In this document: positions 1-38,728 of the stretch, in pieces
How positions within the stretch are numbered: the first letter of the stretch is position 1
Layout of the letters: every line of letters begins with the position of its first letter
Source of the DNA: a virus
Lineage: Duplodnaviria; Heunggongvirae; Uroviricota; Caudoviricetes
IMG/VR virus record: IMGVR_UViG_648231705_000004
Reading direction: 5' to 3' (one strand)
Length of the DNA stretch: 38,728 bases
Made by a program: the position numbers and the translations under genes
The notes under the pieces: model-generated
What the model saw: the letters and a program-made list of their open reading frames with translations, nothing else
Database searches by the model: none
What the model was told of the DNA's origin: nothing

Positions 1-162
1 ATGACTACTCAAAACAATAAGCATGATAGCCTGGATTACTCAGAAAAGCCCAAAAGCAAGCACATCGTGACGTTCGAGCGCGATTCCGGTAGAAAAGGAG
101 AATCGTCTTCCTCTGCCAATAAAACCACTATGCCGGCAGCCCCTGCCCCAGGGAAAAAATAA
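1..162 (+). CDS. hypothetical small hydrophilic protein (53 aa); could be 3' part of a longer gene
   Basis: ATG at window position 1, open to TAA at 160-162 (below the ORF-track size cutoff). No upstream context visible; convergent with the membrane-protein gene. Confidence 0.35.
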   Translation: MTTQNNKHDSLDYSEKPKSKHIVTFERDSGRKGESSSSANKTTMPAAPAPGKK

Positions 163-165
163 ACA

Positions 166-798
166 TCATTCATCGTTCGTTGCACGAACGCGCCTGATCT
201 CCACTCTGGCAATCTGATCTGCTGGAATATAGGTTGCCAGAGCTCCCCAGTACTTATCAACCACGCCTTTATACTCTTCCCATTCGTTACTGCCTGAAGG
301 GCTGCTGTGCGTGACGTAAAGAACCATATCGCCTTTATTCCCCAGGGTAAACGGACCGTTAGGCCACTCTTCAAAGTTCCCTGGCAGCCGTGACATCATA
401 CCGGAACCATCGCGAAGAATCACTCTGACCTCGGTAACGCTGAAGCCTGTTTGATCAAACATTGCCTGCCATGCTGAGCTGGTATCGTCAGACCATGAAA
501 TATCATTATTCCACAGTAATCTGTACATCCATTTGCGACCGTACCTGCGCCACCACGCACCGCATGTAACGGCACACAGAAGTGCTGGTGGTGTTGCCAG
601 CCAGGCATTCAGACCTGCCCACATAACAGCCTGGTAAGCCATCATTGCTGTCAGGCCAAAAATCAGCGAAGAAAAAGTCACCTCAATGGGCTTGTGGTGA
701 TCCTTCAGTCCCACATTCGCAATAAAATACCCAATATAGCCACTGGTCAGGGTCACCAGTGTTGCCCATGGCAGATTTAACAACGAAACGTCAAACAT
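166..798 (-). CDS. membrane protein of unknown function (about 3 predicted TM helices plus ~110-aa C-terminal soluble domain); candidate moron
   Basis: ORF 166..876(-); internal ATG at 798 preceded by GGGAG (cagggagaaaatATG). Hydrophobic N-terminal segments. Lies downstream of the terminator that follows the Mor-like gene. Confidence 0.6.
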   Translation of the reverse strand: MFDVSLLNLPWATLVTLTSGYIGYFIANVGLKDHHKPIEVTFSSLIFGLTAMMAYQAVMWAGLNAWLATPPALLCAVTCGAWWRRYGRKWMYRLLWNNDISWSDDTSSAWQAMFDQTGFSVTEVRVILRDGSGMMSRLPGNFEEWPNGPFTLGNKGDMVLYVTHSSPSGSNEWEEYKGVVDKYWGALATYIPADQIARVEIRRVRATNDE

Positions 799-835
799 AT
801 TTTCTCCCTGCATCCTGAATACTAAAGAGAGAGCA

Positions 836-870
836 TAAAAAAAGCACGGTAAGGGGTCTACCGTGCTTTT
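836..870. terminator. bidirectional Rho-independent terminator after the early operon
   Basis: A-tract, stem GCACGGTA / TACCGTGC with 7-nt loop, then T-tract; reads as a terminator on both strands. Confidence 0.55.
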
Positions 871-912
871 ATACAATAAGGAGATTTTTGAAAGGACTTT
901 AACAAGCAGGAA

Positions 913-1311
913 TTATCTGGATTTGTTAACGTCTTTCGTCTCCTCTGGCAGATCTTCATCAAACAACCTGCCCTGCATCCGATCCAGTTCTTCTTTTCTG
1001 ACCCGCTTAACCACGCTGTAGACCCACTGAAGCGAAACACCAAACTTGCGGGCCAGTTCGTGGTGGTTGCGTCCGTTAAACTCCCTGAAGATTTCCCGGT
1101 CGCGCTGACTGACCTTCCATACCATGCCCATCGGGAAATAAACATTTTGCCCGCCCCAGACCTGCATCATTCGGTTCGCGACGGCCTGACCAATCTGGTC
1201 GGCAATTGCGGGCTCAATATCAATAATCTCGCGAACGGTCTCAGAGGTATGCTGTGCCAGCTCCACCAGGAGTTCCGGCCCTTTACTTCGAAACTGATTC
1301 AGGTCGCTCAT
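913..1311 (-). CDS. mor: Mor/C-family transcriptional activator (middle/late gene activator)
   Basis: 132-aa ORF; C-terminal HTH region ...NGRNHHELARKFGVSLQWVYSVVKR typical of Mor family; GGGAG RBS 6 nt upstream; last gene of the early operon. Confidence 0.8.
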   Translation of the reverse strand: MSDLNQFRSKGPELLVELAQHTSETVREIIDIEPAIADQIGQAVANRMMQVWGGQNVYFPMGMVWKVSQRDREIFREFNGRNHHELARKFGVSLQWVYSVVKRVRKEELDRMQGRLFDEDLPEETKDVNKSR

Positions 1312-1735
1312 GTTTGACTCCCGCAGCTCTGCGCTGCCACTTCTTCAGTTTCTCAATAACACTGCTTGCCTGTTCAGTACTGAGCCAGCGCAGGGCGCTG
1401 ATGCCCGTTTCCCGCTTGATCCACCGCGCTAATGCATTTTCTGAACGGTCACGAACAATGCCGGCAGCAGCCATTTCAAGCCATAGCGCACGGATTTTCC
1501 TGGACTGCGGATGGTTATCCAGCGGTAAACCGGAGCTGGCTTTTCCGGCAGGCTTAACGCGAAAGCCTTTCCTTTTCATGGATTCCAGCACGCAGTTTAG
1601 TTGTGTGGTATCCATTCCTTTGGTTGAGGCTTTACCGGTCAGCCCCTGTAACATCTGGCGGTAGGTGTCTTCATCCATACCCAGTTCATTACGGGCAATA
1701 TGAATGAGCTGGATAAGACGTTGTTTAGTCATCAT
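1283..1735 (-). CDS. GemA-like protein (Mu gp16 family)
   Basis: ORF 1283..1774(-); likely start ATG 1735 preceded by AGGAG; basic C-terminal region with ...RKIRALWLEMAAAG... resembling Mu gp16/GemA proteins. Confidence 0.65.
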   Translation of the reverse strand: MMTKQRLIQLIHIARNELGMDEDTYRQMLQGLTGKASTKGMDTTQLNCVLESMKRKGFRVKPAGKASSGLPLDNHPQSRKIRALWLEMAAAGIVRDRSENALARWIKRETGISALRWLSTEQASSVIEKLKKWQRRAAGVKHERPESVSK

Positions 1736-1940
1736 CGTTGCTCCTTTTACCTGCGCCACCGATATAATCGACATATAAAGGAAGCGCCACAGGCCAGCAC
1801 AGGAACATCACCGACCAGCTAATCCAGTAGCCAGCACCACTGTAACGTGAATAAAACCCTGAACGGCGGTGCAGTTCAGCAGTACACCAACCGACAAAAC
1901 AATACCAGAACAGGGCACATACAACAGATTCAGCCGTCAT
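1725..1940 (-). CDS. small membrane protein (2 predicted TM helices)
   Basis: Internal ATG (1940) of ORF 1725..2096(-) preceded by a G-rich stretch; two hydrophobic segments; tightly packed in early operon. Confidence 0.35.
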   Translation of the reverse strand: MTAESVVCALFWYCFVGWCTAELHRRSGFYSRYSGAGYWISWSVMFLCWPVALPLYVDYIGGAGKRSNDDD

Positions 1941-2160
1941 TCTGAATATCCCCCCAACTGATATGAATATTACGGGCAGCAATGACAGGGTCGTTATTCC
2001 ACCATGCACCTGACATGTATTTTTCAACCTGTTCGCGTCCGGCAATAACACCAATTGTGATCCCCGGCCTGACGTTCTTAAAAAAGGCGCGGGCAAAAAG
2101 GTATCTGGCAGATATTCGGCAGGCTTTTAATTTCCGGCTTTTACCTGATAGCGTAATCAT
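1930..2160 (-). CDS. hypothetical early protein (76 aa)
   Basis: ORF whose ATG overlaps the stop of the upstream gene (ATGA coupling at 2157-2160). Confidence 0.4.
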   Translation of the reverse strand: MITLSGKSRKLKACRISARYLFARAFFKNVRPGITIGVIAGREQVEKYMSGAWWNNDPVIAARNIHISWGDIQNDG

Positions 2161-2840
2161 CTGGCCTCCAGTTTCTGTTGTTCCTGCCCACTGACCGGGC
2201 GGTGCAGTCTGACGTTCTGCCCTTCAAGAAACCCCGCATAGCGCGAGGCGTCGCCATTGCGGCTTCTTCCCGGTTTACGCGCCCTGGTGGTTTGCGTCTG
2301 CGGGTATTTATGTTCCAGCCACTGCTGCATCAGTTCACGTTCGTCATCGGTCAGGGCGAAGGACTGTATTTCACTGATAACGGCCAGCACCCAGCCTTCA
2401 GCAAACTGGTCACCACGGCTGGTACGGGTGGCAGTTTTTATTCTTTTGTTCTGTGCGCTGATATATTGCTGACGCGCCTTTTTCAGCTGGCGGGCCAGCA
2501 CTTCCCAGGTGTACGCAGCCAGTGCAGCCCGTTCCCGGTTGCCGTAGAACCCCACACCCGGATATGTGCCGGGGTGAATGATGGAGTTAACACCAAATGC
2601 CTCGCGGATGATGTTCATCAGGCCCAGCATGTAGCGCGGTGGACGGAGGCTGCCTGTCGGCCAGTAGTGACTGATGGTTTCATCAATATCACTCATGGCG
2701 ATGTCGGAATGTGTGATGCCGTGAACATCCATCAGTTTACGGGCACGGCGCAGTGCCAGAGCGGCCTCGTGAGGGTTGCCGGATGCGGCCAGCGCCAGCA
2801 ACTTTTTCAGTTTCTCAATGTGTTTATCCTGGTCTGTCAT
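2157..2840 (-). CDS. conserved phage early protein (227 aa; N-terminus resembles DUF2786-type proteins)
   Basis: ORF with GGAG RBS; N-terminal motif IEKLKKLLALAASGNPHEAALALRRARKLM; start overlaps upstream stop. Confidence 0.65.
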   Translation of the reverse strand: MTDQDKHIEKLKKLLALAASGNPHEAALALRRARKLMDVHGITHSDIAMSDIDETISHYWPTGSLRPPRYMLGLMNIIREAFGVNSIIHPGTYPGVGFYGNRERAALAAYTWEVLARQLKKARQQYISAQNKRIKTATRTSRGDQFAEGWVLAVISEIQSFALTDDERELMQQWLEHKYPQTQTTRARKPGRSRNGDASRYAGFLEGQNVRLHRPVSGQEQQKLEAR

Positions 2841-3142
2841 TGTTCAGTATCTCCGGTGTACATGACGCCCAGCCGTGCGGCAAGGCGTTCCAGTTTTTTC
2901 TGTTTGTGGAAGTCAATCAGCCGGTCCATTCCCTGAAGGCGCAGCTGCTCTGTCATGATTTCCACGTCTGCCAGCTCTGCCGCGAGGTCACTTTCGCTGC
3001 CCTGTCCGTTCAGGTTGCGGGCGGCACTGGCCGCCAGTTCAGCGGCCTCTTCTGTCAGTTTCAGGGCCTGTGCGTCCGGCCCGAAACGCTGCAGGGCCAG
3101 ACGGTAGAGGGCGGTGCGGGTGAGTTCGGTGTTCCGTGTCAT
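2837..3142 (-). CDS. MazG-like nucleotide pyrophosphohydrolase-like protein (101 aa)
   Basis: Paired acidic helices LTEEAAELAASAARN...LAAELADVEIMTEQL resemble the MazG/HisE EExxE...ExxD signature; GAGGG RBS. Confidence 0.5.
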   Translation of the reverse strand: MTRNTELTRTALYRLALQRFGPDAQALKLTEEAAELAASAARNLNGQGSESDLAAELADVEIMTEQLRLQGMDRLIDFHKQKKLERLAARLGVMYTGDTEQ

Positions 3143-3151
3143 GCCGCGCCC

Positions 3152-3424
3152 TCAGTGTTTCCGGTCGACGGTGATGTGCAGGCCGCCTTCTGCAGTGGTT
3201 TCCATCCGGTACGGCACATCGTGCTCTGCCGTGTGGGTGAGTGTGTTCACCAGTACCTGCAGGGCAGCCGCCTTTCCGTTGGTCGCCACAATGGCCTGAG
3301 CGGTCATGCTGATTAGCGCCGTCAGGACGTGCTTCACATCGGTGAGGTCGCGGCATTCACACTCGTTGACATAGTGTTCAACAAGGGTTCGGGTGCGCTG
3401 TCGTGCTTCCTGTGGGGTAATCAT
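3152..3424 (-). CDS. hypothetical early protein (90 aa)
   Basis: ORF with GGAGG RBS; start overlaps stop of upstream gene (ATGA at 3421-3424). Confidence 0.5.
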   Translation of the reverse strand: MITPQEARQRTRTLVEHYVNECECRDLTDVKHVLTALISMTAQAIVATNGKAAALQVLVNTLTHTAEHDVPYRMETTAEGGLHITVDRKH

Positions 3425-3615
3425 TGCGAGTCCTCCCTGTCAGGGCGGGAGAATTCCATGACGGGCACGTCTGCCGAAAAATGCTGACTGCAGTACGGAC
3501 AGACCAGGGTGACGCGTACTGCAGGTACGTGGTACTTACCGGACATCACGGCGATGGCGCTGTGAAAACGCAGGGCTGTTATATCCCTCTCGCACTGAAT
3601 ACATTTAAATATCAT
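3421..3615 (-). CDS. small Cys-rich (zinc-ribbon-like) protein (64 aa)
   Basis: CxxC...CxxC pattern (CIQCE ... CPYCSQ); GAGGAG RBS upstream of ATG 3615. Confidence 0.5.
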   Translation of the reverse strand: MIFKCIQCERDITALRFHSAIAVMSGKYHVPAVRVTLVCPYCSQHFSADVPVMEFSRPDREDSQ

Positions 3616-3711
3616 GATTTAATTCTCCTCTGTTTCCGGCGTGCAGAAGCCCACGGCGCTGATGCCGGAATAAAAAAGAAAAGGCTGTTTTAAATAGCTT
3701 ATATGCTGTTT

Positions 3712-4242
3712 TTACTGCACATTCTGCTCAAAAGGAATTATTGAAAAATCCTCAATATCACTTTTTATGGTAATACCGGGAATATTTTTCACGGCGTCCT
3801 TTTCATTCAGGATGGCGTCTTTATTTATTTCCTCCTTTACACGGATAAAGCGCTCAAGCCCCAGACGTCTCAGTAATTCAATAACATTATCCGCCCCACG
3901 GATACTGACTGATGGCGGACGGTTTCGCCACTGCACCTCGCCGGTGGTGAGGTTAGCGAACTTCACCTTCCCGTTGCCGGTCAGTTCATTACGGTGTGCC
4001 TCACACCATGTCTGAATACCGGACTGCAGTTCGGCCATGCGTTTTTTCAGGCTCTCGGTGAGCGGGGCATAACGTGCGGTGATGTCGCCAATGGTGTCAT
4101 TCATTTCTGTTTCAGCCCTGACCAGTTCACGTTGCGCGTCACCAAGCAGTCTGATTCCCTCAATGACCTCTTCGCGTGTCCCCGGCACCCAGAGTGCTGC
4201 TGCGGCTTTGATACGTTTTGCCCCTTTTGTACTTTTTGCCAT
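3712..4242 (-). CDS. gam: host-nuclease inhibitor Gam (Mu Gam / Ku-like DNA end-binding protein)
   Basis: 176 aa; from memory, matches Mu Gam along its length (e.g. ...ETEMND...WCEA...VRPPSVSIRG...GITVKSDIEDFSIIPFEQ); GGAGGA RBS. Confidence 0.9.
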   Translation of the reverse strand: MAKSTKGAKRIKAAAALWVPGTREEVIEGIRLLGDAQRELVRAETEMNDTIGDITARYAPLTESLKKRMAELQSGIQTWCEAHRNELTGNGKVKFANLTTGEVQWRNRPPSVSIRGADNVIELLRRLGLERFIRVKEEINKDAILNEKDAVKNIPGITIKSDIEDFSIIPFEQNVQ

Positions 4243-4269
4243 ATTTTATGACTCCTCCTGTTGTGCTGA

Positions 4270-4539
4270 TTACCACAAAGATTCCGGCCACACGACGCGA
4301 CAGCCGTGCAGTTCGAAAACGCCCTGACGGAAATGTCCCCTGTGGTCATGACCGGTATACAGATAACAGGCCTTTCCCTGCTCAAGCATGCGCATGCAAT
4401 GCGCACTCCGGGAAACGCGGATGACAGGTTTGTTACCCCTGATGGTGATGCTTTGTACATCCGTGTTCGTCGCCTTAAGCGCCATAATGGCTGACTGCAC
4501 TTTGCTGATTTGCTGGTTGATACCTGTGGTGGATTTCAT
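4270..4539 (-). CDS. hypothetical early protein (89 aa)
   Basis: ORF starting 3 nt downstream of the B-gene stop, with AGGGG-type RBS; occupies the Mu kil-region position. Confidence 0.45.
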   Translation of the reverse strand: MKSTTGINQQISKVQSAIMALKATNTDVQSITIRGNKPVIRVSRSAHCMRMLEQGKACYLYTGHDHRGHFRQGVFELHGCRVVWPESLW

Positions 4540-4541
4540 TA

Positions 4542-5708
4542 TTAAACCCCTTTGACAACGTCAGCGTTGACCTGTGGAACCCCGATTTCAGCGGCCAGAT
4601 TCATGGCGGCTATTACCAGGTTACTGACGGCCAGCGGATACAGCAGGCTGACCATATTTTTACGATGACTTCCCGGATTGCTCAGGCGGGCACGTATGGC
4701 ATCCACTGCGCTGGCGTCCATAATGTCCGTCAGTTGTTTACCGGCCCGTTGCAGTTTGAACGTCAGAAACTCTTCAAGGTTATTGTCCAGAGGCAGAAGT
4801 TCGACCACCTCACAGCGCTGAACGACTTCACGGACTTCCATATTGCGTTCAGACAGTTTTGTCGCCAGTTCCGGCTGGCCAATCAGCACGATGGACAGCA
4901 GTTTTTTGAAACCGGACTCCAGCTCAAAAAAGCGTTTGAGGTGTTTCAGTGTCGGAATAGGCAGACTGTGGGCCTCCTCAATCACCAGAACGTGGCTGAA
5001 CCCCGCCTGGCTGCTGTCTTTCAGGACGCGATGCAACTGGCGAAAGCGGGCGTCCTGACTGCGTCTGATGCTTTCCAGTGGTGCGATGGTACTGATAATG
5101 GCTTCGGCAATCGCTGCTGCCTTCAGGGTTTTCCCTTTCACATCGTTGTCTTCCATAGCGATGATGTATGGCTCGATAACAATTACCGGCGCATTCTCGC
5201 GGTTGATACGTTCAGTCAGGTCGCGGCGCAGCGTGGATTTACCCGCACCGGACTCACCGATGACGGCCATAAACCCACCATGACGGGCTGTCTGGTACAA
5301 CGCCTCACGCACGTAGCGAATGTCCGGGGTGGTGAACACATCATCAGAACCCTGAATGGCTTCGTCGGCGAACGGGTCACGGAAAAGACCAAACGCTTTT
5401 TTGGTTGCTGGAAATAACACCTGTTTTTTGAGTAACATATTCTCTTCCTCACTGAGGCTCGTTTTATCTGTGGTACCCGCTGTACGGGGCGTGGCCGCGC
5501 CCTGTACAGCATCAAAACTCTTCGTTGTATCAATCCCCTGACTTTCCAGCCAGGACGCAAGACGCCGGCGCACTTCTCCGGGGCTGGTGCGGGGCCACGC
5601 GTTATGATTCACAATCTGGGCCAGCGTGGCCTCAGAAACATCGACAGCTCTCGCCACCACCGCCTGTGGAATACGGGCCTCTTTCAGTTGCTGCTTCAGT
5701 ACCAGCAT
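4542..5708 (-). CDS. MuB-like AAA+ ATPase (transposition target-DNA activator)
   Basis: ORF 4542..5747(-); likely start ATG 5708 with GGAGGG RBS; Walker A GESGAGKST; N-terminal HTH-like region; immediately downstream of the transposase as in Mu A-B. Confidence 0.88.
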   Translation of the reverse strand: MLVLKQQLKEARIPQAVVARAVDVSEATLAQIVNHNAWPRTSPGEVRRRLASWLESQGIDTTKSFDAVQGAATPRTAGTTDKTSLSEEENMLLKKQVLFPATKKAFGLFRDPFADEAIQGSDDVFTTPDIRYVREALYQTARHGGFMAVIGESGAGKSTLRRDLTERINRENAPVIVIEPYIIAMEDNDVKGKTLKAAAIAEAIISTIAPLESIRRSQDARFRQLHRVLKDSSQAGFSHVLVIEEAHSLPIPTLKHLKRFFELESGFKKLLSIVLIGQPELATKLSERNMEVREVVQRCEVVELLPLDNNLEEFLTFKLQRAGKQLTDIMDASAVDAIRARLSNPGSHRKNMVSLLYPLAVSNLVIAAMNLAAEIGVPQVNADVVKGV

Positions 5709-5718
5709 GTTTCCCTCC

Positions 5719-7488
5719 TCAGTTGCCGTTAACAATGCTGATAACACTGCTGCGGGCCGGTGTGGTCAGCGTGGCCATGACTTCATCCAGTGCGGCTTCC
5801 GGTACGCCGTCCGGGTACTGTGCCGTTAACTGGCGGTAATGTTCCGGCGTCCAGGTAAGGCCGTCGGCGCTGAACTTATCGCGCAGGGCTTTCGCGGCCT
5901 CCACATGAGTCATGGGACGTTGTTCAGTGCGCGGCCCGCGTACGTCAGAGGCCTGACCACGCTTCGGCATATAGGCCGGAAGTGTGGTGTCGTCGATATG
6001 TTTATACGGGTCAAGCCGCCCGCCGAACGGCAGCGCCTTCGCCTTGCGTGCGGCAGCTGCATCTGCGGCGTTGTCTGTACCGGTGACCAGCGCTTCGGTT
6101 TCTTTTGCCGCCATCTGCGCCGGGGTTTCCGGCAGGGCTTTGTAACTTTCGCCAAATACCGCCGCGCCTTCAGCAAAGCCAAACTCGTTCTTTCTGACCT
6201 CTTCGACCAGGAAGAACGTCTCGTGGCCGTCCTCACCGGTCAGAACCACCTGTGCCACATCGCTGCGCCACGGGTTACGGGTAATCATCAGTTTTTCACC
6301 AACCAGTACGCCCGGTACCGTTGATACGTCAAATTCAGTGCCCCGGAACGAGACACGAAGTTTTGGCGTGACTTTGCGGAGTTCTGGTGCCGCCACAGCC
6401 AGTTCACGGCATACCTCAACGGAAGGCGCTTTTTTCAGCTGCTCAGCAGTAATCTTCAGCCAGATATCCGTGCGGGTTTTACCGTGGCGGCTGTGAACAG
6501 CCGTGGCGTTAAAGTGGCTGCGCCATTTCGCGGCCAGCGCGTTGAGTTCTTCCAGACTGTGAACCGGCCGGAACTTCAGACCCGGCTCCAGCTTGCGTTC
6601 GATAATGTCACGCGCCTTTTCCACCTGTCCGGTGGCGCGGGCGTTATGCGGCTTGTGCGCTATCAGGTCAATGCCCAGTGAGTGGCACATGTTTTTCGTC
6701 ATACCCGCGGTGTTTGCCGAGCCGGGGTCGAGATAGAGTATTTTTGGCACGCCGTGCAGCACGTCTGCGCCGCCACGCTCCTGCATGGCGTTGATAAGCA
6801 CAGAACACAGGTTCTCACCGGATTCCGCACCCGTCACATACTCAACGTAAATCCAGCCGCTGGCATGGTCGGTAATCTCGTAACTCCACACGCGGTCACT
6901 GGCGATACGGGCAAGGTTAGCGGGTTTGTTCTTGTAGAACTTCGCGCTGTCCATCACCTGCAGCCCTTTGTGTCCATTGCTCAGGTAGTAAAGCGTGCAG
7001 AGAGAGGCATCAATCTGCCAGACATGATTGGGATGCAGACTGGCCACTTCGGTATGCGGCGCAGGGGCATCCAGTTGTTCCGGGTGCAGGCCATAGTTAC
7101 GCAGGGCTCGGCTGATGGCATCTTCGGACAACGGGAAAAACTCACCGGTGGTTTCATCTGTTCTGCCTGCGGTGATAAAGCCGTTAGCCCGCAGGGTTTC
7201 CACTGCATCTGCGATGGAATAGAGACGCTTACCGTTCTTGCGGGTGGCCTCACGCAGTGTGGCAGATATCAGCGCGGCTTCGTCGCGGGTCAGGGCGCTG
7301 CGCCCGGCATCGGCGCGTTTTTTGCGTTTATCAGTCACAGAGACCTCCTTCAGCCTGCGCAGCAGAGTGGCGCGGGACATGCCAAGTTCAGCACAGGCAG
7401 CGTCGTATATTGCACCGCGTTTACCATGCCCCGCGTCACGTGCCGCGCGGGCGACATAAACCAGTCGTTCAGTCAGGGCAGCATTCAT
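5719..7488 (-). CDS. DDE transposase (Mu A-like / rve integrase-core family)
   Basis: 589 aa; N-terminal HTH, central catalytic core with conserved acidic residues (HVWQIDAS..., ...LYLDPGSANT...); GGAGG RBS; followed by the ATPase gene. Confidence 0.92.
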   Translation of the reverse strand: MNAALTERLVYVARAARDAGHGKRGAIYDAACAELGMSRATLLRRLKEVSVTDKRKKRADAGRSALTRDEAALISATLREATRKNGKRLYSIADAVETLRANGFITAGRTDETTGEFFPLSEDAISRALRNYGLHPEQLDAPAPHTEVASLHPNHVWQIDASLCTLYYLSNGHKGLQVMDSAKFYKNKPANLARIASDRVWSYEITDHASGWIYVEYVTGAESGENLCSVLINAMQERGGADVLHGVPKILYLDPGSANTAGMTKNMCHSLGIDLIAHKPHNARATGQVEKARDIIERKLEPGLKFRPVHSLEELNALAAKWRSHFNATAVHSRHGKTRTDIWLKITAEQLKKAPSVEVCRELAVAAPELRKVTPKLRVSFRGTEFDVSTVPGVLVGEKLMITRNPWRSDVAQVVLTGEDGHETFFLVEEVRKNEFGFAEGAAVFGESYKALPETPAQMAAKETEALVTGTDNAADAAAARKAKALPFGGRLDPYKHIDDTTLPAYMPKRGQASDVRGPRTEQRPMTHVEAAKALRDKFSADGLTWTPEHYRQLTAQYPDGVPEAALDEVMATLTTPARSSVISIVNGN

Positions 7489-7491
7489 TGG

Positions 7492-8403
7492 TTATGCCTC
7501 CAGCCCGTTAATCTGTGGCGTCGGCTCAGTCAGCCATGAAGGCGCTGCATTGCCTGTTGGCTCGTCCGGCAGGTCAAATGTGGAGCGCAGGCTACGCGCT
7601 GTGCTTTCCAGTTGACAGACCAGGCCTGCCATGAAGTCTCTGGGGGTATCAATCATGTTTTCAGCACAATATGCGCACAGCGTCTCAAAAGCGCTGGACA
7701 GTCGAACGGCGATGGCAGATTCCGCCTCAACCGCTAACGCGGTCACTTCTGCCCGCAGTTTCTTCACCTCTTCATCAGGCTCAGGTGGCTGAATACGGGA
7801 TTTCTTCTCCAGTCTGGTGGAGAGTGAGTCTATTTTTTCATTTTTGTCGGCGAGTACGCGCTGTTGTGCTGCGTTGGTTTCGCGCGCTTCGCGCAGGGCC
7901 TGACGCAATTCACGTACTGACATGCGATCAACATCGTCAAGCGTCAGTCCGGCAACTGTGCCACCGTCGGCCAGTTCAGCAAGGTCGTCGTCATCTTCAG
8001 CAACAAGTTCAAATAATTTTGCCTTACCTAAAAGCGACAACGTTGTCGCTTTTGGCTCTAGTTTTGGTGAAAGGTATTTCAAAGATGCTTTCATCATTCG
8101 TTGTGCTGCGCGCACATGCAGACCAAGTTGTTCTTCTACAATTCCAACAAAGTCCCCGTGAGGTTCATTTTCTTTGAGAATAATAAGTCGTTTACCTGCT
8201 TCCAGCATGGCCTCAGCGCTCTGTGCCATATAAAACCGAGCCTCATGAACTATGCGATCACGCTCATAGGGCTGACCATCGCCAAACTGCTGCATGATCT
8301 CCATACGATGCTGTGTCATGGCGTTCAGACTGACATTGAGATCATCCGACAGCGGTACCTCGGCGTTCAGTTCAGTGTTAATCGGTGATTTGGTGCGTCC
8401 CAT
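7492..8403 (-). CDS. conserved Mu-like early protein (303 aa, HTH-like N-terminal region, acidic coiled-coil C-terminus)
   Basis: Strong AGGAG RBS; stop is 4 nt upstream of the transposase start; not present at this position in canonical Mu. Confidence 0.7.
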   Translation of the reverse strand: MGRTKSPINTELNAEVPLSDDLNVSLNAMTQHRMEIMQQFGDGQPYERDRIVHEARFYMAQSAEAMLEAGKRLIILKENEPHGDFVGIVEEQLGLHVRAAQRMMKASLKYLSPKLEPKATTLSLLGKAKLFELVAEDDDDLAELADGGTVAGLTLDDVDRMSVRELRQALREARETNAAQQRVLADKNEKIDSLSTRLEKKSRIQPPEPDEEVKKLRAEVTALAVEAESAIAVRLSSAFETLCAYCAENMIDTPRDFMAGLVCQLESTARSLRSTFDLPDEPTGNAAPSWLTEPTPQINGLEA

Positions 8404-8413
8404 TTATTACTCC

Positions 8414-8728
8414 TTACAAACGACTACCTGAAATGACACGTTGGTTGATTTCGTTAATGCGATCCTGTGCACGTGCCATCTCGTTACTGTGGGCCATAGC
8501 GATCTGCAGTAACTGGATGCCCGGCGCGAAACGCCCGTTTTCCAGTTTCAGGGCCAACCCTTCTTCAATGAGGGTGTTGAGTGCCCGGTTGATGTTTGCC
8601 GGTGACTCGTGCAGTGCTGCCGCCAGTTCACCGTTGGAAATACCGTTCAGGGCATGACCGCGCAGCGCTTTGAGTACCCGGAGGATGCGACTGCCGGAGC
8701 TTGAAACATTCGTCTTACTCATCTGCAT
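8414..8728 (-). CDS. putative winged-helix DNA-binding regulator (104 aa; start may be ATG 8722)
   Basis: HTH-like segment ...ISNGELAAALHESPANINRALNTLIEEGLA...; second ATG has better SD spacing. Confidence 0.6.
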   Translation of the reverse strand: MQMSKTNVSSSGSRILRVLKALRGHALNGISNGELAAALHESPANINRALNTLIEEGLALKLENGRFAPGIQLLQIAMAHSNEMARAQDRINEINQRVISGSRL

Positions 8729-8774
8729 ACCTCTTTTGCGATATGTGATAACCTTTTACAAAGACTCAAAATCT

Positions 8775-8963
8775 TCAGGCTGCCTGAGCTGTTGATTTCA
8801 GCCCCAACTTCACGGCGATTTCATGGGATTTACCGTAACGGGCTTTGGTCTGCCCATTGAGAACGCGGTATACCTCATTGCGGTTGTAGCCGTTTTCTTC
8901 TGCCCAGCGGGTGAAAGTGATCCCGCGCTGGCGGAAGAGAGCTTTGACTTGTTCTGCAGTCAT
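8775..8963 (-). CDS. small HTH DNA-binding protein in the Ner position (Ner/Cro-like)
   Basis: 62 aa; AGGAG RBS; first gene of the minus-strand early operon, divergent from the repressor gene. Confidence 0.6.
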   Translation of the reverse strand: MTAEQVKALFRQRGITFTRWAEENGYNRNEVYRVLNGQTKARYGKSHEIAVKLGLKSTAQAA

Positions 8964-9063
8964 CGTTGTCTCCTTTGTTGATGCAATGATGTTTGCCTTA
9001 TGTGTGATAGATTATGGTGCAGATTACCTCACCAGTCAACTTAAAGAGTGCAGAAAAACTCAC
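8964..9063. promoter_or_regulatory. divergent early/repressor promoter-operator region
   Basis: 100-bp AT-rich spacer between the divergent Ner-like and repressor genes, with repeated GATTAT/GATTAC and TGATG motifs; equivalent position to Mu operators and transposition enhancer. Confidence 0.45.
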
Positions 9064-9402
9064 ATGATCGGGTTACGTATTAAAGAAGAAAGAGAGCGTC
9101 TATCTCTTACACAGCAAGGGTTGGCTGATGCTATAGGTGTGGCAAAGAGAACTTTCATTGATTGGGAAAAAGATCGCACTTCTCCTACTGCAGTGCAGTT
9201 ATCTGCACTATCAGAAATCGGTGTAGATATTTTGTATGTAGTTACTGGGGTGCGGAGTCAGCCTGTTGTTGCACCTTATGTGTCACAAGAAAAGAAAGAG
9301 TTAATGGATGCATTCGACGAAATGAGCCCCGAACAACGGAGGGCAATTCTTGAGGTCGGCAAAGTCTTCATTCAACCCAAACCAAGCAAACTCGCAGGCT
9401 GA
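9064..9402 (+). CDS. HTH XRE-family (CI/C-type) repressor, putative lysogeny repressor
   Basis: ORF 8911..9402; likely start ATG 9064 (MIGLRIKEERERLSLTQQGLADAIGVAKRTFIDWEKDR... classic XRE helix-turn-helix); divergent from early operon. Confidence 0.75.
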   Translation: MIGLRIKEERERLSLTQQGLADAIGVAKRTFIDWEKDRTSPTAVQLSALSEIGVDILYVVTGVRSQPVVAPYVSQEKKELMDAFDEMSPEQRRAILEVGKVFIQPKPSKLAG

Positions 9403-9487
9403 TTTTGACCTGGACACAAAGGACAGGTGGTTGATCTGGATGCTTTCAGAAAACATCGCCAGTGACATAGTGGAAGTTGTTTGGTTT

Positions 9488-9519
9488 ACCGGAAAGCATT
9501 GTGCTTTCCGGTTTTGTTT
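9488..9519 (+). terminator. Rho-independent terminator downstream of repressor gene
   Basis: Stem ACCGGAAAGC / GCTTTCCGGT, loop ATTGT, followed by TTTTGTTT. Confidence 0.55.
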
Positions 9520-10283
9520 CAGAAGTTGCAGATTACCAGTTCACGGCGCGGCGTGGATTTCCCCGCCAGACTGTAGTTGATGTTCACTGTCTGTATGTTC
9601 AGTCCAGTGAACACCTCGCGCATCTGTGGGATATCGTTCACCGAAATTATCATTTTTCCTCTGATGCACCGGGCCAGCTCTGCCAGCCGCGAGTAGTTCC
9701 CTTCAGGAAAATCCACACCATAGCCTTCCGTACCCAGGTACGGTGGGTCGCAGTAGAACAGTGTGTGCGGACGATCATAACGCTCAATGCACTGTTGCCA
9801 GTCCATGTGTTCTATGACTGTTCTGGAAAGCCGCAGGTGTGCTGTTGACAGTTCTTCTTCAATACGCAGCAGGTTGAAGCGTGGCGGGGATGTGGTGGAG
9901 GTACCGAAGCTGTGCTCTGCCACCTTGCCGCCAAACGCCTGCTTCTGAAGGTAGTAGAACCGTGCCGCACGCTGGATATCCGTCAGTGTTTCTTCCGGGG
10001 TGATCTGCAGCCATTTGTAGATCTGACGGCTGACCAGCGCCCATTTGAACTGGCGGACAAATTCTTCCAGGTGATGCTTTACCACCCGGTACAGATTCAC
10101 CAGTTCACCGTTGATATCATTAATGACTTCGATCTTGCCGGGTGTCTTAAGAAAATAGAGCGCTGCTGCCCCACAAAACGGCTCCACATAACATTCATGC
10201 GCCGGAAACAGCGGCAGAATGTGTTTTGCAAGGCGGCGTTTGCCACCAATCCATGGAACGATGGGTAATGTCTGCATTTTCAT
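9519..10283 (-). CDS. DNA adenine methyltransferase (Dam-type N6-adenine MTase)
   Basis: 254 aa; AdoMet-binding motif EPFCGAAALYF and catalytic DPPY motif (FYCDPPYLG). Confidence 0.9.
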   Translation of the reverse strand: MKMQTLPIVPWIGGKRRLAKHILPLFPAHECYVEPFCGAAALYFLKTPGKIEVINDINGELVNLYRVVKHHLEEFVRQFKWALVSRQIYKWLQITPEETLTDIQRAARFYYLQKQAFGGKVAEHSFGTSTTSPPRFNLLRIEEELSTAHLRLSRTVIEHMDWQQCIERYDRPHTLFYCDPPYLGTEGYGVDFPEGNYSRLAELARCIRGKMIISVNDIPQMREVFTGLNIQTVNINYSLAGKSTPRRELVICNF

Positions 10284-10388
10284 AATCTGTAAGCCTTTTA
10301 CAATTACTAAAAATATGGCAGGCTAGTCTGGTCTCGCGAGACTGACTGAACCTCGGTCGGCTCACAGTGCATTCCTGTGGGACGATGG

Positions 10389-10426
10389 CCAGCCCGGATT
10401 TCGGGTTCCGGGCTGGTCGTTCTTTC
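10389..10426 (+). terminator. orphan terminator-like hairpin (possible end of a small plus-strand transcript)
   Basis: Perfect 10-bp stem CCAGCCCGGA / TCCGGGCTGG, 8-nt loop, followed by TCGTTCTTTC; no plus-strand ORF upstream. Confidence 0.35.
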
Positions 10427-10472
10427 ATGATGCGGCAGGGATAGTGGGATTTCTGTTAATGTGGTTTAGGGA

Positions 10473-10688
10473 TTATCCGGGGCGATTTTCTGACCTTATC
10501 CGGTCCAGGGCATAAGTAATACCTTCTGCAAAAACAGAAGTATCAAACTGCTTTTGTATTCCCTGAAAATGAAAAGCGGCACGACAGACACTCAGTTCTC
10601 CGCGATGTAACCGGATAATATCTTCCAGAACATTGTTCACTGCTTCAGCACGGCGCTGATGTTCTGTTAACGTTAATCGGGGATTCAT
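10473..10688 (-). CDS. hypothetical protein (71 aa), accessory block
   Basis: Strong RBS AAGGAG 7 nt upstream of ATG 10688; no recognisable motif. Confidence 0.5.
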   Translation of the reverse strand: MNPRLTLTEHQRRAEAVNNVLEDIIRLHRGELSVCRAAFHFQGIQKQFDTSVFAEGITYALDRIRSENRPG

Positions 10689-11091
10689 GATGCACTCCTT
10701 AAATGATGATTTTTATGCACTCACCGGCAAAATATTCTGCCGATTACTGAACACGCATCCGGCACCTCAGGTTTTGATTTATTCTGGTTTTTTCGATATC
10801 CCGGACCAGGTTGATCACGACCAGAAAAAGTGCCGGTATTTTATTGATACGCTGATATGGCTTCGGGATAACAGCTATATTCGTTACTCTCAGTTGCTGG
10901 CTGTGGGAGCGGCTGATGTCGTCCTCACGGAAAAAACGCTCCGTCTGCTCAATGCCACGCCGACCCTTCTGCAGCCCCGGCCCGCACCATTTAAAGAGTC
11001 ACTTCTGGATGCAGTAAAAACCGGTGAAAATGCAGTCATCGCTGAATGCGTATCCCGGATTATGCGTTACGTGTTTAATGAACGTAAGTGA
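10687..11091 (+). CDS. hypothetical protein (134 aa), accessory block
   Basis: ATG 10687/10690 preceded by GGGGA; start codon overlaps that of the divergent 71-aa gene; fills the 378-bp gap between the two minus-strand genes. Confidence 0.5.
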   Translation: MMHSLNDDFYALTGKIFCRLLNTHPAPQVLIYSGFFDIPDQVDHDQKKCRYFIDTLIWLRDNSYIRYSQLLAVGAADVVLTEKTLRLLNATPTLLQPRPAPFKESLLDAVKTGENAVIAECVSRIMRYVFNERK

Positions 11092-11810
11092 GGTTTATCC
11101 GCTGTCTGCATAATCCCGATAGCCAGTGCGAGGGGAAGTAATTCCGGGGAAACTCTTTCAAACAGCGACTCCCATTCTCCTCTCGCCATCACTCTGTCCA
11201 GCCCGCCCCCCAGTTGCATTTCAGCAATCTTCCTGATTTCCCGGAACAACGCCGCTTTGATCTCTTCGTGCTCAGCTTTATTTTCCGGTGTCAGAATGTA
11301 TTCGTCGAAGAACCGGGGAGGCTGGTTAACGGGGAGCGTGTTCACCGGGATGTGTTCCTGTTTCCCGTACTTCGGGGCAGAAAAACATTCTGTTGGCTGA
11401 CCGGTGAGTTTACGTAGCTCCTTCATGAGCAGCTCCTGATCGTAAACTGTCATCAGTGCCGCAATGGTGGCATGCAGTGCATCGGGCAGTATCCAGGGTT
11501 GCCGGCCCGTGGGGCATATAACATCCAGCAGCTCATTCGTCCGACAGATACGCTCCTCGCCGTATGACAACAGGCCCTGTCCCGTGTATTCCTCCAGCCT
11601 GATCACTGTGCCACCCCGTGGCTTCTGCCAGGTCGTCAGATCATCGCCACTCATACGCCGCTCATCATCTACGTCTGCAGCATCGACAATGACGCTGCCC
11701 CCGAATTCCTGTTTCACCACTTCCTCTATCCGCGCCAATATGTAACTTTTACCGCTGCCCACAGGACCGGACACGGTGACAGTGATGACCGGATTCAGTG
11801 TCTGCGTCAT
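11067..11810 (-). CDS. P-loop NTPase / small kinase-like protein (247 aa), function unknown
   Basis: GAGGAG RBS; N-terminal Walker A GPVGSGKS followed by VIVDAAD strand, as in P-loop kinases; C-terminal ~150 aa unassignable. Confidence 0.7.
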   Translation of the reverse strand: MTQTLNPVITVTVSGPVGSGKSYILARIEEVVKQEFGGSVIVDAADVDDERRMSGDDLTTWQKPRGGTVIRLEEYTGQGLLSYGEERICRTNELLDVICPTGRQPWILPDALHATIAALMTVYDQELLMKELRKLTGQPTECFSAPKYGKQEHIPVNTLPVNQPPRFFDEYILTPENKAEHEEIKAALFREIRKIAEMQLGGGLDRVMARGEWESLFERVSPELLPLALAIGIMQTADKPHLRSLNT

Positions 11811-11940
11811 ATCGTATTCTCCTCTGTGAATAATTCATCGTTTATCCTGCACATCCCGTATCCCCGGCTCTCTTAACGCGCTTTAAAATCCTTCGCGCCC
11901 TGTATTTGTGATGCTGTCTCCACCAGACAAGGAGACACAC
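11811..11940. promoter_or_regulatory. divergent promoter region (first late promoter and promoter of the P-loop gene)
   Basis: 130-bp spacer between divergently oriented genes at the start of the plus-strand late cluster; no sigma70-like -35 recognised, as expected for Mor/C-activated promoters. Confidence 0.4.
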
Positions 11941-12291
11941 ATGAAAAACCTGAAAAAATTCATTCCCCCTGTTAAAAAACCTCGCCTCAGCGGCTGGCTG
12001 CTGACCTCAGTGCTGTTGCTGGGCACCATCGCTCTGGTCTCGCCACAGCAGTTGCCTGTTGTGATCTACAAGCTGGCACTCATCACGCTGGCAGCAGTGC
12101 TGGGTTACTGGCTTGACCGTTCGCTCTTCCCCAAAGCCCGTCCCGGTCAGTACCTGAAACATGACGACAGGCTGATGGCTGATGGGCGTTTCCCGGTACA
12201 GACCGGCCTTCACCTGGTGTTTTCTGCTGCGTTAATCCGCCGTGCACTGATTGTTGCAGCGGTCTGTCTGGCTGTTGCGATGGGGCTTTAA
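11941..12291 (+). CDS. membrane protein at head of lysis cassette (holin-like, 116 aa)
   Basis: ATG 11941 with AGGAGA RBS (ORF 11908..12291); several hydrophobic helices; immediately upstream of the endolysin. Confidence 0.55.
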   Translation: MKNLKKFIPPVKKPRLSGWLLTSVLLLGTIALVSPQQLPVVIYKLALITLAAVLGYWLDRSLFPKARPGQYLKHDDRLMADGRFPVQTGLHLVFSAALIRRALIVAAVCLAVAMGL

Positions 12292-12293
12292 TC

Positions 12294-13031
12294 ATGAACT
12301 GGCCGCAGATCACCTGGATTGTATGCATGTCCCTGAAACTGGCTTTCGAAGCCTTTAGGGTCTTCATCAGAACCGAACGCCTGTCAGTCCGCGCCGGGAC
12401 CTTTCTGGTTCATATGGCACGGGTATTCTTTGTCGCAATGTTGCTCTGGTGTGGCGGCTTCTTCAGTCAGGCCCGCGCAGCGCAGCCTCCGCAGGCAGCG
12501 CTGCAGTATCGCGATGATGTGATCCGTAATGCCCGGCTTGAATGGGGACTGTCTGCGCCGGTGGCTGATTTCGCTGCGCAACTGCATCAGGAAAGCGGCT
12601 GGCGACCTGATGCGATCTCGCCGGTTGGCGCTCAGGGACTGGCGCAGTTCATGCCCGCCACCGCCGACTGGATAAGTCAGTTGATGCCGGGGCTTAACAG
12701 CCGTGAGCCATTTAATCCGGCATGGGCCATCCGGGCGCTGGTCAGCTATGACCGCTGGCTGTGGCAGCGCGTCAGCGCCGCCAGTGACTGCGAGCGTATG
12801 GCCATGACACTGTCGGGCTATAACGGTGGTCTGGGCTGGGTACAGCGGGACAGGCGGCTTGCATCACAAAAAGGGCTGGACAGCACCCGCTGGTTTGGTC
12901 ATGTCGCCACGGTGAATGCCGGACGCAGCACTGCCAGCTGGCGGGAGAACCGTCATTATCCCCAGCGCATCCTGTTCACGCTGGCCCCGCGTTATCTCTC
13001 ATGGGGAGGGGCAAGCTGTGTGGGTACGTAA
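12294..13031 (+). CDS. endolysin, SLT-domain lytic transglycosylase with N-terminal hydrophobic (SAR-like) segment
   Basis: Motif ESGWRPDAISPVGAQGLAQFMPATA characteristic of soluble lytic transglycosylases; hydrophobic stretch ARVFFVAMLLWCGGFF near N-terminus. Confidence 0.85.
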   Translation: MNWPQITWIVCMSLKLAFEAFRVFIRTERLSVRAGTFLVHMARVFFVAMLLWCGGFFSQARAAQPPQAALQYRDDVIRNARLEWGLSAPVADFAAQLHQESGWRPDAISPVGAQGLAQFMPATADWISQLMPGLNSREPFNPAWAIRALVSYDRWLWQRVSAASDCERMAMTLSGYNGGLGWVQRDRRLASQKGLDSTRWFGHVATVNAGRSTASWRENRHYPQRILFTLAPRYLSWGGASCVGT

Positions 13032-13671
13032 GTTACGGTCGCTGCCGTGGCGGGTCATTATGCTGGCCATTCTCCTGAACACCTTCCTGCTGGCGATCTG
13101 GTGGCTGGGATACAGCACAGGCCACGACCGGGCCTCCGCTGACGGTCAGGCGGCGCTCAGCCGCCTGCAGGCGGATTTTGACGGATACCGGGCAGAACAG
13201 GCCCGGCGTGAGGTGGCGGCGTTGCGCGCATGGTCTGAGCGTTATCAGGAGCAGGTAGCCGCCGGGCAACGGGCTGAAGCTGGTTATCTTGAGCAGATTG
13301 CTCAACTGGAGGACCAGAACAAACAACTACAGGGGCAAATTAACGATGTCACACAGCGCTGGATTGATGAAAAAGGTAAGAGCCATCCCATTGAGTGCGT
13401 GTTTACTCGCGGTTTCGTGCGCCAGTACAACGCCGCACTCGGATACGACAACGCATCCGTCGACACCGGTCATTCAGACTCAGTTGCCGCCGCTGGCACC
13501 GGCACTGGCGCAGCGACCGGGCAACCTGAAACCGCTGACGCCCGGTTACGCAATTCGGGTGTCTCCCAGCTTGACGTCCTTGCCAACATCATCGACAACG
13601 CAGGGCAATGTCGTCGCTGGCGAAACCAGATAAACGCGCTACTGGATGAACGGGAAGGATTACAGAAATGA
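13018..13671 (+). CDS. i-spanin (Rz-like)
   Basis: In-frame GTG 13018 with GGAGGGG RBS (ORF 12916..13671); N-terminal TM helix then coiled-coil-rich periplasmic domain; follows endolysin. Confidence 0.65.
   Translation: MWVRKLRSLPWRVIMLAILLNTFLLAIWWLGYSTGHDRASADGQAALSRLQADFDGYRAEQARREVAALRAWSERYQEQVAAGQRAEAGYLEQIAQLEDQNKQLQGQINDVTQRWIDEKGKSHPIECVFTRGFVRQYNAALGYDNASVDTGHSDSVAAAGTGTGAATGQPETADARLRNSGVSQLDVLANIIDNAGQCRRWRNQINALLDEREGLQK
13367..13633 (+). CDS. o-spanin (Rz1-like lipoprotein) embedded in +1 frame of the i-spanin gene
   Basis: ATG 13367 inside ORF 13289..13633; MKKVRAIPLSACLLAVSC lipoprotein-type signal followed by Pro/Thr-rich sequence. Confidence 0.6.
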   Translation: MKKVRAIPLSACLLAVSCASTTPHSDTTTHPSTPVIQTQLPPLAPALAQRPGNLKPLTPGYAIRVSPSLTSLPTSSTTQGNVVAGETR

Positions 13672-13994
13672 CACTGCAGGTTGAATTCTGGACGGTGGTG
13701 AGTTTTTTGCTCACCTTCATGGGGTTTGTGGGAGGGCTCGCCAAATGGTTGTTCAGTAAAACAGAAGAACGCCAGGCGGCACGATTCGCCTCCCTTGAGC
13801 AGGCCCTGCAACAGTCCGCCTCCAACTGGGGCGAACTGGAAAAAGAATTTATGCGATTTAAAGCGGATTTACCGCTGAATTATGTCCGTCGCGAGGATTA
13901 TATCCGTGGCCAGACAGTCATCGAGGCCAAACTGGACGCGCTCTACAACAAACTGGAAGTGGTACAGCAGTACCGCAATACCGGAGGTCAATAA
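13668..13994 (+). CDS. small membrane/coiled-coil protein (Mu gp25 position; releasin-like)
   Basis: ATG overlaps spanin stop (ATGA); N-terminal TM helix VVSFLLTFMGFVGGLAKWLF then charged helix. Confidence 0.6.
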   Translation: MTLQVEFWTVVSFLLTFMGFVGGLAKWLFSKTEERQAARFASLEQALQQSASNWGELEKEFMRFKADLPLNYVRREDYIRGQTVIEAKLDALYNKLEVVQQYRNTGGQ

Positions 13995-14305
13995 TGGTCG
14001 ATATTACCCGGGTACGCCGCGAATCCCTGCGCTGGAGTCTGCTGGTTGCCCTGAACAAAACCCGCCCTTATACCGCCAGCGAGACGCTGCTGCTGGAAGT
14101 GTCCCGCGCCATCTACCCGGACACCACGCAACTGGAGCTGCGCCGTGAGCTTGATTACCTGGCAGATCGCAAGATGGTGGAACTGGAGAAGAGGCCTTCC
14201 GGTGACTGGTTTGCCGATCTGAGTCGCCTTGGTGTGGATATTGTGGAATACACCGTGGAATGCGGCCCCGGTATTGCCCGCCCGGAAAAATACTGGAGTG
14301 AGTGA
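13994..14305 (+). CDS. conserved phage protein (Mu gp26 position, 103 aa)
   Basis: GGAGG RBS; position between lysis genes and terminase genes. Confidence 0.6.
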   Translation: MVDITRVRRESLRWSLLVALNKTRPYTASETLLLEVSRAIYPDTTQLELRRELDYLADRKMVELEKRPSGDWFADLSRLGVDIVEYTVECGPGIARPEKYWSE

Positions 14306-14307
14306 TT

Positions 14308-14850
14308 ATGGGACGTCGCAGCAGCATTGATTCTCTGCCGAAGGAGGTCCGTCGCTGGCTTGAGCGGGCACTGACGGAGAATAATTTCACCGGCTATGCA
14401 GAGCTTGAAAGTCTGTTGAAGGAAAAGGGGTACAGCATCACCCGCTCTTCCCTGCAGCGGTTTGGCTACAAAATGGAGCAGCAACTGGCCCGGGTGCGGG
14501 CGGCAACCGAGGCAGCGCGTCTGCTTGCCCGGGAGGCCGGAGACGATCCTGATGACCGTTCAGCCGGGCTGATAACCCTCGTCCAGACCGAAATGACGGA
14601 TATCCTGATGCGCCTGCAGGAGTCGCGGGAAAACGACGATCCCTTCGCCCGGGCAAAACTGCTGGCAACGGCTTCAAAAAATATCGCCACACTGACCCGC
14701 GCCTCGGTCAACCTCAAGCGCTATCAGGCAGAAGTCAGAGAGAGGGTTGAACGTGCTGCCGCTGCCGCCGAGAAAATTGCCCGTAAGGGCGGGCTCTCTG
14801 CGGAAGCCGTACAGGCACTGCGCCGGGAAATTCTGGGGGTGGTATCATGA
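14308..14850 (+). CDS. putative terminase small subunit / Mu gp27-like protein
   Basis: ORF 14302..14850; immediately precedes large terminase with ATGA overlap; basic N-terminus. Confidence 0.6.
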   Translation: MGRRSSIDSLPKEVRRWLERALTENNFTGYAELESLLKEKGYSITRSSLQRFGYKMEQQLARVRAATEAARLLAREAGDDPDDRSAGLITLVQTEMTDILMRLQESRENDDPFARAKLLATASKNIATLTRASVNLKRYQAEVRERVERAAAAAEKIARKGGLSAEAVQALRREILGVVS

Positions 14851-16370
14851 CGGAGCTGCCGCCGCACATTCCTGACACCGCGAGTTATAAGGCCCCTCCC
14901 GTTCTGTTGCCCTACCAGCAGCGCTGGGTGGCAGATGCCTCTCCGCTTAAGGTGATAGAAAAGAGCCGTCGTACCGGTATTACATGGGCTGAGGCATCCG
15001 ATAACGTACTGACCGCCGCCTCTTCTGCGCCAGCAGGCGGGATGAATGTGTATTACATCGCTTATAACCAGGACATGACCGTCGAATACATTCAGGCGTG
15101 TGCGATGTGGGCACGGGCATTCAACTATGCGGCCAGTGAAATTGAAGAAGGATTCTGGGAAGAGGACGACGACGACAAACACATCAGGACTTACACCATC
15201 AAATTTCCTGACTCCGGCTTTCGTATTGTTGCGCTCTCCAGCCGCCCGTCTAACCTGCGTGGCCGTCAGGGTATTATTGTTATCGACGAAGCGGCGTTCC
15301 ATGAGCAACTGGACGAACTGCTGAAAGCGGCGCTGGCGATGCTTATCTGGGGGGGAAAGGTACGCGTTATCTCCACCCATGACGGTGACGACAATCCGTT
15401 CAATACGCTTATCGGGGATATCCGTGCCGGACGTCAGGGAGGCAGCGTACATCGCATTACTTTCCGGGAAGCCGTATCTGAGGGGCTGTTCCGGCGCGTT
15501 TGTCTGCGCACCGGGAAGGAATGGTCGGAGGCATCCGAGCAGGCCTGGATGGCGTCGGTGTACAAATTCTACGGTGCCGGTGCATCCGAAGAGCTTGACT
15601 GTATTCCGGCCAACGGTGGCGGTGCCTGGCTGTCCCGAGCCCTGATAGAGTCCCGCATGTCCGCTGATACGCCGGTATTGCGTCTGACCTGCAAGGAAGG
15701 TTATGAACTGCTGTCTGATGAGGTTCGCTTCCGCGAGACGCAGGACTGGCTTGATGAGCATCTGAAACCATTACTGGAGGCGCTCCCCGCTGGTGCCCGC
15801 TCTTTTCTGGGGCGTGACTTTGGCCGTAGCGGGGATTTGTCGGTGGACTACCCGTTGTTGCAGGAGAAGAACCTGATACGACGCGTGCCATTCGTACTGG
15901 AGTTACGTAACGTGCCGTTCAGGCAGCAGGAGCAAATCACCTGGTATCTGATGGATGGCCTGCCCGGTCTGCTGGGTGCAGCGTTTGATGCCCGTGGTAA
16001 TGGTGCCTATCTGGCTGAATACGCCATGCAGCGCTACGGCTCCGGCCGGGTTCAGCAGGTGATGCCAACCGAAGGCTGGTACCGGGAGCATATGCCTCCG
16101 GTCAAAGCTGCACTGGAAGACGGTAACCTGGTGGACTTACCAAAGGATGAAGACACACTGGATGACCTGCGGGCCGTTCAGGTGGTGAACGGTGTCCCCC
16201 GCGTGCCGGAGCAACGCTCAAAAGCAAAGGCTGATGGTGGTAAACGTCACGGGGATTCAGCCATCGCACTGGCGCTGGCGTATTTCGCCAGCCGTGAAAT
16301 TAACAAAGGGCCGGTGAAGGCAAGCTCACGCCGTCGTCGTCAGGCGGCCCGTATGCTGGAGGGATTCTGA
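14847..16370 (+). CDS. terminase large subunit (Mu gp28-like)
   Basis: 507 aa; position directly upstream of portal; acidic DDDD and nuclease-like C-terminal region; start overlaps upstream stop. Confidence 0.85.
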   Translation: MTELPPHIPDTASYKAPPVLLPYQQRWVADASPLKVIEKSRRTGITWAEASDNVLTAASSAPAGGMNVYYIAYNQDMTVEYIQACAMWARAFNYAASEIEEGFWEEDDDDKHIRTYTIKFPDSGFRIVALSSRPSNLRGRQGIIVIDEAAFHEQLDELLKAALAMLIWGGKVRVISTHDGDDNPFNTLIGDIRAGRQGGSVHRITFREAVSEGLFRRVCLRTGKEWSEASEQAWMASVYKFYGAGASEELDCIPANGGGAWLSRALIESRMSADTPVLRLTCKEGYELLSDEVRFRETQDWLDEHLKPLLEALPAGARSFLGRDFGRSGDLSVDYPLLQEKNLIRRVPFVLELRNVPFRQQEQITWYLMDGLPGLLGAAFDARGNGAYLAEYAMQRYGSGRVQQVMPTEGWYREHMPPVKAALEDGNLVDLPKDEDTLDDLRAVQVVNGVPRVPEQRSKAKADGGKRHGDSAIALALAYFASREINKGPVKASSRRRRQAARMLEGF

Positions 16371-17866
16371 TGGCGAGGGGTATCTGGGTTTCACCCGATG
16401 AATTTGTTGCTTTTTCTGAGCCTCAGAAATCACTGACCGCGCAGATTGCCTCCCGCAGCCGCGCGATCGACTTTTACGGACTGGGCATGTATCTGCCCAA
16501 TCCTGATCCCATTCTCAAGGCTCAGGGACGGGATATCCGTATCTACCGCGAACTGCGCACCGACCCGCTGGTTGGGGGCTGTATCCGCAGACGTAAAGCA
16601 GCGCTCAAATCACTGGAGCGTGGACTGGAGCGCGGTCACGCTTCTGCCCGGGTCTTCCGTTTCATCCGCGACATGCTCGACGATCTGGATCTGTCCCGCA
16701 TCATCGGTGAGATGAGTGATGCCGTGCTCTACGGGTATCAGCCCTGTGAAATCATGTGGGGCCGTTCGGTCAGGGCGTGGGCAGTGACGGATATTGTCGG
16801 CAAACCGCCTGAGTGGTTTCAGTTTGATACGGACAACTGCCTGCGCTTCCGGGCGCGTGATGCGGGTGTGGAGGGTGAGCTGCTGTCACCGTCAAAATTC
16901 GTGGTGCCGGCACAGGATGCCTCGTATGACAATCCTTACGGTTTCCCGGACCTGTCCATGTGCTTCTGGCCGGTCGCCTTCAAGAAAGGCGGGATGAAAT
17001 TCTGGCTCCGCTTTGCCGAAAAGTTTGGCTCCCCGTGGGTGATCGGTAAGCACCCGAGGGGTGCAAATGATGCAGAGATTGAAAAACTGCTGGACTCCAT
17101 GGAGCAGATGGTGGAGGACGCGGTGGCCGCCATCCCCGATGACAGCAGCATCGAACTCAAAGCCGCGGATGGTAAGGCGGACAGCAGCGAGGTATTCCGC
17201 GAGCTGATCACACTGTCACGCAGTGAGATCTCCATTGCATTACTTGGTCAGAATCAGACCACGGAAGCGAACAGTAACAAGGCCTCTGCACAGGCCGGGC
17301 TGGAGGTAACGGCTGATATCCGCGATGCGGATGCGGACATCATTCAGGCAGCAGTGAATCAGGTTATCAGAACGGTGGTCACCCTGAACTTCGGCGATGT
17401 GCCGTGTCCGGTCTGGGCCATGTGGGAACAGGAGACCATTGATGACACCCGCGCCACCCGCGACGAAAAACTCACCCGGGCGGGTCTGCGTCTGACCCCG
17501 CAATACTTTAAGCGTGAGTACCAGCTGCAGGACGGCGATATTGACGAGACACCACCGTCGGAACGCCAGAATAACATGCTGCCGCTGTCATTTGCCGAGG
17601 CGATTGATGCCGATATTCAGGCTCAGCAGCAGCTTGACGACGCGCTGGACATTCTGATGAACGGAGGTGTGTTAAATGGCACGCTGGAACCCGTCCTGGC
17701 ACCTCTGTTTAAGCGGGTCGAAAACGGGGTTAACCCGACTGAGCTGCTGGGCGAACTGGCGGAGCTCTACCCTCAGATGAACACGGACGATCTGCAGGAA
17801 CGGCTGGCCCGTATTCTCTTTGTGGCAAATATCTGGGGACGTCTGCATGAGCGTGACAACGGCTGA
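16370..17866 (+). CDS. portal protein (Mu gp29-like)
   Basis: 498 aa; ATG overlaps terminase stop (TGATG); position and size as Mu portal. Confidence 0.85.
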   Translation: MARGIWVSPDEFVAFSEPQKSLTAQIASRSRAIDFYGLGMYLPNPDPILKAQGRDIRIYRELRTDPLVGGCIRRRKAALKSLERGLERGHASARVFRFIRDMLDDLDLSRIIGEMSDAVLYGYQPCEIMWGRSVRAWAVTDIVGKPPEWFQFDTDNCLRFRARDAGVEGELLSPSKFVVPAQDASYDNPYGFPDLSMCFWPVAFKKGGMKFWLRFAEKFGSPWVIGKHPRGANDAEIEKLLDSMEQMVEDAVAAIPDDSSIELKAADGKADSSEVFRELITLSRSEISIALLGQNQTTEANSNKASAQAGLEVTADIRDADADIIQAAVNQVIRTVVTLNFGDVPCPVWAMWEQETIDDTRATRDEKLTRAGLRLTPQYFKREYQLQDGDIDETPPSERQNNMLPLSFAEAIDADIQAQQQLDDALDILMNGGVLNGTLEPVLAPLFKRVENGVNPTELLGELAELYPQMNTDDLQERLARILFVANIWGRLHERDNG

Positions 17867-18668
17867 ACTGGCGTACTGCATGACGCTTCCCCCGAAGCGG
17901 GCAGTCAGTTACCTGAAGTCCAAAGGGTATCAGATTACCTGGGACTGGGAAGAAATGTGGCAGGAGGCCCATGCCCGCGCCTTTACCGTTGCTAAAGTGA
18001 CCCGCCTGGATATCCTGGAAGATATTCGCGGGGCACTGCAGCAGGCTGTCGATGAAGGAAAAACCGATCGCTGGTTCCGGCAGGAGCTGGAGCCGGTGCT
18101 GAAGCGTAAGGGATGGTGGGGACCACGTGACACGACTGACCCGGTAACGGGTAAGCCGGTCACCATTCAGCAGGGCAGTCCGTGGCGGCTCGATACCATC
18201 TTTCGCACCAATATGTCCGTACTCTACAGCGCCGGTCGTTGGGCGGAACAGATGGAAAACGTCGACGACAGGCCGTACTGGATGTATACCGGCATCAACG
18301 ACAGCCATACCCGCAGGAGCCATCTGGCGCTGCATGGTCTGGTGCTGCGCTGGGATGACCCGTTCTGGCAGGCATTTTACCCGCCGAACGGCTGGCGCTG
18401 CCGCTGTAGTGTGATTGCCCTGAGTGCGGCGGATGTACGTGCCCGTGGCCTGAAGGTTATCAGCTCCGGCTCTGCCATGGGCCAGGAACTGAAACTGGTC
18501 TCAGAGAAAACCGGCGAAATGCGGAACGTGGCCACCTTTAATACCGGCACCACGAAGGTGACCACCGACGTCGGCTGGTCTTATGCACCGGGGGCAGCAT
18601 ACCGTCCCGACCTGGCCCGCTATCAGGGTACGCTTCAGCCACTGGCACAACAGGAACTGAGAGGATAA
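17847..18668 (+). CDS. head morphogenesis protein (Mu F-like)
   Basis: ORF 17820..18668 with ATG 17847; follows portal as in Mu. Confidence 0.8.
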   Translation: MSVTTAELAYCMTLPPKRAVSYLKSKGYQITWDWEEMWQEAHARAFTVAKVTRLDILEDIRGALQQAVDEGKTDRWFRQELEPVLKRKGWWGPRDTTDPVTGKPVTIQQGSPWRLDTIFRTNMSVLYSAGRWAEQMENVDDRPYWMYTGINDSHTRRSHLALHGLVLRWDDPFWQAFYPPNGWRCRCSVIALSAADVRARGLKVISSGSAMGQELKLVSEKTGEMRNVATFNTGTTKVTTDVGWSYAPGAAYRPDLARYQGTLQPLAQQELRG

Positions 18669-18670
18669 CA

Positions 18671-19129
18671 ATGGCTTCCGATAACCTGGTCAGTATCACC
18701 ATTAACGATAAATCCCTGCGCCGGAGCCTCCGTGCGCTGGATCTTGCTGCCACAGACCTGGAGCCCGCGATGCGCAAAATCGCCGGAACCCTGCTGGCGG
18801 AAACACAGTTTAACTTTCTTGATGAGGGGCGTCCGGGGTGGATCCCCTCGCTGGCAGCGGAAGAACGTGACGGGCAGACACTGCAGGATACCGGGCGTCT
18901 GATGGGGTCAGTATCAACCGACCATGACGACCGGCAGGCTGTTGTGGGGACCAACGTTGTTTACGGTGCCATTCACCAGTTCGGGGGTAAAACGGGGCGT
19001 AATGAGTCTGTTGAACTTCCGGCCCGCCCGTTCCTGCCGGTGACGGGGGATGGAGAACTACAGCCTGAAGTGGTAATCCCCATCCTCGATACCATTGTCC
19101 GCCATCTTGAATCAGCGGCCCGTCGCTGA
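18671..19129 (+). CDS. virion morphogenesis protein (Mu G-like)
   Basis: 152 aa; GAGAGGA RBS; Mu gene order F-G-I. Confidence 0.7.
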   Translation: MASDNLVSITINDKSLRRSLRALDLAATDLEPAMRKIAGTLLAETQFNFLDEGRPGWIPSLAAEERDGQTLQDTGRLMGSVSTDHDDRQAVVGTNVVYGAIHQFGGKTGRNESVELPARPFLPVTGDGELQPEVVIPILDTIVRHLESAARR

Positions 19130-19172
19130 GTTTTCTCTCTTCAGGCGGGTGATTTATCATTGCCAGCGAATG

Positions 19173-19217
19173 AGGGGCTGTATTACCTTTATAAAGGCTT
19201 TACAGCCTCTGTTTTAT
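19173..19217 (+). terminator. Rho-independent terminator-like hairpin in central intergenic region
   Basis: Stem GGCTGTA / TACAGCC enclosing the perfect palindrome CCTTTATAAAGG, followed by TCTGTTTTAT. Confidence 0.5.
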
Positions 19218-19343
19218 AACCGCCTCCGGTTCACCGCATTGCTTTCCCTGTCCTTCTCCCCTGATGTTTTCTAAAGCAGATTAAAATCGCCGGGCCTGCA
19301 TTTCTCACAAACTGTCTCCGACAACATAACGCGGGACAGCAAA

Positions 19344-20459
19344 ATGTCAGCCATTCACATTTTTAAAGCCGGTACTCATACCGATATGCACGGCAAAAAA
19401 CTGCCGTTCACGCCAGACGATCTTGCCGCCTGCGTGAAAGCCTATGACCCGTCCGTCCATGAAGCACCACTCGTGATTGGTCATCCCAGAACGGAAGACC
19501 CGGCGTGGGGCTGGGTGAAAGCCCTGTCGCTCAGCGGCGTCGATCTGATGGCAGAGCCTGCCCAGCTGGACCCGCAGTTTGCTGAGATGGTCACCGACGG
19601 ACGATTCAAAAAAGTGTCCGCCTCTTTCTACCTCCCGGATTCACCGTCCAATCCGAAGCCCGGCGTGCTCTACCTTCGCCATGTGGGCTTTCTCGGGGCA
19701 CAGCCACCTTCCGTCAAGGGGCTGAAACAGGTGTCCTTCAGTGAGCAGGAAGAAGGTGTGGTGGAGTTCGCCGACTGGCAGGCCATCACGAATGCCTCCC
19801 TGTGGGGAAAGCTGCGCGATTTTCTGATCGCCCGCTTCAGTCTGGACGAGGCAGAAAAAGTCCTGCCGGAATGGCAGCTCAACAGTCTGCGCGAAGAGGC
19901 GTACCGCGACACACTGTCGCAGGATGCAGCAGGTGCACAATTCAGTGAGACAGGCCCGGGGCCGTCTTCCGCAAGTAACGAGGAATCATCGATGACAAAA
20001 GAAGAGATTGAAGCCCTTCAGGAGGAGAACCGCCGCCTGAAGCAGCAGGCTGCTGATCGCGATGCGCGTGATGCACAGGTCAGACAGGAGCAACTGCATA
20101 AGGACAATGTGGCCTTTGCAGAAAAACTGGTCGCAGAGGGCCGTCTGGCTCCCCGCGCCTCCTCCGTGGTGGTTGCCCTGCTGGATGCCGTCGCCGGTGG
20201 CGACAAGCCGGTGGAGTTTGCTGAGGGGGAAAGCCGCACACCGCTGGCCACCGCCTTTCGTTCATTGCTCTCCGACGGGGAGCCGGTGATGAATTTCGCC
20301 GAACAGGCCACAAAAGAGCGTGTCGGCGACACGGTGAAGGTGGATGTGGCAGAGTTTGCGGAAGCCGATCCTGAGCGTCTGGCCCTGCATCAGAAAGCAG
20401 TGGCCCTGTCCAAAAAAGAAGGCATCAGCTATGAGGCTGCTGTCGCACGCTGCCTGTAA
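19344..20459 (+). CDS. head maturation protease / scaffold (Mu I-like)
   Basis: 371 aa; precedes major capsid gene; C-terminal half is charged coiled coil (scaffold-like). Confidence 0.85.
   Translation: MSAIHIFKAGTHTDMHGKKLPFTPDDLAACVKAYDPSVHEAPLVIGHPRTEDPAWGWVKALSLSGVDLMAEPAQLDPQFAEMVTDGRFKKVSASFYLPDSPSNPKPGVLYLRHVGFLGAQPPSVKGLKQVSFSEQEEGVVEFADWQAITNASLWGKLRDFLIARFSLDEAEKVLPEWQLNSLREEAYRDTLSQDAAGAQFSETGPGPSSASNEESSMTKEEIEALQEENRRLKQQAADRDARDAQVRQEQLHKDNVAFAEKLVAEGRLAPRASSVVVALLDAVAGGDKPVEFAEGESRTPLATAFRSLLSDGEPVMNFAEQATKERVGDTVKVDVAEFAEADPERLALHQKAVALSKKEGISYEAAVARCL
19992..20459 (+). CDS. nested in-frame scaffold protein (Mu Z-like), internal start within I-like gene
   Basis: In-frame ATG 19992 preceded by GAGGA (aacGAGGAatcatcgATG); downstream sequence is coiled-coil rich (EEIEALQEENRRLKQQAADRDARD...). 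Confidence 0.4.
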   Translation: MTKEEIEALQEENRRLKQQAADRDARDAQVRQEQLHKDNVAFAEKLVAEGRLAPRASSVVVALLDAVAGGDKPVEFAEGESRTPLATAFRSLLSDGEPVMNFAEQATKERVGDTVKVDVAEFAEADPERLALHQKAVALSKKEGISYEAAVARCL

Positions 20460-20473
20460 TTTAAGGAGAGAGC

Positions 20474-21427
20474 ATGTCTGATTACTTAAAAGGTAAACGT
20501 GTCGTTGATCCGGTACTGACCAGTATCGCCCGTGGCTATAAAAATGCCGCATTCATCGGCGAACGTATTTTCCCCGTCGTGCTGACGGACAAGGAAGGCG
20601 TGCGTGTACCGACCTTCGGGAAAACCGCCTTTGTGGAATATGACACCGAGCGTGCCGTCGGGACGGACAGCAATGTTCTGGTCCGTGAAAAAACAGGCAC
20701 GCTGGACCTGGTGCTGGGTGAACACGATCTGGCTGCGCCGGTGGACTATCGCGAGCAGGCGGAGTCCATGTTTAACGAAGAGAGCAAGGCCATCCGTCGC
20801 GCCACGAATGGCGTGAACCTGCGCCGTGAACTTATCGCTGCCCGTCTGGCTCAGGATGAAAAGGTCTACCGTACCGGGCACGTCAAAAAACTGACAGCCA
20901 GTGATCGCTGGGCCGGTGGTAAGGGGGACCCCATCGGGGTGATTGAAGCCGGTATGGAAGCGGTCCGTACGGCCACGGGGCTGCGTCCTAACCTGATGAC
21001 CATGGGGGCCGGCGTGATGGCGCTGCTGAAGTTCCACCCGGCGATTCAGGCCGCCATCGGAGCCAACGAACGCAAGCGCATCACCACAGAAATCCTGCAG
21101 GACCTCTTTCAGATCGAAGAGATCGTCATCGGTGCCCCAGTCTCCCTGCCGTCCATGAAAGCGGCAATGGATAAGAACAGCGTGCCGGCGGATATCTGGG
21201 GAGACAATCTGATGCTGCACTATGTCGGCAAACCGCAGCCGGGGGCGGACAGCGCGGACGAGAACGAGCCGTCCTTCGGCTACACCCTGCGTCGTAAGGG
21301 GATGCCTGTTGCCGACAAATACGACGGAGCCGGTGGCAAGGTGAAGTACTGCCGTTATACCGATATCTACAAAGTCGCCGTGGTTGGTGGCGATGCCGGG
21401 TATCTCATTACCGGTATCAGTAAATAA
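20474..21427 (+). CDS. major capsid protein (Mu T-like)
   Basis: 317 aa; strong RBS AAGGAGAG; immediately after protease/scaffold. Confidence 0.9.
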   Translation: MSDYLKGKRVVDPVLTSIARGYKNAAFIGERIFPVVLTDKEGVRVPTFGKTAFVEYDTERAVGTDSNVLVREKTGTLDLVLGEHDLAAPVDYREQAESMFNEESKAIRRATNGVNLRRELIAARLAQDEKVYRTGHVKKLTASDRWAGGKGDPIGVIEAGMEAVRTATGLRPNLMTMGAGVMALLKFHPAIQAAIGANERKRITTEILQDLFQIEEIVIGAPVSLPSMKAAMDKNSVPADIWGDNLMLHYVGKPQPGADSADENEPSFGYTLRRKGMPVADKYDGAGGKVKYCRYTDIYKVAVVGGDAGYLITGISK

Positions 21428-21436
21428 GGAGGCGTT

Positions 21437-21775
21437 ATGGGAACCACTCAGCAGGTCATTCTGATCACAACCGTAACGGCAGGGGCAGCACTGGCACAGC
21501 AGCGTTTTGTCGGGGCAGATAATACCCCCTGTAAAGCCGGTGCCGCAGCGCTCGGGGTTGCCGAAGTGGATGCTGTTACCGGCGACAGCACGCCGGTGAG
21601 CGTTCTGGGCATTATTGCTGTCGAGGCCGGGGCCGCTGTCAGCCGTGGTGTGGCTGTTCAGTCAGATGCTCAGGCCAGAGCCGTGCCGCAGTCCGGCGAC
21701 GGTAAATCCTGTGGTATTGCACTTGATGAAGCCGGGGGTGAAGGCGACGTCATTCGTATCCTGCGCGGGGTGTGA
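21437..21775 (+). CDS. small Gly/Ala/Val-rich head protein (112 aa, decoration/cement-like)
   Basis: AAGGAGG RBS; follows major capsid gene. Confidence 0.6.
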   Translation: MGTTQQVILITTVTAGAALAQQRFVGADNTPCKAGAAALGVAEVDAVTGDSTPVSVLGIIAVEAGAAVSRGVAVQSDAQARAVPQSGDGKSCGIALDEAGGEGDVIRILRGV

Positions 21776-21776
21776 C

Positions 21777-22223
21777 ATGTACTGCACCCTGGAGGATTTG
21801 CTTGCGCAGGTGCCGGAGCGGACGCTTATCGAACTCACCAGTGAAGAGATGGACTTCGACTCGCCTGCAACAGTGAATACCCGTGTGGTGGACAGCTGTA
21901 TCCGCTATGCCGACGAGCTGATTGATGCCCATCTGCGCGGACGCTATATCCTGCCACTGGCAGAGATACCGACTGTTCTGCGGGACATTGCCATCACGCT
22001 GGTCCGTTACCGGCTCTACGCCCGCCGCCCGGAAGGTGACCTCCCGGATACGGTGAAGGATGACCACAAAGAAGCGCTGCGGCAACTCAGGGAGTTACGT
22101 GATAACAGGCTCACGCTGGGGCTGCCGTCCACTCAGAAAGATGTGCCTGAGCCTGGCGAGTTTCGTGTACGCAGTCGCCCGGCCACTTTCGGCGGTCGTG
22201 ACGGTTTACTGGAGAAATACTGA
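21777..22223 (+). CDS. head-tail joining protein (Mu gp36-like)
   Basis: ATG 21777 (ORF 21615..22223) right after upstream stop; position in head-completion cluster. Confidence 0.65.
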   Translation: MYCTLEDLLAQVPERTLIELTSEEMDFDSPATVNTRVVDSCIRYADELIDAHLRGRYILPLAEIPTVLRDIAITLVRYRLYARRPEGDLPDTVKDDHKEALRQLRELRDNRLTLGLPSTQKDVPEPGEFRVRSRPATFGGRDGLLEKY

Positions 22224-22687
22224 TGAACGTTCTGCCCGTCCTTGATGCGGTGCTGGCCCGGTTACGCGAGAAGCTGCCGCAACTGCAGGTGGAGTACTTC
22301 CCGGAGAAACCGGCTGAATATCGCCTGAACCATCCGGTTGGCGCGTTGCTGCTGAGCTATGCCGGTTCGCGCTTTGACAGGCCGGATGATACCGGTGCGG
22401 TGATCCAGTCTCAGACTATCCAGCTCTGCGTCACGGTGGTCTTCCGCCAGCTCAACGGTAAAAAAGGGGCGATTAATGTCCTGGATGCTGTCCGCCGCAT
22501 TCTCGGTGGCCACACCCCGCCCGGGTGCCGCTGCCGTATCTGGCTGACCCGCGAGGTGTTTATCGGTGAAGTCAGGGGGCTGTGGCAATACGCCCTCGAC
22601 TTCGCGACTGAAAGCATCTTTATCGAAGACAGCGATTTACCGTCCGGCCCGCTGTTAACCGAAGTGAACTATGAGGAAAGCGAGTGA
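22223..22687 (+). CDS. head/tail completion protein (Mu gp37-like)
   Basis: ATG overlaps upstream stop; 154 aa. Confidence 0.65.
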   Translation: MNVLPVLDAVLARLREKLPQLQVEYFPEKPAEYRLNHPVGALLLSYAGSRFDRPDDTGAVIQSQTIQLCVTVVFRQLNGKKGAINVLDAVRRILGGHTPPGCRCRIWLTREVFIGEVRGLWQYALDFATESIFIEDSDLPSGPLLTEVNYEESE

Positions 22688-22938
22688 TGAAAGAATACCG
22701 CTATTCCGGCCCGGCCAGCGGCGTCACGCTGTCGGACGGAACCGAAATCCTGCTCTGGCCGGGGAAGACGGTTTCCCTGCCGGAGGAGCATGACTACGTG
22801 AAGGTACTGGTGGCGCTGAAGCATCTGACGCCGGAACCAGAAGATACTAAACCCGCCGTCACACCGGCTGTGCAGTCACCAAAGCGCAGAAGCAGCAGTG
22901 ACAGCGAAGTGAAAACGGAGGACGCCCATGGCAGCTAA
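22687..22938 (+). CDS. small tail-completion protein (83 aa)
   Basis: ORF 22684..22938; ATG 22687 with GAGGA RBS; precedes sheath gene. Confidence 0.5.
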   Translation: MKEYRYSGPASGVTLSDGTEILLWPGKTVSLPEEHDYVKVLVALKHLTPEPEDTKPAVTPAVQSPKRRSSSDSEVKTEDAHGS

Positions 22939-24355
22939 CTATCTGCATGGTCCCGAAACCATTGAGGTGGAAAACGGAGCCCGCCCGGTTAAAACGGTGA
23001 AATCTGCCGTTATTGGCCTGATTGGTACCGCCCCGATGGGGGATGTCAATACGCTGGTACAGTGCCTGTCTGAGAAAGACGCAGCGGCATTTGGCAGCCA
23101 GTTCACCGGCTTTACCATTCCGCAGGCGCTGGATGCGATTTATGACCATGGTGCAGGCACCGTTCTGGTCATTAACGTCCTCGACCCGGCGAAACATAAA
23201 ACGGCGATCGAGGATGAGGTGGTTACCTTTGACAAATCGACAGGGCAGGCCAGACTGGCGCATCCGGTTGTCGCTAATGTGGTGGTGAAAAACAGTGAAG
23301 GCAGCACCACCCACACGGCGAACACGGACTACCGTGTTGATGCGCAGGCGGGTGTGCTCACGAACCTGGGCAAGGCTATTGAGGCCGGTGGCAGCGTGAA
23401 GGTGAGCTATGAGTACGCGGACCCGTCGAAGGTGACTGCGGCGGACATCATCGGCGGGGTGAACAGCGCCGGAAACCGAACCGGCATGAAGCTGCTTAAC
23501 GACAGCTTCAACCTGTACGGCTATTTCGCCAAAATTCTGATTGCGCCGGTGTTCTGCACCCAGAAGAGTGTCGCAGTTGAGCTTATCGCCATGGCAGAGA
23601 AGCTGGGCGCGATAACCTACATTGATGCGCCTGTCGGTACCACCTTTGCACAGGCTCTGGCAGGTCGTGGCCCGGAAGGCACCATCAACTTCAATACCAG
23701 CTCCGACCGCGTCCGTCTGTGCTATCCGCATGTGAAGGTATATGACCCGGTGACAAACACAGAGCGTCTGGAGCCGCTCAGCCAGCGTGCAGCAGGTCTG
23801 CGTGCCAGAGTCGATCTGGACAAGGGCTACTGGTGGTCATCCTCCAATCAGGAGATTCTGGGGATCACCGGCGTGGAGCGCCAGCTGTCCGCGATGATTG
23901 ATGACCCGCAGAGTGAGGTGAACCTGCTTAACGAACAGGGGATCACCACGGTATTCAGCAGTTACGGCAGCGGCCTTCGTCTGTGGGGTAACCGGACGGC
24001 AGCATGGCCAACGGTCACCCATATGCGTAACTTTGAGAACGTTCGCCGCACCGGTGATGTGATCAACGAGTCCATTCGTTATTTCAGCCAGCAGTACATC
24101 GACATGCCGATTACTCAGGCGCTGATTGATGCACTGACGGAGTCGGTCAACGCCTACGGTCGCAAAATGACTGGTGATGGTGCGGTACTGGGCTTCCGTT
24201 GCTGGTTTGATCCGGCCCGCAATCCGGAGACGGAGCTGGCCGCCGGGCACCTGTTGCTGAGCTACAAATATACGCCACCACCGCCGCTGGAGCGACTGAC
24301 GTTTGAGACTGAGATCACCTCGGAATACCTGTTAACCCTGAAAGGGGGCAACTGA
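22928..24355 (+). CDS. contractile tail sheath protein (Mu L-like)
   Basis: 475 aa; GGAGG RBS; sheath-tube-chaperone-tape measure order. Confidence 0.9.
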   Translation: MAANYLHGPETIEVENGARPVKTVKSAVIGLIGTAPMGDVNTLVQCLSEKDAAAFGSQFTGFTIPQALDAIYDHGAGTVLVINVLDPAKHKTAIEDEVVTFDKSTGQARLAHPVVANVVVKNSEGSTTHTANTDYRVDAQAGVLTNLGKAIEAGGSVKVSYEYADPSKVTAADIIGGVNSAGNRTGMKLLNDSFNLYGYFAKILIAPVFCTQKSVAVELIAMAEKLGAITYIDAPVGTTFAQALAGRGPEGTINFNTSSDRVRLCYPHVKVYDPVTNTERLEPLSQRAAGLRARVDLDKGYWWSSSNQEILGITGVERQLSAMIDDPQSEVNLLNEQGITTVFSSYGSGLRLWGNRTAAWPTVTHMRNFENVRRTGDVINESIRYFSQQYIDMPITQALIDALTESVNAYGRKMTGDGAVLGFRCWFDPARNPETELAAGHLLLSYKYTPPPPLERLTFETEITSEYLLTLKGGN

Positions 24356-24876
24356 TGTCAAAGATTGAGATAAACCGCATCACGAATGCCAACATCTATC
24401 TGGATGGTACTAACCTGCTGGGACGGGCTGAGGAAGTCAAACTCCCCGATGTCTCCATGATTATGCAGGAACACAAGGCGCTGGGGATGGTGGGTAAGGT
24501 GGAACTCCCGGCTGGTTTTGACAAGCTGGAAGGCGAAATCAAATGGAACAGCTTTTACCGCGATGCGATGCTGTCTGCCGCGAACCCGTACAGGTCGCTG
24601 GCACTGCAGTGTCGTTCCAGCGTCCAGCGCTACAGCTCGCAGGGGCTGATTGACGAAATCCCGCTGGTCACCTTCCTGACGATTATGTTCAAGAAGAACC
24701 CGCTGGGGACGTTCAAACAGCACGAGAACGCCGAGTTCTCCAGTAGCTTCACCTGCACGTATATCAGACAGGTACTGGATGGTGAAGAGCTGCTGCAACT
24801 GGACTATCTGGCCAACATCTTCCGGGTCGGCGGTGTTGATCAACTGACTGACTACCGTATCAATATCGGGGGCTGA
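24355..24876 (+). CDS. tail tube protein (Mu M-like)
   Basis: 173 aa; ATG overlaps sheath stop. Confidence 0.85.
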   Translation: MSKIEINRITNANIYLDGTNLLGRAEEVKLPDVSMIMQEHKALGMVGKVELPAGFDKLEGEIKWNSFYRDAMLSAANPYRSLALQCRSSVQRYSSQGLIDEIPLVTFLTIMFKKNPLGTFKQHENAEFSSSFTCTYIRQVLDGEELLQLDYLANIFRVGGVDQLTDYRINIGG

Positions 24877-24878
24877 CG

Positions 24879-25160
24879 GTGAGTGTTGAACTGACGGATA
24901 AAGGAGGACGATGTGCGGCACTGGGCATGTCAAATGGTACGTGGTTTACCCTCCTTGATATTCCGGGGGTGGAAACCCTTTTTAATACCCGTAAAACCAA
25001 TGACCCGATTGACTGCACACGTTCAAAGGCCCGCAAACTGGCGGATTTGATTGAAGCATGGGAGCCTCCCGACCACTGGTTCTCCGGCATCGGCAAATCT
25101 GAGGGAAAGACGCTTCTCATCGCTTTCCTGCGTAACTGCAAGGGGTTTCGCACTTGCTGA
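24879..25160 (+). CDS. hypothetical protein (93 aa; non-ATG start, possible internal ATG at 24927)
   Basis: ORF between tube gene and a terminator-like hairpin; no recognisable motif. Confidence 0.35.
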   Translation: MSVELTDKGGRCAALGMSNGTWFTLLDIPGVETLFNTRKTNDPIDCTRSKARKLADLIEAWEPPDHWFSGIGKSEGKTLLIAFLRNCKGFRTC

Positions 25161-25167
25161 CATCACA

Positions 25168-25190
25168 GGGGCTCCGGCCCCTTCTTCTTA
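25168..25190 (+). terminator. short GC hairpin + T-rich tract (weak terminator) preceding a probable internal late promoter
   Basis: GGGGC tccg GCCCC followed by TTCTTCTT; next gene starts at 25258 with its own RBS. Confidence 0.35.
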
Positions 25191-25257
25191 ATCTCCTTTA
25201 ATATCCGTCACGCGCTTCTCCCGACATACTGCCCTGAACTTACACAGGAGCACAATC

Positions 25258-25593
25258 ATGTCACAGACCCCATCCGATACTTTTAAATTGTCTTATCCCT
25301 TCACCACTGCTGCAGGCACCAGAATTGAGCTGGTTGAACTGAAACGCCTGACGGTAAAAGACCTGAAGCAGGTGCGCAAAATCAGCAAAAACCCGGCAGA
25401 CTGGGACGAACCGCTGATTGCCCGCAGTACTGGTCTTCTCCCGGAAGATCTCGACAATATGGATCTGGCTGATTACCTGCAGTTACAGAAACGATTTCAG
25501 CTCATCACGGGGATGGGTGAGAGCAACCAGGGCGCTGACGCAGGCGCAGGGGCTGCTGGCGAGATGGTTCCGGTTTCAGCCGGGGGAGATTGA
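25258..25593 (+). CDS. tail assembly chaperone (upstream frame of a probable frameshifted pair)
   Basis: 111 aa; AGGAG RBS; sits between tube and tape-measure genes; Gly/Ala-rich C-terminus ending in a G5 run before the stop. Confidence 0.65.
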   Translation: MSQTPSDTFKLSYPFTTAAGTRIELVELKRLTVKDLKQVRKISKNPADWDEPLIARSTGLLPEDLDNMDLADYLQLQKRFQLITGMGESNQGADAGAGAAGEMVPVSAGGD

Positions 25594-25675
25594 TGCCCTC
25601 GATACTGACGATCTGGAGATGTGGCTGGAGCAGGCTGAAGAGCAAATCAAAAGCGAGTACGGCGACAAATCATAG
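25418..25675 (+). CDS. +1-frame extension of tail assembly chaperone (probable frameshift product C-terminus)
   Basis: Frame-2 ORF overlapping end of 25258..25593; only its last ~30 codons (EIDALDTDDLEMWLEQAEEQIKSEYGDKS) look protein-like. Confidence 0.4.
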   Translation: MPAVLVFSRKISTIWIWLITCSYRNDFSSSRGWVRATRALTQAQGLLARWFRFQPGEIDALDTDDLEMWLEQAEEQIKSEYGDKS

Positions 25676-25750
25676 TACAGACAGCCGCCAGTAGCGGCTG
25701 TTCTGCGTTATCCCCTCACGTCTTTTCACCTTCCCCGGAGGTTAACCACT

Positions 25751-26158
25751 ATGTCGGGACAGTTTTCAGTCGGCGTTGTTATCGGCGGGATGATTGGCAG
25801 CACATTCCGTTCTGCAATGAGCGGTACCCGCCGTGCGCTTGATTCCCTGAGCGATACCTCACGCCGCCTGCAGGAACGTCAGAACGCTTTAACCCGTGCA
25901 ACAGAACGTTATGGTCAACTGGGTTCTTCCCGGATGCAGCATCTCAACAGCGAGCTGCTGCGGGTAAGCCGCACCATGGAGCAAATTGAGCGCCAGCAGC
26001 GCCGTCTGTCAGCGGCATCCGCTACCAGTGATGCGCTGAGAAAGCTAACCGCATGGCGCTGTATGGTCAGGGGATTGAAGCGTATGGCATGGCACAGACT
26101 GTTTATCATACGGTTTCCCCTGCCGTTCAGCAGTCCATGTCTTTTCAGGACAAAATGA
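25751..26158 (+). CDS. tail tape measure protein, N-terminal segment (frame differs from the main ORF)
   Basis: Strong RBS GGAGG before ATG 25751; typical TMP N-terminus; frame switches to that of 26053..28965 between ~26032 and 26060. Confidence 0.5.
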   Translation: MSGQFSVGVVIGGMIGSTFRSAMSGTRRALDSLSDTSRRLQERQNALTRATERYGQLGSSRMQHLNSELLRVSRTMEQIERQQRRLSAASATSDALRKLTAWRCMVRGLKRMAWHRLFIIRFPLPFSSPCLFRTK

Positions 26159-28965
26159 TTGATATGTCGATCACCGCAAAATATGACAATAAAACGCGGG
26201 ATGCACTTGCCGGACAGATAAAAGGCTGGGCGCTTAAATACAATCAGTATCAGGATGAGCTGCAGGAGGCGGTGGGTTCACTCATCAGCGACAATATTGA
26301 TAATGTGTCAGATATCGGTTTTCTGATGCCGGATATTGCCCGCGCGGCAACGGCAACACGCACGTCTGCTCAGGACTGGGCAAAAGTGGCCGCAGTCTGG
26401 CAAAACTCCCTGAAAGGTGCGGCCAGAGATTTTGGTGCCGTTCAGAATATTATGGCTTATGCCGGTGACCAGGGGTCATTTGAAATCCCGGATCAGGTCA
26501 AGTGGATGCAGTCCCTGGCCCCAATGATGGCGGGTCTTGCCAGTGGAAAAGAGGCTGTTGCTGAAATCGGGGCCAGTCTCCAGATAGCAAAAATCGGTGC
26601 AGGTTCCACCGACGAAGCAGCCAATAATTTTAAAAACTTTCTTACCAAAATTTTTGCCCGCGATACTCAGAAACAGTTTGCTGATCTGGGTATTGATTTG
26701 CAGGGATCTATTGCGAGTTATAAAGCTGCGGGGATCTCTCCGATTGAAGGGATGTTGAGTGTTATAGAACGTTACCTCAATGCCAAAAGCCCCGAAGCGC
26801 TGGCCGGCTTCAAATCAGCCATGAAAATAAAGAATGATACGGCAAGAGATGAGGCACTTCAGGCTCTGGCGAAAAACTTTGGTCTGGGCGATATGTTCGC
26901 GGATATGCAGGTCATGGCATTTATCCGCCCGATGCTGGCCAACATGGACAGATATCGAGAGATCCGTGCCGGTGCTCTCAGGGCTGCGGATAACGATTTG
27001 CTTGCCAGTGCTTATGATCAGCGGCTGAAATCTCCCCTTGAAGCCACTAAAACACTTATGGTCAGCAGTCGCGATCTGGCAATTACGCTGGGCGATCAAT
27101 TAGCTCCATCTTTTATTTCTCTGACTCAGGAACTGCTCCCACTCATTCAGGGGACAAAACACTGGGTAGCGACTCACCCGCAATTTGTCAGTGGGGCTTT
27201 TAAGCTCATCAGTGCGCTCCTTGCGATTAAGATAGCGACTATTGGTCTCAAACTGGGGCTGAATCTCCTTATTTCCCCCTTTGTGAACGTCTGGAAAACT
27301 ACTGTTTTACTCCGGACCAACTGGCATCGACTGACTACCGCACTCGGAGAAGGTGGCAAATTACGCTGGCTTGTCACTGGATTCAGCCGACTGACCAGCG
27401 GAGGACTGAAACTCAGCAAAGTTCTGGCGGGCAGCCTCGTTCGCGGTTTTATGAGCGCTGCACGTGCCGTTCTCTGGATTGGGCGAGCGCTGATGATGAA
27501 TCCCATCGGTCTCGTTATCACCGCTGTCGCGACAGCAGCTTACCTTATCTACCGCAACTGGGGGGCTGTCAGTGGTTGGTTTAAACAGCGCTGGGCTGAC
27601 ATTCAGGAAGCCTTTAACGGCGGCATTGTGGGAATTGGTAAGTTGCTGATTAACTGGTCGCCGGCAGGCCTGCTCTATAAAGCCTTTGCGGCTGCGCTGA
27701 AATATTTCGGCGTTGCTCTGCCGGCAAAGTTCACCGACTTCGGTGGCCATCTTATCGACGGTCTGATTAACGGTATCAAAAGCAAATGGGGGTCGCTCAA
27801 ATCCAGTGTAACCGGAATGGGTGACAGCATCAGTAGCTGGTTTAAACAGCGCTGGGCTGACATTCAGGAAGCCTTTAACGGCGGCATTGTGGGAATTGGT
27901 AAGTTGCTGATTAACTGGTCGCCGGCAGGCCTGCTCTATAAAGCCTTTGCGGCTGCGCTGAAATATTTCGGCGTTGCTCTGCCGGCAAAGTTCACCGACT
28001 TCGGTGGCCATCTTATCGACGGTCTGATTAACGGTATCAAAAACAAATGGGGGTCGCTCAAATCCAGTGTAACCGGAATGGGTGACAGCATCAGTAGCTG
28101 GTTTAAACAGTGCTGGGCTGACATTCAGGAAGCCTTTAACGGCGGTATCGCGGGAACTGGTAAGCTGCTGATTAACTGGTCGCCGGCAGGTCTGCTCTAT
28201 AAAGCCTTTGCAGCTGCGCTGAAATATCTTGGTGTTGATCTGCCGGCAAAGTTCACCGACTTCGGTGGCCATCTTGTCGACGGTCTGATTAACGGTATCA
28301 AAAACAAATGGGAGTCGCTCAAATCCAGTGTAACCGGAATGGGCGACAGCATCAGTGGCTGGTTCAGCGAAAAGCTGGGCATTCATTCGCCGAGCCGCGT
28401 GTTTATGGGCTTTGGTGACAATATCGCGCAGGGGGCCGCCATTGGCCTGCAGCGGACCACTCCGCTTGCAGCTCTGGCCGGGCAGCGAATGGCCAGTGAA
28501 CTGCTCCCCAGAATGCCCGTGAGCATTCAGGGGCCAGAAATACGGGATAACACTTCAGGTGTTCGCTTCAGTATGCCGTTGCCCGATATCAATGGGTTTA
28601 TGTCGTCTGCTAAAAATGCGATCGGAGCCGTAATCAATAGTTTGTCTTCCATGCCCGCTATCCCGCTCTCCACCCGGGCATCGATTTTACCAGGGCAACG
28701 TCTGGCAAATGAGATGACACCGGATGTTCCCCGTATCCCCTCGCCTGAAATCATGGCTGCCGGATATTCAGGCCGTGGTGCAGCTGCAACCGGCGGTGGA
28801 ACGTCTGGTGGTATCCAGGTCAGCTTTAATCCTCAGTTTTTCCTCAATGGCAGGGAAACCACAGCGCCTGCAGGACTGACTGGTGCCCTGAATATGAGTC
28901 TGCATGAGCTGGAAAAAATGCTGGAGCGTCTGCTGGCTCAGAAACAACGTAAGGAGTACCGCTGA
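26053..28965 (+). CDS. tail tape measure protein (main body, 970 aa)
   Basis: Long helix-rich ORF between chaperone and baseplate genes; contains three tandem 87-aa repeats. Confidence 0.85.
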   Translation: MALYGQGIEAYGMAQTVYHTVSPAVQQSMSFQDKMIDMSITAKYDNKTRDALAGQIKGWALKYNQYQDELQEAVGSLISDNIDNVSDIGFLMPDIARAATATRTSAQDWAKVAAVWQNSLKGAARDFGAVQNIMAYAGDQGSFEIPDQVKWMQSLAPMMAGLASGKEAVAEIGASLQIAKIGAGSTDEAANNFKNFLTKIFARDTQKQFADLGIDLQGSIASYKAAGISPIEGMLSVIERYLNAKSPEALAGFKSAMKIKNDTARDEALQALAKNFGLGDMFADMQVMAFIRPMLANMDRYREIRAGALRAADNDLLASAYDQRLKSPLEATKTLMVSSRDLAITLGDQLAPSFISLTQELLPLIQGTKHWVATHPQFVSGAFKLISALLAIKIATIGLKLGLNLLISPFVNVWKTTVLLRTNWHRLTTALGEGGKLRWLVTGFSRLTSGGLKLSKVLAGSLVRGFMSAARAVLWIGRALMMNPIGLVITAVATAAYLIYRNWGAVSGWFKQRWADIQEAFNGGIVGIGKLLINWSPAGLLYKAFAAALKYFGVALPAKFTDFGGHLIDGLINGIKSKWGSLKSSVTGMGDSISSWFKQRWADIQEAFNGGIVGIGKLLINWSPAGLLYKAFAAALKYFGVALPAKFTDFGGHLIDGLINGIKNKWGSLKSSVTGMGDSISSWFKQCWADIQEAFNGGIAGTGKLLINWSPAGLLYKAFAAALKYLGVDLPAKFTDFGGHLVDGLINGIKNKWESLKSSVTGMGDSISGWFSEKLGIHSPSRVFMGFGDNIAQGAAIGLQRTTPLAALAGQRMASELLPRMPVSIQGPEIRDNTSGVRFSMPLPDINGFMSSAKNAIGAVINSLSSMPAIPLSTRASILPGQRLANEMTPDVPRIPSPEIMAAGYSGRGAAATGGGTSGGIQVSFNPQFFLNGRETTAPAGLTGALNMSLHELEKMLERLLAQKQRKEYR
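27577..28359. repeat. 3 x 261-bp near-identical in-frame tandem repeats inside tape measure gene
   Basis: Unit begins TGGTTTAAACAGCGCTGGGCTGACATTCAGGAAGCC at 27577, 27838 and 28099; encodes SWFKQRWADIQEAFNGGIVGIGKLLINWSPAGLLYKAFAAALKYFGVALPAKFTDFGGHLIDGLINGIK... Confidence 0.9.
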
Positions 28966-29849
28966 TGTTTGCCGTACTGGGTGATATTGAGTTTGAGCTG
29001 ATTACCTACTGGGACGGCTTCGAGGCCACGTTCGGCGTCGATTATGCGGAGCATGCCCGCATCGGGGGTAAGCCTGGCCTGCAGTTCGTCGGCGACAGGC
29101 TGGACGAAATCCAGATAACTCTGGTTTTCCATCAGCATTATTGTGTACCCGATGTGGAGCTGGCGAGACTGCGAACAGCCATGAAAGCCCATCAGGCACT
29201 GGCGCTGGTCTTCGGCAACGGTGACTATCGCGGCTGGTTCGTGATTACCGATGTGACTGCAACCAGCGAGCAGACTGACAATACCGGCAACGTGCTGGCT
29301 GTCAGTGCCACCGTGTCTCTCCGGGAATACACCGGTGACCCGAAAAATCCTCTGCAACCACCGGCAATACGCACGAAGCTCCCGGGTGTCGGGGCGGTCT
29401 CCGGTGCCATTCCTTCGCCTTCAGGGGTGGCGCAGTTCATCCGCAACGGCGTCAACTATGCGAAACAGGCGCAGTCTGTACTCCAGACCACTATCAGCGC
29501 CGTTCGGGTGACACAGAAAATGAAGGATAACCCCGTTGTCGCACTGACCCGTGTGCCGGGGCTGATGAGCGGACTGGGTAATATCTCCGGGGCTCTGGGG
29601 AAAAGTGTTCCGGCGTTTAACGCACTCTCTGAATCCATGCCCGATGCCATCAGTCTGGCCAGAACAGCCAGCGAAGCAGCCACGTATGTACAGCAGGCAC
29701 AGTCTGCGCTGAGTGGTGTGGACAAAAGAAATATTGCAGGTGCTCTGGATACCGTTTCCGGGCAGCTTAACGCCGCCGGCACAGCATTCAACCGCATGTC
29801 TCCGGGATTAAGTGCAATGGCCGCCAGAATACTGACGAGGAGTGTGTGA
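28965..29849 (+). CDS. tail protein following tape measure (Mu N position; N-terminus resembles P2 gpU-type tail proteins)
   Basis: 294 aa; ATG overlaps TMP stop; position between TMP and gpX/gpD-like genes. Confidence 0.7.
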   Translation: MFAVLGDIEFELITYWDGFEATFGVDYAEHARIGGKPGLQFVGDRLDEIQITLVFHQHYCVPDVELARLRTAMKAHQALALVFGNGDYRGWFVITDVTATSEQTDNTGNVLAVSATVSLREYTGDPKNPLQPPAIRTKLPGVGAVSGAIPSPSGVAQFIRNGVNYAKQAQSVLQTTISAVRVTQKMKDNPVVALTRVPGLMSGLGNISGALGKSVPAFNALSESMPDAISLARTASEAATYVQQAQSALSGVDKRNIAGALDTVSGQLNAAGTAFNRMSPGLSAMAARILTRSV

Positions 29850-30061
29850 TGTTTCTTGAACATATTACCCGTGACGGAGAGCGCTGGGATTCGCTGGCAT
29901 GGCAGTACTACGGTGACCCGCTGGGCTATCCCCGGATTATTGCAGCCAATCCGCACGTGGCCATCACGCCGGTGCTGCCCTCCGGGTTGTTGTTACTGAT
30001 CCCGGTGATTGAGGCTGAAGATGCCCGTACAGAAGAGGATATTGCCCCATGGCTGAGATAA
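29849..30061 (+). CDS. tail protein X (P2 gpX-like)
   Basis: ORF 29846..30061; ~70 aa with GD..WD...YYGDP...ANP...LP.G pattern; GAGGAG RBS. Confidence 0.7.
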   Translation: MFLEHITRDGERWDSLAWQYYGDPLGYPRIIAANPHVAITPVLPSGLLLLIPVIEAEDARTEEDIAPWLR

Positions 30062-31203
30062 ACAGTACTGCGCAAGCCACATCAGCGTTAACCGGCGTCA
30101 GCGATGTGCTGACGCCGGTATTCACTCTGTGGTATCTGCAGAAAAACATCACCTCTGATATCGCGCCTTATGTCACCCGTGTGACCTGGAGCGATAACAT
30201 CAAAAATGAGTCCGATACCATTGAGGTGGAGCTGGACGACACCGATGGCCGCTGGCTGGATAAGTGGTATCCGGGCAAGGGTGACACGCTGACGCTGAAA
30301 ATGGGTTATCAGGGCGAGAAACTGCTGTCCTGCGGTACATTCTCAATAGACGAGATCGAAGTGAGTTCGCCCGCGTCCGTTGTCGCTATCCGTGGGGTGG
30401 CCACCTCGGTTAACAGTGCTCTGCGGACTAAATCCAGCCGTGGTTTTGAGAACACCACGCTGGCAGCTGTTGCGGGGCGGATTGCCAGAAAGCACCGGCT
30501 GAAACTGGTGGGCAGCATTGAGTCCATCAGAATCGACCGGGTGACCCAGTATGCTGAAACCGACGTGGGTTTTCTGCGCCGGCTGGCCAGCGAGTATGGT
30601 TATGCAGTGAAAGTGGTCAGTGACCAGCTGATTTTTTCTCATCTGGCCACACTGCGCAGTCAGGAGCCGGTCAGGCAGTTAAAACCGCAGGATGTGGCCC
30701 GCTTTTCCCTGCGTGACACCATCAACCGGGTCTATAAATCTGCAAAGGTAAAACACCAGAAAAGCAGCAGTAAAAAACTGATCGTCTACGAAGCTGATGG
30801 TGGTACCCGTGAAAGCGACAAAAAGCTCAAAGGTGGTAAGGTTACCAGCGCTGACTCACTTAAAGTTAACAGCCGCGTCAGCGACCCGGACAGTGCCCGG
30901 ATTAAAGCGGATTCAGCACTGGCCAGACATAACGAATACCAGCAGAACGGCTCCCTGACGCTGACGGGAACACCTCAACTGACAGCAGGCAACAAAATTG
31001 AACTGGTGGGTTTTGGGCAGTTATCCGGGCCATGGCTCATAACCACTGCCCGCCATGCGTTTGACCGTAACAGCGGCTACACCACAGAGCTGGAAGTGGC
31101 ACGGGGGCCAGTCACAAGAGGGAAAAAACAAAAAACTCAGAAACTCACGGTTTATCACCCGGATGGCAGTACATCGACGGTGATTAAGGAGAAGAAAAAA
31201 TGA
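30049..31203 (+). CDS. tail/baseplate protein, P2 gpD / Mu P-like
   Basis: 384 aa; motif IEVELDDTDG and ...FLRRLASEYGY... as in gpD-family proteins. Confidence 0.85.
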   Translation: MAEINSTAQATSALTGVSDVLTPVFTLWYLQKNITSDIAPYVTRVTWSDNIKNESDTIEVELDDTDGRWLDKWYPGKGDTLTLKMGYQGEKLLSCGTFSIDEIEVSSPASVVAIRGVATSVNSALRTKSSRGFENTTLAAVAGRIARKHRLKLVGSIESIRIDRVTQYAETDVGFLRRLASEYGYAVKVVSDQLIFSHLATLRSQEPVRQLKPQDVARFSLRDTINRVYKSAKVKHQKSSSKKLIVYEADGGTRESDKKLKGGKVTSADSLKVNSRVSDPDSARIKADSALARHNEYQQNGSLTLTGTPQLTAGNKIELVGFGQLSGPWLITTARHAFDRNSGYTTELEVARGPVTRGKKQKTQKLTVYHPDGSTSTVIKEKKK

Positions 31204-31796
31204 CTGGTGTCACTCGTCAGGTCGGTACGGTCAGTGCCGTTGATGCCGACAGGGTTCAGGCCCGCGTTCGTCTGCCTGAATGCGATAACCTGCGCACAAA
31301 CTGGCTTAACGTGCTGCAGCGCAATACCCAGGATAACAAAGATTACTGGCTCCCTGACGTGGGGGAGCAGGTTGAGGTGCTGCTCGATGCCAACGGCGAG
31401 GATGGTGTTATTCTGGGCGCGGTGTATTCAGACGTCGATAAACCACCGTTCAGTGACAAAAATATCCGGGGAACCCGGTTTGCTGATGGTGCAGAGTACA
31501 GCTACAACCGGAAGACGCACACTCTGATCATCCGGGGCGGCATTGAGCATATTGTCATTGAGTGTGGTGCTGATGTGGTATTGAAAACACAGAAAGCCAC
31601 GATTGACGCACCGGAAACCGAACTTACCGGAGATCTGCGTGTCAGGGGTAAACTGATTTACGAAGGAGGCATGGCGGGTTCTGGTGGTGAAGGTGTTACC
31701 GCGACCATCCATGGCAATATCGAGATTAAAGGGAATGCCCATGCCACGGGCAGTATGTTGTCTGATGGCGAAAACTCCAGCCACCACTCCCACTGA
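31200..31796 (+). CDS. baseplate spike/assembly protein (P2 gpV / Mu Q-like)
   Basis: 198 aa; N-terminal VGTVSAVDADRVQARVRL; ATGA overlap with upstream gene. Confidence 0.8.
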   Translation: MTGVTRQVGTVSAVDADRVQARVRLPECDNLRTNWLNVLQRNTQDNKDYWLPDVGEQVEVLLDANGEDGVILGAVYSDVDKPPFSDKNIRGTRFADGAEYSYNRKTHTLIIRGGIEHIVIECGADVVLKTQKATIDAPETELTGDLRVRGKLIYEGGMAGSGGEGVTATIHGNIEIKGNAHATGSMLSDGENSSHHSH

Positions 31797-31850
31797 GCTT
31801 TTTAAACGCCTTTAATATCAGCGTTCCCGCACGGGGGCAATACTGCCCCC

Positions 31851-32198
31851 ATGAAAACAACCTCAGTATTCTGGCAACCAGCCCTGCAGGCTCCCGGCGA
31901 AATTGTCCGGGGGCTGGATGATATCCGGCAGGCGATTCAAATTATCCTGCGGACTCCCCGCGGCAGCGACCCGCATCGCCCGGAGTTCGGCAGCAATCTG
32001 CATCTTTATATCGACTGGCCTGTAGACCGGGCCATTCCGCATGTGGTGCGCGAATCCGTCGATGCCATCCGGCGCTGGGAGCCCCGCTGCCAGCTTATGT
32101 CAGTTAAACCCGCCGTCGACGGCGAACATCTTACGCTCCGGGTGAGCTGGAAAGGCTCAGACGGACAGACCCGGACTCAGGAGCTGCTATGGCGCTGA
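31851..32198 (+). CDS. baseplate wedge protein (gpW/gp25-like)
   Basis: 115 aa; segment IRQAIQIILRTPRGSDPHRPEFGSNL typical of GPW/gp25 family. Confidence 0.8.
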   Translation: MKTTSVFWQPALQAPGEIVRGLDDIRQAIQIILRTPRGSDPHRPEFGSNLHLYIDWPVDRAIPHVVRESVDAIRRWEPRCQLMSVKPAVDGEHLTLRVSWKGSDGQTRTQELLWR

Positions 32199-33292
32199 CA
32201 GAACCCGATTTTATTGAACGCGATGCCGACAAAATCACGGCAGAAATGATTGCGAAGTATGAAGCGGATACCGGCAAAACGCTGTACCCGGCACAGGCAG
32301 AACGTCTGCTGATTGATCTGTGGGCCTATCGCGAAATGCTGGTCAGGGTTGCGGTACAGGAGGCAGCAAAGCAGAATCTGGTCGCCTTTGCCCGTGAGCC
32401 GATGATTGATTACCTCGGTGAACTGGTTGGTGTATACCGTCTTGCCGCGCAGCCTGCCACCACCACGCTCCAGTTCTCCGTAGATGAGGCACTGGCCATT
32501 GATGTGCTGATCCCGGCAGGCACCCGCGTCAGCGCTTCCGACAGCGTTATTTTTGCCACCGATACAGATGTGGTACTGAAGGCCGGATTGCTGCTGGTCA
32601 ATGTCACGTCCACCTGTACCGAACCCGGTACCGCTGGTAACGGCTGGCAACCTGCGCAGGTCAGTCAGTTACTCGATGAGATTGATAACGTCGACCTGCT
32701 GGTGAGCAATCTGACGGCCAGTTCCGGCGGTTCAGAACAGGAAGACGATGACAGGCTCCGGGAGCGTATCAGGCTGGCCCCGGAGTCATTCACCAATGCC
32801 GGAAGCCGTGGCGCATACCGCTTTCATGCCATGCAGGCCCATCCCAACATTGTCGATGTTGCTGTGCTTTCCCCGGTTCCCGGGACCGTAGATCTGTATC
32901 CGCTGCTCAGTACCGGTCTGCCGGACGGCGGTGTTCTCACGCTGGTAGAGAGTTTCTGCTCTGATGAGAAAGTCAGGCCACTCACTGATACAGTGCGGGC
33001 TAAAACACCAGTGAAGGTGGATTACACCATTGAAGCCAGGATTACGATCTATCGTGATCAGGATGCCAGGTCTGTAAAAGATGCCGCTAACAGCGCCATA
33101 CAGAACTGGGTGGCATCACGTGCCGCCACGCTGGGGCGCGATATTGTCCCCAGCCAGATTATCAGTGCATTGTCCGTTTCCGGGGTGTACCAGGTTGAAC
33201 TGGTGACACCGGCACTGCGGGTGGTGGCAGAAAACGAATGGGCAAACTGTACGGCAATCACTCTTAACATGACTGGAGTGTCTGATGACTGA
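32189..33292 (+). CDS. baseplate J-like protein (Mu W / P2 gpJ-like)
   Basis: 367 aa; position after gpW-like gene; overlapping start/stop. Confidence 0.85.
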   Translation: MALTEPDFIERDADKITAEMIAKYEADTGKTLYPAQAERLLIDLWAYREMLVRVAVQEAAKQNLVAFAREPMIDYLGELVGVYRLAAQPATTTLQFSVDEALAIDVLIPAGTRVSASDSVIFATDTDVVLKAGLLLVNVTSTCTEPGTAGNGWQPAQVSQLLDEIDNVDLLVSNLTASSGGSEQEDDDRLRERIRLAPESFTNAGSRGAYRFHAMQAHPNIVDVAVLSPVPGTVDLYPLLSTGLPDGGVLTLVESFCSDEKVRPLTDTVRAKTPVKVDYTIEARITIYRDQDARSVKDAANSAIQNWVASRAATLGRDIVPSQIISALSVSGVYQVELVTPALRVVAENEWANCTAITLNMTGVSDD

Positions 33293-33863
33293 GCCATTAC
33301 AACTCCCGCCACCGCTTGAGGGTGATATCAGTCTCAGGACGCTGGGAAGACTGGCAGGACGGCTGGATAACATCGACCTGAGCGTACTGATGGTCTTTCT
33401 CGTCGATATCGTCGACAGTTCCGCGCTGCCATGGCTGGGCGAGCAGTTCTCACTGTCTGGCGATGGCTGGGAGCTGGCGGAATCGGACGATGTTCGCCGC
33501 ATGCTTATAAAAGCAGCCATCGAACTGCACCGGTATAAAGGGACGCCGTGGTCAATCCGGGAAGTTATCCGCCGTTTTGGCTTTGGTGAAGTGGATCTGA
33601 TTGAAGGCACAGGTCGTCTCAGTTACGACGGCAATCGCAGCTATAACGGACTGTTTGTTCATGGAGATGCAGCCGCCTGGGCAGTTTATCGCGTTATTCT
33701 GAAACAGCCCATTACTAACGATCAGGCCGCGATGCTGCGTCAGACGCTGGCTGCATTTGCACCGGCCCGCTGCCATCTGGCCAGCCTGGAGTATCAGTCT
33801 GTGGCCATTCGCTATAACAATACAGCCATCCATGATGGCAGTTATAACCACGGGAGCAGTTGA
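33285..33863 (+). CDS. baseplate/tail protein I-like (Mu R / P2 gpI-like)
   Basis: 192 aa; directly upstream of tail-fibre gene. Confidence 0.8.
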   Translation: MTEPLQLPPPLEGDISLRTLGRLAGRLDNIDLSVLMVFLVDIVDSSALPWLGEQFSLSGDGWELAESDDVRRMLIKAAIELHRYKGTPWSIREVIRRFGFGEVDLIEGTGRLSYDGNRSYNGLFVHGDAAAWAVYRVILKQPITNDQAAMLRQTLAAFAPARCHLASLEYQSVAIRYNNTAIHDGSYNHGSS

Positions 33864-33865
33864 TT

Positions 33866-35701
33866 ATGGGAAACCTGAATGAAACAGAAAAGTGGGAAGA
33901 AAATATCTATCAACTGGAGACATCAGATCCGGTTCTGGGTGGTGCAGACGGGATATCAAATCGAGCCCCCCGGCAACTGGCAAACAGGACGAAATGGCTG
34001 AAGAAAAAAACGGAGGAAGCCGCACAGTCACTGGCTGAACACGTACGTTCCCGTAACCACCCGGACGCGACACTGACAGCTAAGGGGTTCACCCAACTGA
34101 GCAGTGCCACCAACAGCACCTCTGAAACGCTGGCCGCCACACCAAAAGCCGTCAAGGCTGCATACGACCTTGCAGCCGGCAAGGCGCCCGTCAGCCACAC
34201 TCACCCGTGGAGTCAGATAACGGGAGTGCCTGCTGCCTCGCTGACGGCAAAAGGCACCGTACAACTGAGCAGTGCCATCAACAGCACGTCTGAAATACTG
34301 GCCGCCACACCGAAGGCGGTCAAGGCTGCATACGACCTTGCAGCCGGCAAGGCGCCCGTCAGCCACACTCACCCGTGGAGTCAGATAACGGGAGTGCCTG
34401 CTGCCTCGCTGACGGCAAAAGGCACCGTACAACTGAGCAGCGCCATCAACAGCACGTCTGAAACGCTGGCCGCCACACCGAAAGCGGTCAAGGCTGCATA
34501 CGACCTGGCAGCCGGCAAGGCGCCTGCCAGCCACACTCACCCGTGGAGTCAGATAACGGGAGTGCCTGCGGCTTCACTGACGGCAAAAGGCACCGTACAA
34601 CTGAGCAGCGCCACGGACAGTCAATCAGAAACTGAGGCTGCCACGCCGAAGGCGGTCAAGGCTGCATACGACCTTGCAGCCGGCAAGGCGCCCGTCAGCC
34701 ACACTCACCCGTGGAGTCAGATAACGGGAGTGCCTGCTGCCTCGCTGACGGCAAAAGGCACCGTACAACTGAGCAGTGCCATCAACAGCACGTCTGAAAT
34801 ACTGGCCGCCACACCGAAAGCGGTCAAGGCTGCATACGATCTGGCAGCCGGCAAGGCGCCCGTCAGCCACACTCACCCGTGGAGTCAGATAACGGGAGTG
34901 CCTGCTGCCTCGCTGACGGCAAAAGGCACCGTACAACTGAGCAGTGCCATCAACAGCACGTCTGAAATACTGGCCGCCACACCGAAAGCGGTCAAGGCTG
35001 CATACGATCTGGCAAACGGAAAACAACCGGCAGATGCCACGCTCACTGCTCTGGCAGGACTTGCCACTGCAGCAGATCGGTTGCCTTATTTTACCGGAGC
35101 AGACCGCGCAGCGCTGGCAACCCTTACAGCTATTGGTCGCGCTATTATCGCTAAGGGCAGTATAAAAGATGTCCTCAATTACCTTGGTTTGGGGGAAGGC
35201 TCTGCATTGCCTGTTGGTGTACCGGTTCCGTGGCCCACCGCCACACCGCCAGAAGGCTGGTTAAAGTGCGACGGGCGCGCCTTTACAAAAGAACAATATC
35301 CTGTTCTGGCCAGAGCCTACCCGACCCTCCGTCTTCCCGATTTACGCGGTGAGTTTATCCGTGGATGGGACGACGGGCGCAAAGTTGATACAGGACGTAA
35401 GTTGCTGTCCGCACAAGGGGCAACGCTGTTAAGAACAGCAATGCTGGATTATTATAACCAGGACACTACGGGAACCTCGGGGATAGTCGGCATGGGATTC
35501 AACAATGAAGATTCCATTACAGACCTTCGTGAGGGCAGCTTTAAAATGCCGGACGGGACAACATTCAGCGATCCTGTCATAGCAATGTCAGACAATGGTA
35601 TGCAGGCTACTATTCTGACCTCTATCAGAAGCGGGTATGCGAAGGGTATCACTGTCAGACCCCGTAGCATTGCACTTAATTACATTGTGAGGGCAGTTTA
35701 A
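33866..35701 (+). CDS. tail fibre protein (constant part + currently attached variable C-terminus)
   Basis: ORF 33860..35701 (ATG 33866, GGGAG RBS); six tandem 56-aa repeats with ...SSAINSTSE..AATPKAVKAAYDLA... fibre-repeat signature; the inverted-repeat crossover lies inside the gene at ~35185. Confidence 0.85.
   Translation: MGNLNETEKWEENIYQLETSDPVLGGADGISNRAPRQLANRTKWLKKKTEEAAQSLAEHVRSRNHPDATLTAKGFTQLSSATNSTSETLAATPKAVKAAYDLAAGKAPVSHTHPWSQITGVPAASLTAKGTVQLSSAINSTSEILAATPKAVKAAYDLAAGKAPVSHTHPWSQITGVPAASLTAKGTVQLSSAINSTSETLAATPKAVKAAYDLAAGKAPASHTHPWSQITGVPAASLTAKGTVQLSSATDSQSETEAATPKAVKAAYDLAAGKAPVSHTHPWSQITGVPAASLTAKGTVQLSSAINSTSEILAATPKAVKAAYDLAAGKAPVSHTHPWSQITGVPAASLTAKGTVQLSSAINSTSEILAATPKAVKAAYDLANGKQPADATLTALAGLATAADRLPYFTGADRAALATLTAIGRAIIAKGSIKDVLNYLGLGEGSALPVGVPVPWPTATPPEGWLKCDGRAFTKEQYPVLARAYPTLRLPDLRGEFIRGWDDGRKVDTGRKLLSAQGATLLRTAMLDYYNQDTTGTSGIVGMGFNNEDSITDLREGSFKMPDGTTFSDPVIAMSDNGMQATILTSIRSGYAKGITVRPRSIALNYIVRAV
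34073..35040. repeat. 6 x 168-bp in-frame tandem repeats in tail-fibre gene
   Basis: CTGACGGCAAAAGGCACCGTACAACTGAGC recurs at 34241, 34409, 34577, 34745 and 34913, with a degenerate first copy at 34073. Confidence 0.85.
35172..35197. promoter_or_regulatory. candidate left recombination (gix/pix-like) crossover site
   Basis: TCCTCAATTACC TT GGTTTGGGGGAA: 12-2-12 layout; inner half-site resembles the Gin/Hin-family half-site TTATCCAAAACC (as reverse complement). Confidence 0.45.
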
Positions 35702-36315
35702 TGAGTAACACTGCAGTTCTGGATGAAAACGGTATCGCCACTGTAGCGGGCGATATCACTGTATATCACTATGACGAGGAAACCCGGGAATACACCTCAT
35801 CCTCTGTGGAGTATCTCGCCCTTGGGGTGGGTACTCCGGCACATTCGTGCGCCGATGCACCGCCGGAGGCAATTTCGGGTTACGTGGTTTGCCGGACTGC
35901 CACGCTGAACGGGTGGGAGCATGTGCCTGATCACCGCGGCGAGACGGTATACAGCACGGAGAACGGTAACCCCGTTCTGATTACCCAACCGGGTGATTAC
36001 CCGGCGGACACCACCACAAAACAGCCAGCCACGCCATGGGATACCTGGAACGGTGAGGCGTGGGTAACCGATACTGAACGGCAGCGAACCGCAGAACTGG
36101 AGGTTGCCAGACAGCAACGCCAGCAACGGGTGAAACAGGCGATGGCGTCCGTCGATCTTATCAACCTCAAACTGCGTGCTGGTCGCAGTCTGACACCAGA
36201 AGAAACGGCAAAACTGAACGCCGTGCTGGATTATATCGACGAGCTGAACGCACTGGATATCAGCACGGCACCTGAAATCAGCTGGCCGGAAGCACCACTG
36301 GCACTTGCCAGTTGA
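35701..36315 (+). CDS. tail fibre assembly protein (chaperone)
   Basis: 204 aa; ATG overlaps fibre stop (TAATG); inside invertible segment. Confidence 0.8.
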   Translation: MSNTAVLDENGIATVAGDITVYHYDEETREYTSSSVEYLALGVGTPAHSCADAPPEAISGYVVCRTATLNGWEHVPDHRGETVYSTENGNPVLITQPGDYPADTTTKQPATPWDTWNGEAWVTDTERQRTAELEVARQQRQQRVKQAMASVDLINLKLRAGRSLTPEETAKLNAVLDYIDELNALDISTAPEISWPEAPLALAS

Positions 36316-36321
36316 ACGGTA

Positions 36322-36783
36322 TCACGCCGCCCTCACGATATAGTTAAATGCGATATTGCGGGGGCGAGCTGATACATAAGCCCACCAGTCATATCTTTGT
36401 GCACCTTTAGAGGATGCATCAAATATCCACTTTTTGCCATTTATGACCCCCAGTTGATTAGAGGTTAAAGCGTCACCAAATCCGTATTGTGTAGAGCCGA
36501 GCGAACTGATATCTCCGGTATTATTATCATCAAAACCGGATACGATAGTCCCTTCCTGAAATGAAAGTACCGTACGCCCGGTATCAACCTTGCGACCACC
36601 GTCCCATCCACGGATAAACTCACCGCGCAAATCGGGAAGACGGAGGGTCGGGTAGACTCTGGCCAGAACAGGATATTGTTCTTTGGTGAACGTAGCTCCG
36701 TTGCACTGTAACCAGCCTGCTGGCGGTGTGGCGGTGGGCCATGGAACCGGTACACCAACAGGCAATGCAGAGCCTTCCCCCAA
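36322..36783 (-). CDS. alternative tail-fibre C-terminal variable segment (promoterless; expressed only after inversion)
   Basis: N-terminal ~60 aa nearly identical to residues ~449-510 of the plus-strand fibre (GEGSALPVGVPVPWPTATPP...LRLPDLRGEFIRGWD); both variants end in NYIVRA. Confidence 0.65.
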   Translation of the reverse strand: MGEGSALPVGVPVPWPTATPPAGWLQCNGATFTKEQYPVLARVYPTLRLPDLRGEFIRGWDGGRKVDTGRTVLSFQEGTIVSGFDDNNTGDISSLGSTQYGFGDALTSNQLGVINGKKWIFDASSKGAQRYDWWAYVSARPRNIAFNYIVRAA

Positions 36784-36788
36784 ACCAA
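36573..36788. repeat. right inverted repeat of invertible segment (pairs with 35185..35400)
   Basis: Reverse complement aligns with 35185..35400 at roughly 88% identity by eye. Confidence 0.75.
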
Positions 36789-36800
36789 CGTTTATCTCTC
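36775..36800. promoter_or_regulatory. candidate right recombination (gix/pix-like) crossover site
   Basis: TTCCCCCAAACC AA CGTTTATCTCTC: inner half identical to the left site in inverted orientation; coordinates +/- 2 bp. Confidence 0.45.
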
Positions 36801-36854
36801 AAATCCTCCCCACATTATCTCAGTACTTTAACCACTCAAAAGGGAGTATTTTTA

Positions 36855-37427
36855 ATGCTGATTGGCTACATACGTGTGTCAACAAATGACCAAAACACAG
36901 ATTTGCAACGCAATGCATTAATGTGCGCAGGATGTGAACAGATTTTTGAGGACAAAATGAGCGGAACCAAGTCGGAACGACCAGGCCTGAAACGCGCTTT
37001 AAAGTGCCTTAAAAGAGGGGATACATTGGTGGTCTGGAAGCTGGATCGGTTGGGTAGAAGAATGAAACACCTCATTGCTCTCACAGAAGAGCTACGCGCA
37101 AAAGGTGTCAATTTTCGCAGTCTGACGGATTCAATCGATACCAGCACTCCGATGGGAAGGTTCTTTTTTCATATGATGGGTGCACTGGCAGAAATGGAGC
37201 GTGAACTGATAGTTGAGCGCACGCTGGCAGGACTGGCTGCTGCGCGAGCACAAGGGAGAGTTGGAGGACGTCGCCCGAAACTGACGAAGGAGCAGCATGA
37301 GCAGATCGCAAGATTGCTCCAGAAAGGGTATGACAGAAAGCGGCTGGCAATTATCTATGATATTGGACTGTCAACGATCTACCGCTACCACCCTGTTGGG
37401 ACTGTCATAACGCAACCTGAAATGTAA
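36855..37427 (+). CDS. serine-recombinase DNA invertase (Gin/Pin/Hin/Cin family)
   Basis: N-terminus MLIGYIRVSTNDQNTDLQRNAL with catalytic Ser; C-terminal HTH; ATG is codon 44 of ORF 36726..37427. Confidence 0.9.
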   Translation: MLIGYIRVSTNDQNTDLQRNALMCAGCEQIFEDKMSGTKSERPGLKRALKCLKRGDTLVVWKLDRLGRRMKHLIALTEELRAKGVNFRSLTDSIDTSTPMGRFFFHMMGALAEMERELIVERTLAGLAAARAQGRVGGRRPKLTKEQHEQIARLLQKGYDRKRLAIIYDIGLSTIYRYHPVGTVITQPEM

Positions 37428-37454
37428 TTCTTTTTCAAATAATGAAACGCCGCG

Positions 37455-37508
37455 TGGATGCCATTTATCGCACAAGATAGAGTGCATTTATCGCGCGGCG
37501 CATCAACA
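37455..37508. repeat. candidate transposase-binding terminal repeats at prophage right end
   Basis: Two direct copies of CATTTATCGC (about 37462 and 37486) just before the phage/host junction. Confidence 0.35.
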
Positions 37509-37549
37509 AATTTACCGCCGAACGCGCAGGCAAACAGTCGCTGGATGAT

Positions 37550-38728
37550 TTGATGAACAGTTCGCTGTATCTGATGCGCAGCGAATTGCGTGAGATCCCC
37601 CCACACGACTGGGGTAAGACGCTGAAAGAGATGGATTTAAATCTCTCTTTCGATCTGCGTGTCGAGCCACTGAGTAAATACCATCTTGATGATATTTCCA
37701 TGCACCGGCTGCGTGGCGGCGAAATTGTCGCTCTGGACGATCAGTACACTTTTTTGCAACGTATCCCGCGCAGCCACTACGTGCTGGCAGTTGGTCCTGT
37801 TCCTTATCTTTATTACCTCCATCAGATGCGATTGCTGGATATCGCCCTGATCGCTTTTATTGCCATTTCCCTCGCCTTTCCGGTGTTTATCTGGATGCGT
37901 CCGCACTGGCAGGATATGTTAAAACTGGAAGCAGCGGCGCAACGATTTGGCGATGGGCATCTCAGTGAGCGTATCCACTTTGATGAAGGTTCGAGCTTTG
38001 AACGACTTGGCGTCGCATTTAACCAGATGGCGGACAATATCAACGCCTTGATTGCCAGCAAAAAACAGCTTATTGACGGTATCGCTCACGAACTGCGAAC
38101 ACCGTTAGTGCGCCTGCGTTATCGACTGGAGATGAGCGATAACCTGAGCGCCGCCGAATCCCAGGCGTTGAATCGCGATATCAGTCAACTTGAAGCTTTA
38201 ATCGAAGAGCTGCTGACTTATGCCCGACTCGACCGCCCACAAAATGAGCTTCATCTTAGCGAACCAGACCTGCCGTTGTGGCTGTCAACGCATCTGGCAG
38301 ATATTCAGGCAGTAACGCCCGATAAAACGGTACGGATAAAAACGCTCGCGCAAGGCCATTATGCGGCGTTGGATATGCGCTTAATGGAGCGCGTGCTGGA
38401 TAATTTGCTCAATAACGCCCTGCGCTACTGTCACTCAACGGTTGAAACCAGCCTGCTACTGTCGGGGAATAGAGCGACATTAATTGTTGAGGATGATGGC
38501 CCAGGGATTGCCCCAGAAAACCGCGAACATATCTTTGAACCTTTTGTTCGCCTCGATCCCAGCCGGGATCGCTCAACCGGCGGCTGCGGGCTGGGGCTGG
38601 CAATTGTCCACTCTATAGCACTGGCAATGGGCGGTACGGTTAATTGTGACACCAGCGAACTGGGTGGTGCCCGCTTCTCGTTCAGCTGGCCGTTATGGCA
38701 TAACATCCCGCAATTTACCTCTGCCTGA
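37550..38728 (+). CDS. rstB: sensor histidine kinase RstB, 5'-truncated fragment (gene interrupted by the prophage)
   Basis: From memory, matches E. coli RstB from about residue 30 onward (KFTAERAGKQSLDDLMNSSLYLMRSELREIPPHDWGK...); HisKA box HELRTPL and ATP-binding G-box GGCGLGLAIV present; no RstB N-terminus upstream. Host-derived sequence starts at ~37508. Confidence 0.9.
   Translation: MMNSSLYLMRSELREIPPHDWGKTLKEMDLNLSFDLRVEPLSKYHLDDISMHRLRGGEIVALDDQYTFLQRIPRSHYVLAVGPVPYLYYLHQMRLLDIALIAFIAISLAFPVFIWMRPHWQDMLKLEAAAQRFGDGHLSERIHFDEGSSFERLGVAFNQMADNINALIASKKQLIDGIAHELRTPLVRLRYRLEMSDNLSAAESQALNRDISQLEALIEELLTYARLDRPQNELHLSEPDLPLWLSTHLADIQAVTPDKTVRIKTLAQGHYAALDMRLMERVLDNLLNNALRYCHSTVETSLLLSGNRATLIVEDDGPGIAPENREHIFEPFVRLDPSRDRSTGGCGLGLAIVHSIALAMGGTVNCDTSELGGARFSFSWPLWHNIPQFTSA

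Follow-up and report, generated by a model that had tools for sequence, protein, structure and literature searches.

The block between the repressor and the late operon is, as comparison with related prophages shows, a mosaic of three parts: a minus-strand unit that belongs to the phage backbone, an imported cassette and a structured RNA leader of the Dam gene. The window (the whole stretch of 38,728 nt that was analysed) is a BcepMu-like transposable prophage with 100% identity to E. coli NZ_CP024228.1. The features to which we refer are the following.

9519..10283, minus strand: Dam-family N6-adenine DNA methyltransferase (MethyltransfD12 5e-29; TIGR00571; MTase_II).
10284..10430, minus strand: 5' leader of Dam, structured, four helices (fold stability and covariation).
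~10428..11345, no strand assigned: imported cassette of ~0.9 kb, with g71, g134 and the 3'-terminal ~93 codons of g247 (homology breakpoints; drop in GC and GC3).
10473..10688, minus strand: g71, small orphan protein of 71 aa (phrog_4490 1.6e-52; WP_001069609.1).
10687..11091, plus strand: g134, conserved core of the cassette, 134 aa (phrog_2266 6e-44; WP_000972292.1).
11067..11810, minus strand: g247, P-loop protein of 247 aa (phrog_3787 4e-164; WP_000194949.1).
11583..11810, minus strand: mini P-loop N-domain of g247, residues 1-76 (55 clusters at E<=1e-3; 16-member alignment; free-standing homologues).
11331..11582, minus strand: middle module of g247, ~residues 77-160, 'PDALHATIAAL..YDQELLMKELRK' (end of 141-aa variants; GC 0.563).
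11067..11330, minus strand: C-module of g247, ~residues 161-247, LDRVMARGEWESLF...LLPLALAIG (free-standing in Serratia; tracks g134).
11811..11940, no strand assigned: divergent intergenic region of 130 nt between the P-loop gene and the holin gene (spacing and orientation recur in relatives).

The limits of the cassette were set by comparison with cassette-less E. coli prophages, with which homology ends at position 11345 on the right (H23-H26; L005) and at ~10427 on the left (H27/H28). The cassette-less order, represented by L028, consists of the P-loop gene, the leader and Dam on one strand. This backbone unit is transcribed on the minus strand, away from the holin gene and the late operon, with the P-loop gene first and Dam last; the P-loop gene encodes a mini P-loop domain of ~75 aa whose tail is exchangeable. 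The cassette was inserted into the 3' end of the P-loop gene, with g134 on the opposite strand; in the resulting arrangement g71 overlaps the 5' end of g134 and the C-module of g247 overlaps its 3' end, both from the minus strand. The first-pass annotation had treated the three genes as a single cassette, a view that was not borne out, as g247 is mostly backbone and only its last ~93 codons are imported. The C-terminal ~150 aa of g247, set apart there as one unassignable region, consist of two separable modules, the last of which comes from the cassette. In the backbone protein the middle module makes up the native C-terminus: it ends the 141-aa variants named 'ABC transporter ATPase' as well as P0051, P0053 and P0074, and has a backbone-like GC content (0.563). 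The 141- and 158-aa E. coli variants lack both the C-module and the g71/g134 pair.

Base composition bears out only in part the earlier description of the block as richer in AT than its flanks. The description applied to g71 (GC 0.444), to g134 (0.472) and, within g247, to the final third (0.504) but not to the first two-thirds (0.56, equal to the backbone). The whole block had a GC content of 0.506 against a window mean of 0.549, at the 12th percentile among windows of equal size. GC3 was 0.33 for g71 and 0.50 for g134, compared with about 0.61-0.68 for backbone genes, and the step in GC and GC3 falls inside g247.

All three reading frames called earlier were recovered at the coordinates listed above, as were the details of their packing. 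The start codons of g71 and g134 overlap head to head (tCATGatg, the two ATGs sharing 2 nt on opposite strands), the Shine-Dalgarno sequence of each gene lies within the coding sequence of its partner, and the 3' ends of g134 and g247 overlap convergently by 25 nt (11067-11091). In seven homologue pairs the starts overlapped head to head by 2-8 nt, or were adjacent to within 1 nt (Serratia), and the ribosome-binding sites lay inside the partner's coding sequence, including those of three P2-like phages at ~30% identity. Convergent 3' overlaps of 4-54 nt were observed in six of six lineages. A 77-aa ORF at 10195..10428 (minus strand) was discarded as spurious: it runs across the start of Dam and the structured leader, and matches no family.

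Homologues of g134 are full-length, with 51% identity in Serratia and ~30% in P2-like phages, and the family has members of 126-168 aa in both BcepMu-like and P2-like phages. Its pattern 'W-L-x-x-N-G-Y-I ... V-x-L-T-E-K-x-L-x-x-L-N' resembles the recognition helix and wing of winged-helix proteins (DUF2513/PF10711; T7 gp5.7), although all of these likenesses are below significance. DUF2513 matched one of seven family members at E 0.042, which is below significance, and UniRef names one homologue DUF2513. A GenBank note of phage Midge claims similarity to T7 gp5.5/5.7; this was not reproduced by single sequences, and gp5.5 gave no signal even by profiles. Profiles of 5-7 sequences gave a 14-column local match between the gp5.7 wing and the 'LTEK.L..LN' motif (score 17.0, reached by 2 of 100 shuffles), which we read as hinting weakly at a winged helix and not as homology. 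The g134 protein is possibly winged-helix-like. No Pfam, PDB (by sequence and by family profile) or PADLOC assignment was obtained for it. AlphaFold2 models reached a mean pLDDT of 46.3 for g134 (4 sequences) and 42.9 for g247 (16-sequence alignment), values that are low because the alignments were shallow and of near-identical sequences, and Foldseek searches with both models against the PDB returned only noise at E>0.4. A scan of GTDB with one genome per species gave zero g134 relatives; the family is confined to prophages missing from the species representatives. One g134 paralogue of 126 aa stands alone with no small partner, so such a partner is not obligatory. The convergent partner genes in L037 (157 aa) and L038 (113 aa) were unrelated to g134.

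The g71 protein carries a recurring motif that looks helical from its sequence, and has homologues of 69-84 aa in Serratia, L033 and L035. In the Serratia prophage, whose trio is without any P-loop, the C-module stands by itself as a gene of 89 aa. It was found together with a convergent g134-family gene in six of six lineages and was missing in four of four lineages without one, a co-occurrence that may reflect just shared travel on one piece of DNA. Profile-profile comparison of g71 with the C-module (hhalign) gave a score of 25.7 (P 1.9e-4) that none of 300 column shuffles reached (maximum 18.4), which suggests that the two are related. Searches of the PDB by sequence and profile with the small-protein family and the C-module found no match. 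The 63-aa small partner of the P2-like phages showed no detectable homology to g71 or to the C-module (12 of 150 and 19 of 150 shuffles, respectively, reached the score), an observation that counts against the reading we favour below.

The last gene of the unit encodes a Dam methyltransferase that exceeds the NCBIfam cut-off for TIGR00571, matches the generic PADLOC model MTase_II at 7.5e-113 and has a dN/dS of 0.03-0.12. Its structured leader lies inside the interval flagged by the first-pass annotation and was absent from that annotation. The single-sequence fold had z = -3.6, and none of 200 shuffles was as stable. In an alignment of eight divergent prophages, 40 pairs were formed and 95% of cells were paired, compared with 33-49% when the partners were slid. 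Seven pairs had compensatory changes (a number reached by 1 of 500 shuffles), and the covariation score was reached by none of 500. Helices 2 and 4 are predicted to pair the Dam Shine-Dalgarno sequence (AAAAGG) and the bases that follow it with an upstream CUGUGAGCC segment; together they cover AAAAGGCUUACAG, helix 2 itself having G-U changes only. Rfam gave no match at the leader, its only two matches being chance-level snoRNAs (E 0.17-0.58) inside g247. The leader was found in prophages with or without the cassette (L028 being one without), and the gene upstream of it varies among relatives between g71, a 73-aa protein and the P-loop protein. We consider the leader a candidate translational control element.

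In phage Mu a stem-loop encloses the start site of mom and is opened by the Com protein. The situation here is similar in that the phage is also transposable, that a conserved stem is predicted to sequester the ribosome-binding site of a DNA-modification gene, and that a small upstream gene lies in the same transcription unit. It differs from com-mom in that the gene is a Dam methyltransferase and not Mom, that there is no Com-like zinc-finger protein, and that the leader has four helices, no sequence similarity and no Rfam match.

Our best guess, put forward tentatively, is that the cassette is a binding or regulatory module without enzymatic activity, which was placed antisense within the P-loop-Dam operon. 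No catalytic domain was found in the cassette proteins in any searched library, and the cassette may thus be non-enzymatic; g134 would then be a binding protein of winged-helix-like type, with modules of the g71 type as its possible protein partners. Since g134 lies antisense between the promoter of the P-loop gene and g71-Dam, its transcription and read-through on the minus strand should interfere with each other. Mutual interference could produce an either/or switch that would also gate the expression of g71 and Dam. Such a switch is drawn purely from the gene layout, because the promoter scan by consensus (4 sites against 3.2 expected) and the terminator scan were both at chance level. The leader would additionally keep Dam from being translated until it was opened by some factor or by the traffic of upstream ribosomes. 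The promoters of the P-loop gene and of the holin gene, the first of the late/lysis operon, are presumably both within the intergenic region at 11811..11940. Its spacing of ~130 nt and its orientation were the same in 23 IMG/VR BcepMu-like loci where they were readable (L042-L053, L055-L065), in L054 after a coordinate shift, and also in L028-L039. The benefit to the phage is most likely accessory, through modulation of host or competitor-phage gene expression or of the timing of DNA methylation, and a role of the cassette in core replication is unlikely.

The position of the block bears on the first of the alternatives. Its description as an accessory block between the repressor and the late operon was correct: this is a variable slot, next to the lysis operon, whose content differs among relatives. 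It holds gp18-20 in BcepMu, a DUF2441 protein in KP12 and L039, two other orphan genes in L005 and none of the pair in L028. The related statement that the block has no counterpart in the canonical gene order is true with respect to BcepMu and fails for the E. coli lineage, where the g71/g134 pair is the majority state (499 of the 636 genomes that have the holin-endolysin (holin-SLT) region of the prophage). As in known moron slots (the old/tin hotspot of P2 between gpA and gpQ; gp18-20 of BcepMu), the position is fixed, with the repressor and Dam on one side and the holin gene on the other, the content varies between close relatives by presence, absence or replacement at collinear positions, and the cargo is mainly orphan genes with a composition unlike that of the backbone. 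Homologues of g134 also occur in the gpA-gpQ hotspot itself, and there too a small divergent gene overlaps the start codon. This hotspot is a reservoir of anti-phage systems (Rousset et al. 2022, PMC9122126), and in P4 satellites many orphan hotspot genes proved defensive once tested (PMC13586616).

An anti-phage defence, superinfection-exclusion or abortive-infection cassette, in which g134, alone or together with g71 and the P-loop fusion, would sense or block an incoming phage as a lysogenic-conversion moron, would fit the variable slot, the P2-like hotspot and the foreign composition. We nevertheless regard it as doubtful. The slot differs from other moron slots in that no known defence system was present in any relative examined, that the pair is the majority E. 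coli allele and not a rare variant or one of many fast-swapped systems, and that a backbone gene has some of the cargo fused to it in frame. PADLOC (PADLOC-DB v2) gave no matches for g71 and g134 and, for g247, only mad8 (E 0.0046) and SngB (E 0.028), the P-loop being responsible for both. Ten other cargo proteins that occupy the slot in relatives had no PADLOC match and no Pfam match above threshold. No recognisable nuclease, NTPase, TIR, Sir2, membrane or other effector domain was detected, and in the P2-like phages the cargo that accompanies the pair (Fic, a 316-aa 'polymerase' and DinI) could be the true defence genes. Of the earlier suggestion of a defence or toxin cassette in a moron-like position, the position stands, with the variable slot and the P2-like hotspot behind it, while no defence or toxin-antitoxin model in PADLOC matched.

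The layout of the block, in which small proteins that vary lie next to a conserved HTH-like gene, is reminiscent of anti-defence loci. The P-loop protein, g71 and Dam might be produced together at an early stage of infection or induction, methylate the phage DNA and counteract restriction or other forms of host immunity, under the regulation of g134. In cassette-less relatives Dam adjoins the P-loop gene and has the same direction, Dam carries a conserved leader that is predicted to be regulatory, and in unrelated phages free-standing mini-P-loop genes lie next to or near genes of DNA methyltransferases and of nucleotide metabolism. One such gene, in a Vibrio phage, is flanked by thymidylate synthase and DHFR and is 2.4 kb away from a Dam; another, in L072, comes directly after a DPPY methyltransferase. 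These methyltransferase neighbourhoods are, however, three anecdotes. Similarity to known anti-restriction or anti-CRISPR proteins was not found, and the genes are divergent, whereas known anti-defence operons are co-directional. We judge such a counter-defence or DNA-protection role unlikely.

The P-loop gene is back-to-back with the holin gene in every relative that has it, and Dam normally follows it directly. Both GPVGSGKS and VIVDAADVDDE, on which a small P-loop kinase layout (zeta, PNK or CoaE) had been proposed, are present in the 247-aa translation. The conserved unit is only ~75 aa, read as strand-GPVGSGKS-helix-strand-loop-strand, and this does not support the proposed layout. A search of 1.84 billion proteins gave 55 representative clusters at E<=1e-3, in which most of the informative full-length hits matched residues 1-76 alone, and homologues of 68-90 aa are free-standing in unrelated phages. 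The Walker A motif occupies residues 15-22, G20 and K21 being invariant in 16 family members together with I28, W61 and E74 (alignment A10); D43, the Asp of VIVDAAD, was not conserved. Minimal P-loop proteins made by design (9jix, 6c2u) are among its nearest sequence matches in the PDB, an indication of how reduced the domain is. The strand-GxxGxGK[ST]-helix element is shared with kinase-type P-loop NTPases (zeta toxin PF06414, CoaE, cytidylate kinase) and ABC ATPases; the domain differs from these in its size, its three predicted strands and its lack of a conserved Walker B Asp, a lid and an ABC signature, and all matches to them were below curated thresholds. The NCBI name of the 141-aa variant, an ABC-type ATPase, was rejected: ABC_tran matched at E 0.11 and 13.6 bits, against a cut-off of 25, over residues 4-52 only.

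A joint reading, in which the N-domain would be a natural minimal P-loop family absent from Pfam and the trio a new antisense-nested three-gene switch or immunity module, is in our estimate rather improbable. The domain would then bind nucleotide or phosphate with about half of a normal NTPase fold and would act as a portable handle, to which phages attach partner-binding tails that can be interchanged. The trio, common to Mu-like and P2-like phages, would consist of a binding protein and two antagonists, paralogous to each other, that flank it on the opposite strand.

The anatomy of g247 largely refutes the suggestion that this protein is a zeta/PNK-like kinase toxin of a toxin-antitoxin or toxin-immunity pair, which we consider very improbable. 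In its favour, g247 has a conserved Walker A motif, the overlaps between the genes are tight, and some family members have sub-threshold matches to Zeta_toxin (Pfam PF06414). These best matches were below the 22.3-bit cut-off and covered the P-loop only, with E 0.057 in the 141-aa variant P0017, ~0.01 in P0056 and P0059, and 0.001-0.085 in two free-standing homologues, the value for the free-standing L067 protein being 0.0013 (18.6 bits). The Pfam and PDB matches of g247 were likewise sub-threshold, confined to the strand-P-loop-helix element and spread over all P-loop classes. A kinase core is ~180-200 aa by Pfam model lengths. It would be expected to include a lid. The Serratia trio has no P-loop, and a 182-aa E. 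coli variant that has lost the invariant W61 and E74 persists on many contigs. Natural g134-null alleles (L052/L053), in which ~325 nt of g134 are deleted, retain intact g71, g247 and Dam; together with the lone g134 paralogue they argue against a strict toxin-antitoxin dependency and against g134 as an essential antitoxin, and g134 could itself be a toxin. A type II toxin-antitoxin system as a co-directional operon was rejected, as neighbouring genes diverge or converge and overlap, and no toxin-antitoxin Pfam family was found among them.

That the small ORFs are annotation noise, with Dam and its leader alone of importance, is barely credible: g71 and g134 are short and AT-rich, g134 is without annotation in the PhiKM GenBank record and the dN/dS of g71 is relaxed (0.1-0.7), but the g134 family keeps its frame and length with full-length conservation down to 27-34% identity in two phage groups, g71 has homologues at ~30% identity in Serratia and 15-18% in other lineages, all three genes match a PHROG family over their entire length, and the overlap architecture is conserved. 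The PHROG matches, the full-length g134 homologues and a dN/dS of ~0.2 for g247 indicate that g71, g134 and g247 are real genes. Among E. coli alleles g134 has very few substitutions, and the 5-6 nonsynonymous against 0-2 synonymous differences of the window allele are too few to inform. RefSeq/PGAP names all three products hypothetical proteins, and the earlier judgement that they cannot be placed in a known family was upheld by the lack of any Pfam, NCBIfam, PADLOC or PDB assignment. A literature search returned no papers on the four RefSeq accessions or on DUF2513, and among papers mentioning Bcepmuvirus with Escherichia no title or abstract concerned this region.

The holin-SLT region of the prophage was present in 636 of 5426 complete E. 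coli genomes, 527 of which carry Dam. The block is also present, at 97% identity, in the isolated phage PhiKM, which indicates that it is borne by a viable phage. The prophage lineage thus occurs in about one in nine complete E. coli genomes, uropathogenic and ABU 83972-type strains among them, and about three-quarters of these have the cassette, whose products lack an assigned function. If none of the readings above holds, the block represents further phage orphan genes, and the useful result is that neither the 'kinase toxin' label nor NCBI's 'ABC transporter ATPase' name should be propagated. The mini P-loop family bears on the minimum size of a working phosphate-binding domain, and the Dam leader offers a new, testable example of predicted translational control of a phage DNA-modification enzyme. 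If the cassette does control host or competitor-phage gene expression, or confers immunity, it would be a widespread lysogenic-conversion trait and a new module common to two unrelated groups of temperate phages.

The window represents a transposable E. coli prophage that is BcepMu-like (genus Bcepmuvirus). The interval 10284-11907, set apart by the first-pass annotation, was 100% identical to the chromosome of E. coli O25:NM 2014EL-1343-2 (NZ_CP024228.1), whose PGAP annotation names the three ORFs hypothetical proteins, and shared 97% identity with PhiKM, an isolated phage. The flagged block has the repressor and Dam on one side and the holin on the other:

Early genes, minus strand, leftward: Mor, gp16, Gam, ExeA-like B protein, rve transposase, IclR-like and Ner-like regulators
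9064-9402, plus strand: CI-type repressor
9519-10283, minus strand: Dam, N6-adenine DNA methyltransferase
10284-10430, minus strand: leader of Dam
10473-10688, minus strand: 71-aa gene (g71)
10687-11091, plus strand: 134-aa gene (g134)
11067-11810, minus strand: 247-aa P-loop gene (g247)
11941: start of the late operon with the holin (Holin_2-3, 1.5e-41), then the SLT endolysin

Of 5426 complete E. coli genomes, 635 matched the sequence of the block and 499 carry the g71/g134 pair, so the block is not rare. In NZ_CP024228.1, lambdoid tail genes adjoin the Mu-like prophage immediately before window position 1 (L004 1-2525), namely a tape-measure gene with a frameshift, genes for minor tail protein L, a C40 peptidase and tail assembly, and a truncated ORF. 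Its transposition target was apparently another prophage. In Klebsiella phage KP12 (L002 4956-5522) and another prophage (L039 4242-4808) the same slot holds a lone 188-aa DUF2441 protein, on the strand opposite to that of the P-loop gene.

The three ORFs are present where the first-pass annotation had placed them, and so are the tCATGatg start overlap of g71 and g134, with each Shine-Dalgarno sequence within the partner gene's first codons, and the 25-nt convergent overlap of g134 and g247. Comparison with homologues indicates that all three are real genes, because each protein had a full-length match to a PHROG of unknown function, g134 has full-length homologues at identities down to ~30%, and the dN/dS of g247 was ~0.2 (Dam, 0.03-0.12). 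The GenBank record of PhiKM (L001, PQ738613.1; 5290-5669) does not annotate g134. The AT-richness ascribed to the block held as a modest dip in windowed GC (0.506 vs 0.549, 12th percentile), but it was limited to the pair and the final third of g247.

Comparison of relatives revealed the anatomy of the block, which is a mosaic and not, as first proposed, a single cassette. The alignment of g247 variants resolved three separable parts (residues 1-76, ~77-160 and ~161-247, the last termed the C-module), and in E. coli relatives with 141- or 158-aa versions, which carry neither g71 nor g134, the protein stops after the second part. DNA homology of these cassette-less prophages to the window ends at 11345, within g247, and on the other side at ~10427; the ~0.9 kb between these breakpoints coincides with the composition dip, and the two N-terminal parts of g247 belong to the backbone. 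A Serratia prophage showed the order Dam, 73 aa (minus), 139 aa (plus), 89 aa (minus), holin, in which the 89-aa protein is a free-standing homologue of the C-module that has no P-loop. In another prophage (L028) Dam comes directly after the P-loop gene on the same strand, and the pair is absent. The simplest reading of these arrangements is that a backbone unit consisted of the P-loop gene, the leader and Dam, and that a cassette of C-module (leftward), g134 (rightward) and g71 (leftward) recombined into it, the C-module becoming fused in frame to the P-loop gene.

The overlap architecture is kept across two phage groups. A tblastn search detected 143-aa homologues of g134 (~30% identity, 92-93% of the length aligned) in Midge, Klebsiella ST147-VIM1phi7.1 and Salmonella FSL SP-004. 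All three are P2-like phages, each with an opposite-strand gene of 63-64 aa that overlaps the ATG of the g134 homologue by 2 nt. In further BcepMu-like prophages, homologues of 147-168 aa are convergent and overlapping with a P-loop gene whose tail has the same "DWVTSRxxWExxL" module, and small divergent genes of 69-84 aa usually accompany them. The C-module and a g134-family gene occurred together in 6 of 6 lineages and were both missing in 4 of 4, which does not prove a functional link because the two are physically adjacent. When profiles of the g71 family and the C-module were compared, the score was 25.7 (P 1.9e-4), beyond all 300 column shuffles (none above 18.4), which suggests paralogy between the two minus-strand flanks of g134; relatedness of the P2-type small partner to either was not detectable. 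A second g134 paralogue, of 126 aa (hhalign probability 99%), occurs in some prophages with no small divergent partner. It is inserted between g71 and Dam (L010/L011 7333-7773; L055 5612-5956), and on its g71-proximal side the start of Dam (56 nt) is duplicated, in what looks like a recombination scar. Rare alleles have lost ~325 nt of g134 while g71, g247 and Dam are intact (L052 and L053, ~4746-4799; 18 codons are left, then the frame is lost), and coverage of the pair was partial in at most 7 of the 499 E. coli genomes.

Weak but consistent hints suggest that g134 is winged-helix-like, and no catalytic signature was found in the block proteins. We tentatively favour a binding or regulatory-switch function for the block. 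Since g134 has the P-loop promoter region on one side and g71-Dam on the other and is antisense to both, its transcription would be expected to interfere with minus-strand read-through, which would make expression reciprocal; its likeliest protein partners would be g71 and the tethered C-module. The P2-like pairs are located between gpA and gpQ, or cos-proximally, and the locus is described as an anti-phage hotspot (Rousset et al., PMC9122126). A role of the block in defence or exclusion is somewhat unlikely.

On the minus strand, the 147-nt stretch preceding Dam had an unusually stable predicted fold (z = -3.6). This leader, which is part of the flagged interval but was overlooked in the first-pass annotation, is kept in eight divergent prophages irrespective of the upstream gene. 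Its consensus has four helices with 40 pairs, in which 95% of cells are paired (33-49% in slid controls). Compensatory changes were found in seven pairs, a number reached by 1 of 500 shuffles, and the covariation score was above all 500. Helices 2 and 4 are predicted to pair the Dam Shine-Dalgarno region; helix 2 (segment CUGUGAGCC) varies by G-U changes only, so its support comes from conservation and context. The leader, for which Rfam gave no match, is a conserved, covariation-supported structure predicted to sequester the Dam Shine-Dalgarno sequence. Its logic would resemble that of Mu com-mom, unlike which the window prophage has no Com-like factor. In a regulatory switch the leader would gate Dam translation; that the block instead acts with Dam in counter-defence seems unlikely. 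In the PhiKM record (PQ738613.1) Dam begins 90 nt further upstream and takes in the 3' part of the leader, with the segment that has the predicted sequestered Shine-Dalgarno sequence. A 30-nt direct repeat (77% identical, core CCTTTTACAA) at 8743-8772 and 10285-10314 sits just upstream of the minus-strand start codons of the IclR-like early gene and Dam, and may be a common translation-initiation or regulatory motif, or chance.

A HMMER search, run exhaustively over 1.84 billion representative proteins, returned 55 clusters for g247, and, with fragments of g247 itself set aside, most of the informative matches covered residues 1-76 alone. The C-terminal parts of these relatives are mutually unrelated or shuffled, and no Pfam domain was found in them. 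The motifs GPVGSGKS and VIVDAADVDDE are both present in g247, yet the zeta/PNK/CoaE kinase assignment drawn from them was rejected, and a kinase-toxin model is highly improbable, because the domain is too small, the Asp of VIVDAAD (Walker B) is not invariant in the family alignment (G20, K21, I28, W61 and E74 are), and matches stayed below threshold. These matches, from a PDB profile search and Pfam scans, were restricted to the strand-P-loop-helix element and scattered; they took in kinases, ABC, AAA+ and GTPases, and even minimal P-loop proteins made by design. The NCBI name of the 141/158-aa variants, 'ABC transporter ATPase', found no support in the domain analysis.

What remains for the N-terminal domain of g247, judged from its homologues, is a small phosphate-loop domain (mini P-loop) that is undescribed and whose tails are swappable. 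Free-standing homologues of 68-90 aa occur in unrelated phages (L041 2471-2719; L066-L076), and Pfam has no model for the family, these included. In Vibrio phage 1.101.O the gene is flanked by thymidylate synthase and DHFR, near a Dam; several high-GC phages also carry such genes, one of them (L072, ~3992-4210) directly downstream of a DPPY methyltransferase (3115-3930). All examined BcepMu-like loci with the P-loop gene (23 IMG/VR loci with readable spacing, L054 with shifted coordinates, and L028-L039) have it ~130 nt from the holin and divergent to it. A 182-aa variant found on many contigs (P0011, P0015; L010/L011 6001-6549) retains the C-module and has an internal deletion that takes out the third strand and the invariant W61 and E74.

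All three protein families already have PHROG entries, with function unknown. As far as our searches show, the fusion history of g247, the antisense-nested trio with its possibly paralogous flanks, the occurrence of this trio in both Mu-like and P2-like phages, the mini P-loop family and the Dam leader are undescribed. The block itself belongs to a known kind, the accessory cargo of prophages.

Follow-up and report, generated by a model that had tools for sequence, protein, structure and literature searches.

The intergenic region and its genetic context

The stretch of DNA considered here, 38,728 bp long and hereafter referred to as the window, is a BcepMu-type transposable prophage of Escherichia coli, matched by Escherichia phage PhiKM with 99.9% identity over the query. 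The prophage has been found in 637 of 5,426 complete E. coli genomes (~12%), with ST131 and the therapeutic strain 83972 among its hosts. In strain 83972 it interrupts rstB, and a 7-bp target duplication, ACAAATT, marks the ends of an element of 37,700 bp running from -194 to 37505 in window coordinates. These ends start with TGAT and carry paired repeats of the form G(A/C)GATAAAT(G/A), to which the BcepMu end repeat, GCGATATTTC, is related. Two more GATAAAT copies (18707 and 19152), in opposite orientations, flank the G gene together with the intergenic region described below. A meaning of these two copies as transposase end repeats was considered and set aside, given that seven occurrences against ~4.6 expected amount to chance, that the similarity does not extend beyond the motif and that BcepMu has no convincing counterpart.

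From a genetic perspective, the minus strand carries the early genes, which code for an rve-type transposase, an AAA ATPase, Gam, GemA and, at the end of the leftward early operon, a Mor-family transcription activator. The late genes occupy the plus strand from ~11.9 kb onwards. Unlike in Mu, the early operon runs against the direction of the late genes. Within the tape-measure gene, three identical copies of TCTATAAAGCCTTTGC spaced 261 bp apart (27673-28211) indicate a tandem repeat of 261 bp (87 codons). A further relative may be represented by NZ_CP132021.1, deposited as an E. coli plasmid of 40,540 bp, which has a 79%-identical copy of the intergenic region (19283-19496) near its middle and could be the genome of a related Mu-like phage that was assembled as a replicon of its own.

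The G-like ORF ends at 19129 and the I-like ORF begins at 19344, leaving a gap of 214 bp (Table 1). The first-pass annotation had pointed to this gap as unusually long among tightly packed late genes and as lying at the centre of the genome, and the RefSeq annotation of the same prophage bears this out: most late genes abut or overlap, and the gap is the longest of the late region, the others measuring 130, 28, 97, 157 and 54 bp. Its distance to the left end is 19.3-19.5 kb and to the right end 18.2-18.4 kb, a fraction of 0.513-0.518 of the element, which is the central G-I location expected of a strong gyrase site (SGS) of the Mu type. The other elements described there are likewise present, namely the nested palindrome, a T-run, which is short, and an AT-rich stretch ahead of the I-like gene (19266-19287). 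The parallel drawn with Mu also agrees with the Mu record, in which the G-I interval (196 bp) holds the gyrase cut site, a predicted terminator and the late promoter PI.

The G+C content is 47% in the gap and 42% in its first 91 bp, against 55% in the window. Across 636 E. coli genomes, the gap carries no annotated feature. Among 80 relatives, taken as one genome per species, a G-I gap of ~190-240 bp is the commonest arrangement; about a quarter have a shorter one, and some of these shorter gaps probably come from spurious upstream ORFs. When aligned with its relatives, the gap resolves into short conserved blocks split by variable sequence. That it encodes a small protein or a small RNA is extremely improbable. 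The record of one relative does annotate a 41-codon ORF in the gap, and that of phiE255 a small ORF on the reverse strand, but an Rfam search of the gap gave no match at E<=1, conservation is limited to the short blocks, single-base indels between close relatives break the reading frame and large indels separate the clades.

Table 1. Features of the G-I gap, its neighbouring genes, the activator gene and the sister late promoters (window coordinates)
Feature	Position	Strand	Description
Mor/C-family transcription activator gene	913-1311	-	Pfam PF08765 Mor, E=1.1e-43
Lysis sister promoter	11872-11915 (pattern 11873-11888)	+	Holin/lysis operon; CTTAA-CGCGCT-TTAAA, -10 GATGCT
G-like virion morphogenesis gene	18671-19129	+	Pfam Phage_tail_S, E=9.7e-23; RefSeq annotation; last gene of the upstream late operon (lysis, terminase, portal, F, G)
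Small hairpin	19112-19139	+	TCAGCGG..TCGCTGA then GTTTTCTCTC; overlaps the G stop codon; pattern scan; terminator-like
Conserved block GCGGGTGATTTATCATTG	19145-19162	+	Single occurrence in the window
Nested palindrome/hairpin	19173-19210	.	Outer arms GGCTGTA (19176-19182) and TACAGCC (19201-19207); CCTTTATAAAGG at 19186-19197
Inner perfect palindrome CTTTATAAAG	19187-19196		Neighbouring arm TTTACAG, 19199-19205
GTTTTATAA tail after the hairpin	19211-19219	+	With the hairpin, an intrinsic-terminator-like signal in the window clade
Variable spacer	19220-19265		Little conservation (alignments)
Mor-type activator element	19270-19285	+	TCTAA-AGCAGA-TTAAA; 5-bp inverted repeats, 6-bp spacer, centre 19277.5
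I-operon pattern match	19271-19286	+	-10 CAAACT
-10 hexamer CAAACT	19308-19313	+	Identical to the Mu PI -10; no -35 hexamer
Inverted repeat CTGTCTCCG ... CGGGACAG	19312-19339 (arms 19312-19320, 19332-19339)	+	Stretches from the -10 almost to the start codon
Mu I-like protease/scaffold gene	19344-20459	+	Homology to BcepMu gp32 and relatives' 'head maturation protease' genes; first gene of the next late operon
Tail sister promoter	25187-25230 (pattern 25188-25203)	+	Tail-chaperone/tape-measure operon; CTTAA-TCTCCT-TTAAT, -10 CATACT; GC hairpin and T-run upstream
Baseplate sister promoter	31801-31844 (pattern 31802-31817)	+	TTTAA-ACGCCT-TTAAT, -10 AATACT

A probable late promoter of the Mor/C type

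According to the literature, Mor binds a pair of 5-bp inverted repeats that flank a 6-bp, G/C-rich spacer; the site is centred at -43.5 and stands in for the -35 element. C binds a 16-bp dyad, likewise at -43.5, in promoters that have a -10 and no -35 hexamer. The gap contains an element of this 16-bp architecture, followed by a -10 hexamer, spaced as in the Mu promoter Pm, recurring in the window and conserved in relatives, so that the earlier proposal of a late promoter at this place is supported. In Pm of Mu the dyad AGTAA-AGCCGG-TTAAT takes the place of the -35, and TATCCT follows 30.5 bp after its centre; this distance is identical in the gap and is shared with the late promoters of Mu in general. 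The -10 of the gap is, moreover, that of Mu PI, and both lie directly ahead of the I gene. The spacer of the gap dyad (AGCAGA) is half G/C, that is, less rich in G/C than the spacer of Mu Pm, which counts against the late-promoter model; the spacers of the sister sites are CGCGCT, TCTCCT and ACGCCT. A sigma-70 scan of the plus strand of the gap returned no -35/-10 pair and, since it lacks a -35 hexamer, the promoter cannot work alone. Two other hexamers within the AT-rich stretch, TAAAAT and TAATAT, were considered as the -10 and rejected: most relatives read TTAAAAG here, so that the critical last base is a G, and when the gap is lined up with the mapped Mu promoters the -10 comes to lie 21 nt downstream.

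The recurrence of the element in the window is far above expectation. The pattern YTAA-N6-TTAAWA gives six matches at five places, against 0.075 expected, all five of them on the plus (late) strand and four of the five directly ahead of late operons. When it is followed by 20-22 nt and nAnnCT, five matches are found in the window and none in 200 shuffles. Four copies made up of the dyad, 21 nt and nAnnCT directly precede the lysis, I, tail and baseplate operons on the late strand; Mu likewise has four late promoters per genome. In 1.6 Mb of genomes of relatives the full pattern is found 168 times on the strand of the late genes and 24 times on the opposite one. The activator element is kept in the G-I gap of ~55 of the 80 relatives. 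Relatives from the Enterobacterales, Pseudomonas and the Burkholderiales retain it together with a -10 hexamer that always has A as its second and T as its sixth base. Matches to the activator motif in reverse orientation within the G-I gap were discarded as an artefact of the near-palindromy of the motif. In Mu-class lineages the promoter-proximal boxes are different (CGGAA-N4-TTCCG-CCTTAAC).

Some further matches deserve mention. The fifth combination of box and -10 (36999-37042; TTAAAGTGCCTTAAAA ... GAAGCT) has a spacing one base longer and lies inside a Gin-like invertase gene (36855-37427), near the right end of the prophage. A strong match to the activator box, intergenic and on the minus strand (10454-10469), scores 20, against 22-27 for the four late promoters, and precedes small ORFs and a D12-class adenine methylase gene (9519-10283, minus strand); here a DNA-modification gene may be driven by an activator-dependent promoter, which would recall Pmom of Mu. 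Directly ahead of the activator box of the tail operon, a GC hairpin, GGGGCTCCGGCCCC, is followed by TTCTTCTT (25169-25187), an order of terminator and then promoter that is the same as in the G-I gap.

As for the protein that would act at these sites, the Mor-family activator is encoded by the same element, as a Mor/C-dependent promoter demands, and its product is presumed to activate the promoter of the gap. It belongs to one protein family with the activators of Mu and is about equally distant from both, with 31% identity to Mor and 35% to C. The half-sites of the window are of the TTAA type, nearer to the site of Mor than to the TTAT/ATAA of C, and the prophage has one activator where Mu has a cascade of Mor followed by C. 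The activator ends in RMQGRLFDEDLPE, and the QGRLF in this tail is similar to a beta-clamp-binding pentapeptide and lines up with QPDLF in Mu C; beta-clamp-binding motifs have been described in members of the Mor/C family in a 2026 report, with which the QGRLF of the window activator fits. The Mor-type elements and the activator gene are both present, and therefore the reading of the gap as the site of a late promoter is well supported at the level of sequence.

Transcription is predicted to start at ~19321, 43.5 bp beyond the centre of the dyad, which would give a leader of 23 nt and would place the dyad at -43.5. A search of the literature found no mapped transcript ends for this phage or for any BcepMu-type phage.

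Inverted repeats between the -10 element and the start codon

The inverted repeat at the end of the gap covers the ribosome-binding region and has a predicted folding energy of -10 kcal/mol (z=-3.6). A hairpin at this place, with differing sequences, is found in 11 other lineages, Mu included (z from -3.1 to -6.1). Because the predicted transcription start lies just after the 5' arm, the hairpin would form only in RNA that reads through from upstream, and therefore it probably blocks the translation of I from read-through transcripts.

The same layout is seen at the other Mor-type late promoters of the window, each of which has a repeat extending from the 'CTG' end of the -10 to the start codon (11905-11946, 25220-25263 and 31826-31856 at the sister promoters; z from -3.2 to -3.8). 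In the baseplate hairpin, the loop contains the -10 and the ATG comes immediately afterwards, an arrangement that points to a leaderless transcript. Judged by eye, Plys and Pm of Mu show the same arrangement of a repeat from the -10 to the start codon.

The palindrome and its conserved core

Upstream of the promoter, the palindrome extends to arms of 19 nt (19173-19191 and 19192-19210) that are 79% complementary. Its RNA fold reaches ~-20 kcal/mol (z=-4.7), and none of 200 shuffles is as stable. In the window it has the features of a terminator, with a 10-bp outer stem of ~-20 kcal/mol followed by GUUUUAUAA, which contains four consecutive U. One explanation is that the palindrome is solely the intrinsic terminator of the upstream late operon and that its conservation reflects termination. 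The stability of the hairpin and the U-run after it favour this explanation, as does the presence, in both Mu and BcepMu, of a hairpin with a U-rich tail at the same place. Mu reportedly makes separate lys and I transcripts, which would point in the same direction.

The comparison of relatives speaks against a function restricted to termination. The T-run is lost in relatives with 80% identity (CCCGCTTTGC), although the hairpin is 100% identical there, and the outer stem is missing in the Photorhabdus clade (z=+0.7) and in the Erwinia clade. In contrast, the core formed by CTTTATAAAG and TTTACAG, which occurs once in the window, is kept in relatives from the Enterobacterales, Pseudomonas and the Burkholderiales; the loop and core are identical base for base across orders, where the arms of the stem differ or are missing. 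A terminator depends on a stem and a U-run and has no need of a fixed loop sequence. The core is thus conserved where stem and T-run are lost, and therefore the palindrome is more than a simple terminator; likewise, given the loss of the U-run at 80% identity and the stemless Photorhabdus clade, termination is not its conserved function. We consequently regard the terminator-only explanation as rather unlikely. In terms of its sequence and conservation, the core appears to be a sequence-specific element, to which a terminator-like hairpin would be added in the window clade.

The homologous gap of BcepMu, between gp31 and gp32 (18648-18849), is of particular help in delimiting this element. It is 202 bp long and lies at 51% of the genome, and it shares with the window the core (TTTATAAAGGCTTTAC) inside a hairpin, the activator dyad (GTAAAGCCGATTAAAAG) and the position of the -10. 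It differs in its flanks, which are GC-rich and unrelated, so that the core stands as an AT-rich island within a GC-rich gap, and in the absence of the GCGGGTGATTTATC block; the spacing from core to dyad is 76 bp in BcepMu and 86 bp in the window. Mu also has a conserved AT-rich element, of a different sequence class, in the form of two TTTAAC units. In G-I gaps of the Mu class, two or three TTTAAC(G) units are found 11-12 bp (and 20-21 bp) apart, and in Mu itself they lie in the right arm of the SGS and in the loop of the predicted terminator hairpin.

The core most likely represents a protein-binding or DNA-bending site that serves the promoter or the genome centre. By eye, no convincing match to the LexA, IHF, Fis or DnaA consensus was seen in 19140-19210. 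A possible partner is the phage activator itself: the core would then be an auxiliary site for the same Mor-family protein, on the same helix face as the dyad, raising the local activator concentration or looping the DNA at the I promoter alone. Read on the other strand, the core with TTTACAG becomes TGTAA-AGCCTT-TATAA, which shares a GTAA(A)G half-site and a G/C-rich spacer with promoter dyads such as GTAAAG-CCGA-TTAAAAG of relatives and AGTAA-AGCCGG-TTAAT of Mu Pm. The centre distances between core and promoter dyad cluster at 66-67, 76-78, 84-88 and 107 bp, approximately whole helical turns apart, with exceptions. Furthermore, the orientation of the core relative to the genes flips between lineages, as expected of a symmetric binding site and not of a promoter, Mor and C have been reported in a preprint to bind their promoters as centrosymmetric tetramers, and Mu-class relatives have another upstream repeat, the two TTTAAC units.

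Several observations nevertheless make an auxiliary activator site unlikely. The second half-site is TATAA in every lineage and never TTAAA, and a matrix of activator boxes, which is partly circular, gives the core a score of -5, against 22-27 for true boxes. Several lineages are off the helical phase (72-74 and 100-101 bp), and the three other late promoters have no such element. Finally, the left half of the dyad varies across lineages and the core is constant, so that the two do not co-vary. The palindrome core may act as an auxiliary protein site, as an architectural element or, in some lineages, as a terminator; a protein-binding or DNA-bending site is the description that we consider most likely for it.

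Comparison with the strong gyrase site of Mu

The first-pass annotation had also proposed that the gap holds a strong gyrase site like that of Mu, and this part of its proposal finds no support in sequence tests, whether by similarity of the core or by a gyrase matrix. In molecular terms, the first half of the gap (~19090-19220) would be cut by gyrase near GGGT^GATT^TATC (19151-19154), with the phased AT-rich palindrome arm wrapped around the enzyme, and processive supercoiling from the centre would pair the prophage ends for replicative transposition. There are several points of resemblance to Mu: the candidate site is in the G-I interval and central (51.3-51.8% of 37.7 kb, as in Mu and BcepMu), phased AT-rich elements lie beside a G-rich core, and there is a hairpin within the arm. 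When inverted, the conserved block GCGGGTGATTTATCATTG looks like the cleavage core of Mu (GCGG[C/G]T^GATT^TT), with a notional 4-bp stagger at 19151-19154, and at 11 of 11 bases GCGGGTGATTT is identical to the core of Mu as it stands in the stronger nuB variant fragment. AT-rich patches at ~+17, +30, +39, +48 and +63 recall the ~10.5-bp phasing of the published consensus, a correlation based on the W/S pattern only gives z=2.8 for the right arm, the equivalent AT-rich elements of Mu lie in its right arm, the essential part, and the element of the window is single-copy and conserved.

The similarity is nonetheless not significant at the level of sequence. Without gaps, the wild-type Mu core is matched at 10 of 11 bases at best, a level reached in 27 of 300 shuffles, and the match is in the opposite orientation. 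The GCGGGTGATTTATCATTG block is kept in the window clade and in Photorhabdus/Xenorhabdus and partly in the Erwinia clade, but a GC hairpin replaces it in Pectobacterium/Brenneria and no counterpart is evident in the Pseudomonas or Burkholderia relatives.

Positions were also scored with an approximate gyrase matrix, derived from 423 published cleavage coordinates with their published scores and from the first 199 kb of W3110, by combining a symmetric regression matrix (cross-validated r=0.84) with a frequency matrix; the regression rebuild is approximate only, with a training error of 0.9 bits, and register shifts on the reverse strand do not account for the misfit. As a partial validation, it places the Mu SGS 5th of 36,588 Mu positions. 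With the published gyrase motif, the sites of Mu, pSC101 and pBR322 are the top scorers in their own replicons. In the window, by the approximate matrix, the look-alike core (19151) scores only moderately and ranks 744th of 38,599 positions, 19093, within the final part of G, is the best nearby position and ranks 98th, and the top sites are elsewhere (12800 and 15438); in the relatives, the best score in the gap is at chance for a window of that size (median fraction 0.006). The gap has, therefore, no outstanding match to the gyrase motif, a result to be taken as a weak negative since the matrix is a reconstruction (r=0.84). The W/S-pattern correlation with the published 133-bp gyrase consensus was set aside as a test, being of weak power (it ranks the Mu SGS 7th-31st); its top score in the window, at 19092, was not confirmed by the better matrices.

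The experimental record of such sites is also unfavourable. A site of a BcepMu-like prophage of Salmonella Typhi was reportedly cleaved by gyrase and brought no replication benefit to Mu. According to a 2023 review, of the sites tested as replacements for the Mu SGS only that of the Sakai prophage, a close relative of Mu, promoted Mu replication. On these grounds, a strong gyrase site in the gap is improbable.

Both the location at the centre and the occurrence of a unique, conserved AT-rich element are real, and in the two measured genomes of this phage family CTTTATAAAG and TTTACAG lie near the midpoint. It is conceivable, but in our view decidedly doubtful, that they form a centre element that loops the prophage and helps its ends to pair; the partner could be gyrase or another DNA-bending protein, for example a tetrameric Mor-family activator, and Mu-class phages would use the two TTTAAC units for the same purpose.

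A probable junction of two late transcription units

We consider it likely that the gap is the junction of two late transcription units, built on the same plan as the G-I interval of Mu. According to this model, transcription of the lysis/head operon would meet the palindromic hairpin and its short U-run, which together resemble a terminator in the window clade. About 60 bp beyond the hairpin lies the promoter proper, in which, by analogy with Mu, a multimer of the Mor-family activator of the phage would bind the dyad at ~-43.5 and recruit sigma-70 RNA polymerase to the CAAACT hexamer, so that transcription of the genes for I (protease/scaffold), capsid and tail would start near 19321. RNA reading through from upstream, and this RNA alone, would fold the repeat between the -10 and the ribosome-binding site and keep I untranslated. 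Upstream of the promoter, CTTTATAAAG and TTTACAG would offer their protein-binding or DNA-bending site to the promoter or to the genome centre.

These findings concern a prophage carried by ~12% of complete E. coli genomes, the late regulation of which was previously undescribed, and they extend the Mor/C activator logic of Mu to the BcepMu family with its inverted early region. With one activator and four or five promoters recognisable by their sequence, both annotation and reporter design become straightforward. Two conserved features have apparently not been discussed before, that is, the upstream element specific to the I promoter and the hairpins that tie the late promoters to the first start codon. 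Furthermore, the segment 19145-19210 is a candidate with which to ask whether a central site is needed beyond Mu and its closest kin.

Follow-up and report, generated by a model that had tools for sequence, protein, structure and literature searches.

The overlapping reading frames at positions 25258–25675 of the analysed stretch of phage DNA (38,728 nucleotides; hereafter, the window) are best explained as a tail assembly chaperone pair of the E/E+E' type, belonging to a BcepMu-like prophage. Comparison with related loci makes it very probable that a programmed +1 frameshift takes place upstream of position 25514, and points with less certainty to the tetranucleotide UUU_C (25495–25498) as the probable site of that shift. 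The original prediction had placed the slip some 90 nucleotides further downstream, on a run of five G residues (25582–25586; hereafter, G5) that precedes the chaperone stop codon.

The window contains the tail module of a BcepMu-like prophage, whose tail genes are of the P2 type. The module comprises the sheath (22928–24355), the tube (24355–24876; Pfam PF04985), a 93 amino acid DUF7739/phrog_1239 gene (24879–25160), the E-like chaperone ORF in the zero frame (25258–25593) and the tape measure (from 25751; Pfam PF10145), together with homologues of gpU, gpX and gpD. The chaperone ORF and all elements of the overlap described below lie on the + strand. Placement of the chaperone between tube and tape measure is that of a frameshift-coupled chaperone pair. 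Escherichia phage PhiKM, which is classified in Bcepmuvirus, shares 99.9% identity with the region. Of 5426 complete E. coli genomes, 640 (~12%) carry it, ST131 and IAI39 among them; an exact 50-mer of the window was found by megablast in 559 complete E. coli genomes.

The zero-frame ORF encodes 111 residues and ends with GCC GGG GGA GAT TGA (stop at 25591–25593), so that its length, its terminal sequence and the position of G5 are as originally described. Its product matches the Pfam family PF10109 (Phage_TAC_7; chaperones E, 41 and 14) over residues 8–81 with an E-value of 5.5e-21, and the score of 74.8 bits passes the gathering threshold of 25; this match and the placement between tube and tape measure bear out its assignment as a tail assembly chaperone. 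The functional domain ends at approximately F80/Q81. Overlapping the 3' end of the chaperone, an ORF in the +1 frame (frame 2) is open from 25418 to a TAG stop at 25673–25675. A shift anywhere within the overlap would give a fusion of 138 residues if it were +1 and of 139 residues if it were −2.

Relatives were collected as 111 loci from species-representative genomes and IMG/VR, followed by 79 more distant ones, and the counts given here use 72 unique enteric relatives, 39 non-redundant relatives for entropy calculations and 150 unique loci of the +1 type. Of 211 related loci from Enterobacterales, Burkholderia (gp41/gp42 of BcepMu), Pseudomonas and Ralstonia, 204 have an E'-type ORF in the +1 frame relative to the chaperone. 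A few IMG/VR loci have it instead in the −1 frame, as does a Pasteurella phage in which an A_AAG_GGA heptamer is present at the end of the chaperone. In the window the E'-like extension, counted from the proposed slip site, spans 58 codons and the TAG stop (25499–25675; SSSRGWVRATRALTQAQGLLARWFRFQPGEIDALDTDDLEMWLEQAEEQIKSEYGDKS). It matches phrog_8286 with an E-value of 3e-34, and a profile built from the +1 peptides could be aligned with P2 E' over 25538–25645 (hhalign probability 94%, E=1.5e-7). The extension is conserved even where the chaperones of relatives are only ~50% identical. Its GpE-like core (LLARWFRFQPGEIDALDTDDLEMWLEQAEEQIK; 25556–25654) extends on both sides of G5. For residues 100–132 of the fusion the Pfam family PF06528 (Phage_P2_GpE) scored 18.4 bits, below its cut-off of 23, and an 88%-identical relative carries the RefSeq name 'GpE family phage tail protein'. 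Neither the fusion nor E' had a match in NCBIfam, and the fusion had none among PDB sequences. Among the relatives the E'-type ORF lacks a conserved start codon, as is typical of the second ORF in a frameshift-coupled pair. The overlap, the lack of a conserved start and the homology to the frameshift-dependent E' of P2 uphold the original proposal that a frameshift operates here, and the prevalence of the +1 arrangement agrees with the direction that was proposed.

The nucleotide variability of the relatives changes frame within the overlap. Across the 39 non-redundant relatives, entropy peaks at zero-frame position 3 through codon 85; between codon 86 (25513) and the E' stop the maximum moves to zero-frame position 1, corresponding to position 3 of the +1 frame. 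The entropy sums by codon position for 25513–25581 are 19.4/11.8/9.8, and over the same interval 45% of differing codon pairs are synonymous in the +1 frame versus 13% in the chaperone frame. The sequences GTT CCG GTT and GTT TAG ATT, for example, both read F-R-F in the +1 frame, and the latter introduces a stop in the zero frame. The first strongly constrained +1 codon is the Trp codon TGG at 25514–25516. The zero-frame codon that overlies it is always NTG followed by G (entropy 1.84/0/0 at codon 86), and conservation of the Trp column reaches at least 90% in a 13-sequence E' alignment that includes BcepMu, Pseudomonas and Ralstonia members. The conserved +1-frame peptide from 25514 reads ..W..LLARWFRFQPGEID.., and because changes at 25513–25581 are more often silent in the +1 frame than in the chaperone frame, the comparison indicates that ribosomes must already be in the +1 frame before they reach G5. 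The Gly/Ala-rich tail of the chaperone (residues ~86–111) is an off-frame reading of E'.

These observations bear directly on G5. It had been stated that frame 2 is protein-like only beyond this run, but the best-conserved part of the overlap is the +1 peptide upstream of it, where Trp is followed by ..QAQGLLARWFRFQP, and the form ..W..QAQGLLARWFRFQP[GS]EI.. is nearly invariant among relatives. A +1 (or −2) slip of tRNA-Gly on G5 would contribute only EIDALDTDDL... in the new frame, and its product would be without the conserved half of the E' domain that reads W..LLARWFRFQP and is homologous to P2 E'; +1-frame selection spans 69 nucleotides upstream of the run, and the 29 residues that follow it have, taken alone, no Pfam match. 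In the window the zero frame is indeed still open at G5, with the TGA two codons further on, and a G5 run is the site of the verified −2 shift in gp41 of phage Mu (CGG GGG C; Xu, Hendrix & Duda 2004, PMID 15469818). Some 138-residue database proteins (P0007–P0011) are fused exactly at G5, though they fit single-nucleotide homopolymer indels in assemblies. The relatives nonetheless speak against the run as the slip site, as it is usable within an open chaperone frame in only 20 of the 72 unique enteric relatives. In 30 others the zero-frame stop (..GEVV*) precedes it, and in 22 the run is reduced to G4 or less, for example in FQPSE forms that have no G run. The zero-frame stop itself is found at five places among the 72 (..GESN*, ..GEVV*, ..SAE* or ..SAG*, ..AGGD* or ..AGGN*, and one read-through). 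In one relative of ~88% identity (L003) the chaperone frame is closed by a TAG 12 nucleotides upstream of the G run (GAG GTG GTT TAG ATT TCA GCC GGG GGA), and the +1 ORF is annotated in RefSeq as a separate 'GpE family phage tail protein' with the N-terminus MQAQGLLARWFRFQPGEID; a relative of at least 98% identity (L061/L062; cluster P0026) ends even earlier, at ..GESN*. For a Mu-type −2 shift, a G run would be expected to precede the functional domain of the extension and to be conserved, whereas G5 is absent or unreachable in 52 of 72 relatives and is situated inside the GpE domain. Of the two features whose comparison among homologues had been suggested as a check, the downstream frame is conserved and the G run is not. 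Because G5 arises from the +1-frame codons CCG GGG GAG (Pro-Gly-Glu) of the GpE motif, it is on present sequence evidence incidental. Nor is such a run unusual, as 29 runs of at least five G occur on the + strand of the 38.7 kb window. Slippage at G5 is scarcely credible as the source of the fusion.

An arrangement that dispenses with frameshifting altogether, in which E' is a separate small protein with its own initiation, would be compatible with current annotation: E' is entered independently in RefSeq ('GpE family phage tail protein', 45 residues), in PHROGs (phrog_8286) and as gp42 of BcepMu. The last of these starts at an ATG, an in-frame ATG (MQAQGLL..) is present in the two relatives L002 and L003, and the window has a GTG at 25517 after a G-rich stretch. 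However, where RefSeq begins the gene with ATG in relatives, the window has ACG and other relatives have a codon for Ile, Thr or Trp, and neither an E' start nor a Shine-Dalgarno sequence is conserved. The +1 frame is also constrained upstream of the candidate starts, at the conserved Trp codon (25514–25516), and the homologous E' of P2 is made only as a fusion (PMC3931495). Independent initiation is accordingly improbable.

For a +1 shift, the slip must fall downstream of the last stop in the +1 frame and upstream of the first stop in the zero frame, and the relatives together confine this permitted interval to roughly 25483–25513 in window coordinates. In several relatives the +1 frame opens only 2–6 codons before Leu76, and in Pseudomonas phage Komp_PAO1_1 its last stop (TGA) is three codons before the TTT discussed below. 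At the other end, the chaperone stop follows that TTT by nine codons in L124/L128 (RFQSFAGLAA*) and by five codons in L200. Within this interval an in-frame TTT_C is found in 143 of the 150 unique +1 loci, BcepMu among them, compared with 95 of 150 for an in-frame GGG and 113 of 150 for AAA, and TTT_C is the sole slippery element common across the family. In the window it consists of the Phe80 codon TTT and the first base of the following codon (25495–25498), and a zero-frame UUU is there followed by a pyrimidine, as at UUU_Y +1 sites. In bacteria, UUU_Ynn is a motif prone to +1 shifts and apparently the place where the YopN-TyeA fusion of Yersinia arises, and the influenza PA-X shift occurs at UCC_UUU_CGU (PMC5009743).

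Conservation of the candidate site extends to the nucleotide level. The Phe80 codon is TTT in all 72 unique enteric relatives and TTC in none, whereas the Phe codons elsewhere in these genes are about equally divided (TTT 119, TTC 138). The base after TTT is always C in the enteric relatives, though the residue that it helps to encode may be Q, R, H or L. Outside this group the site takes the forms TCC TTT CGC in BcepMu gp41, GTG TTT CGG in Pseudomonas members and CGA TTT CTG in a Ralstonia phage, and further loci have TGG TTT CGC and TTT TTT CGT. The synonymous sites of CGA-TTT-CAG are frozen, in contrast to the codons of the invariant residues Arg30, Asp50, Asp64, Asp72 and Tyr73, which vary synonymously. 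TTT_C is therefore a conserved slippery sequence within the overlap, which G5 is not. The Arg79 codon CGA (25492–25494), which would occupy the E site during the proposed slip, is retained in 37 of 39 non-redundant enteric relatives and also in Ralstonia phage YO107_2, although in the tail genes of the phage CGA is a minority codon (10 of 100 for Arg); the codon for the invariant Arg30, by comparison, varies freely among CGC, CGT, CGG and CGA. The near-invariance of CGA before TTT suggests, as a conjecture, a contribution from the E site or from pausing. If the shift occurred a few codons further upstream, the synonymous conservation of CGA and TTT could in principle be due in part to coding in the +1 frame.

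A +1 shift is also conceivable at the codons just before TTT, where tRNA-Lys on AAA (25489–25491) would slip to AAC while awaiting the rare CGA (25492–25494), as at a 'hungry codon'. The near-invariant minority codon CGA would fit this, and AAA_C is present in 90 of 150 loci. Yet the Lys78 codon is freely exchanged (for CGT, AAC, GAC, ACC, GAG, CAA or AAG) in relatives that keep the +1 arrangement, re-pairing from AAA to AAC is poor, and BcepMu and the Pseudomonas members have neither AAA nor CGA at this place. We consider such slippage very improbable.

On the downstream side of UUU_C, zero-frame-like variability continues through codons 81–85, which would also fit a +1 slip at GGG_A (25510–25513). 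Here tRNA-Gly would re-pair from GGG to GGA before TGG is read, giving a product likewise of 138 residues (..RFQLITG-WVRAT..). Variability changes frame exactly between codon 85 (GGG) and codon 86, and GGG is the commonest codon 85 in the enteric relatives, though it is usually a minor Gly codon. Its preference is, however, equally accounted for by the Gly-Trp codons of the +1 frame. Codon 85 is moreover GGC, GGA or AGC in seven relatives in which the +1 frame is intact, the base that follows it may be any of the four, and BcepMu, Pseudomonas and Ralstonia members have no Gly codon at the equivalent place; an in-frame GGG is present in the permitted interval of only 95 of 150 loci. A slip at GGG_A may be possible for the enteric lineage alone, though it is not conserved more widely; overall it is unlikely. 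A run of four G residues at GCA GGG GCT (25547–25552) was also considered as a +1 site and rejected, since relatives have GGG CCT, GGG TCT, GGG ACT or GGC GCT there and the run is downstream of the constrained +1 Trp.

The preferred site, UUU_C, is not accompanied by recognizable stimulatory elements. CAG, the codon in the A site when UUU is in the P site, is not a rare one. The window has no Shine-Dalgarno-like element upstream of the site, and a GAGGUG directly before UUU occurs only in a Pseudomonas subclade. Downstream of the site, no conserved RNA structure was found (alifold consensus −4.2 kcal/mol, with no covarying pairs), and the single-sequence fold has a z-score of −0.6. As no stimulator was found, the shift would depend on the bare UUU_C and on a modest required efficiency. 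In one Pseudomonas-type subclade, six unique loci carry TTG in place of TTT, with no obvious substitute site. No experimentally detected product was found for the window phage or for any relative.

In the mechanism that we infer for the slip at UUU_C, its efficiency and the roles of the two products, most ribosomes would read the 111-residue chaperone through to its stop at 25591–25593. In a minority, the P-site tRNA-Phe would re-pair from UUU (25495–25497) to UUC (25496–25498), and the shifted ribosomes would continue with AGC at 25499 and onward to the TAG at 25673–25675. The predicted product is a 138-residue fusion of chaperone residues 1–80 with the 58-residue E'-like domain (SSSRGWVRAT...GDKS). 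If lambda G/GT and P2 E/E+E' are taken as guides, the N-terminal region common to both products would bind tape measure protein, tube protein would be recruited through the E' part, and a low shift rate would set the ratio of chaperone to fusion.

The closest parallel is P2, in which E+E' is annotated as the product of a −1 frameshift at T_TTT_TTG (PMC3091744). P2 E and the chaperone of the window both belong to PF10109 and, as described above, their E' domains are homologous; the P2 pair is likewise situated between tube (FII) and tape measure (T). In both phages the shift falls at the C-terminal end of the chaperone domain, with P2 Phe84 at approximately position 77 of the PF10109 model and Phe80 of the window at approximately position 74, which is also the approximate position of Phe74 of BcepMu gp41 and Phe78 of Komp_PAO1_1. 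The distance from the shift to the FxWxPxE motif is about 25 residues in P2 and in the window alike, and each site includes a TTT codon for Phe. The two differ in that P2 uses a −1 shift on a T6G heptamer, which has been shown experimentally, whereas a +1 shift on UUU_C is predicted here, and in that P2 E' overlaps gene T whereas E' of the window ends 75 nucleotides before the tape-measure start. Mu gp41 is also a tail chaperone that precedes the tape measure, with the same relative frame as in the window (+1 being equivalent to −2). Its match to PF10109 is marginal (24.7 bits against the cut-off of 25), and by eye no similarity was apparent between its extension and GpE. The gpG/gpGT pair of lambda has a shared N terminus, lies before the tape measure and owes its ratio to a low-frequency shift (PMC5009743); it differs in using −1 on G_GGA_AAG in a siphovirus tail, and it is without sequence similarity to the pair of the window.

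BcepMu itself (AY539836) belongs to the same genus-level group as the window, the latter through PhiKM in Bcepmuvirus. Its gp41 is a PF10109 chaperone, and gp42 lies in the +1 frame with a GpE-like motif. The site TCC TTT CGC is located at the end of the chaperone domain and resembles the UCC_UUU_CGU of PA-X, and the linker from the slip site to the GpE domain is about 20 residues longer than in the window. The BcepMu record gives a ribosomal slippage (−1) between gp42 and gp43 and leaves gp41 separate, whereas on the present reading gp41 and gp42 would be joined by a +1 shift. At UUU_Y sites, tRNA-Phe re-pairs with UUC or UUU, and such sites function at a low level without elaborate stimulators (PMC5009743). 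PA-X differs from the window in having a rare A-site codon where the window has CAG, and the shifts at E. coli UUU_Ynn, YopN-TyeA and PA-X were demonstrated by protein analysis, whereas that of the window is predicted from comparison of sequences. Reviews describe −1, −2 and +1 shifts alike among the chaperone genes of tailed phages. The report on phage KS10 states that no frameshift site was detectable in that phage, and a description of a +1 shift in BcepMu-like chaperones was not found in the open-access literature.

The tape-measure gene of the window is broken by a 2-nucleotide GA insertion at 26038–26039. The insertion is absent from 26 fetched relatives and is common only to strain 83972 among 589 matching complete E. 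coli genomes. Because of this insertion the prophage copy in the window is probably defective, and with a broken tape-measure gene the chaperone frameshift system is perhaps no longer used here; the chaperone signal in the window is an inheritance from functional relatives such as PhiKM. Between the E' stop and the tape-measure start at 25751 there is a hairpin on the + strand (25682–25700; CAGCCGC-cagta-GCGGCTG), the stem of which is kept in L002 and L003 with a variable loop. A terminator scan did not call it a terminator.

Frameshifted chaperone pairs are nearly universal in long-tailed phages, and the presence of one here is ordinary. The phenomenon is of a known kind, and the +1 UUU_C variant appears not to have been described in the P2 E/E' family. 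The chances are about even that the BcepMu-like clade as a whole, with ~150 distinct loci from Enterobacterales, Burkholderia, Pseudomonas and Ralstonia, produces the E+E' form of its P2-type chaperone by a stimulator-free +1 shift on UUU_C. This site is within about 3 residues of the position of the P2-like −1 shift on T6G, and if the proposal is true, a single ancestral T-run where the chaperone domain ends would support opposite shift directions in sister lineages. Homologous chaperones reach their E'-type extensions by −1, −2 or, as predicted here, +1 shifts at the end of the chaperone domain and at nearly equivalent positions, offering a natural series for studying the evolution of shift direction and the tuning of a bare UUU_C. 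The analysis also indicates that comparative data can locate a +1 site without a heptamer signature. At present E' is annotated as a separate gene, left uncalled (as in the lineage of the window) or, in BcepMu, paired with what would be the wrong partner, and PHROGs lists phrog_8286 as of unknown function. Joining E with E' would mend many 'hypothetical' and 'unknown function' calls, phrog_8286 among them, in a large, medically common prophage family.

At the corresponding locus of Burkholderia phage BcepMu (AY539836, positions 4603–5364), the chaperone gp41 carries the PF10109 domain and has TCC TTT CGC at the end of this domain, a sequence that resembles the influenza PA-X motif UCC_UUU_CGU. 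The GenBank entry for BcepMu places a ribosomal slippage (−1) at gp42/gp43; it is, however, gp42, in the +1 frame relative to gp41, that carries the GpE-like motif.

In many Pseudomonas-type members (loci L150–L161 and others, and L133 at around position 830), GAGGUG, a perfect anti-Shine-Dalgarno complement, lies immediately 5' of the UUU codon, an arrangement reminiscent of prfB, whose +1 shift has a Shine-Dalgarno-like stimulator. GAGGUG is absent upstream of UUU in the window. A Pseudomonas-type subclade (IMG/VR loci L163, L164, L166, L175, L176, L181, L184 and L202) reads GAG GTG TTG CGG GAA ATG, with TTG replacing the TTT of sister loci. E' remains in the +1 frame in this subclade, and +1 stops are only 4–5 codons upstream; no plausible slip site was found in it.

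Between the gene for a 93-aa DUF7739/phrog_1239 protein and the chaperone gene, part-way through the tail operon, the window has a GC-rich hairpin with a T-rich tail after it (25167–25182), which resembles a terminator. Directly 3' of the E' stop is a 7-bp hairpin, CAGCCGC/GCGGCTG (25682–25700), which is seen with the same stem and a variable loop in two relatives (L002 and L003). In P2, E' overlaps gene T, whereas in the window a 75-nt gap containing this second hairpin separates the E' stop from the tape-measure start.

The tape measure gene (25751–28965) is split into 25751–26158 and 26053–28965 by a 2-nt GA insertion at 26038–26039, where the window has GCGCTGAGAAAGC and 26 relatives have GCGCTGAAAGC. 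Strain 83972 (NZ_CP058220) is the one genome identical to the window among the 589 complete E. coli genomes that match it, and the window therefore probably comes from this strain. A −1 shift is what repair of the frame would require, and the insertion newly forms AGA AAG (an A_AAG motif). With this gene split, the prophage is probably defective. Farther downstream in the gene, a 261-nt (87-aa) unit is repeated in tandem, with 96% mutual identity among its three copies (27569–28364). Because tape measures differ in length between relatives (1070 aa in NZ_CP029747; a 2466-nt gene in CP155528), comparison suggests that the copy number of this unit varies, with tail length varying in turn.

L061, L062 and protein cluster P0026 (the last reported from 914 contigs) represent a variant that shares at least 98% identity with the window. 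In it, CAG is changed to TAG at the equivalent of 25528–25530, which shortens the chaperone to 90 aa (..GMGESN*) and leaves the +1 frame intact. Several database proteins of 138 aa (P0007–P0011, P0023, P0060, P0113 and P0116) have chaperone and E' already fused through 1-nt indels at differing G runs (G5, CAGGGCG or farther upstream). Most derive from read-archive assemblies, and these fusions are probably homopolymer errors or mutants. The fused chaperone–E' form is thus sometimes output by gene callers.

Follow-up and report, generated by a model that had tools for sequence, protein, structure and literature searches.

Disruption of the tape-measure gene in the Mu-like Prophage 4 of Escherichia coli 83972 by a GA duplication that probably impairs tail assembly

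The tape-measure protein (TMP) gene of Prophage 4 in the asymptomatic-bacteriuria strain E. coli 83972 is broken near its 5' end by two additional nucleotides, GA. From the comparisons presented below, we put a probability of roughly 0.85 on the reading that this is an authentic insertion, fixed in 83972, which splits the TMP gene and with which the ability to form normal infectious tailed particles has most likely been lost. The window, i.e. the whole 38,728-nucleotide stretch of DNA analyzed here (IMG/VR record IMGVR_UViG_648231705_000004), is Prophage 4 itself, a Mu-like transposable myovirus prophage residing in rstB, and is identical to NZ_CP058220.1 (strain 83972) except for a flipped invertible segment. 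A prophage was regarded as Mu-like if encoding a DDE transposase, a MuB-like ATPase, Gam and Mor, and if found at differing chromosomal insertion sites. The annotation lists integrase-catalytic/DDE transposase, ExeA-family, Gam and Mor proteins. In 83972 the element occupies rstB; other hosts carry it at or adjacent to gudD, yqhA, irp1, mdfA, yeiB and ybaP. The rstB junction was unique among 5426 genomes.

Intact relatives of the prophage are found in E. coli 2016C-3878 (CP029747, encoding the TMP WP_001529030.1) and in Escherichia phage PhiKM (PQ738613, genus Bcepmuvirus). The window shares 99.6–99.8% DNA identity with these relatives as well as the gene order of the tail region (sheath, tube, Phage_TAC_7 chaperone pair, TMP, P2 GpU-like, X, D), but unlike both CP029747 and PhiKM it has an extra GA after codon 96 and consequently carries two ORFs of 135 and 970 aa (Table 1).

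Table 1 Features of the tape-measure region, given as positions in the window
Feature	Position	Strand	Description
Tail assembly chaperone pair	25258..25675	+	ORF 25258..25593 is Phage_TAC_7; ORF 25418..25675 overlaps in the +1 frame
Shine-Dalgarno sequence of the TMP gene	25737..25741	+	GGAGG, 9 nt 5' of ATG 25751
Whole TMP gene of the Mu-like prophage	25751..28965	+	3215 nt, compared to 3213 nt (1070 codons) in intact relatives
ORF1	25751..26158	+	135 aa, codon phase 2; hypothetical protein WP_001304344.1 in RefSeq
Lesion	26038..26041	+	GAGA, compared to GA in relatives (2-nt tandem duplication); from alignment and the indel list versus CP029747
A_AAG tetramer	26041..26044	+	In ORF1 phase, created by the mutant sequence; candidate slip site from codon phasing
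ORF2	26053..28965	+	970 aa, phase 1; corresponds to TMP residues 101–1070; annotated as tape measure protein WP_014639620.1 / ADN46394.1
ATGA overlap	26155..26158	+	Stop TGA (26156–58) and in-frame TMP ATG 26155; candidate reinitiation site
Tandem repeats in the TMP body	27569..28364	+	Three 261-bp (87-aa) repeats; Tandem Repeats Finder and self-hits

One tape-measure gene in two reading frames

An initial sequence-only reading had described a strong ribosome binding site and start codon at 25751, followed by a 970-aa body that runs to 28965 in another frame, and interpreted the two as a single gene split by a frame change. Both observations hold: the two ORFs lie in different phases, and the duplex with the anti-Shine-Dalgarno (anti-SD) sequence at ATG 25751 has a predicted energy of −10.2 kcal/mol. 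ORF reading and alignment showed residues 1–96 of ORF1 (25751–26038) to be the native TMP N-terminus, while residues 97–135 are out-of-frame up to the TGA stop codon at 26156–58. The first in-frame ATG of ORF2 (26053) has a poor Shine-Dalgarno sequence, and separate initiation at this codon as an efficient start was not supported, the anti-SD duplex amounting to just −2.7 kcal/mol. The nearest upstream stop codon in the ORF2 frame is the TGA at 26029–31, and together with the stop codon of ORF1 this means that the frames could be joined anywhere within 26032..26155. The junction had previously been confined to 26032–26060, which is narrower than ORF logic permits, but the lesion did turn out to fall inside the sequence singled out there, CTGAGAAAGCTAACC.

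Removal of the GA gives a 1070-aa ORF in which 2 of the 1070 residues differ from WP_001529030.1. The repaired protein matched PF10145 (PhageMin_Tail) over residues 159–340 (E = 1.3e-20; 74.6 bits, cut-off 33.2) and phrog_28 over residues 1–648 (E = 2.4e-135), and ORF1 by itself matched phrog_19282 (residues 2–95) and phrog_28 (residues 1–90). A chance pairing of the two ORFs was ruled out, as the GA-deleted product matches TMP profiles from residue 1. By alignment and profile, ORF1 and ORF2 can thus be identified as two pieces of a single 1070-codon TMP gene, as had been proposed. The gene is furthermore found where a TMP gene would be expected, directly 3' of the frameshifted chaperone pair and 5' of the baseplate/hub genes. 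The one continuous long ORF typical of TMPs is however missing in the window, where the gene is broken at codon 96, and the locus can be classified as a disrupted copy of a TMP family member.

The GA duplication and its distribution

When intact homologues, including those of CP029747 and PhiKM, were aligned to the window, a single +2 (GA) difference was found after codon 96, with CTGAGAAAGC in the window and CTGAAAGC in the relatives (TGA to TGAGA). The comparison with intact homologues, which had been suggested as a check, thus pins the lesion to 26038–26041, and it replaces the 1-nt indel initially assumed with a tandem duplication of two nucleotides. Relative to CP029747 and PhiKM, the two extra bases are assigned to 26040–41; within GAGA, the new GA copy is indistinguishable from the old one. 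Relative to CP029747, no indel other than the GA occurs in window positions 10404–31115, and comparison of the same interval to an intact relative revealed no other lesion in the late region, which is intact apart from the TMP gene. Being the only frame-breaking indel in about 20 kb of late genes, the lesion looks recent. A phase-variable repeat was also considered and rejected, since two GA units are too few and length variation at this position is absent from the other genomes.

The allele was searched for in complete E. coli genomes containing the surrounding 80-bp stretch; of these 589 genomes, one has the GA insertion and 588 lack it. The uninserted allele was also the one found in 54/54 viral or metagenome contigs (22 from IMG/VR and 32 from metagenomes). 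CP029747 encodes the TMP as one 3213-nt CDS, and the other relatives among the matches listed likewise have a single TMP annotation.

An indel of two nucleotides is a minor change, and one seen in a single strain only, which could point to a sequencing or assembly error hiding a true genome with a continuous 1070-codon gene; the sequence-only reading had kept this option open. However, the exact 135-aa product of ORF1 and the underlying GA recur across 10 or more independent records and read-set assemblies of the 83972 lineage. Carriers include CP058220, the draft scaffold GG669095 (GCA_000159295.1) and the third-party assembly DADQYJ01, as well as Logan assemblies of SRR011111 and of at least six ERR1265xxxx runs (presumably 83972 derivatives), i.e. 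at least seven independent Logan read sets. Two complete 83972 genomes with the GA differ in length (5,131,397 and 5,131,295 bp), the longer of which is presumably CP001671, the entry that contains ADN46394.1. Noisy Logan assemblies with unrelated homopolymer errors elsewhere still carry the GA, and GAGA is not a homopolymer context. Reads restoring a continuous ORF, the outcome that would have spoken for an error, were not found among the independent 83972 data sets, and we regard this explanation as extremely unlikely. All of the independent 83972 data sets that were found have the GA, and it is therefore not a sequencing error. The insertion is judged to be fixed in the 83972 lineage. The TMP gene shows two sequence features expected of a frameshift pseudogene in a decaying prophage: the indel is not a multiple of three compared to intact orthologues (+2), and the lesion is reproduced in independent sequence data. 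On these sequence comparisons, the GA is assessed as an authentic, lineage-private mutation, and the class of event as ordinary prophage decay.

Programmed recoding and leaky expression

Phage tail modules use programmed frameshifts, and the chaperone genes contain one at a distance of 170 nt on the 5' side, which raises the question of whether the TMP split is itself a designed frameshift giving two TMP-related products. The two-ORF layout is, however, not conserved (1/589 complete genomes, 0/54 viral or metagenome contigs). In agreement with the sequence-only reading, there is no classical slippery heptamer (X_XXY_YYZ) in 26032–26155, just an A_AAG tetramer. For a −1 frameshift site, a stimulatory structure would be required 5–9 nt downstream of the heptamer, but the fold of 26036–26125 was insignificant (z = −0.93) and the sole stable hairpin begins about 20 nt downstream. 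With neither conservation, heptamer nor significant structure, the earlier preference for a mutation over a programmed shift is upheld, and the probability of recoding is considered practically negligible.

Programmed frameshifting proper belongs, in this tail module, to the chaperone pair, the ORFs of which join at a G5 run at 25578–25582 (overlap site within 25575–25589). For phage Mu, a −2 frameshift in the tail assembly chaperone is described in the passage of PMC5009743 that cites Xu, Hendrix and Duda 2004. The window shares the tail module with such Mu/P2-type systems and has an overlapping-ORF frameshift of this kind just upstream of the TMP gene. In contrast, the TMP split is unconserved, lacks a slippery site and is lineage-private, and its likeness to the chaperone frameshift is merely superficial.

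Another explanation is that the mutation is leaky, so that enough TMP would still be made for some tails, either by reinitiation at 26155 or by a −1 slip at A_AAG. At the ATGA overlap, the in-frame ATG 26155 is preceded by AGGA 4 nt upstream, and gene calls on the Logan contigs start the downstream gene at this codon. The anti-SD duplex at 26155 is however weak (−4.0 kcal/mol) with a short spacing, and residues 1–134 belong to the conserved TMP profile. If reinitiation did take place, it would possibly give a 936-aa product (residues 135–1070) and tails about 20 nm shorter. Such an N-terminally shortened TMP would not necessarily be dead, since in-frame deletions in lambda gene H reportedly led to shorter but functional tails in work by Katsura and Hendrix. 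Few TMP copies suffice per tail, and this small requirement, as well as the lack of further decay of the TMP gene, would favor a leaky phenotype.

The A_AAG tetramer offers a second possible route, as a −1 slip of tRNA-Lys would return exactly to the TMP frame and may yield a complete TMP that is longer by a single Arg. In E. coli, no other tetramer is as prone to shifting as A_AA.G (Sharma et al. 2014, PMC4066793), but tetramers without a stimulator shift at about 0.15% compared to a background of 0.11% (PMC4066793), and the downstream structure at the right spacing is insignificant (z = −0.93, with the hairpin starting about 20 nt away). Weighing both routes, we consider a leaky mutation unlikely. 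Still more doubtful, and to our minds improbable, is the idea of the GA as a "savior-type" indel, where slippage of ~0.1% (giving ALRKANR for ALKANR) and/or a shortened ruler would keep the prophage marginally transmissible or short-tailed. A precedent is the G-run of herpesvirus thymidine kinase, where a savior indel is accompanied by low-level compensatory frameshifting (Atkins et al. 2016, PMC5009743). As in that case, an indel that nearly abolishes the product lies beside a sequence where rare slippage could restore the frame; unlike it, there is no sign of selection for or use of the leakage, and the predicted efficiency is about background.

Consequences for the prophage and for strain 83972

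Under the preferred reading of an inactivating mutation, the GA duplication most likely arose by replication slippage. Ribosomes starting at ATG 25751 would then synthesize 96 native residues followed by 39 out-of-frame residues before stopping at 26156, and the remaining 970 codons, without a good initiation signal of their own, would lead to little or no full-length TMP. Functional TMP is expected to be lost or severely reduced. The TMP is needed to nucleate the polymerization of tail tube and sheath and to set their length, and a defect in tail assembly is therefore expected; most likely, the prophage cannot form normal infectious tailed particles.

Urine and mitomycin, the conditions of the published electron microscopy of 83972, would not be expected to induce Mu-like prophages, which are not SOS-inducible, and the missing myovirus particles in that work hence say little about Prophage 4. 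The passages on this microscopy in PMC5039429 describe only lambda-like particles in 83972 cultures, attributed to Prophage 3, which agrees weakly with a tail defect of Prophage 4. The literature on induction or particles of Prophage 4 yielded only its existence and the rstB insertion, and the TMP frameshift is not mentioned in the relevant passages of PMC2928814 and Ambite et al. 2016 (PMC5039429).

Reductive evolution of 83972 is described by Zdziarski et al. 2010 (PMC2928814) in passages reporting a frame-shifted hemagglutinin-related gene and an internal stop codon in hlyA, as well as focD disrupted by a prophage and rstB disrupted by Prophage 4. The TMP lesion resembles the other small inactivating lesions of the strain but differs in striking a phage gene and not a host virulence gene.

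Regarding annotation, WP_001304344.1 and WP_014639620.1 / ADN46394.1, separate entries in RefSeq and GenBank, should be merged as one frameshifted pseudogene, and the importance of the finding beyond annotation is little. Bladders are deliberately colonized with E. coli 83972 as a therapy, and if its Mu-like prophage cannot form infectious tailed particles, this would be a small safety-relevant detail for the therapeutic strain. The TMP lesion adds an example of mutational decay in 83972, and the unique rstB junction combined with the private GA allele provides a simple two-part lineage marker for the strain.

The interrupted tape-measure gene

ORF listing and three-frame translation showed the tail tape-measure protein (TMP) gene to be split, as the sequence-only reading held, between two ORFs of different phase: ORF1 (135 codons) and ORF2 (970 codons, from ATG 26053). 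With the closest ORF2-frame stop on the 5' side at 26029-31 (TGA) and the ORF1 stop at 26156-58 (TGA), ORF logic alone permits a frame junction anywhere in 26032-26155; the narrower ~26032-26060 proposed earlier is thus not imposed by the reading frames, although the lesion does lie inside it. Alignment with CP029747 (E. coli 2016C-3878) and Escherichia phage PhiKM revealed a tandem duplication of GA, with CTGAGAAAGC in the window and strain 83972 versus CTGAAAGC in CP029747 and PhiKM as the sole difference at the lesion. Comparison with intact homologues therefore placed an indel at the predicted spot, but of +2 nt rather than the 1 nt suggested. When GA was removed in silico, a 3213-nt ORF was obtained, the 1070-aa product of which differs from the CP029747 TMP (WP_001529030.1) at two residues and matches tape-measure profiles starting at residue 1. 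ATG 25751, which opens the TMP N-terminus, is preceded by the GGAGG motif, a strong RBS (anti-SD duplex energy -10.2 kcal/mol). ORF1 comprises native TMP residues 1-96 followed by out-of-frame residues 97-135, and ORF2 corresponds to residues 101-1070.

The TMP gene also contains three tandem repeats (96% identity), across which the draft scaffold GG669095 (GCA_000159295.1) departs from the window, its TMP being called in two pieces; this divergence probably reflects mis-assembled repeats. Shorter fragments from other assemblies fall in the 90% cluster of the 970-aa protein.

Features of the prophage (window coordinates unless stated)
Feature	Position	Strand	Details
Early/immunity region	7480-9346		mosaic, about 85% identity to CP029747
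Tail assembly chaperone ORF	25258..25593	+	111 aa, PF10109 Phage_TAC_7
ORF overlapping chaperone	25418..25675	+	+1 frame, phrog_8286
G5 run	25578-25582		GCC GGG GGA GAT TGA
Shine-Dalgarno GGAGG	25737-25741	+	9 nt 5' of ATG 25751
ORF1	25751..26158	+	
GA duplication	26038-26041		
A_AAG tetramer	26041-44	+	formed by mutant sequence
ORF2	26053..28965	+	
ATGA overlap	26155	+	ORF1 stop over in-frame TMP ATG
261-bp (87-aa) repeats	27569-28364	+	three copies
gpD-like late control gene, indel cluster	31116-31188	+	net -18 nt, in frame, versus CP029747
168-bp repeats, tail-fibre gene	34094-35014	+	5.5 copies
Invertible segment (G-segment-like)	35181-36791		inverted repeats 35181-35409, 36563-36791
Gin-like recombinase gene	about 36855-37427	-	
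rstB (sensor kinase gene), interrupted	about 37503-38728 and left end		
phrog_28	TMP residues 1-648		repaired TMP
phrog_19282	TMP residues 2-468		repaired TMP
PF10145	TMP residues 159-340		repaired TMP

Host lineage and origin of the insertion

Megablast with window 25600-26500 as query matched 636 of 5,426 complete E. coli genomes, with 100% identity over 901 nt only in strain 83972 (NZ_CP058220.1); the other top-ranked matches listed reached 99.8% over 899 aligned nt. The whole window is identical to NZ_CP058220.1 save one flipped tail-fibre segment, and these opposite orientations between identical flanks imply that the Gin-like invertase has been active within the 83972 lineage. The 83972 annotation describes a Mu-like transposable prophage of roughly 37 kb, flanked by both rstB halves and encoding a DDE transposase, a MuB-like ExeA-family protein, Gam, Mor, lysis, head, sheath, tube, baseplate and tail-fibre proteins and a Gin-like recombinase. 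It is the 'Prophage 4' that Zdziarski et al. 2010 (PMC2928814) described in ABU 83972, as did Ambite et al. 2016 (PMC5039429). The rstB/prophage junction was found in 1/5426 complete genomes, that of 83972, and related prophages are located at or adjoining gudD, yqhA, irp1, mdfA, yeiB and ybaP. Such scattered loci, expected of a transposable phage, indicate active transposition-type integration in this family.

An 80-nt probe centred on the GA site matched 83972 alone at 100%, the other 588 complete genomes carrying the uninserted allele, as did 22/22 IMG/VR and 32/32 metagenome contigs searched with a gapped pattern accepting both alleles. The exact ORF1 product was recorded from at least 16 contigs, including two complete chromosomes (5,131,397 and 5,131,295 bp), GG669095, the third-party assembly DADQYJ01 and Logan assemblies of SRR011111 and several ERR1265xxxx runs, and GA was present in every DNA retrieved from these records. 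Noisy read sets with unrelated homopolymer deletions elsewhere still hold GA. Sequencing error, which the sequence-only reading had weighed alongside authentic mutation, is thereby ruled out, and the insertion is a genuine mutation fixed in the 83972 lineage. Infection by a virion depends on TMP, and no other lineage has the rstB insertion; lysogenisation therefore most likely came before the mutation. The ERR1265xxxx contigs (L007-L013) show scattered single-base deletions (window 25387, 25582, 26472, 27560), mostly at G positions including the G5 run, which look like platform errors; all keep GA.

Frameshifting in the tail module

Programmed recoding of TMP, judged less likely in the earlier reading, was ruled out: the split is not conserved, the ORF1/ORF2 overlap contains no X_XXY_YYZ heptamer, and structure in the 90 nt downstream was no stronger than in shuffled sequences (z = -0.93), with the only stable hairpin beginning about 20 nt away. 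The genuine programmed frameshift of the tail module is that of the chaperone pair upstream, joined at the G5 run, where frame relation and site fit a -2 (or +1) shift, matching the -2 frameshift of the phage Mu tail chaperone cited in PMC5009743. Logan contigs short of one G in this run encode a fused 138-aa product.

Two leak routes for TMP are conceivable. Reinitiation at the ATGA would yield a 936-aa truncated ruler, and a -1 slip at A_AAG would restore the TMP frame exactly; as unstimulated tetramers frameshift at about 0.15% versus 0.11% background (Sharma et al. 2014, PMC4066793), leakage through slippage would be at background level.

Expected consequences for the prophage

GA is the sole indel relative to CP029747 within window 10404-31115, and the annotation of 83972 marks none of the prophage genes as a pseudogene. 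On both counts the prophage looks competent apart from this lesion, which in turn looks recent. Outside the early/immunity region, which lacks one small ORF of CP029747, identity to CP029747 is 98.5-99%. The gpD-like gene (1155 nt versus 1173 nt in CP029747) is variable but intact, and the tail-fibre CDS (1785 nt in 83972 versus 1932 nt) may differ in repeat copy number.

Ribosomes entering at the strong 25751 site would stop at 26156, and ATG 26053 has almost no Shine-Dalgarno sequence (-2.7 kcal/mol); full-length TMP would thus be essentially absent. Because TMP is required to start tube and sheath assembly and sets tail length, tailless or aberrant particles are the most likely phenotype. 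Electron microscopy of 83972 cultures, as described by Ambite et al. 2016 (PMC5039429), found lambda-like particles only, which is consistent with such a tail defect but not decisive.

In practice, the two CDSs should be re-annotated as one frameshifted TMP pseudogene, and the GA duplication, with the unique rstB junction, offers a lineage marker. The TMP split is an ordinary case of gene decay in a prophage, and reductive evolution was already on record for this strain.

Follow-up and report, generated by a model that had tools for sequence, protein, structure and literature searches.

The window (the whole 38,728-nt stretch analysed, from a tailed virus of the Caudoviricetes) almost certainly contains an active site-specific inversion system that swaps the tip of a tail fibre while carrying only one gene for a tail-fibre assembly chaperone (tfa). 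As a whole, we consider it reasonably likely that this is an active Gin/Min-type (Din family) switch with a generalist Tfa that is dispensable for some tips. The invertase would act on two 26-bp sites in inverted orientation, with exchange at the 2-bp core of each, thereby flipping the segment between them, and the constant fibre shaft would be fused to tip cassette A or, after the flip, to cassette B. Tfa would recognise the collar/C-terminal strand common to both cassettes, serving any tip, and in the B state, with tfa antisense, B fibres would assemble without a Tfa of their own. Coordinates of all features are collected in Table 1.

Table 1. Features of the invertible tail-fibre region and its surroundings (positions in the window).
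Feature	Position	Strand	Details
Tail-fibre gene S, present orientation	33866..35701	+	611 aa; ORF list, Pfam
Left 26-bp crossover site, gix/hix-like	35172..35197		TCCTCAATTACC TT GGTTTGGGGGAA; core TT 35184-35185
Inverted repeat, left arm	35181-35409	+	encodes shared collar domain of tip A
Invertible segment	35184..36788		1,605 bp; in-silico flip compared with E. coli 83972
Cassette A	35186..35701	+	~72-aa collar, ~87-aa variable tip, conserved C-terminal strand RPRSIALNYIVRAV
Tail-fibre assembly chaperone U/Tfa	35701..36315	+	204 aa; start overlaps cassette A stop (TAATG)
Cassette B, promoterless alternative collar and tip	36322..36788	-	153-154 aa; ORF 36322-36783/36786
Inverted repeat, right arm	36563-36791	-	encodes collar domain of tip B
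Right 26-bp crossover site	36775..36800		TTCCCCCAAACC AA CGTTTATCTCTC; core AA 36787-36788
Gin/Pin/Min-type serine DNA invertase	36855..37427	+	190 aa
Right end of transposable prophage	37440..37501		...GATAAATG repeats ...GCGCATCA; then duplicated target ACAAAT and 3' part of host rstB

Inversion, crossover sites and invertase

The segment had been predicted to be invertible, and a flipped copy is indeed present in RefSeq E. coli 83972 (NZ_CP058220.1), where the identical insertion in rstB is occupied by the same prophage. In blastn, window positions 35181-36788 aligned to this genome in inverted orientation between collinear flanks, at ~99-100% identity overall and with a few mismatches attributable to extension into the repeat arms, and flipping 35184-36788 in silico gave 100.0% identity over 2,011 nt. 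The flip joins the constant fibre part to the minus-strand tip with the frame kept, and the RefSeq annotation of 83972 accordingly contains a 594-aa S-B fusion (WP_235692394.1) with tfa on the opposite strand, which is the antisense position foreseen for the chaperone after inversion. The original prediction had also weighed the case in which only one orientation is ever seen; both occur, not only in this pair but among complete E. coli records generally (~389 oriented as in the window, 376 flipped), and a single inversion of 2,047 bp distinguishes the related isolates Esc1 and Esc11 at the aroA-serC locus that they share. A phase-variable prophage disrupting rstB is thereby documented in E. 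coli 83972, which is used to colonise the bladder deliberately. Flipping of a Mu prophage locus and of a P2-like prophage locus with three repeats and four variants has been detected by PCR and sequencing in EPEC cultures (Goldberg 2014, PMC4272514).

The inverted copies first described as ~215 bp of imperfect repeat (35185..35400 and 36573..36788) are the same feature as the aligned arms, which are 229 nt long and 89% complementary; the repeat has this length because the arms encode the shared collar domain. Complementarity is 100% over 35184-35229, with the first interior mismatch at 35230 and identity on the outside ending at 35183. The 26-bp Hin/Gin-type sites proposed to straddle the outer edges were recovered in inverted orientation, with identical inner halves, outer halves that differ and are degenerate, and complementary cores (TT/AA). 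The window contains exactly two copies of the 18-nt motif comprising the core and the inner half, where chance alone would give 0.03, and the inner half GGTTTGGGGGAA matches its counterpart GGTTTACAGGAA in Mu gixL (TTATCCAAAACC TC GGTTTACAGGAA) at 9/12 positions. With its two crossover sites the window has two states only and no multiple-inversion (Min/shufflon-like) array; more than two sites occur in close relatives (FORC_031, AR_0086, L087-L105).

The product of the invertase gene matches Pfam Resolvase (E 8.2e-51) and HTH_7 (E 1.3e-12) as well as PHROG 125 'DNA invertase', keeps MLIGYIRVSTNDQ, corresponding to the GYxRVST motif that holds the active-site Ser in this family, is 76% identical in amino acid sequence to Mu Gin over 181 aa, and is identical to WP_000904922.1, a protein present in many genomes. 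Din-family systems rely on a recombinational enhancer in cis to which Fis binds, as a rule near the 5' end of the invertase gene. Over its first 388 nt the gene shares 74% identity with Mu gin, and both genes have, at ORF positions 94 and 140, two AT-rich G-N13-C motifs that match the Fis consensus only loosely.

That the flip was made by RecA-mediated homologous recombination between the 229-bp repeats, rather than by the invertase at the 26-bp sites, is very improbable. A repeat of this length and 89% identity would suffice for occasional homologous exchange, and the collar of cassette A in AR_0086, a mosaic of both arm types, suggests some gene conversion. However, between the two assemblies of the same prophage (the window and RefSeq 83972) each of the 25 arm mismatches stays with its cassette, which confines the exchange to 35184-35229, the outermost 46 identical bases, which include the core. 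Moreover, an intact Gin homologue adjoins the segment, the junctions in three-cassette relatives coincide with the same motif, the outer half of which overlaps the stop codon of the neighbouring cassette, and the near 1:1 ratio of the orientations in genomes fits frequent enzymatic switching.

As to the element that carries the switch, junction analysis placed the TGAT...ATCA prophage ends inside rstB, flanked by ATTTGT direct repeats. The annotation of the identical prophage in 83972 lists a DDE transposase, a B-like ATPase, a Mor-type activator and an early operon divergent from the late one, and the early, lysis, head and tail gene sets of the window prophage are complete by annotation. To judge from gene content and ends, the prophage is a BcepMu-like transposable phage (Bcepmuvirus) that has inserted into rstB in the lineage of E. 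coli 83972. A related phage, PhiKM, is filed under Bcepmuvirus.

Two tip cassettes and a single chaperone gene

Gene S, whose start at 33866 agrees with the RefSeq start, encodes in order a constant N-terminal part, six 56-aa Phage_fiber_2 repeats, a collar domain and tip A (Pfam Phage_fiber_2, E 3.6e-108; Collar, E 1.3e-15). The two alternative fibre C-termini originally claimed correspond to Collar ORFs on both strands: cassettes A and B each match Pfam Collar (PF07484), and they share their N-terminal 72 aa and C-terminal 12 aa in alignment. Cassette A, which belongs to PHROG 523 'tail collar fiber protein', matched the T4 gp37 tip 2XGF with an E value of 2.3e-14 in a phmmer search of PDB sequences, and the match includes the terminal NIAFNYIVR motif. 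Going by these alignments, each cassette is predicted to be a T4-gp37-like collar into which a variable, putatively receptor-binding tip of 70-87 aa is inserted, followed by a conserved C-terminal strand.

The minus-strand ORF might have been a degenerate remnant, as the original prediction had allowed, but it is intact in hundreds of genomes and, measured against diverged copies from different array contexts, shows a dN/dS of 0.11-0.15 at a dS of 0.35-0.45. By this estimate, cassette B is under purifying selection. Copies of B within window-type arrays differ from one another at 1-3 positions, all of them non-synonymous and none synonymous.

The chaperone matches Pfam Caudo_TAP (PF02413) over residues 79-199 (E 5.5e-28) and PHROG 105 'tail fiber assembly' over its full length (E 4.7e-88), and a search of PDB sequences with Tfa gave no meaningful match. 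It had been claimed to be the only assembly gene of the segment, and this extends to the whole 38.7-kb window, where a search for a second tfa found none and only one Caudo_TAP gene is present. The gene is physically tied to cassette A and lies tail-to-tail with cassette B, as described before, although the gap between the two stops is 6 bp and not 7. Because crossover sites flank A-tfa-B but do not occur within it, expression of cassette B always comes with tfa antisense.

This layout is the two-cassette end of a widespread series of relatives in which one tfa accompanies 2 to at least 9 tip cassettes. The module occurs on at least three unrelated backbones (Bcepmu-like, P2/P88-like and E. 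coli phage-plasmids of ~90-97 kb), and E. coli genomes that have it contain a median of three matching places. The cassette upstream of tfa varies between arrays (clusters 4, 5, 6, 8 and 17). The one-chaperone asymmetry is a family trait.

Chaperone specificity and fibres without Tfa

Several comparisons indicate that Tfa is probably a class-wide generalist for collar-type tips. A full-length match to the U-type profile was found in 140 Tfa ORFs, and all but one of these (139/140) directly follow a collar cassette, as against none of the 55 that match in the conserved C-domain only. Across 63 tip clusters, mean pairwise identity was 72% for the collar and 88% for the last 12 aa but 24% for the tip, and reached 48% for the N-domain of Tfa compared with 40% for its C-domain. 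It is the N-domain that binds the fibre in Mu Tfa and in Pam3 gp25 (PMC9608196). The fibre-binding domain of Tfa thus tracks the shared collar and not the variable tip, and since the N-domain is conserved whatever the tip, Tfa most likely recognises the conserved collar or the C-terminal strand. A generalist Tfa would explain its single copy in arrays of 2 to at least 9 cassettes. Lambda Tfa, a Caudo_TAP protein, can replace gp38 in the assembly of T4 gp37, so action of a Tfa on heterologous collar-type tips has a precedent.

Some collar fibres are expressed in the apparent absence of a chaperone gene: 19 of 113 have no tfa within 3 kb, the sheath gene coming directly next in 11, and tips of cluster 0 occur with tfa in ten cases and without it in five. 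A B-type tip (74% identical) stands without any tfa in a P2-like prophage of Rahnella laticis (L071). We considered whether tip B belongs to an intrinsically chaperone-free family and rejected this, since tfa follows another B-type tip (L093, 77% identical) and also accompanies a C-type tip (L073), which argues that the tip families are not chaperone-free by nature. The low dN/dS of B, the single tfa of the prophage and the tfa-less invertible segment L107 point towards assembly without a chaperone, and on balance we lean towards B-tipped fibres forming without the phage's own Tfa. Tfa would then assist at least some collar-type tips without being essential to them. Between the two ways out named in the original prediction, the genomic comparison favours an alternative fibre that would need no chaperone over one that would use a chaperone encoded elsewhere. 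Against this, T4 gp37, a collar-type tip of solved structure, requires gp38 or lambda Tfa. Together with gp57A, gp38 is described as a T4 fibre chaperone (PMC9608196).

An unlikely alternative, but one with some points in its favour, is that all tips including B need a chaperone, which would be made from an unrecognised promoter, moving with the A-tfa module or firing into it from outside, or from the U-type tfa of co-resident prophages. The conserved N-domain implies that Tfa could bind any collar cassette, B- and C-type tips elsewhere do adjoin U-type tfa (the L093 and L073 loci above), and with three module matches in the median E. coli genome a paralogous tfa is often present. Against this, no sigma-70-like promoter was found on either strand in 33700-37600 by a consensus scan, a method that can miss weak or activator-dependent promoters; the variation in the cassette upstream of tfa makes a conserved internal promoter unlikely, and nothing but the prophage end and host DNA follows gin on the right. 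Reliance on other prophages, moreover, would break down after infection of a new host, and Tfa-less collar fibres are known in P2-like prophages. The lack of a second chaperone could also be read as decay, with B-state fibres defective and the layout a former Mu-G-like segment minus U', tolerated in a prophage that seldom or never yields phage. Collar/collar segments of symmetric build, each with two tfa genes, do exist (L041, L076, L027, L065, L098), making the loss of one a plausible origin, the differences between window-type B copies are non-synonymous only, and the fibre gene is truncated in some relatives, the ST131 aroA-serC prophage among them. Nonetheless, we regard decay as improbable because the layout has expanded to many cassettes, growth to at least nine with one tfa looking like gain, and recurs on three or more unrelated phage backbones; the intactness of B and its low dN/dS, together with the complete early, lysis, head and tail genes of the window prophage, also speak against it.

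For arrays of n cassettes with one tfa, a further and rather improbable idea is that inversion toggles both the fused tip and the production of the chaperone. Tfa of the Mu type stays attached to the tip of the finished fibre and takes part in receptor binding. Were Tfa so retained on the tip, a third cassette, which can lie in the same direction as tfa or against it ([X A U B'] and [X B U' A']), would yield two fibres that differ in function. Tfa, if the idea is true, would be a cap that fits any standard collar socket and can be switched on or off, making the system a natural plug-and-play platform for exchanging receptor-binding tips.

The preferred reading, of a generalist Tfa that some tips can do without, bears on how fibre chaperones are seen, which is usually as cognate partners that must accompany every receptor-binding tip, a constraint on engineering the host range of phages and tailocins. 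The module described here is natural and very common, being present in hundreds of E. coli genomes and on three kinds of backbone; with one chaperone gene it shuffles between 2 and at least 9 unrelated tips on a single conserved collar scaffold, and for at least one of them expression never coincides with that of tfa. If the chaperone is both generalist and dispensable, the collar scaffold would be a ready-made chassis for tip swapping, and the system offers a clean genetic test of what Tfa proteins recognise.

Comparison with known inversion systems

The switch is most likely of a kind already known. As in Mu G/Gin (and also P1 C/Cin and e14 P/Pin), a Gin-like invertase is encoded immediately downstream of the segment, the 26-bp imperfectly palindromic sites with their 2-bp core lie inside the fibre gene, the C-terminus is swapped, and a Caudo_TAP chaperone follows the expressed tip. 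The Mu segment, however, measures 3 kb with 34-bp repeats, compared with 1.6 kb and 229-bp repeats here, and contains two tip-chaperone pairs (Sv-U and Sv'-U') rather than one chaperone; the tips here are collar-type (T4 gp37-like) and not Mu S-like, and BLAST shows no similarity between U and Mu U.

In p15B Min and the P2-like locus of EPEC E2348/69, as here, a Din-family invertase joins a constant fibre part to alternative 3' ends. p15B Min reportedly holds six variants in ~3.5 kb, so that one tfa at most would fit. Unlike these loci, the window is limited to two sites and two states, and the four-state logic of EPEC E2348/69 (Goldberg 2014, PMC4272514) is that of the close relatives with 3 to at least 9 cassettes; the chaperone problem is not discussed in that paper.

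T4 gp37 has the collar domain and the terminal NIAFNYIVR strand (2XGF) in common with the cassettes, but it forms a long needle where they have a short inserted tip, normally requires its chaperone, and belongs to a phage in which no such inversion is known. A precedent for alternative tips without paired chaperones is carotovoricin Er, a tailocin in which a Din-type invertase acting on 26-bp repeats is said to swap fibre C-termini and with them the target range; its invertible fragment is reportedly 790 bp long and has no chaperone gene. L107, an invertible two-cassette segment without tfa, is its analogue among the loci compared, and beside these two the window represents an intermediate form with two cassettes and one tfa.

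The invertible segment and its two orientations

A segment with two alternative fibre ends and a single assembly gene, as proposed by the original prediction, was borne out by the gene layout, the recombination sites and an in silico flip. The inverted repeat is present but is 229 nt long, not ~215 nt (89% complementary, arms 35181–35409 and 36563–36791, by repeat search and alignment), and the gap between the minus-strand ORF and tfa exists but measures 6 bp rather than 7. Arm complementarity is perfect over 35184–35229, with interior mismatches beginning at 35230 and similarity reaching its outer limit at 35183. The two 26-bp sites have identical inner and different outer halves, and the 38.7-kb window has exactly two occurrences of the 18-nt motif of core plus inner half, versus 0.03 expected. 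Segment and entire window alike contain one tfa, the tail-fibre assembly chaperone gene.

Features of the tail-fibre inversion region
Feature	Coordinates	Strand	Remarks
Tail-fibre gene	33866–35701	+	six Phage_fiber_2 repeats and Collar domain
Left 26-bp site	35172–35197		TCCTCAATTACC-TT-GGTTTGGGGGAA; outer edge of left arm
Caudo_TAP assembly gene (tfa)	35701–36315	+	own ATG overlaps fibre stop
Collar ORF (tip B)	end at 36322	-	intact; 6 bp between its end and tfa stop
Right 26-bp site	36775–36800		TTCCCCCAAACC-AA-CGTTTATCTCTC; outer edge of right arm
Serine invertase	36855–37427	+	

Flipping 35184–36788 in silico placed the minus-strand ORF behind the fibre shaft in the same reading frame, and the product matched the RefSeq chromosome of E. 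coli 83972, with the same prophage and rstB junction, at 100.0% across 2,011 nt. In the 83972 record the annotated fibre is 594 aa long and terminates in tip B, tfa and tip A lying on the other strand; as anticipated, the ORF is intact with its frame open through the crossover, and inversion leaves the chaperone antisense. In blastn of the window against 83972, 35181–36788 is inverted and the flanks are collinear (~99–100% identity), and the few flank mismatches can be put down to the alignment running on into the repeat arms. Complete E. coli genomes also hold both orientations, window-type in 389 records and flipped in 376. In Esc1 and Esc11, both from one isolate series, a related three-cassette segment at the same aroA–serC locus is found in opposite orientations, a single inversion of 2,047 bp separating them. 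Goldberg et al. (2014; PMC4272514) demonstrated by experiment that such loci flip in EPEC cultures, one in a Mu prophage and one in a P2-like prophage that has three repeats, four variants and a choice of three C-termini.

The invertase shares 76% identity with Mu Gin, the sites are similar to gixL and gixR, and two Fis-like motifs, loose matches at ORF positions corresponding to those in Mu gin, may form a putative enhancer. Since all 25 arm mismatches remain with their own cassette between the window and 83972, exchange occurred inside 35184–35229, which includes the core dinucleotide. Such confinement is predicted by site-specific recombination, not by general homologous exchange, and makes flipping by RecA-mediated recombination highly improbable. 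As an active tail-fibre phase-variation switch, the element is very common, and the interpretation originally advanced for it is supported.

A 168-bp (56-aa) unit is repeated 5.5 times in tandem, at 92% identity, in the fibre shaft (34094–35014), matching the six Phage_fiber_2 repeats; because fibre lengths differ between close relatives (594, 611 and 643 aa), shaft length may vary through repeat number.

Prophage backbones and related arrays

The operon layout, the ends and direct repeat in rstB, and the classification of the related isolated phage PhiKM as a Bcepmuvirus identify the element as a BcepMu-like transposable prophage with its right end at ~37501. It is nearly complete in the window and identical in 83972 (NZ_CP058220.1), where the early operon (DDE transposase, B-like ATPase, Gam, Mor) diverges from the late one (lysis, head, P2-like tail, baseplate); in the window, the early transposase operon runs leftward and the late operon rightward. 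The ends, TGAT...ATCA, carry repeated GATAAATG motifs, with an ATTTGT direct repeat on both flanks (junction 37440–37507). Insertion is inside the sensor-kinase gene rstB, which is therefore inactivated, and is the same in 83972, an asymptomatic-bacteriuria strain. The tape-measure gene includes three tandem copies of a 261-bp unit in exact register (27569–28364, 96% identical), which could be an origin of tail-length variation.

The fibre module is also found, with little change, in a P2/P88-like prophage next to aroA and on ~90–97-kb phage-plasmids, among them pB2C_96, whose Tfa (WP_000072167.1) and invertase (WP_000904922.1) are identical to those of the window. As A-tfa-B-(X)-invertase, where X is an additional cassette, it is ~98% identical across Bcepmu-like, P2/P88-like (ST131-type strains) and phage-plasmid backbones (copies compared: pB2C_96, L170 3925–8876, and the aroA–serC prophage, L001/L168); in the ~96-kb phage-plasmids it is joined to a 928-aa fibre. 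This identity on three unrelated backbones means that the module moves horizontally, with the junction within the fibre gene. In the ST131-type aroA–serC prophage (L001 2579–3628, L168 2079–3128), RefSeq calls the expressed fibre gene a pseudogene with its N-terminus missing and, given the inversion between related isolates, inversion thus goes on in an apparently defective prophage. The identical invertase WP_000904922.1 (99.4% nucleotide identity to 36750–37430) also lies in the R64-type pilV shufflon region of the conjugative IncI-gamma/K1 plasmid pNDM5_LS003 (L171, NZ_OP290546.1, 3164–4179), adjoining 'prepilin, shufflon protein A', with pilO–pilV apparently absent. This may reflect recombination between fibre-inversion module and shufflon or an assembly artefact; a PilV–tail-collar fusion provides a comparison case (PMC9881135).

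Profiles for collar, Tfa and invertase were applied to 160 related loci drawn from GTDB genomes and IMG/VR. A Mu G-like layout with two collar cassettes and two tfa was found in L041, L076, L027, L065 and L098. A single tfa accompanies two cassettes in the window, three in FORC_031 and AR_0086, and up to at least 9 in L089; L099, with seven cassettes and two tfa, is an exception, and L107 has two cassettes and zero tfa. The one-chaperone asymmetry is therefore real and a family trait. In three-cassette forms every cassette has its site at the 5' end only, and only four states can be reached: [A U B' X'], [B U' A' X'], [X A U B'] and [X B U' A'] (U, tfa; prime, reversed unit), three of which were seen directly. 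Because the A-tfa-B unit has sites solely at its ends, B is never co-oriented with tfa in any array. The duplicated block of L099 (3701–7773), with two identical tfa and repeated cassettes, and the single array of at least nine cassettes in L089 (297–5742) suggest array growth via duplication and cassette capture.

Collar-type fibre ends and a single chaperone

Cassettes A, B and C (the third of FORC_031) share their first ~72 aa, the repeat-encoded Collar domain, and last ~12 aa (RPRNIAFNYIVRAA), and the middle 70–87 aa are completely different in alignment. Cassette A matches the T4 gp37 tip structure 2XGF in the collar and the terminal NIAFNYIVR strand. The gp37 chain exits the collar, builds the receptor-binding part and comes back to the collar, so that each cassette would be a standard collar 'socket' carrying an inserted variable tip. 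The repeats are long because they code for the shared domain, and imperfect because each arm is part of its own cassette. Arm mismatches are concentrated in one stretch (35253–35287 versus 36685–36719; KCDGRAF versus QCNGATF), and cassette A of AR_0086 (L001 3669–4148) is a mosaic of both arm types, suggesting that the collar repeats occasionally undergo gene conversion with each other.

Mu Tfa and gp25 of cyanophage Pam3 bind the fibre end through a variable N-domain and trimerise through a conserved helical C-terminal domain (PMC9608196). Full-length matches to the window-type Tfa profile directly follow a collar cassette in 139 of 140 ORFs, versus none of the 55 matching the C-domain alone, whose partners are non-collar fibre ends. 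In pairwise comparisons across 63 tip clusters with linked Tfa, identity averages 72% in the collar, 88% over the final 12 residues and a noise-level 24% in the tip, with 48% and 40% for the Tfa N- and C-domains. By these counts and identities, what the fibre-binding domain tracks is the conserved collar and C-terminal end rather than the tip. We infer that the window-type lineage acts as a generalist on collar-type ends, which would make one copy per cassette unnecessary.

Tip-B fibres can be produced only from genomes with tfa antisense, and how they assemble in that state is inferred. We somewhat favour a Tfa that is helpful but dispensable, B assembling without it: tfa is missing within 3 kb of 19 of 113 expressed collar fibres (a tail-sheath gene being directly next in 11), one being a Rahnella laticis P2-like prophage fibre with a B-type tip (74% identical), and tfa presence varies inside single tip families (cluster 0: 10 with, 5 without). 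Tfa supplied independently of orientation or in trans would also serve B, but seems unlikely: there is no second tfa in the whole window and no consensus promoter on either strand of 33700–37600, and only the prophage end lies right of the invertase. That B-state fibres are defective, or that the layout decayed from a Mu-G-like ancestor, is more doubtful still; hundreds of genomes carry an intact tip B, and array-embedded B tips show dN/dS of 0.11–0.15 at dS 0.35–0.45. A simple rule by which tip type decides the need for tfa is countered by the U-type tfa following both the B-type tip of L093 (77% identical) and the C-type tip of L073. The one-chaperone layout points to a collar-class Tfa that is both generalist and dispensable.

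Relation to known switches

The practical relevance lies in tip-swapping in phage and tailocin engineering. The switch is of an already known kind, its one-chaperone layout being the variant. It works as Mu G/Gin does, and recombinase, sites and observed inversion place it in the Din family; lacking the two-chaperone feature, it does not count as a symmetric segment of the Mu-G type. Its relatives are multiple-inversion arrays of the sort seen in p15B Min and at the four-variant EPEC locus. In the literature examined, we found no discussion of the one-chaperone problem and, as far as we found, the layout is a variant without earlier analysis. A precedent is carotovoricin Er, whose alternative tips reportedly lie on an invertible fragment without a chaperone.

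Follow-up and report, generated by a model that had tools for sequence, protein, structure and literature searches.

A BcepMu-like transposable temperate phage of 37,701 bp was, as we conclude with high confidence, inserted by DDE transposition into codons 27 to 29 of rstB in the lineage of Escherichia coli 83972. The window, by which we mean the whole stretch of 38,728 nucleotides that was analyzed, contains this prophage except for its leftmost 196 bp, which lie beyond window position 1, and continues across the right phage end into the 3' part of rstB. The prophage is flanked by a target-site duplication of 6 bp, and the response regulator gene rstA is intact.

The insertion as such is already known. 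E. coli 83972 is the prototype strain of asymptomatic bacteriuria and has been used for deliberate bladder colonization, and its inactivated genes are therefore of practical interest. Zdziarski et al. (2010, PLoS Pathog 6:e1001078; PMC2928814), who also discussed RstAB in bladder colonization, reported a "Prophage 4, inserted into rstB" in E. coli ABU 83972, which is the same object without any biological difference, and both rstB pieces are pseudogenes in RefSeq, the 3' piece with the label "missing N-terminus". As the event has been on record since 2010, our finding re-derives it. The consulted text of PMC2928814 gives the insertion without stating the exact base at which phage and host DNA meet, the length of the duplication (6 bp), the repeats at the termini, or the affiliation with BcepMu. 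These details, which leave the biology unchanged, are added here together with the BcepMu-type machinery and the finding that about 11% of complete E. coli genomes carry this phage family. A literature search for a link between 83972 and a "Mu-like" phage gave no match.

Results

The features of the prophage and its right flank are compiled in Table 1.

Table 1. Positions of the prophage, its right end, and the rstB remnant in the window.
Feature	Position	Strand	Remarks
Prophage body	1..37505		Ends located, RefSeq annotation; left copy of the target-site duplication, rstB codons 1-28, and rstA outside the window
AAA+ transposition protein, ExeA-like, functional counterpart of MuB	4542..5708	-	Pfam AAA_22; 59% to BcepMu gp08
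Transposase, 589 aa, rve core, BcepMu gp09/Tn552 type	5719..7488	-	Pfam, tblastn
Invertible tail-fibre segment	35184..36788		46-bp perfect inverted repeats 35184-35229 and 36743-36788
Serine DNA invertase (Gin/Hin/Cin type), 190 aa	36855..37427	+	Pfam Resolvase 8e-51 and HTH_7
Right terminus of the prophage (attR-like)	37428..37505		Ends ...GCATCA, terminal CA 37504-37505
Terminal repeat 2 (GCGATAAAT)	37463..37471	-	35 nt from phage end; putative transposase-binding site
Terminal repeat 1 (GCGATAAAT)	37486..37494	-	12 nt from phage end; putative transposase-binding site
Target-site duplication, right copy ACAAAT	37506..37511		Both junctions compared with intact CFT073 rstB
rstB 3' remnant	37506..38728	+	2 nt of codon 27, codons 28-433, stop

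When window positions 37300-38728 were compared with 5,426 complete E. coli genomes using megablast, identity with host rstB set in at query base 207, which is window position 37506. The rstB part on its own (query bases 207-1429) was matched by 5,416 of the 5,426 genomes, and the 206 phage bases together with rstB were matched by E. coli 83972 only, among the 25 matches listed; its record NZ_CP058220.1 is 100% identical over all 1,429 bases. The junction was placed by eye in an alignment with the intact rstB of CFT073, which reads ...ggtgtACAAATttaccgcc... across the insertion point. At the right junction, ...GCGCGGCGCATCA with the last phage base 37505 is directly followed by ACAAATttaccgcc with the first host base 37506. 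The left junction, which lies just outside the window and was taken from the RefSeq record, reads ...ggtgtACAAAT on the host side, followed by TGATCAGACATGAGATAAATG of the phage. Joined to each other, the two flanks give exactly the intact rstB, with ACAAAT occurring twice. The first whole rstB codon after the prophage is K28 (AAA, 37508-37510), and the KFTAERAGKQSLDDLMNSS-encoding frame extends in the window to the rstB stop codon at 38728, as seen in the sequence and the list of open reading frames.

The window represents the minus strand of the 83972 chromosome, and window position x corresponds to position 2449443 - x of the record. The gene order in RefSeq is fumC, tus, the rstB pseudogene, a recombinase family protein, about 55 phage genes, an 84-nt pseudogene fragment, and rstA. 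The latter fragment is the 5' end of rstB, annotated as a "histidine kinase" pseudogene, and it is located with rstA on the far side of the prophage; in CFT073, rstA, rstB, and tus are contiguous. An earlier reading of the window from its sequence only had placed the right prophage end inside rstB, with the gene resuming at about position 37508 and residue 30, and with rstA and the first 29 or so codons of rstB beyond the prophage. This placement holds and was right within two residues, the number of separated codons being 28 (27 2/3 before the duplicated hexamer). Upstream of 37508 there is neither an rstB start codon nor native N-terminal coding sequence. The rstB frame is closed there by a TAG at 37478-37480, and the DNA upstream of the junction is phage DNA, consisting of the invertase gene and the phage terminus.

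Such an abrupt junction might in principle stem from phage and host reads that were chimerically joined during assembly, and the abruptness is the only feature that speaks for this. However, the right junction is identical base for base in two independent 83972 assemblies, which are the window and the complete genome NZ_CP058220.1, and the latter also contains the reciprocal left junction. Both junctions share the 6-bp duplication and rebuild intact rstB exactly, and the insertion had been reported independently in 2010. The probability of an assembly artefact is therefore negligible, and we rejected it.

The two ends of the prophage match each other and those of BcepMu. Read from the outside inwards, each of the two ends begins with TGAT, resulting in termini of the form TGAT...ATCA. 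In reverse complement, the right end starts with TGATGCGCCGCGCGATAAATG..., which has the same register as TGATCAGACATGAGATAAATG... of the left end and as the two termini of BcepMu. The 78 bp between the invertase gene and the phage end contain two copies of CATTTATCGC. The strict motif GNGATAAAT is present at positions 12 and 35 of both prophage ends and nowhere else in the 38.7-kb window, and the looser motif GNGATA(A/T)(A/T)T occupies these two positions at either end of the 83972 prophage, of two further E. coli prophages, and of BcepMu. As the repeats have the same register at both ends, also in BcepMu, and the strict motif is absent elsewhere in the window, the "short repeats" that the sequence-only reading had correctly seen behind the invertase gene are subterminal repeats of a transposable element. 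They are predicted to bind the transposase.

The left copy of the ACAAAT duplication directly precedes the left phage end. For comparison, we fetched four further insertions of the same phage family. Three of them lie within genes, namely a glycerol-3-phosphate antiterminator gene, ssnA, and a sodium symporter gene, and the fourth is located in sufB or next to it. Exact direct repeats of 6 bp were found outside the TGA...TCA termini in all five independent insertions, with no repeat reaching 7 bp, and the TG...CA symmetry of the termini was likewise present in five of five cases. The five duplications, ACAAAT, GCTATC, TTTCTG, GCAAGG, and TGATGG, differ at each insertion. Phage Mu generates a target duplication of 5 bp, and this length had been assumed for the rstB insertion as well. 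As five of five insertions have exact 6-bp repeats, the stagger is 6 bp and not 5, and the alignment of both flanks with intact rstB, by which the 5-bp duplication was to be found, thus defined the junction to the base but did not confirm the assumed length. Text searches of PMC6776037, PMC3680342, PMC2628397, and PMC5977238 returned no passage with a figure for the duplication length of BcepMu, and the 6-bp figure therefore rests on the five junction pairs of the present analysis.

The right end of the phage is present in 596 of the 5,426 complete E. coli genomes (about 11%), at up to three places per genome, and 14 of the places are on plasmids. It is often located within a gene, examples being sufB, ssnA, idi, an EAL-domain gene, and tail genes that belong to other prophages. 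The occurrence in 596 genomes and in many different interrupted genes is the signature of near-random transposition, in line with the almost random insertion that had been proposed, and the phage family is a common insertional mutagen in natural E. coli.

The gene next to the junction encodes an invertase that serves a tail-fibre inversion switch and not prophage integration. The protein is 76% identical to Gin of Mu (tblastn). Gin-type crossover sites of 26 bp, which we read from the sequence and compared with the boundary of the Mu G segment, are found at about 35172-35197 and 36775-36800 and span the outer edges of the inverted repeats. The window and NZ_CP058220.1 are identical in all bases, and their only difference is an inversion of 35230-36742. 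As two sequenced 83972 cultures thus differ in the orientation of the switch, the invertase is, or recently was, active in the lysogen.

Some further aspects of the tail-fibre region may be noted. The alternative C-termini of the tail fibre result in proteins of 613 aa in the window and 594 aa in the RefSeq orientation. The segment, with open reading frames at 35701-36315 on the plus strand and 36322-36783 on the minus strand, contains a single tail-fibre assembly gene. In the window, this gene has the same orientation as the fibre gene; in the flipped RefSeq orientation, no co-oriented assembly gene follows the alternative fibre C-terminus. Three related prophages have different gene sets inside the invertible segment. 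Within the tail-fibre gene, positions 34094-35014 consist of 5.5 tandem copies of a 168-bp unit (92% matches) that encode repeated blocks of 56 aa (...TAKGTVQLSSAINSTSE.LAATPKAVKAAYDLAAGKAPVSHTHPWSQITGVPAASL...), and the fibre length varies among related prophages.

As the invertase gene is annotated as a recombinase family protein and ends only 78 bp from the junction, one could regard it as an integrase and rstB as the attachment site of a site-specific integration. This is extremely improbable, since the protein belongs to the small serine invertases of Gin/Hin type, whose tail-fibre segment is inverted between the two 83972 assemblies, and since the phage end is found in many genes elsewhere, including sufB, ssnA, idi, and the sodium symporter gene. 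Moreover, 6-bp duplications that differ at each insertion are a typical feature of transposition rather than of att recombination. No unrelated strain with an insertion at the same rstB position was found among the matches listed. Site-specific integration was rejected because of the invertase type, the many target genes, and the differing duplications.

The transposition proteins are those of a BcepMu-type phage. The only Pfam domain of the transposase is rve, and Mu-specific domains are absent. In tblastn searches, the transposase was 98.8% identical to that of PhiKM, 68% to that of BcepMu (over 98% of the protein), and 57% to transposase A of Pseudomonas phage B3; Mu was absent among the 69 phage records that matched the transposase, and neither the transposase nor the B protein matched Mu at E<=1e-5. 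The gene of the AAA+ protein adjoins the transposase gene on the same strand. The late activator has a Pfam Mor domain. Of the 54 annotated prophage proteins, 36 match BcepMu with order and strands kept, and this collinearity includes the genes for lysis, the head, and the P2-like tail. Matches to Mu were obtained with nine of the 54, namely Gin (76%), Gam (61%), TerL, portal, F, G, gp16, Mor, and a short tail-fibre stretch. The early operon runs towards the left end, on the strand opposite to that of the late genes, as in BcepMu and B3 and unlike Mu. A layout with an inverted early operon has been described for B3-like and BcepMu-like phages in the consulted text of PMC5977238, along with different transposition proteins for B3-type phages, and TG...CA termini with an rve/Tn552-related transposase are characteristic of BcepMu-type prophages according to that of PMC2628397.

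The prophage had been called Mu-type. This term is appropriate in that the phage is transposable and inserts near-randomly, but it does not apply to the transposition machinery, which is of the BcepMu/Tn552 type with an rve transposase and an AAA+ protein without any match to MuA or MuB, and with an inverted early operon. A reading as Mu itself (Muvirus), inserted with the 5-bp duplication that is usual for Mu, would account for the Gin-like invertase with a G-segment-like switch at the right end and for the similarities of Gam, Mor, gp16, and some head proteins. We nevertheless regard it as very improbable, and rejected it, because the transposase, with rve only, and the B protein have no Mu match, because the early operon is directed towards the left end, because com and mom are absent, as only 78 bp follow the invertase gene, and because all five insertions have a 6-bp duplication.

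The genome is a mosaic, in which Gam (61%; 3712-4242, minus strand) and the invertase (76%; 36855-37427, plus strand) are Mu-like modules, whereas it otherwise resembles BcepMu. A Dam-type DNA adenine methylase (9519-10283, minus strand) and several small open reading frames between repressor and holin have no counterpart in BcepMu or Mu. The same is true for two open reading frames at the extreme left end, outside the Mor gene (1-162, plus strand, and 166-798, minus strand). Their products have 53 aa, without a Pfam match, and 210 aa, hydrophobic by the look of the sequence. The two may be cargo genes; related prophages have other genes at this position.

The rstB remnant encodes residues 28-433 with 100% identity to RstB of CFT073, and all three Pfam domains HAMP, HisKA, and HATPase_c are present. 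It covers the periplasmic segment, the second transmembrane segment (TM2), and these domains, but has neither a start codon nor the first transmembrane segment (TM1). According to hydropathy, TM1 is within residues 1-27 and TM2 at about residues 131-160, and the break is after K28. A contiguous open reading frame with start and TM1 directly 3' of rstA, as expected for an intact gene, is not present. The 5' piece now reads MKKLFIQFYLLLFVCFLVMSLLVGLVYK, then LIRHEINEGGSVR and a stop, and thus encodes a 41-aa peptide that consists of TM1 and 13 phage-derived residues. rstA is intact, with the same protein accession as in CFT073. As the prophage splits the gene, a normal membrane sensor RstB cannot be made. 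No observation spoke against this arrangement of the locus. The complete identity of the remnant and the restriction of the junction to 83972 among the matches listed indicate that the insertion is recent.

Discussion

In the mechanism that we propose on the basis of the phage family, the transposase would bind the pair of repeats near each phage end and join the 3' ends, which terminate in ...CA, to the target at positions staggered by 6 bp, and the ACAAAT duplication would arise when this stagger is repaired. The resulting order is rstA, rstB codons 1-28, prophage, rstB codons 28-433, and tus, and the 3' piece lacks a start codon, TM1, and a ribosome-binding context of its own. The normal membrane form of RstB is thereby lost with the rstA gene staying intact, and RstB signalling is probably lost as well.

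This has consequences for the RstAB system. It is reasonable to regard the RstB sensor as probably inactivated, and a loss of RstB sensing and signalling is likely. The sequence-only reading had gone further and considered an inactivation of RstAB as a pair probable, which is too strong a statement, since rstA is intact. RstA could still receive phosphate from other donors, as is the case with two-component systems in general.

It is also conceivable that signalling was rewired rather than abolished, if read-through from the invertase gene allowed expression of the remnant as a truncated kinase that acts on RstA. The earliest possible starts in the remnant are a TTG at 37550 and an ATG at 37553, which correspond to L42 and M43, and translation from there could yield a product that lacks TM1 but retains the whole HAMP/HisKA/HATPase core. 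Such a scenario would be compatible with the intact rstA, with the mutation-free remnant and its intact HAMP, HisKA, and HATPase_c domains, and with the fact that a scan of 36700-37800 detected no terminator-like structure between the invertase stop codon and the remnant. However, the same scan detected no promoter-like site between the invertase gene and the remnant, no Shine-Dalgarno sequence is evident by eye before 37550 or 37553, and the missing TM1 would be expected to disturb the membrane topology. The perfect conservation of the remnant is equally well explained by a recent insertion. We therefore regard a rewired signalling as unlikely. The more specific idea that a read-through product from L42 or M43 is a signal-blind, TM1-less kinase/phosphatase that acts on RstA, rewires the PhoQP-RstBA branch, and aids the commensal-like behavior in the bladder appears quite doubtful. 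If it were true, the outputs of this branch would be affected, which are acid, curli, and anaerobic-respiration genes. We thus favor the simple loss of the membrane sensor RstB by insertion of a BcepMu-like phage.

With respect to named phages, PhiKM (PQ738613), from uropathogenic E. coli, is highly similar in sequence where compared, with a transposase identity of 98.8% and a late region that is 98.6% identical over 81% of the 25-kb query. Its deposited genome is shorter (34.7 kb). The identity indicates that a close relative of the 83972 prophage type has been deposited in GenBank as a phage; a literature search for a PhiKM publication gave no result.

Mu (Muvirus; NC_000929) is likewise a temperate myovirus that transposes into almost any site and thereby disrupts genes. 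The 83972 prophage has in common with it Gin (76%) and, next to the right end, a tail-fibre switch of the G-segment type, and matches are also obtained for Gam (61%), Mor, gp16, and some of the head proteins. In contrast to Mu, it has no homologues of MuA and MuB and no com/mom, and its early region is inverted, whereas the Mu order c/ner-A-B...mor-C-lys-head-tail is directed rightwards throughout, with gin-com-mom at the right end. The measured duplication is 6 bp, in comparison to the 5 bp of Mu.

The likeness to BcepMu (Bcepmuvirus; NC_005882) concerns the overall layout with the early operon towards the left end, the rve/Tn552-type transposase (68%) with its ExeA-like AAA+ partner (59%), the 36 of 54 collinear proteins, and the TGA...TCA termini with GNGATA(A/T)(A/T)T at positions 12 and 35 of each end. 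BcepMu differs in that it has an acyltransferase at its right end and lacks the invertase, the invertible tail-fibre segment, the Mu-like Gam, and the Dam methylase, and its host is Burkholderia, whereas the phage described here resides in E. coli.
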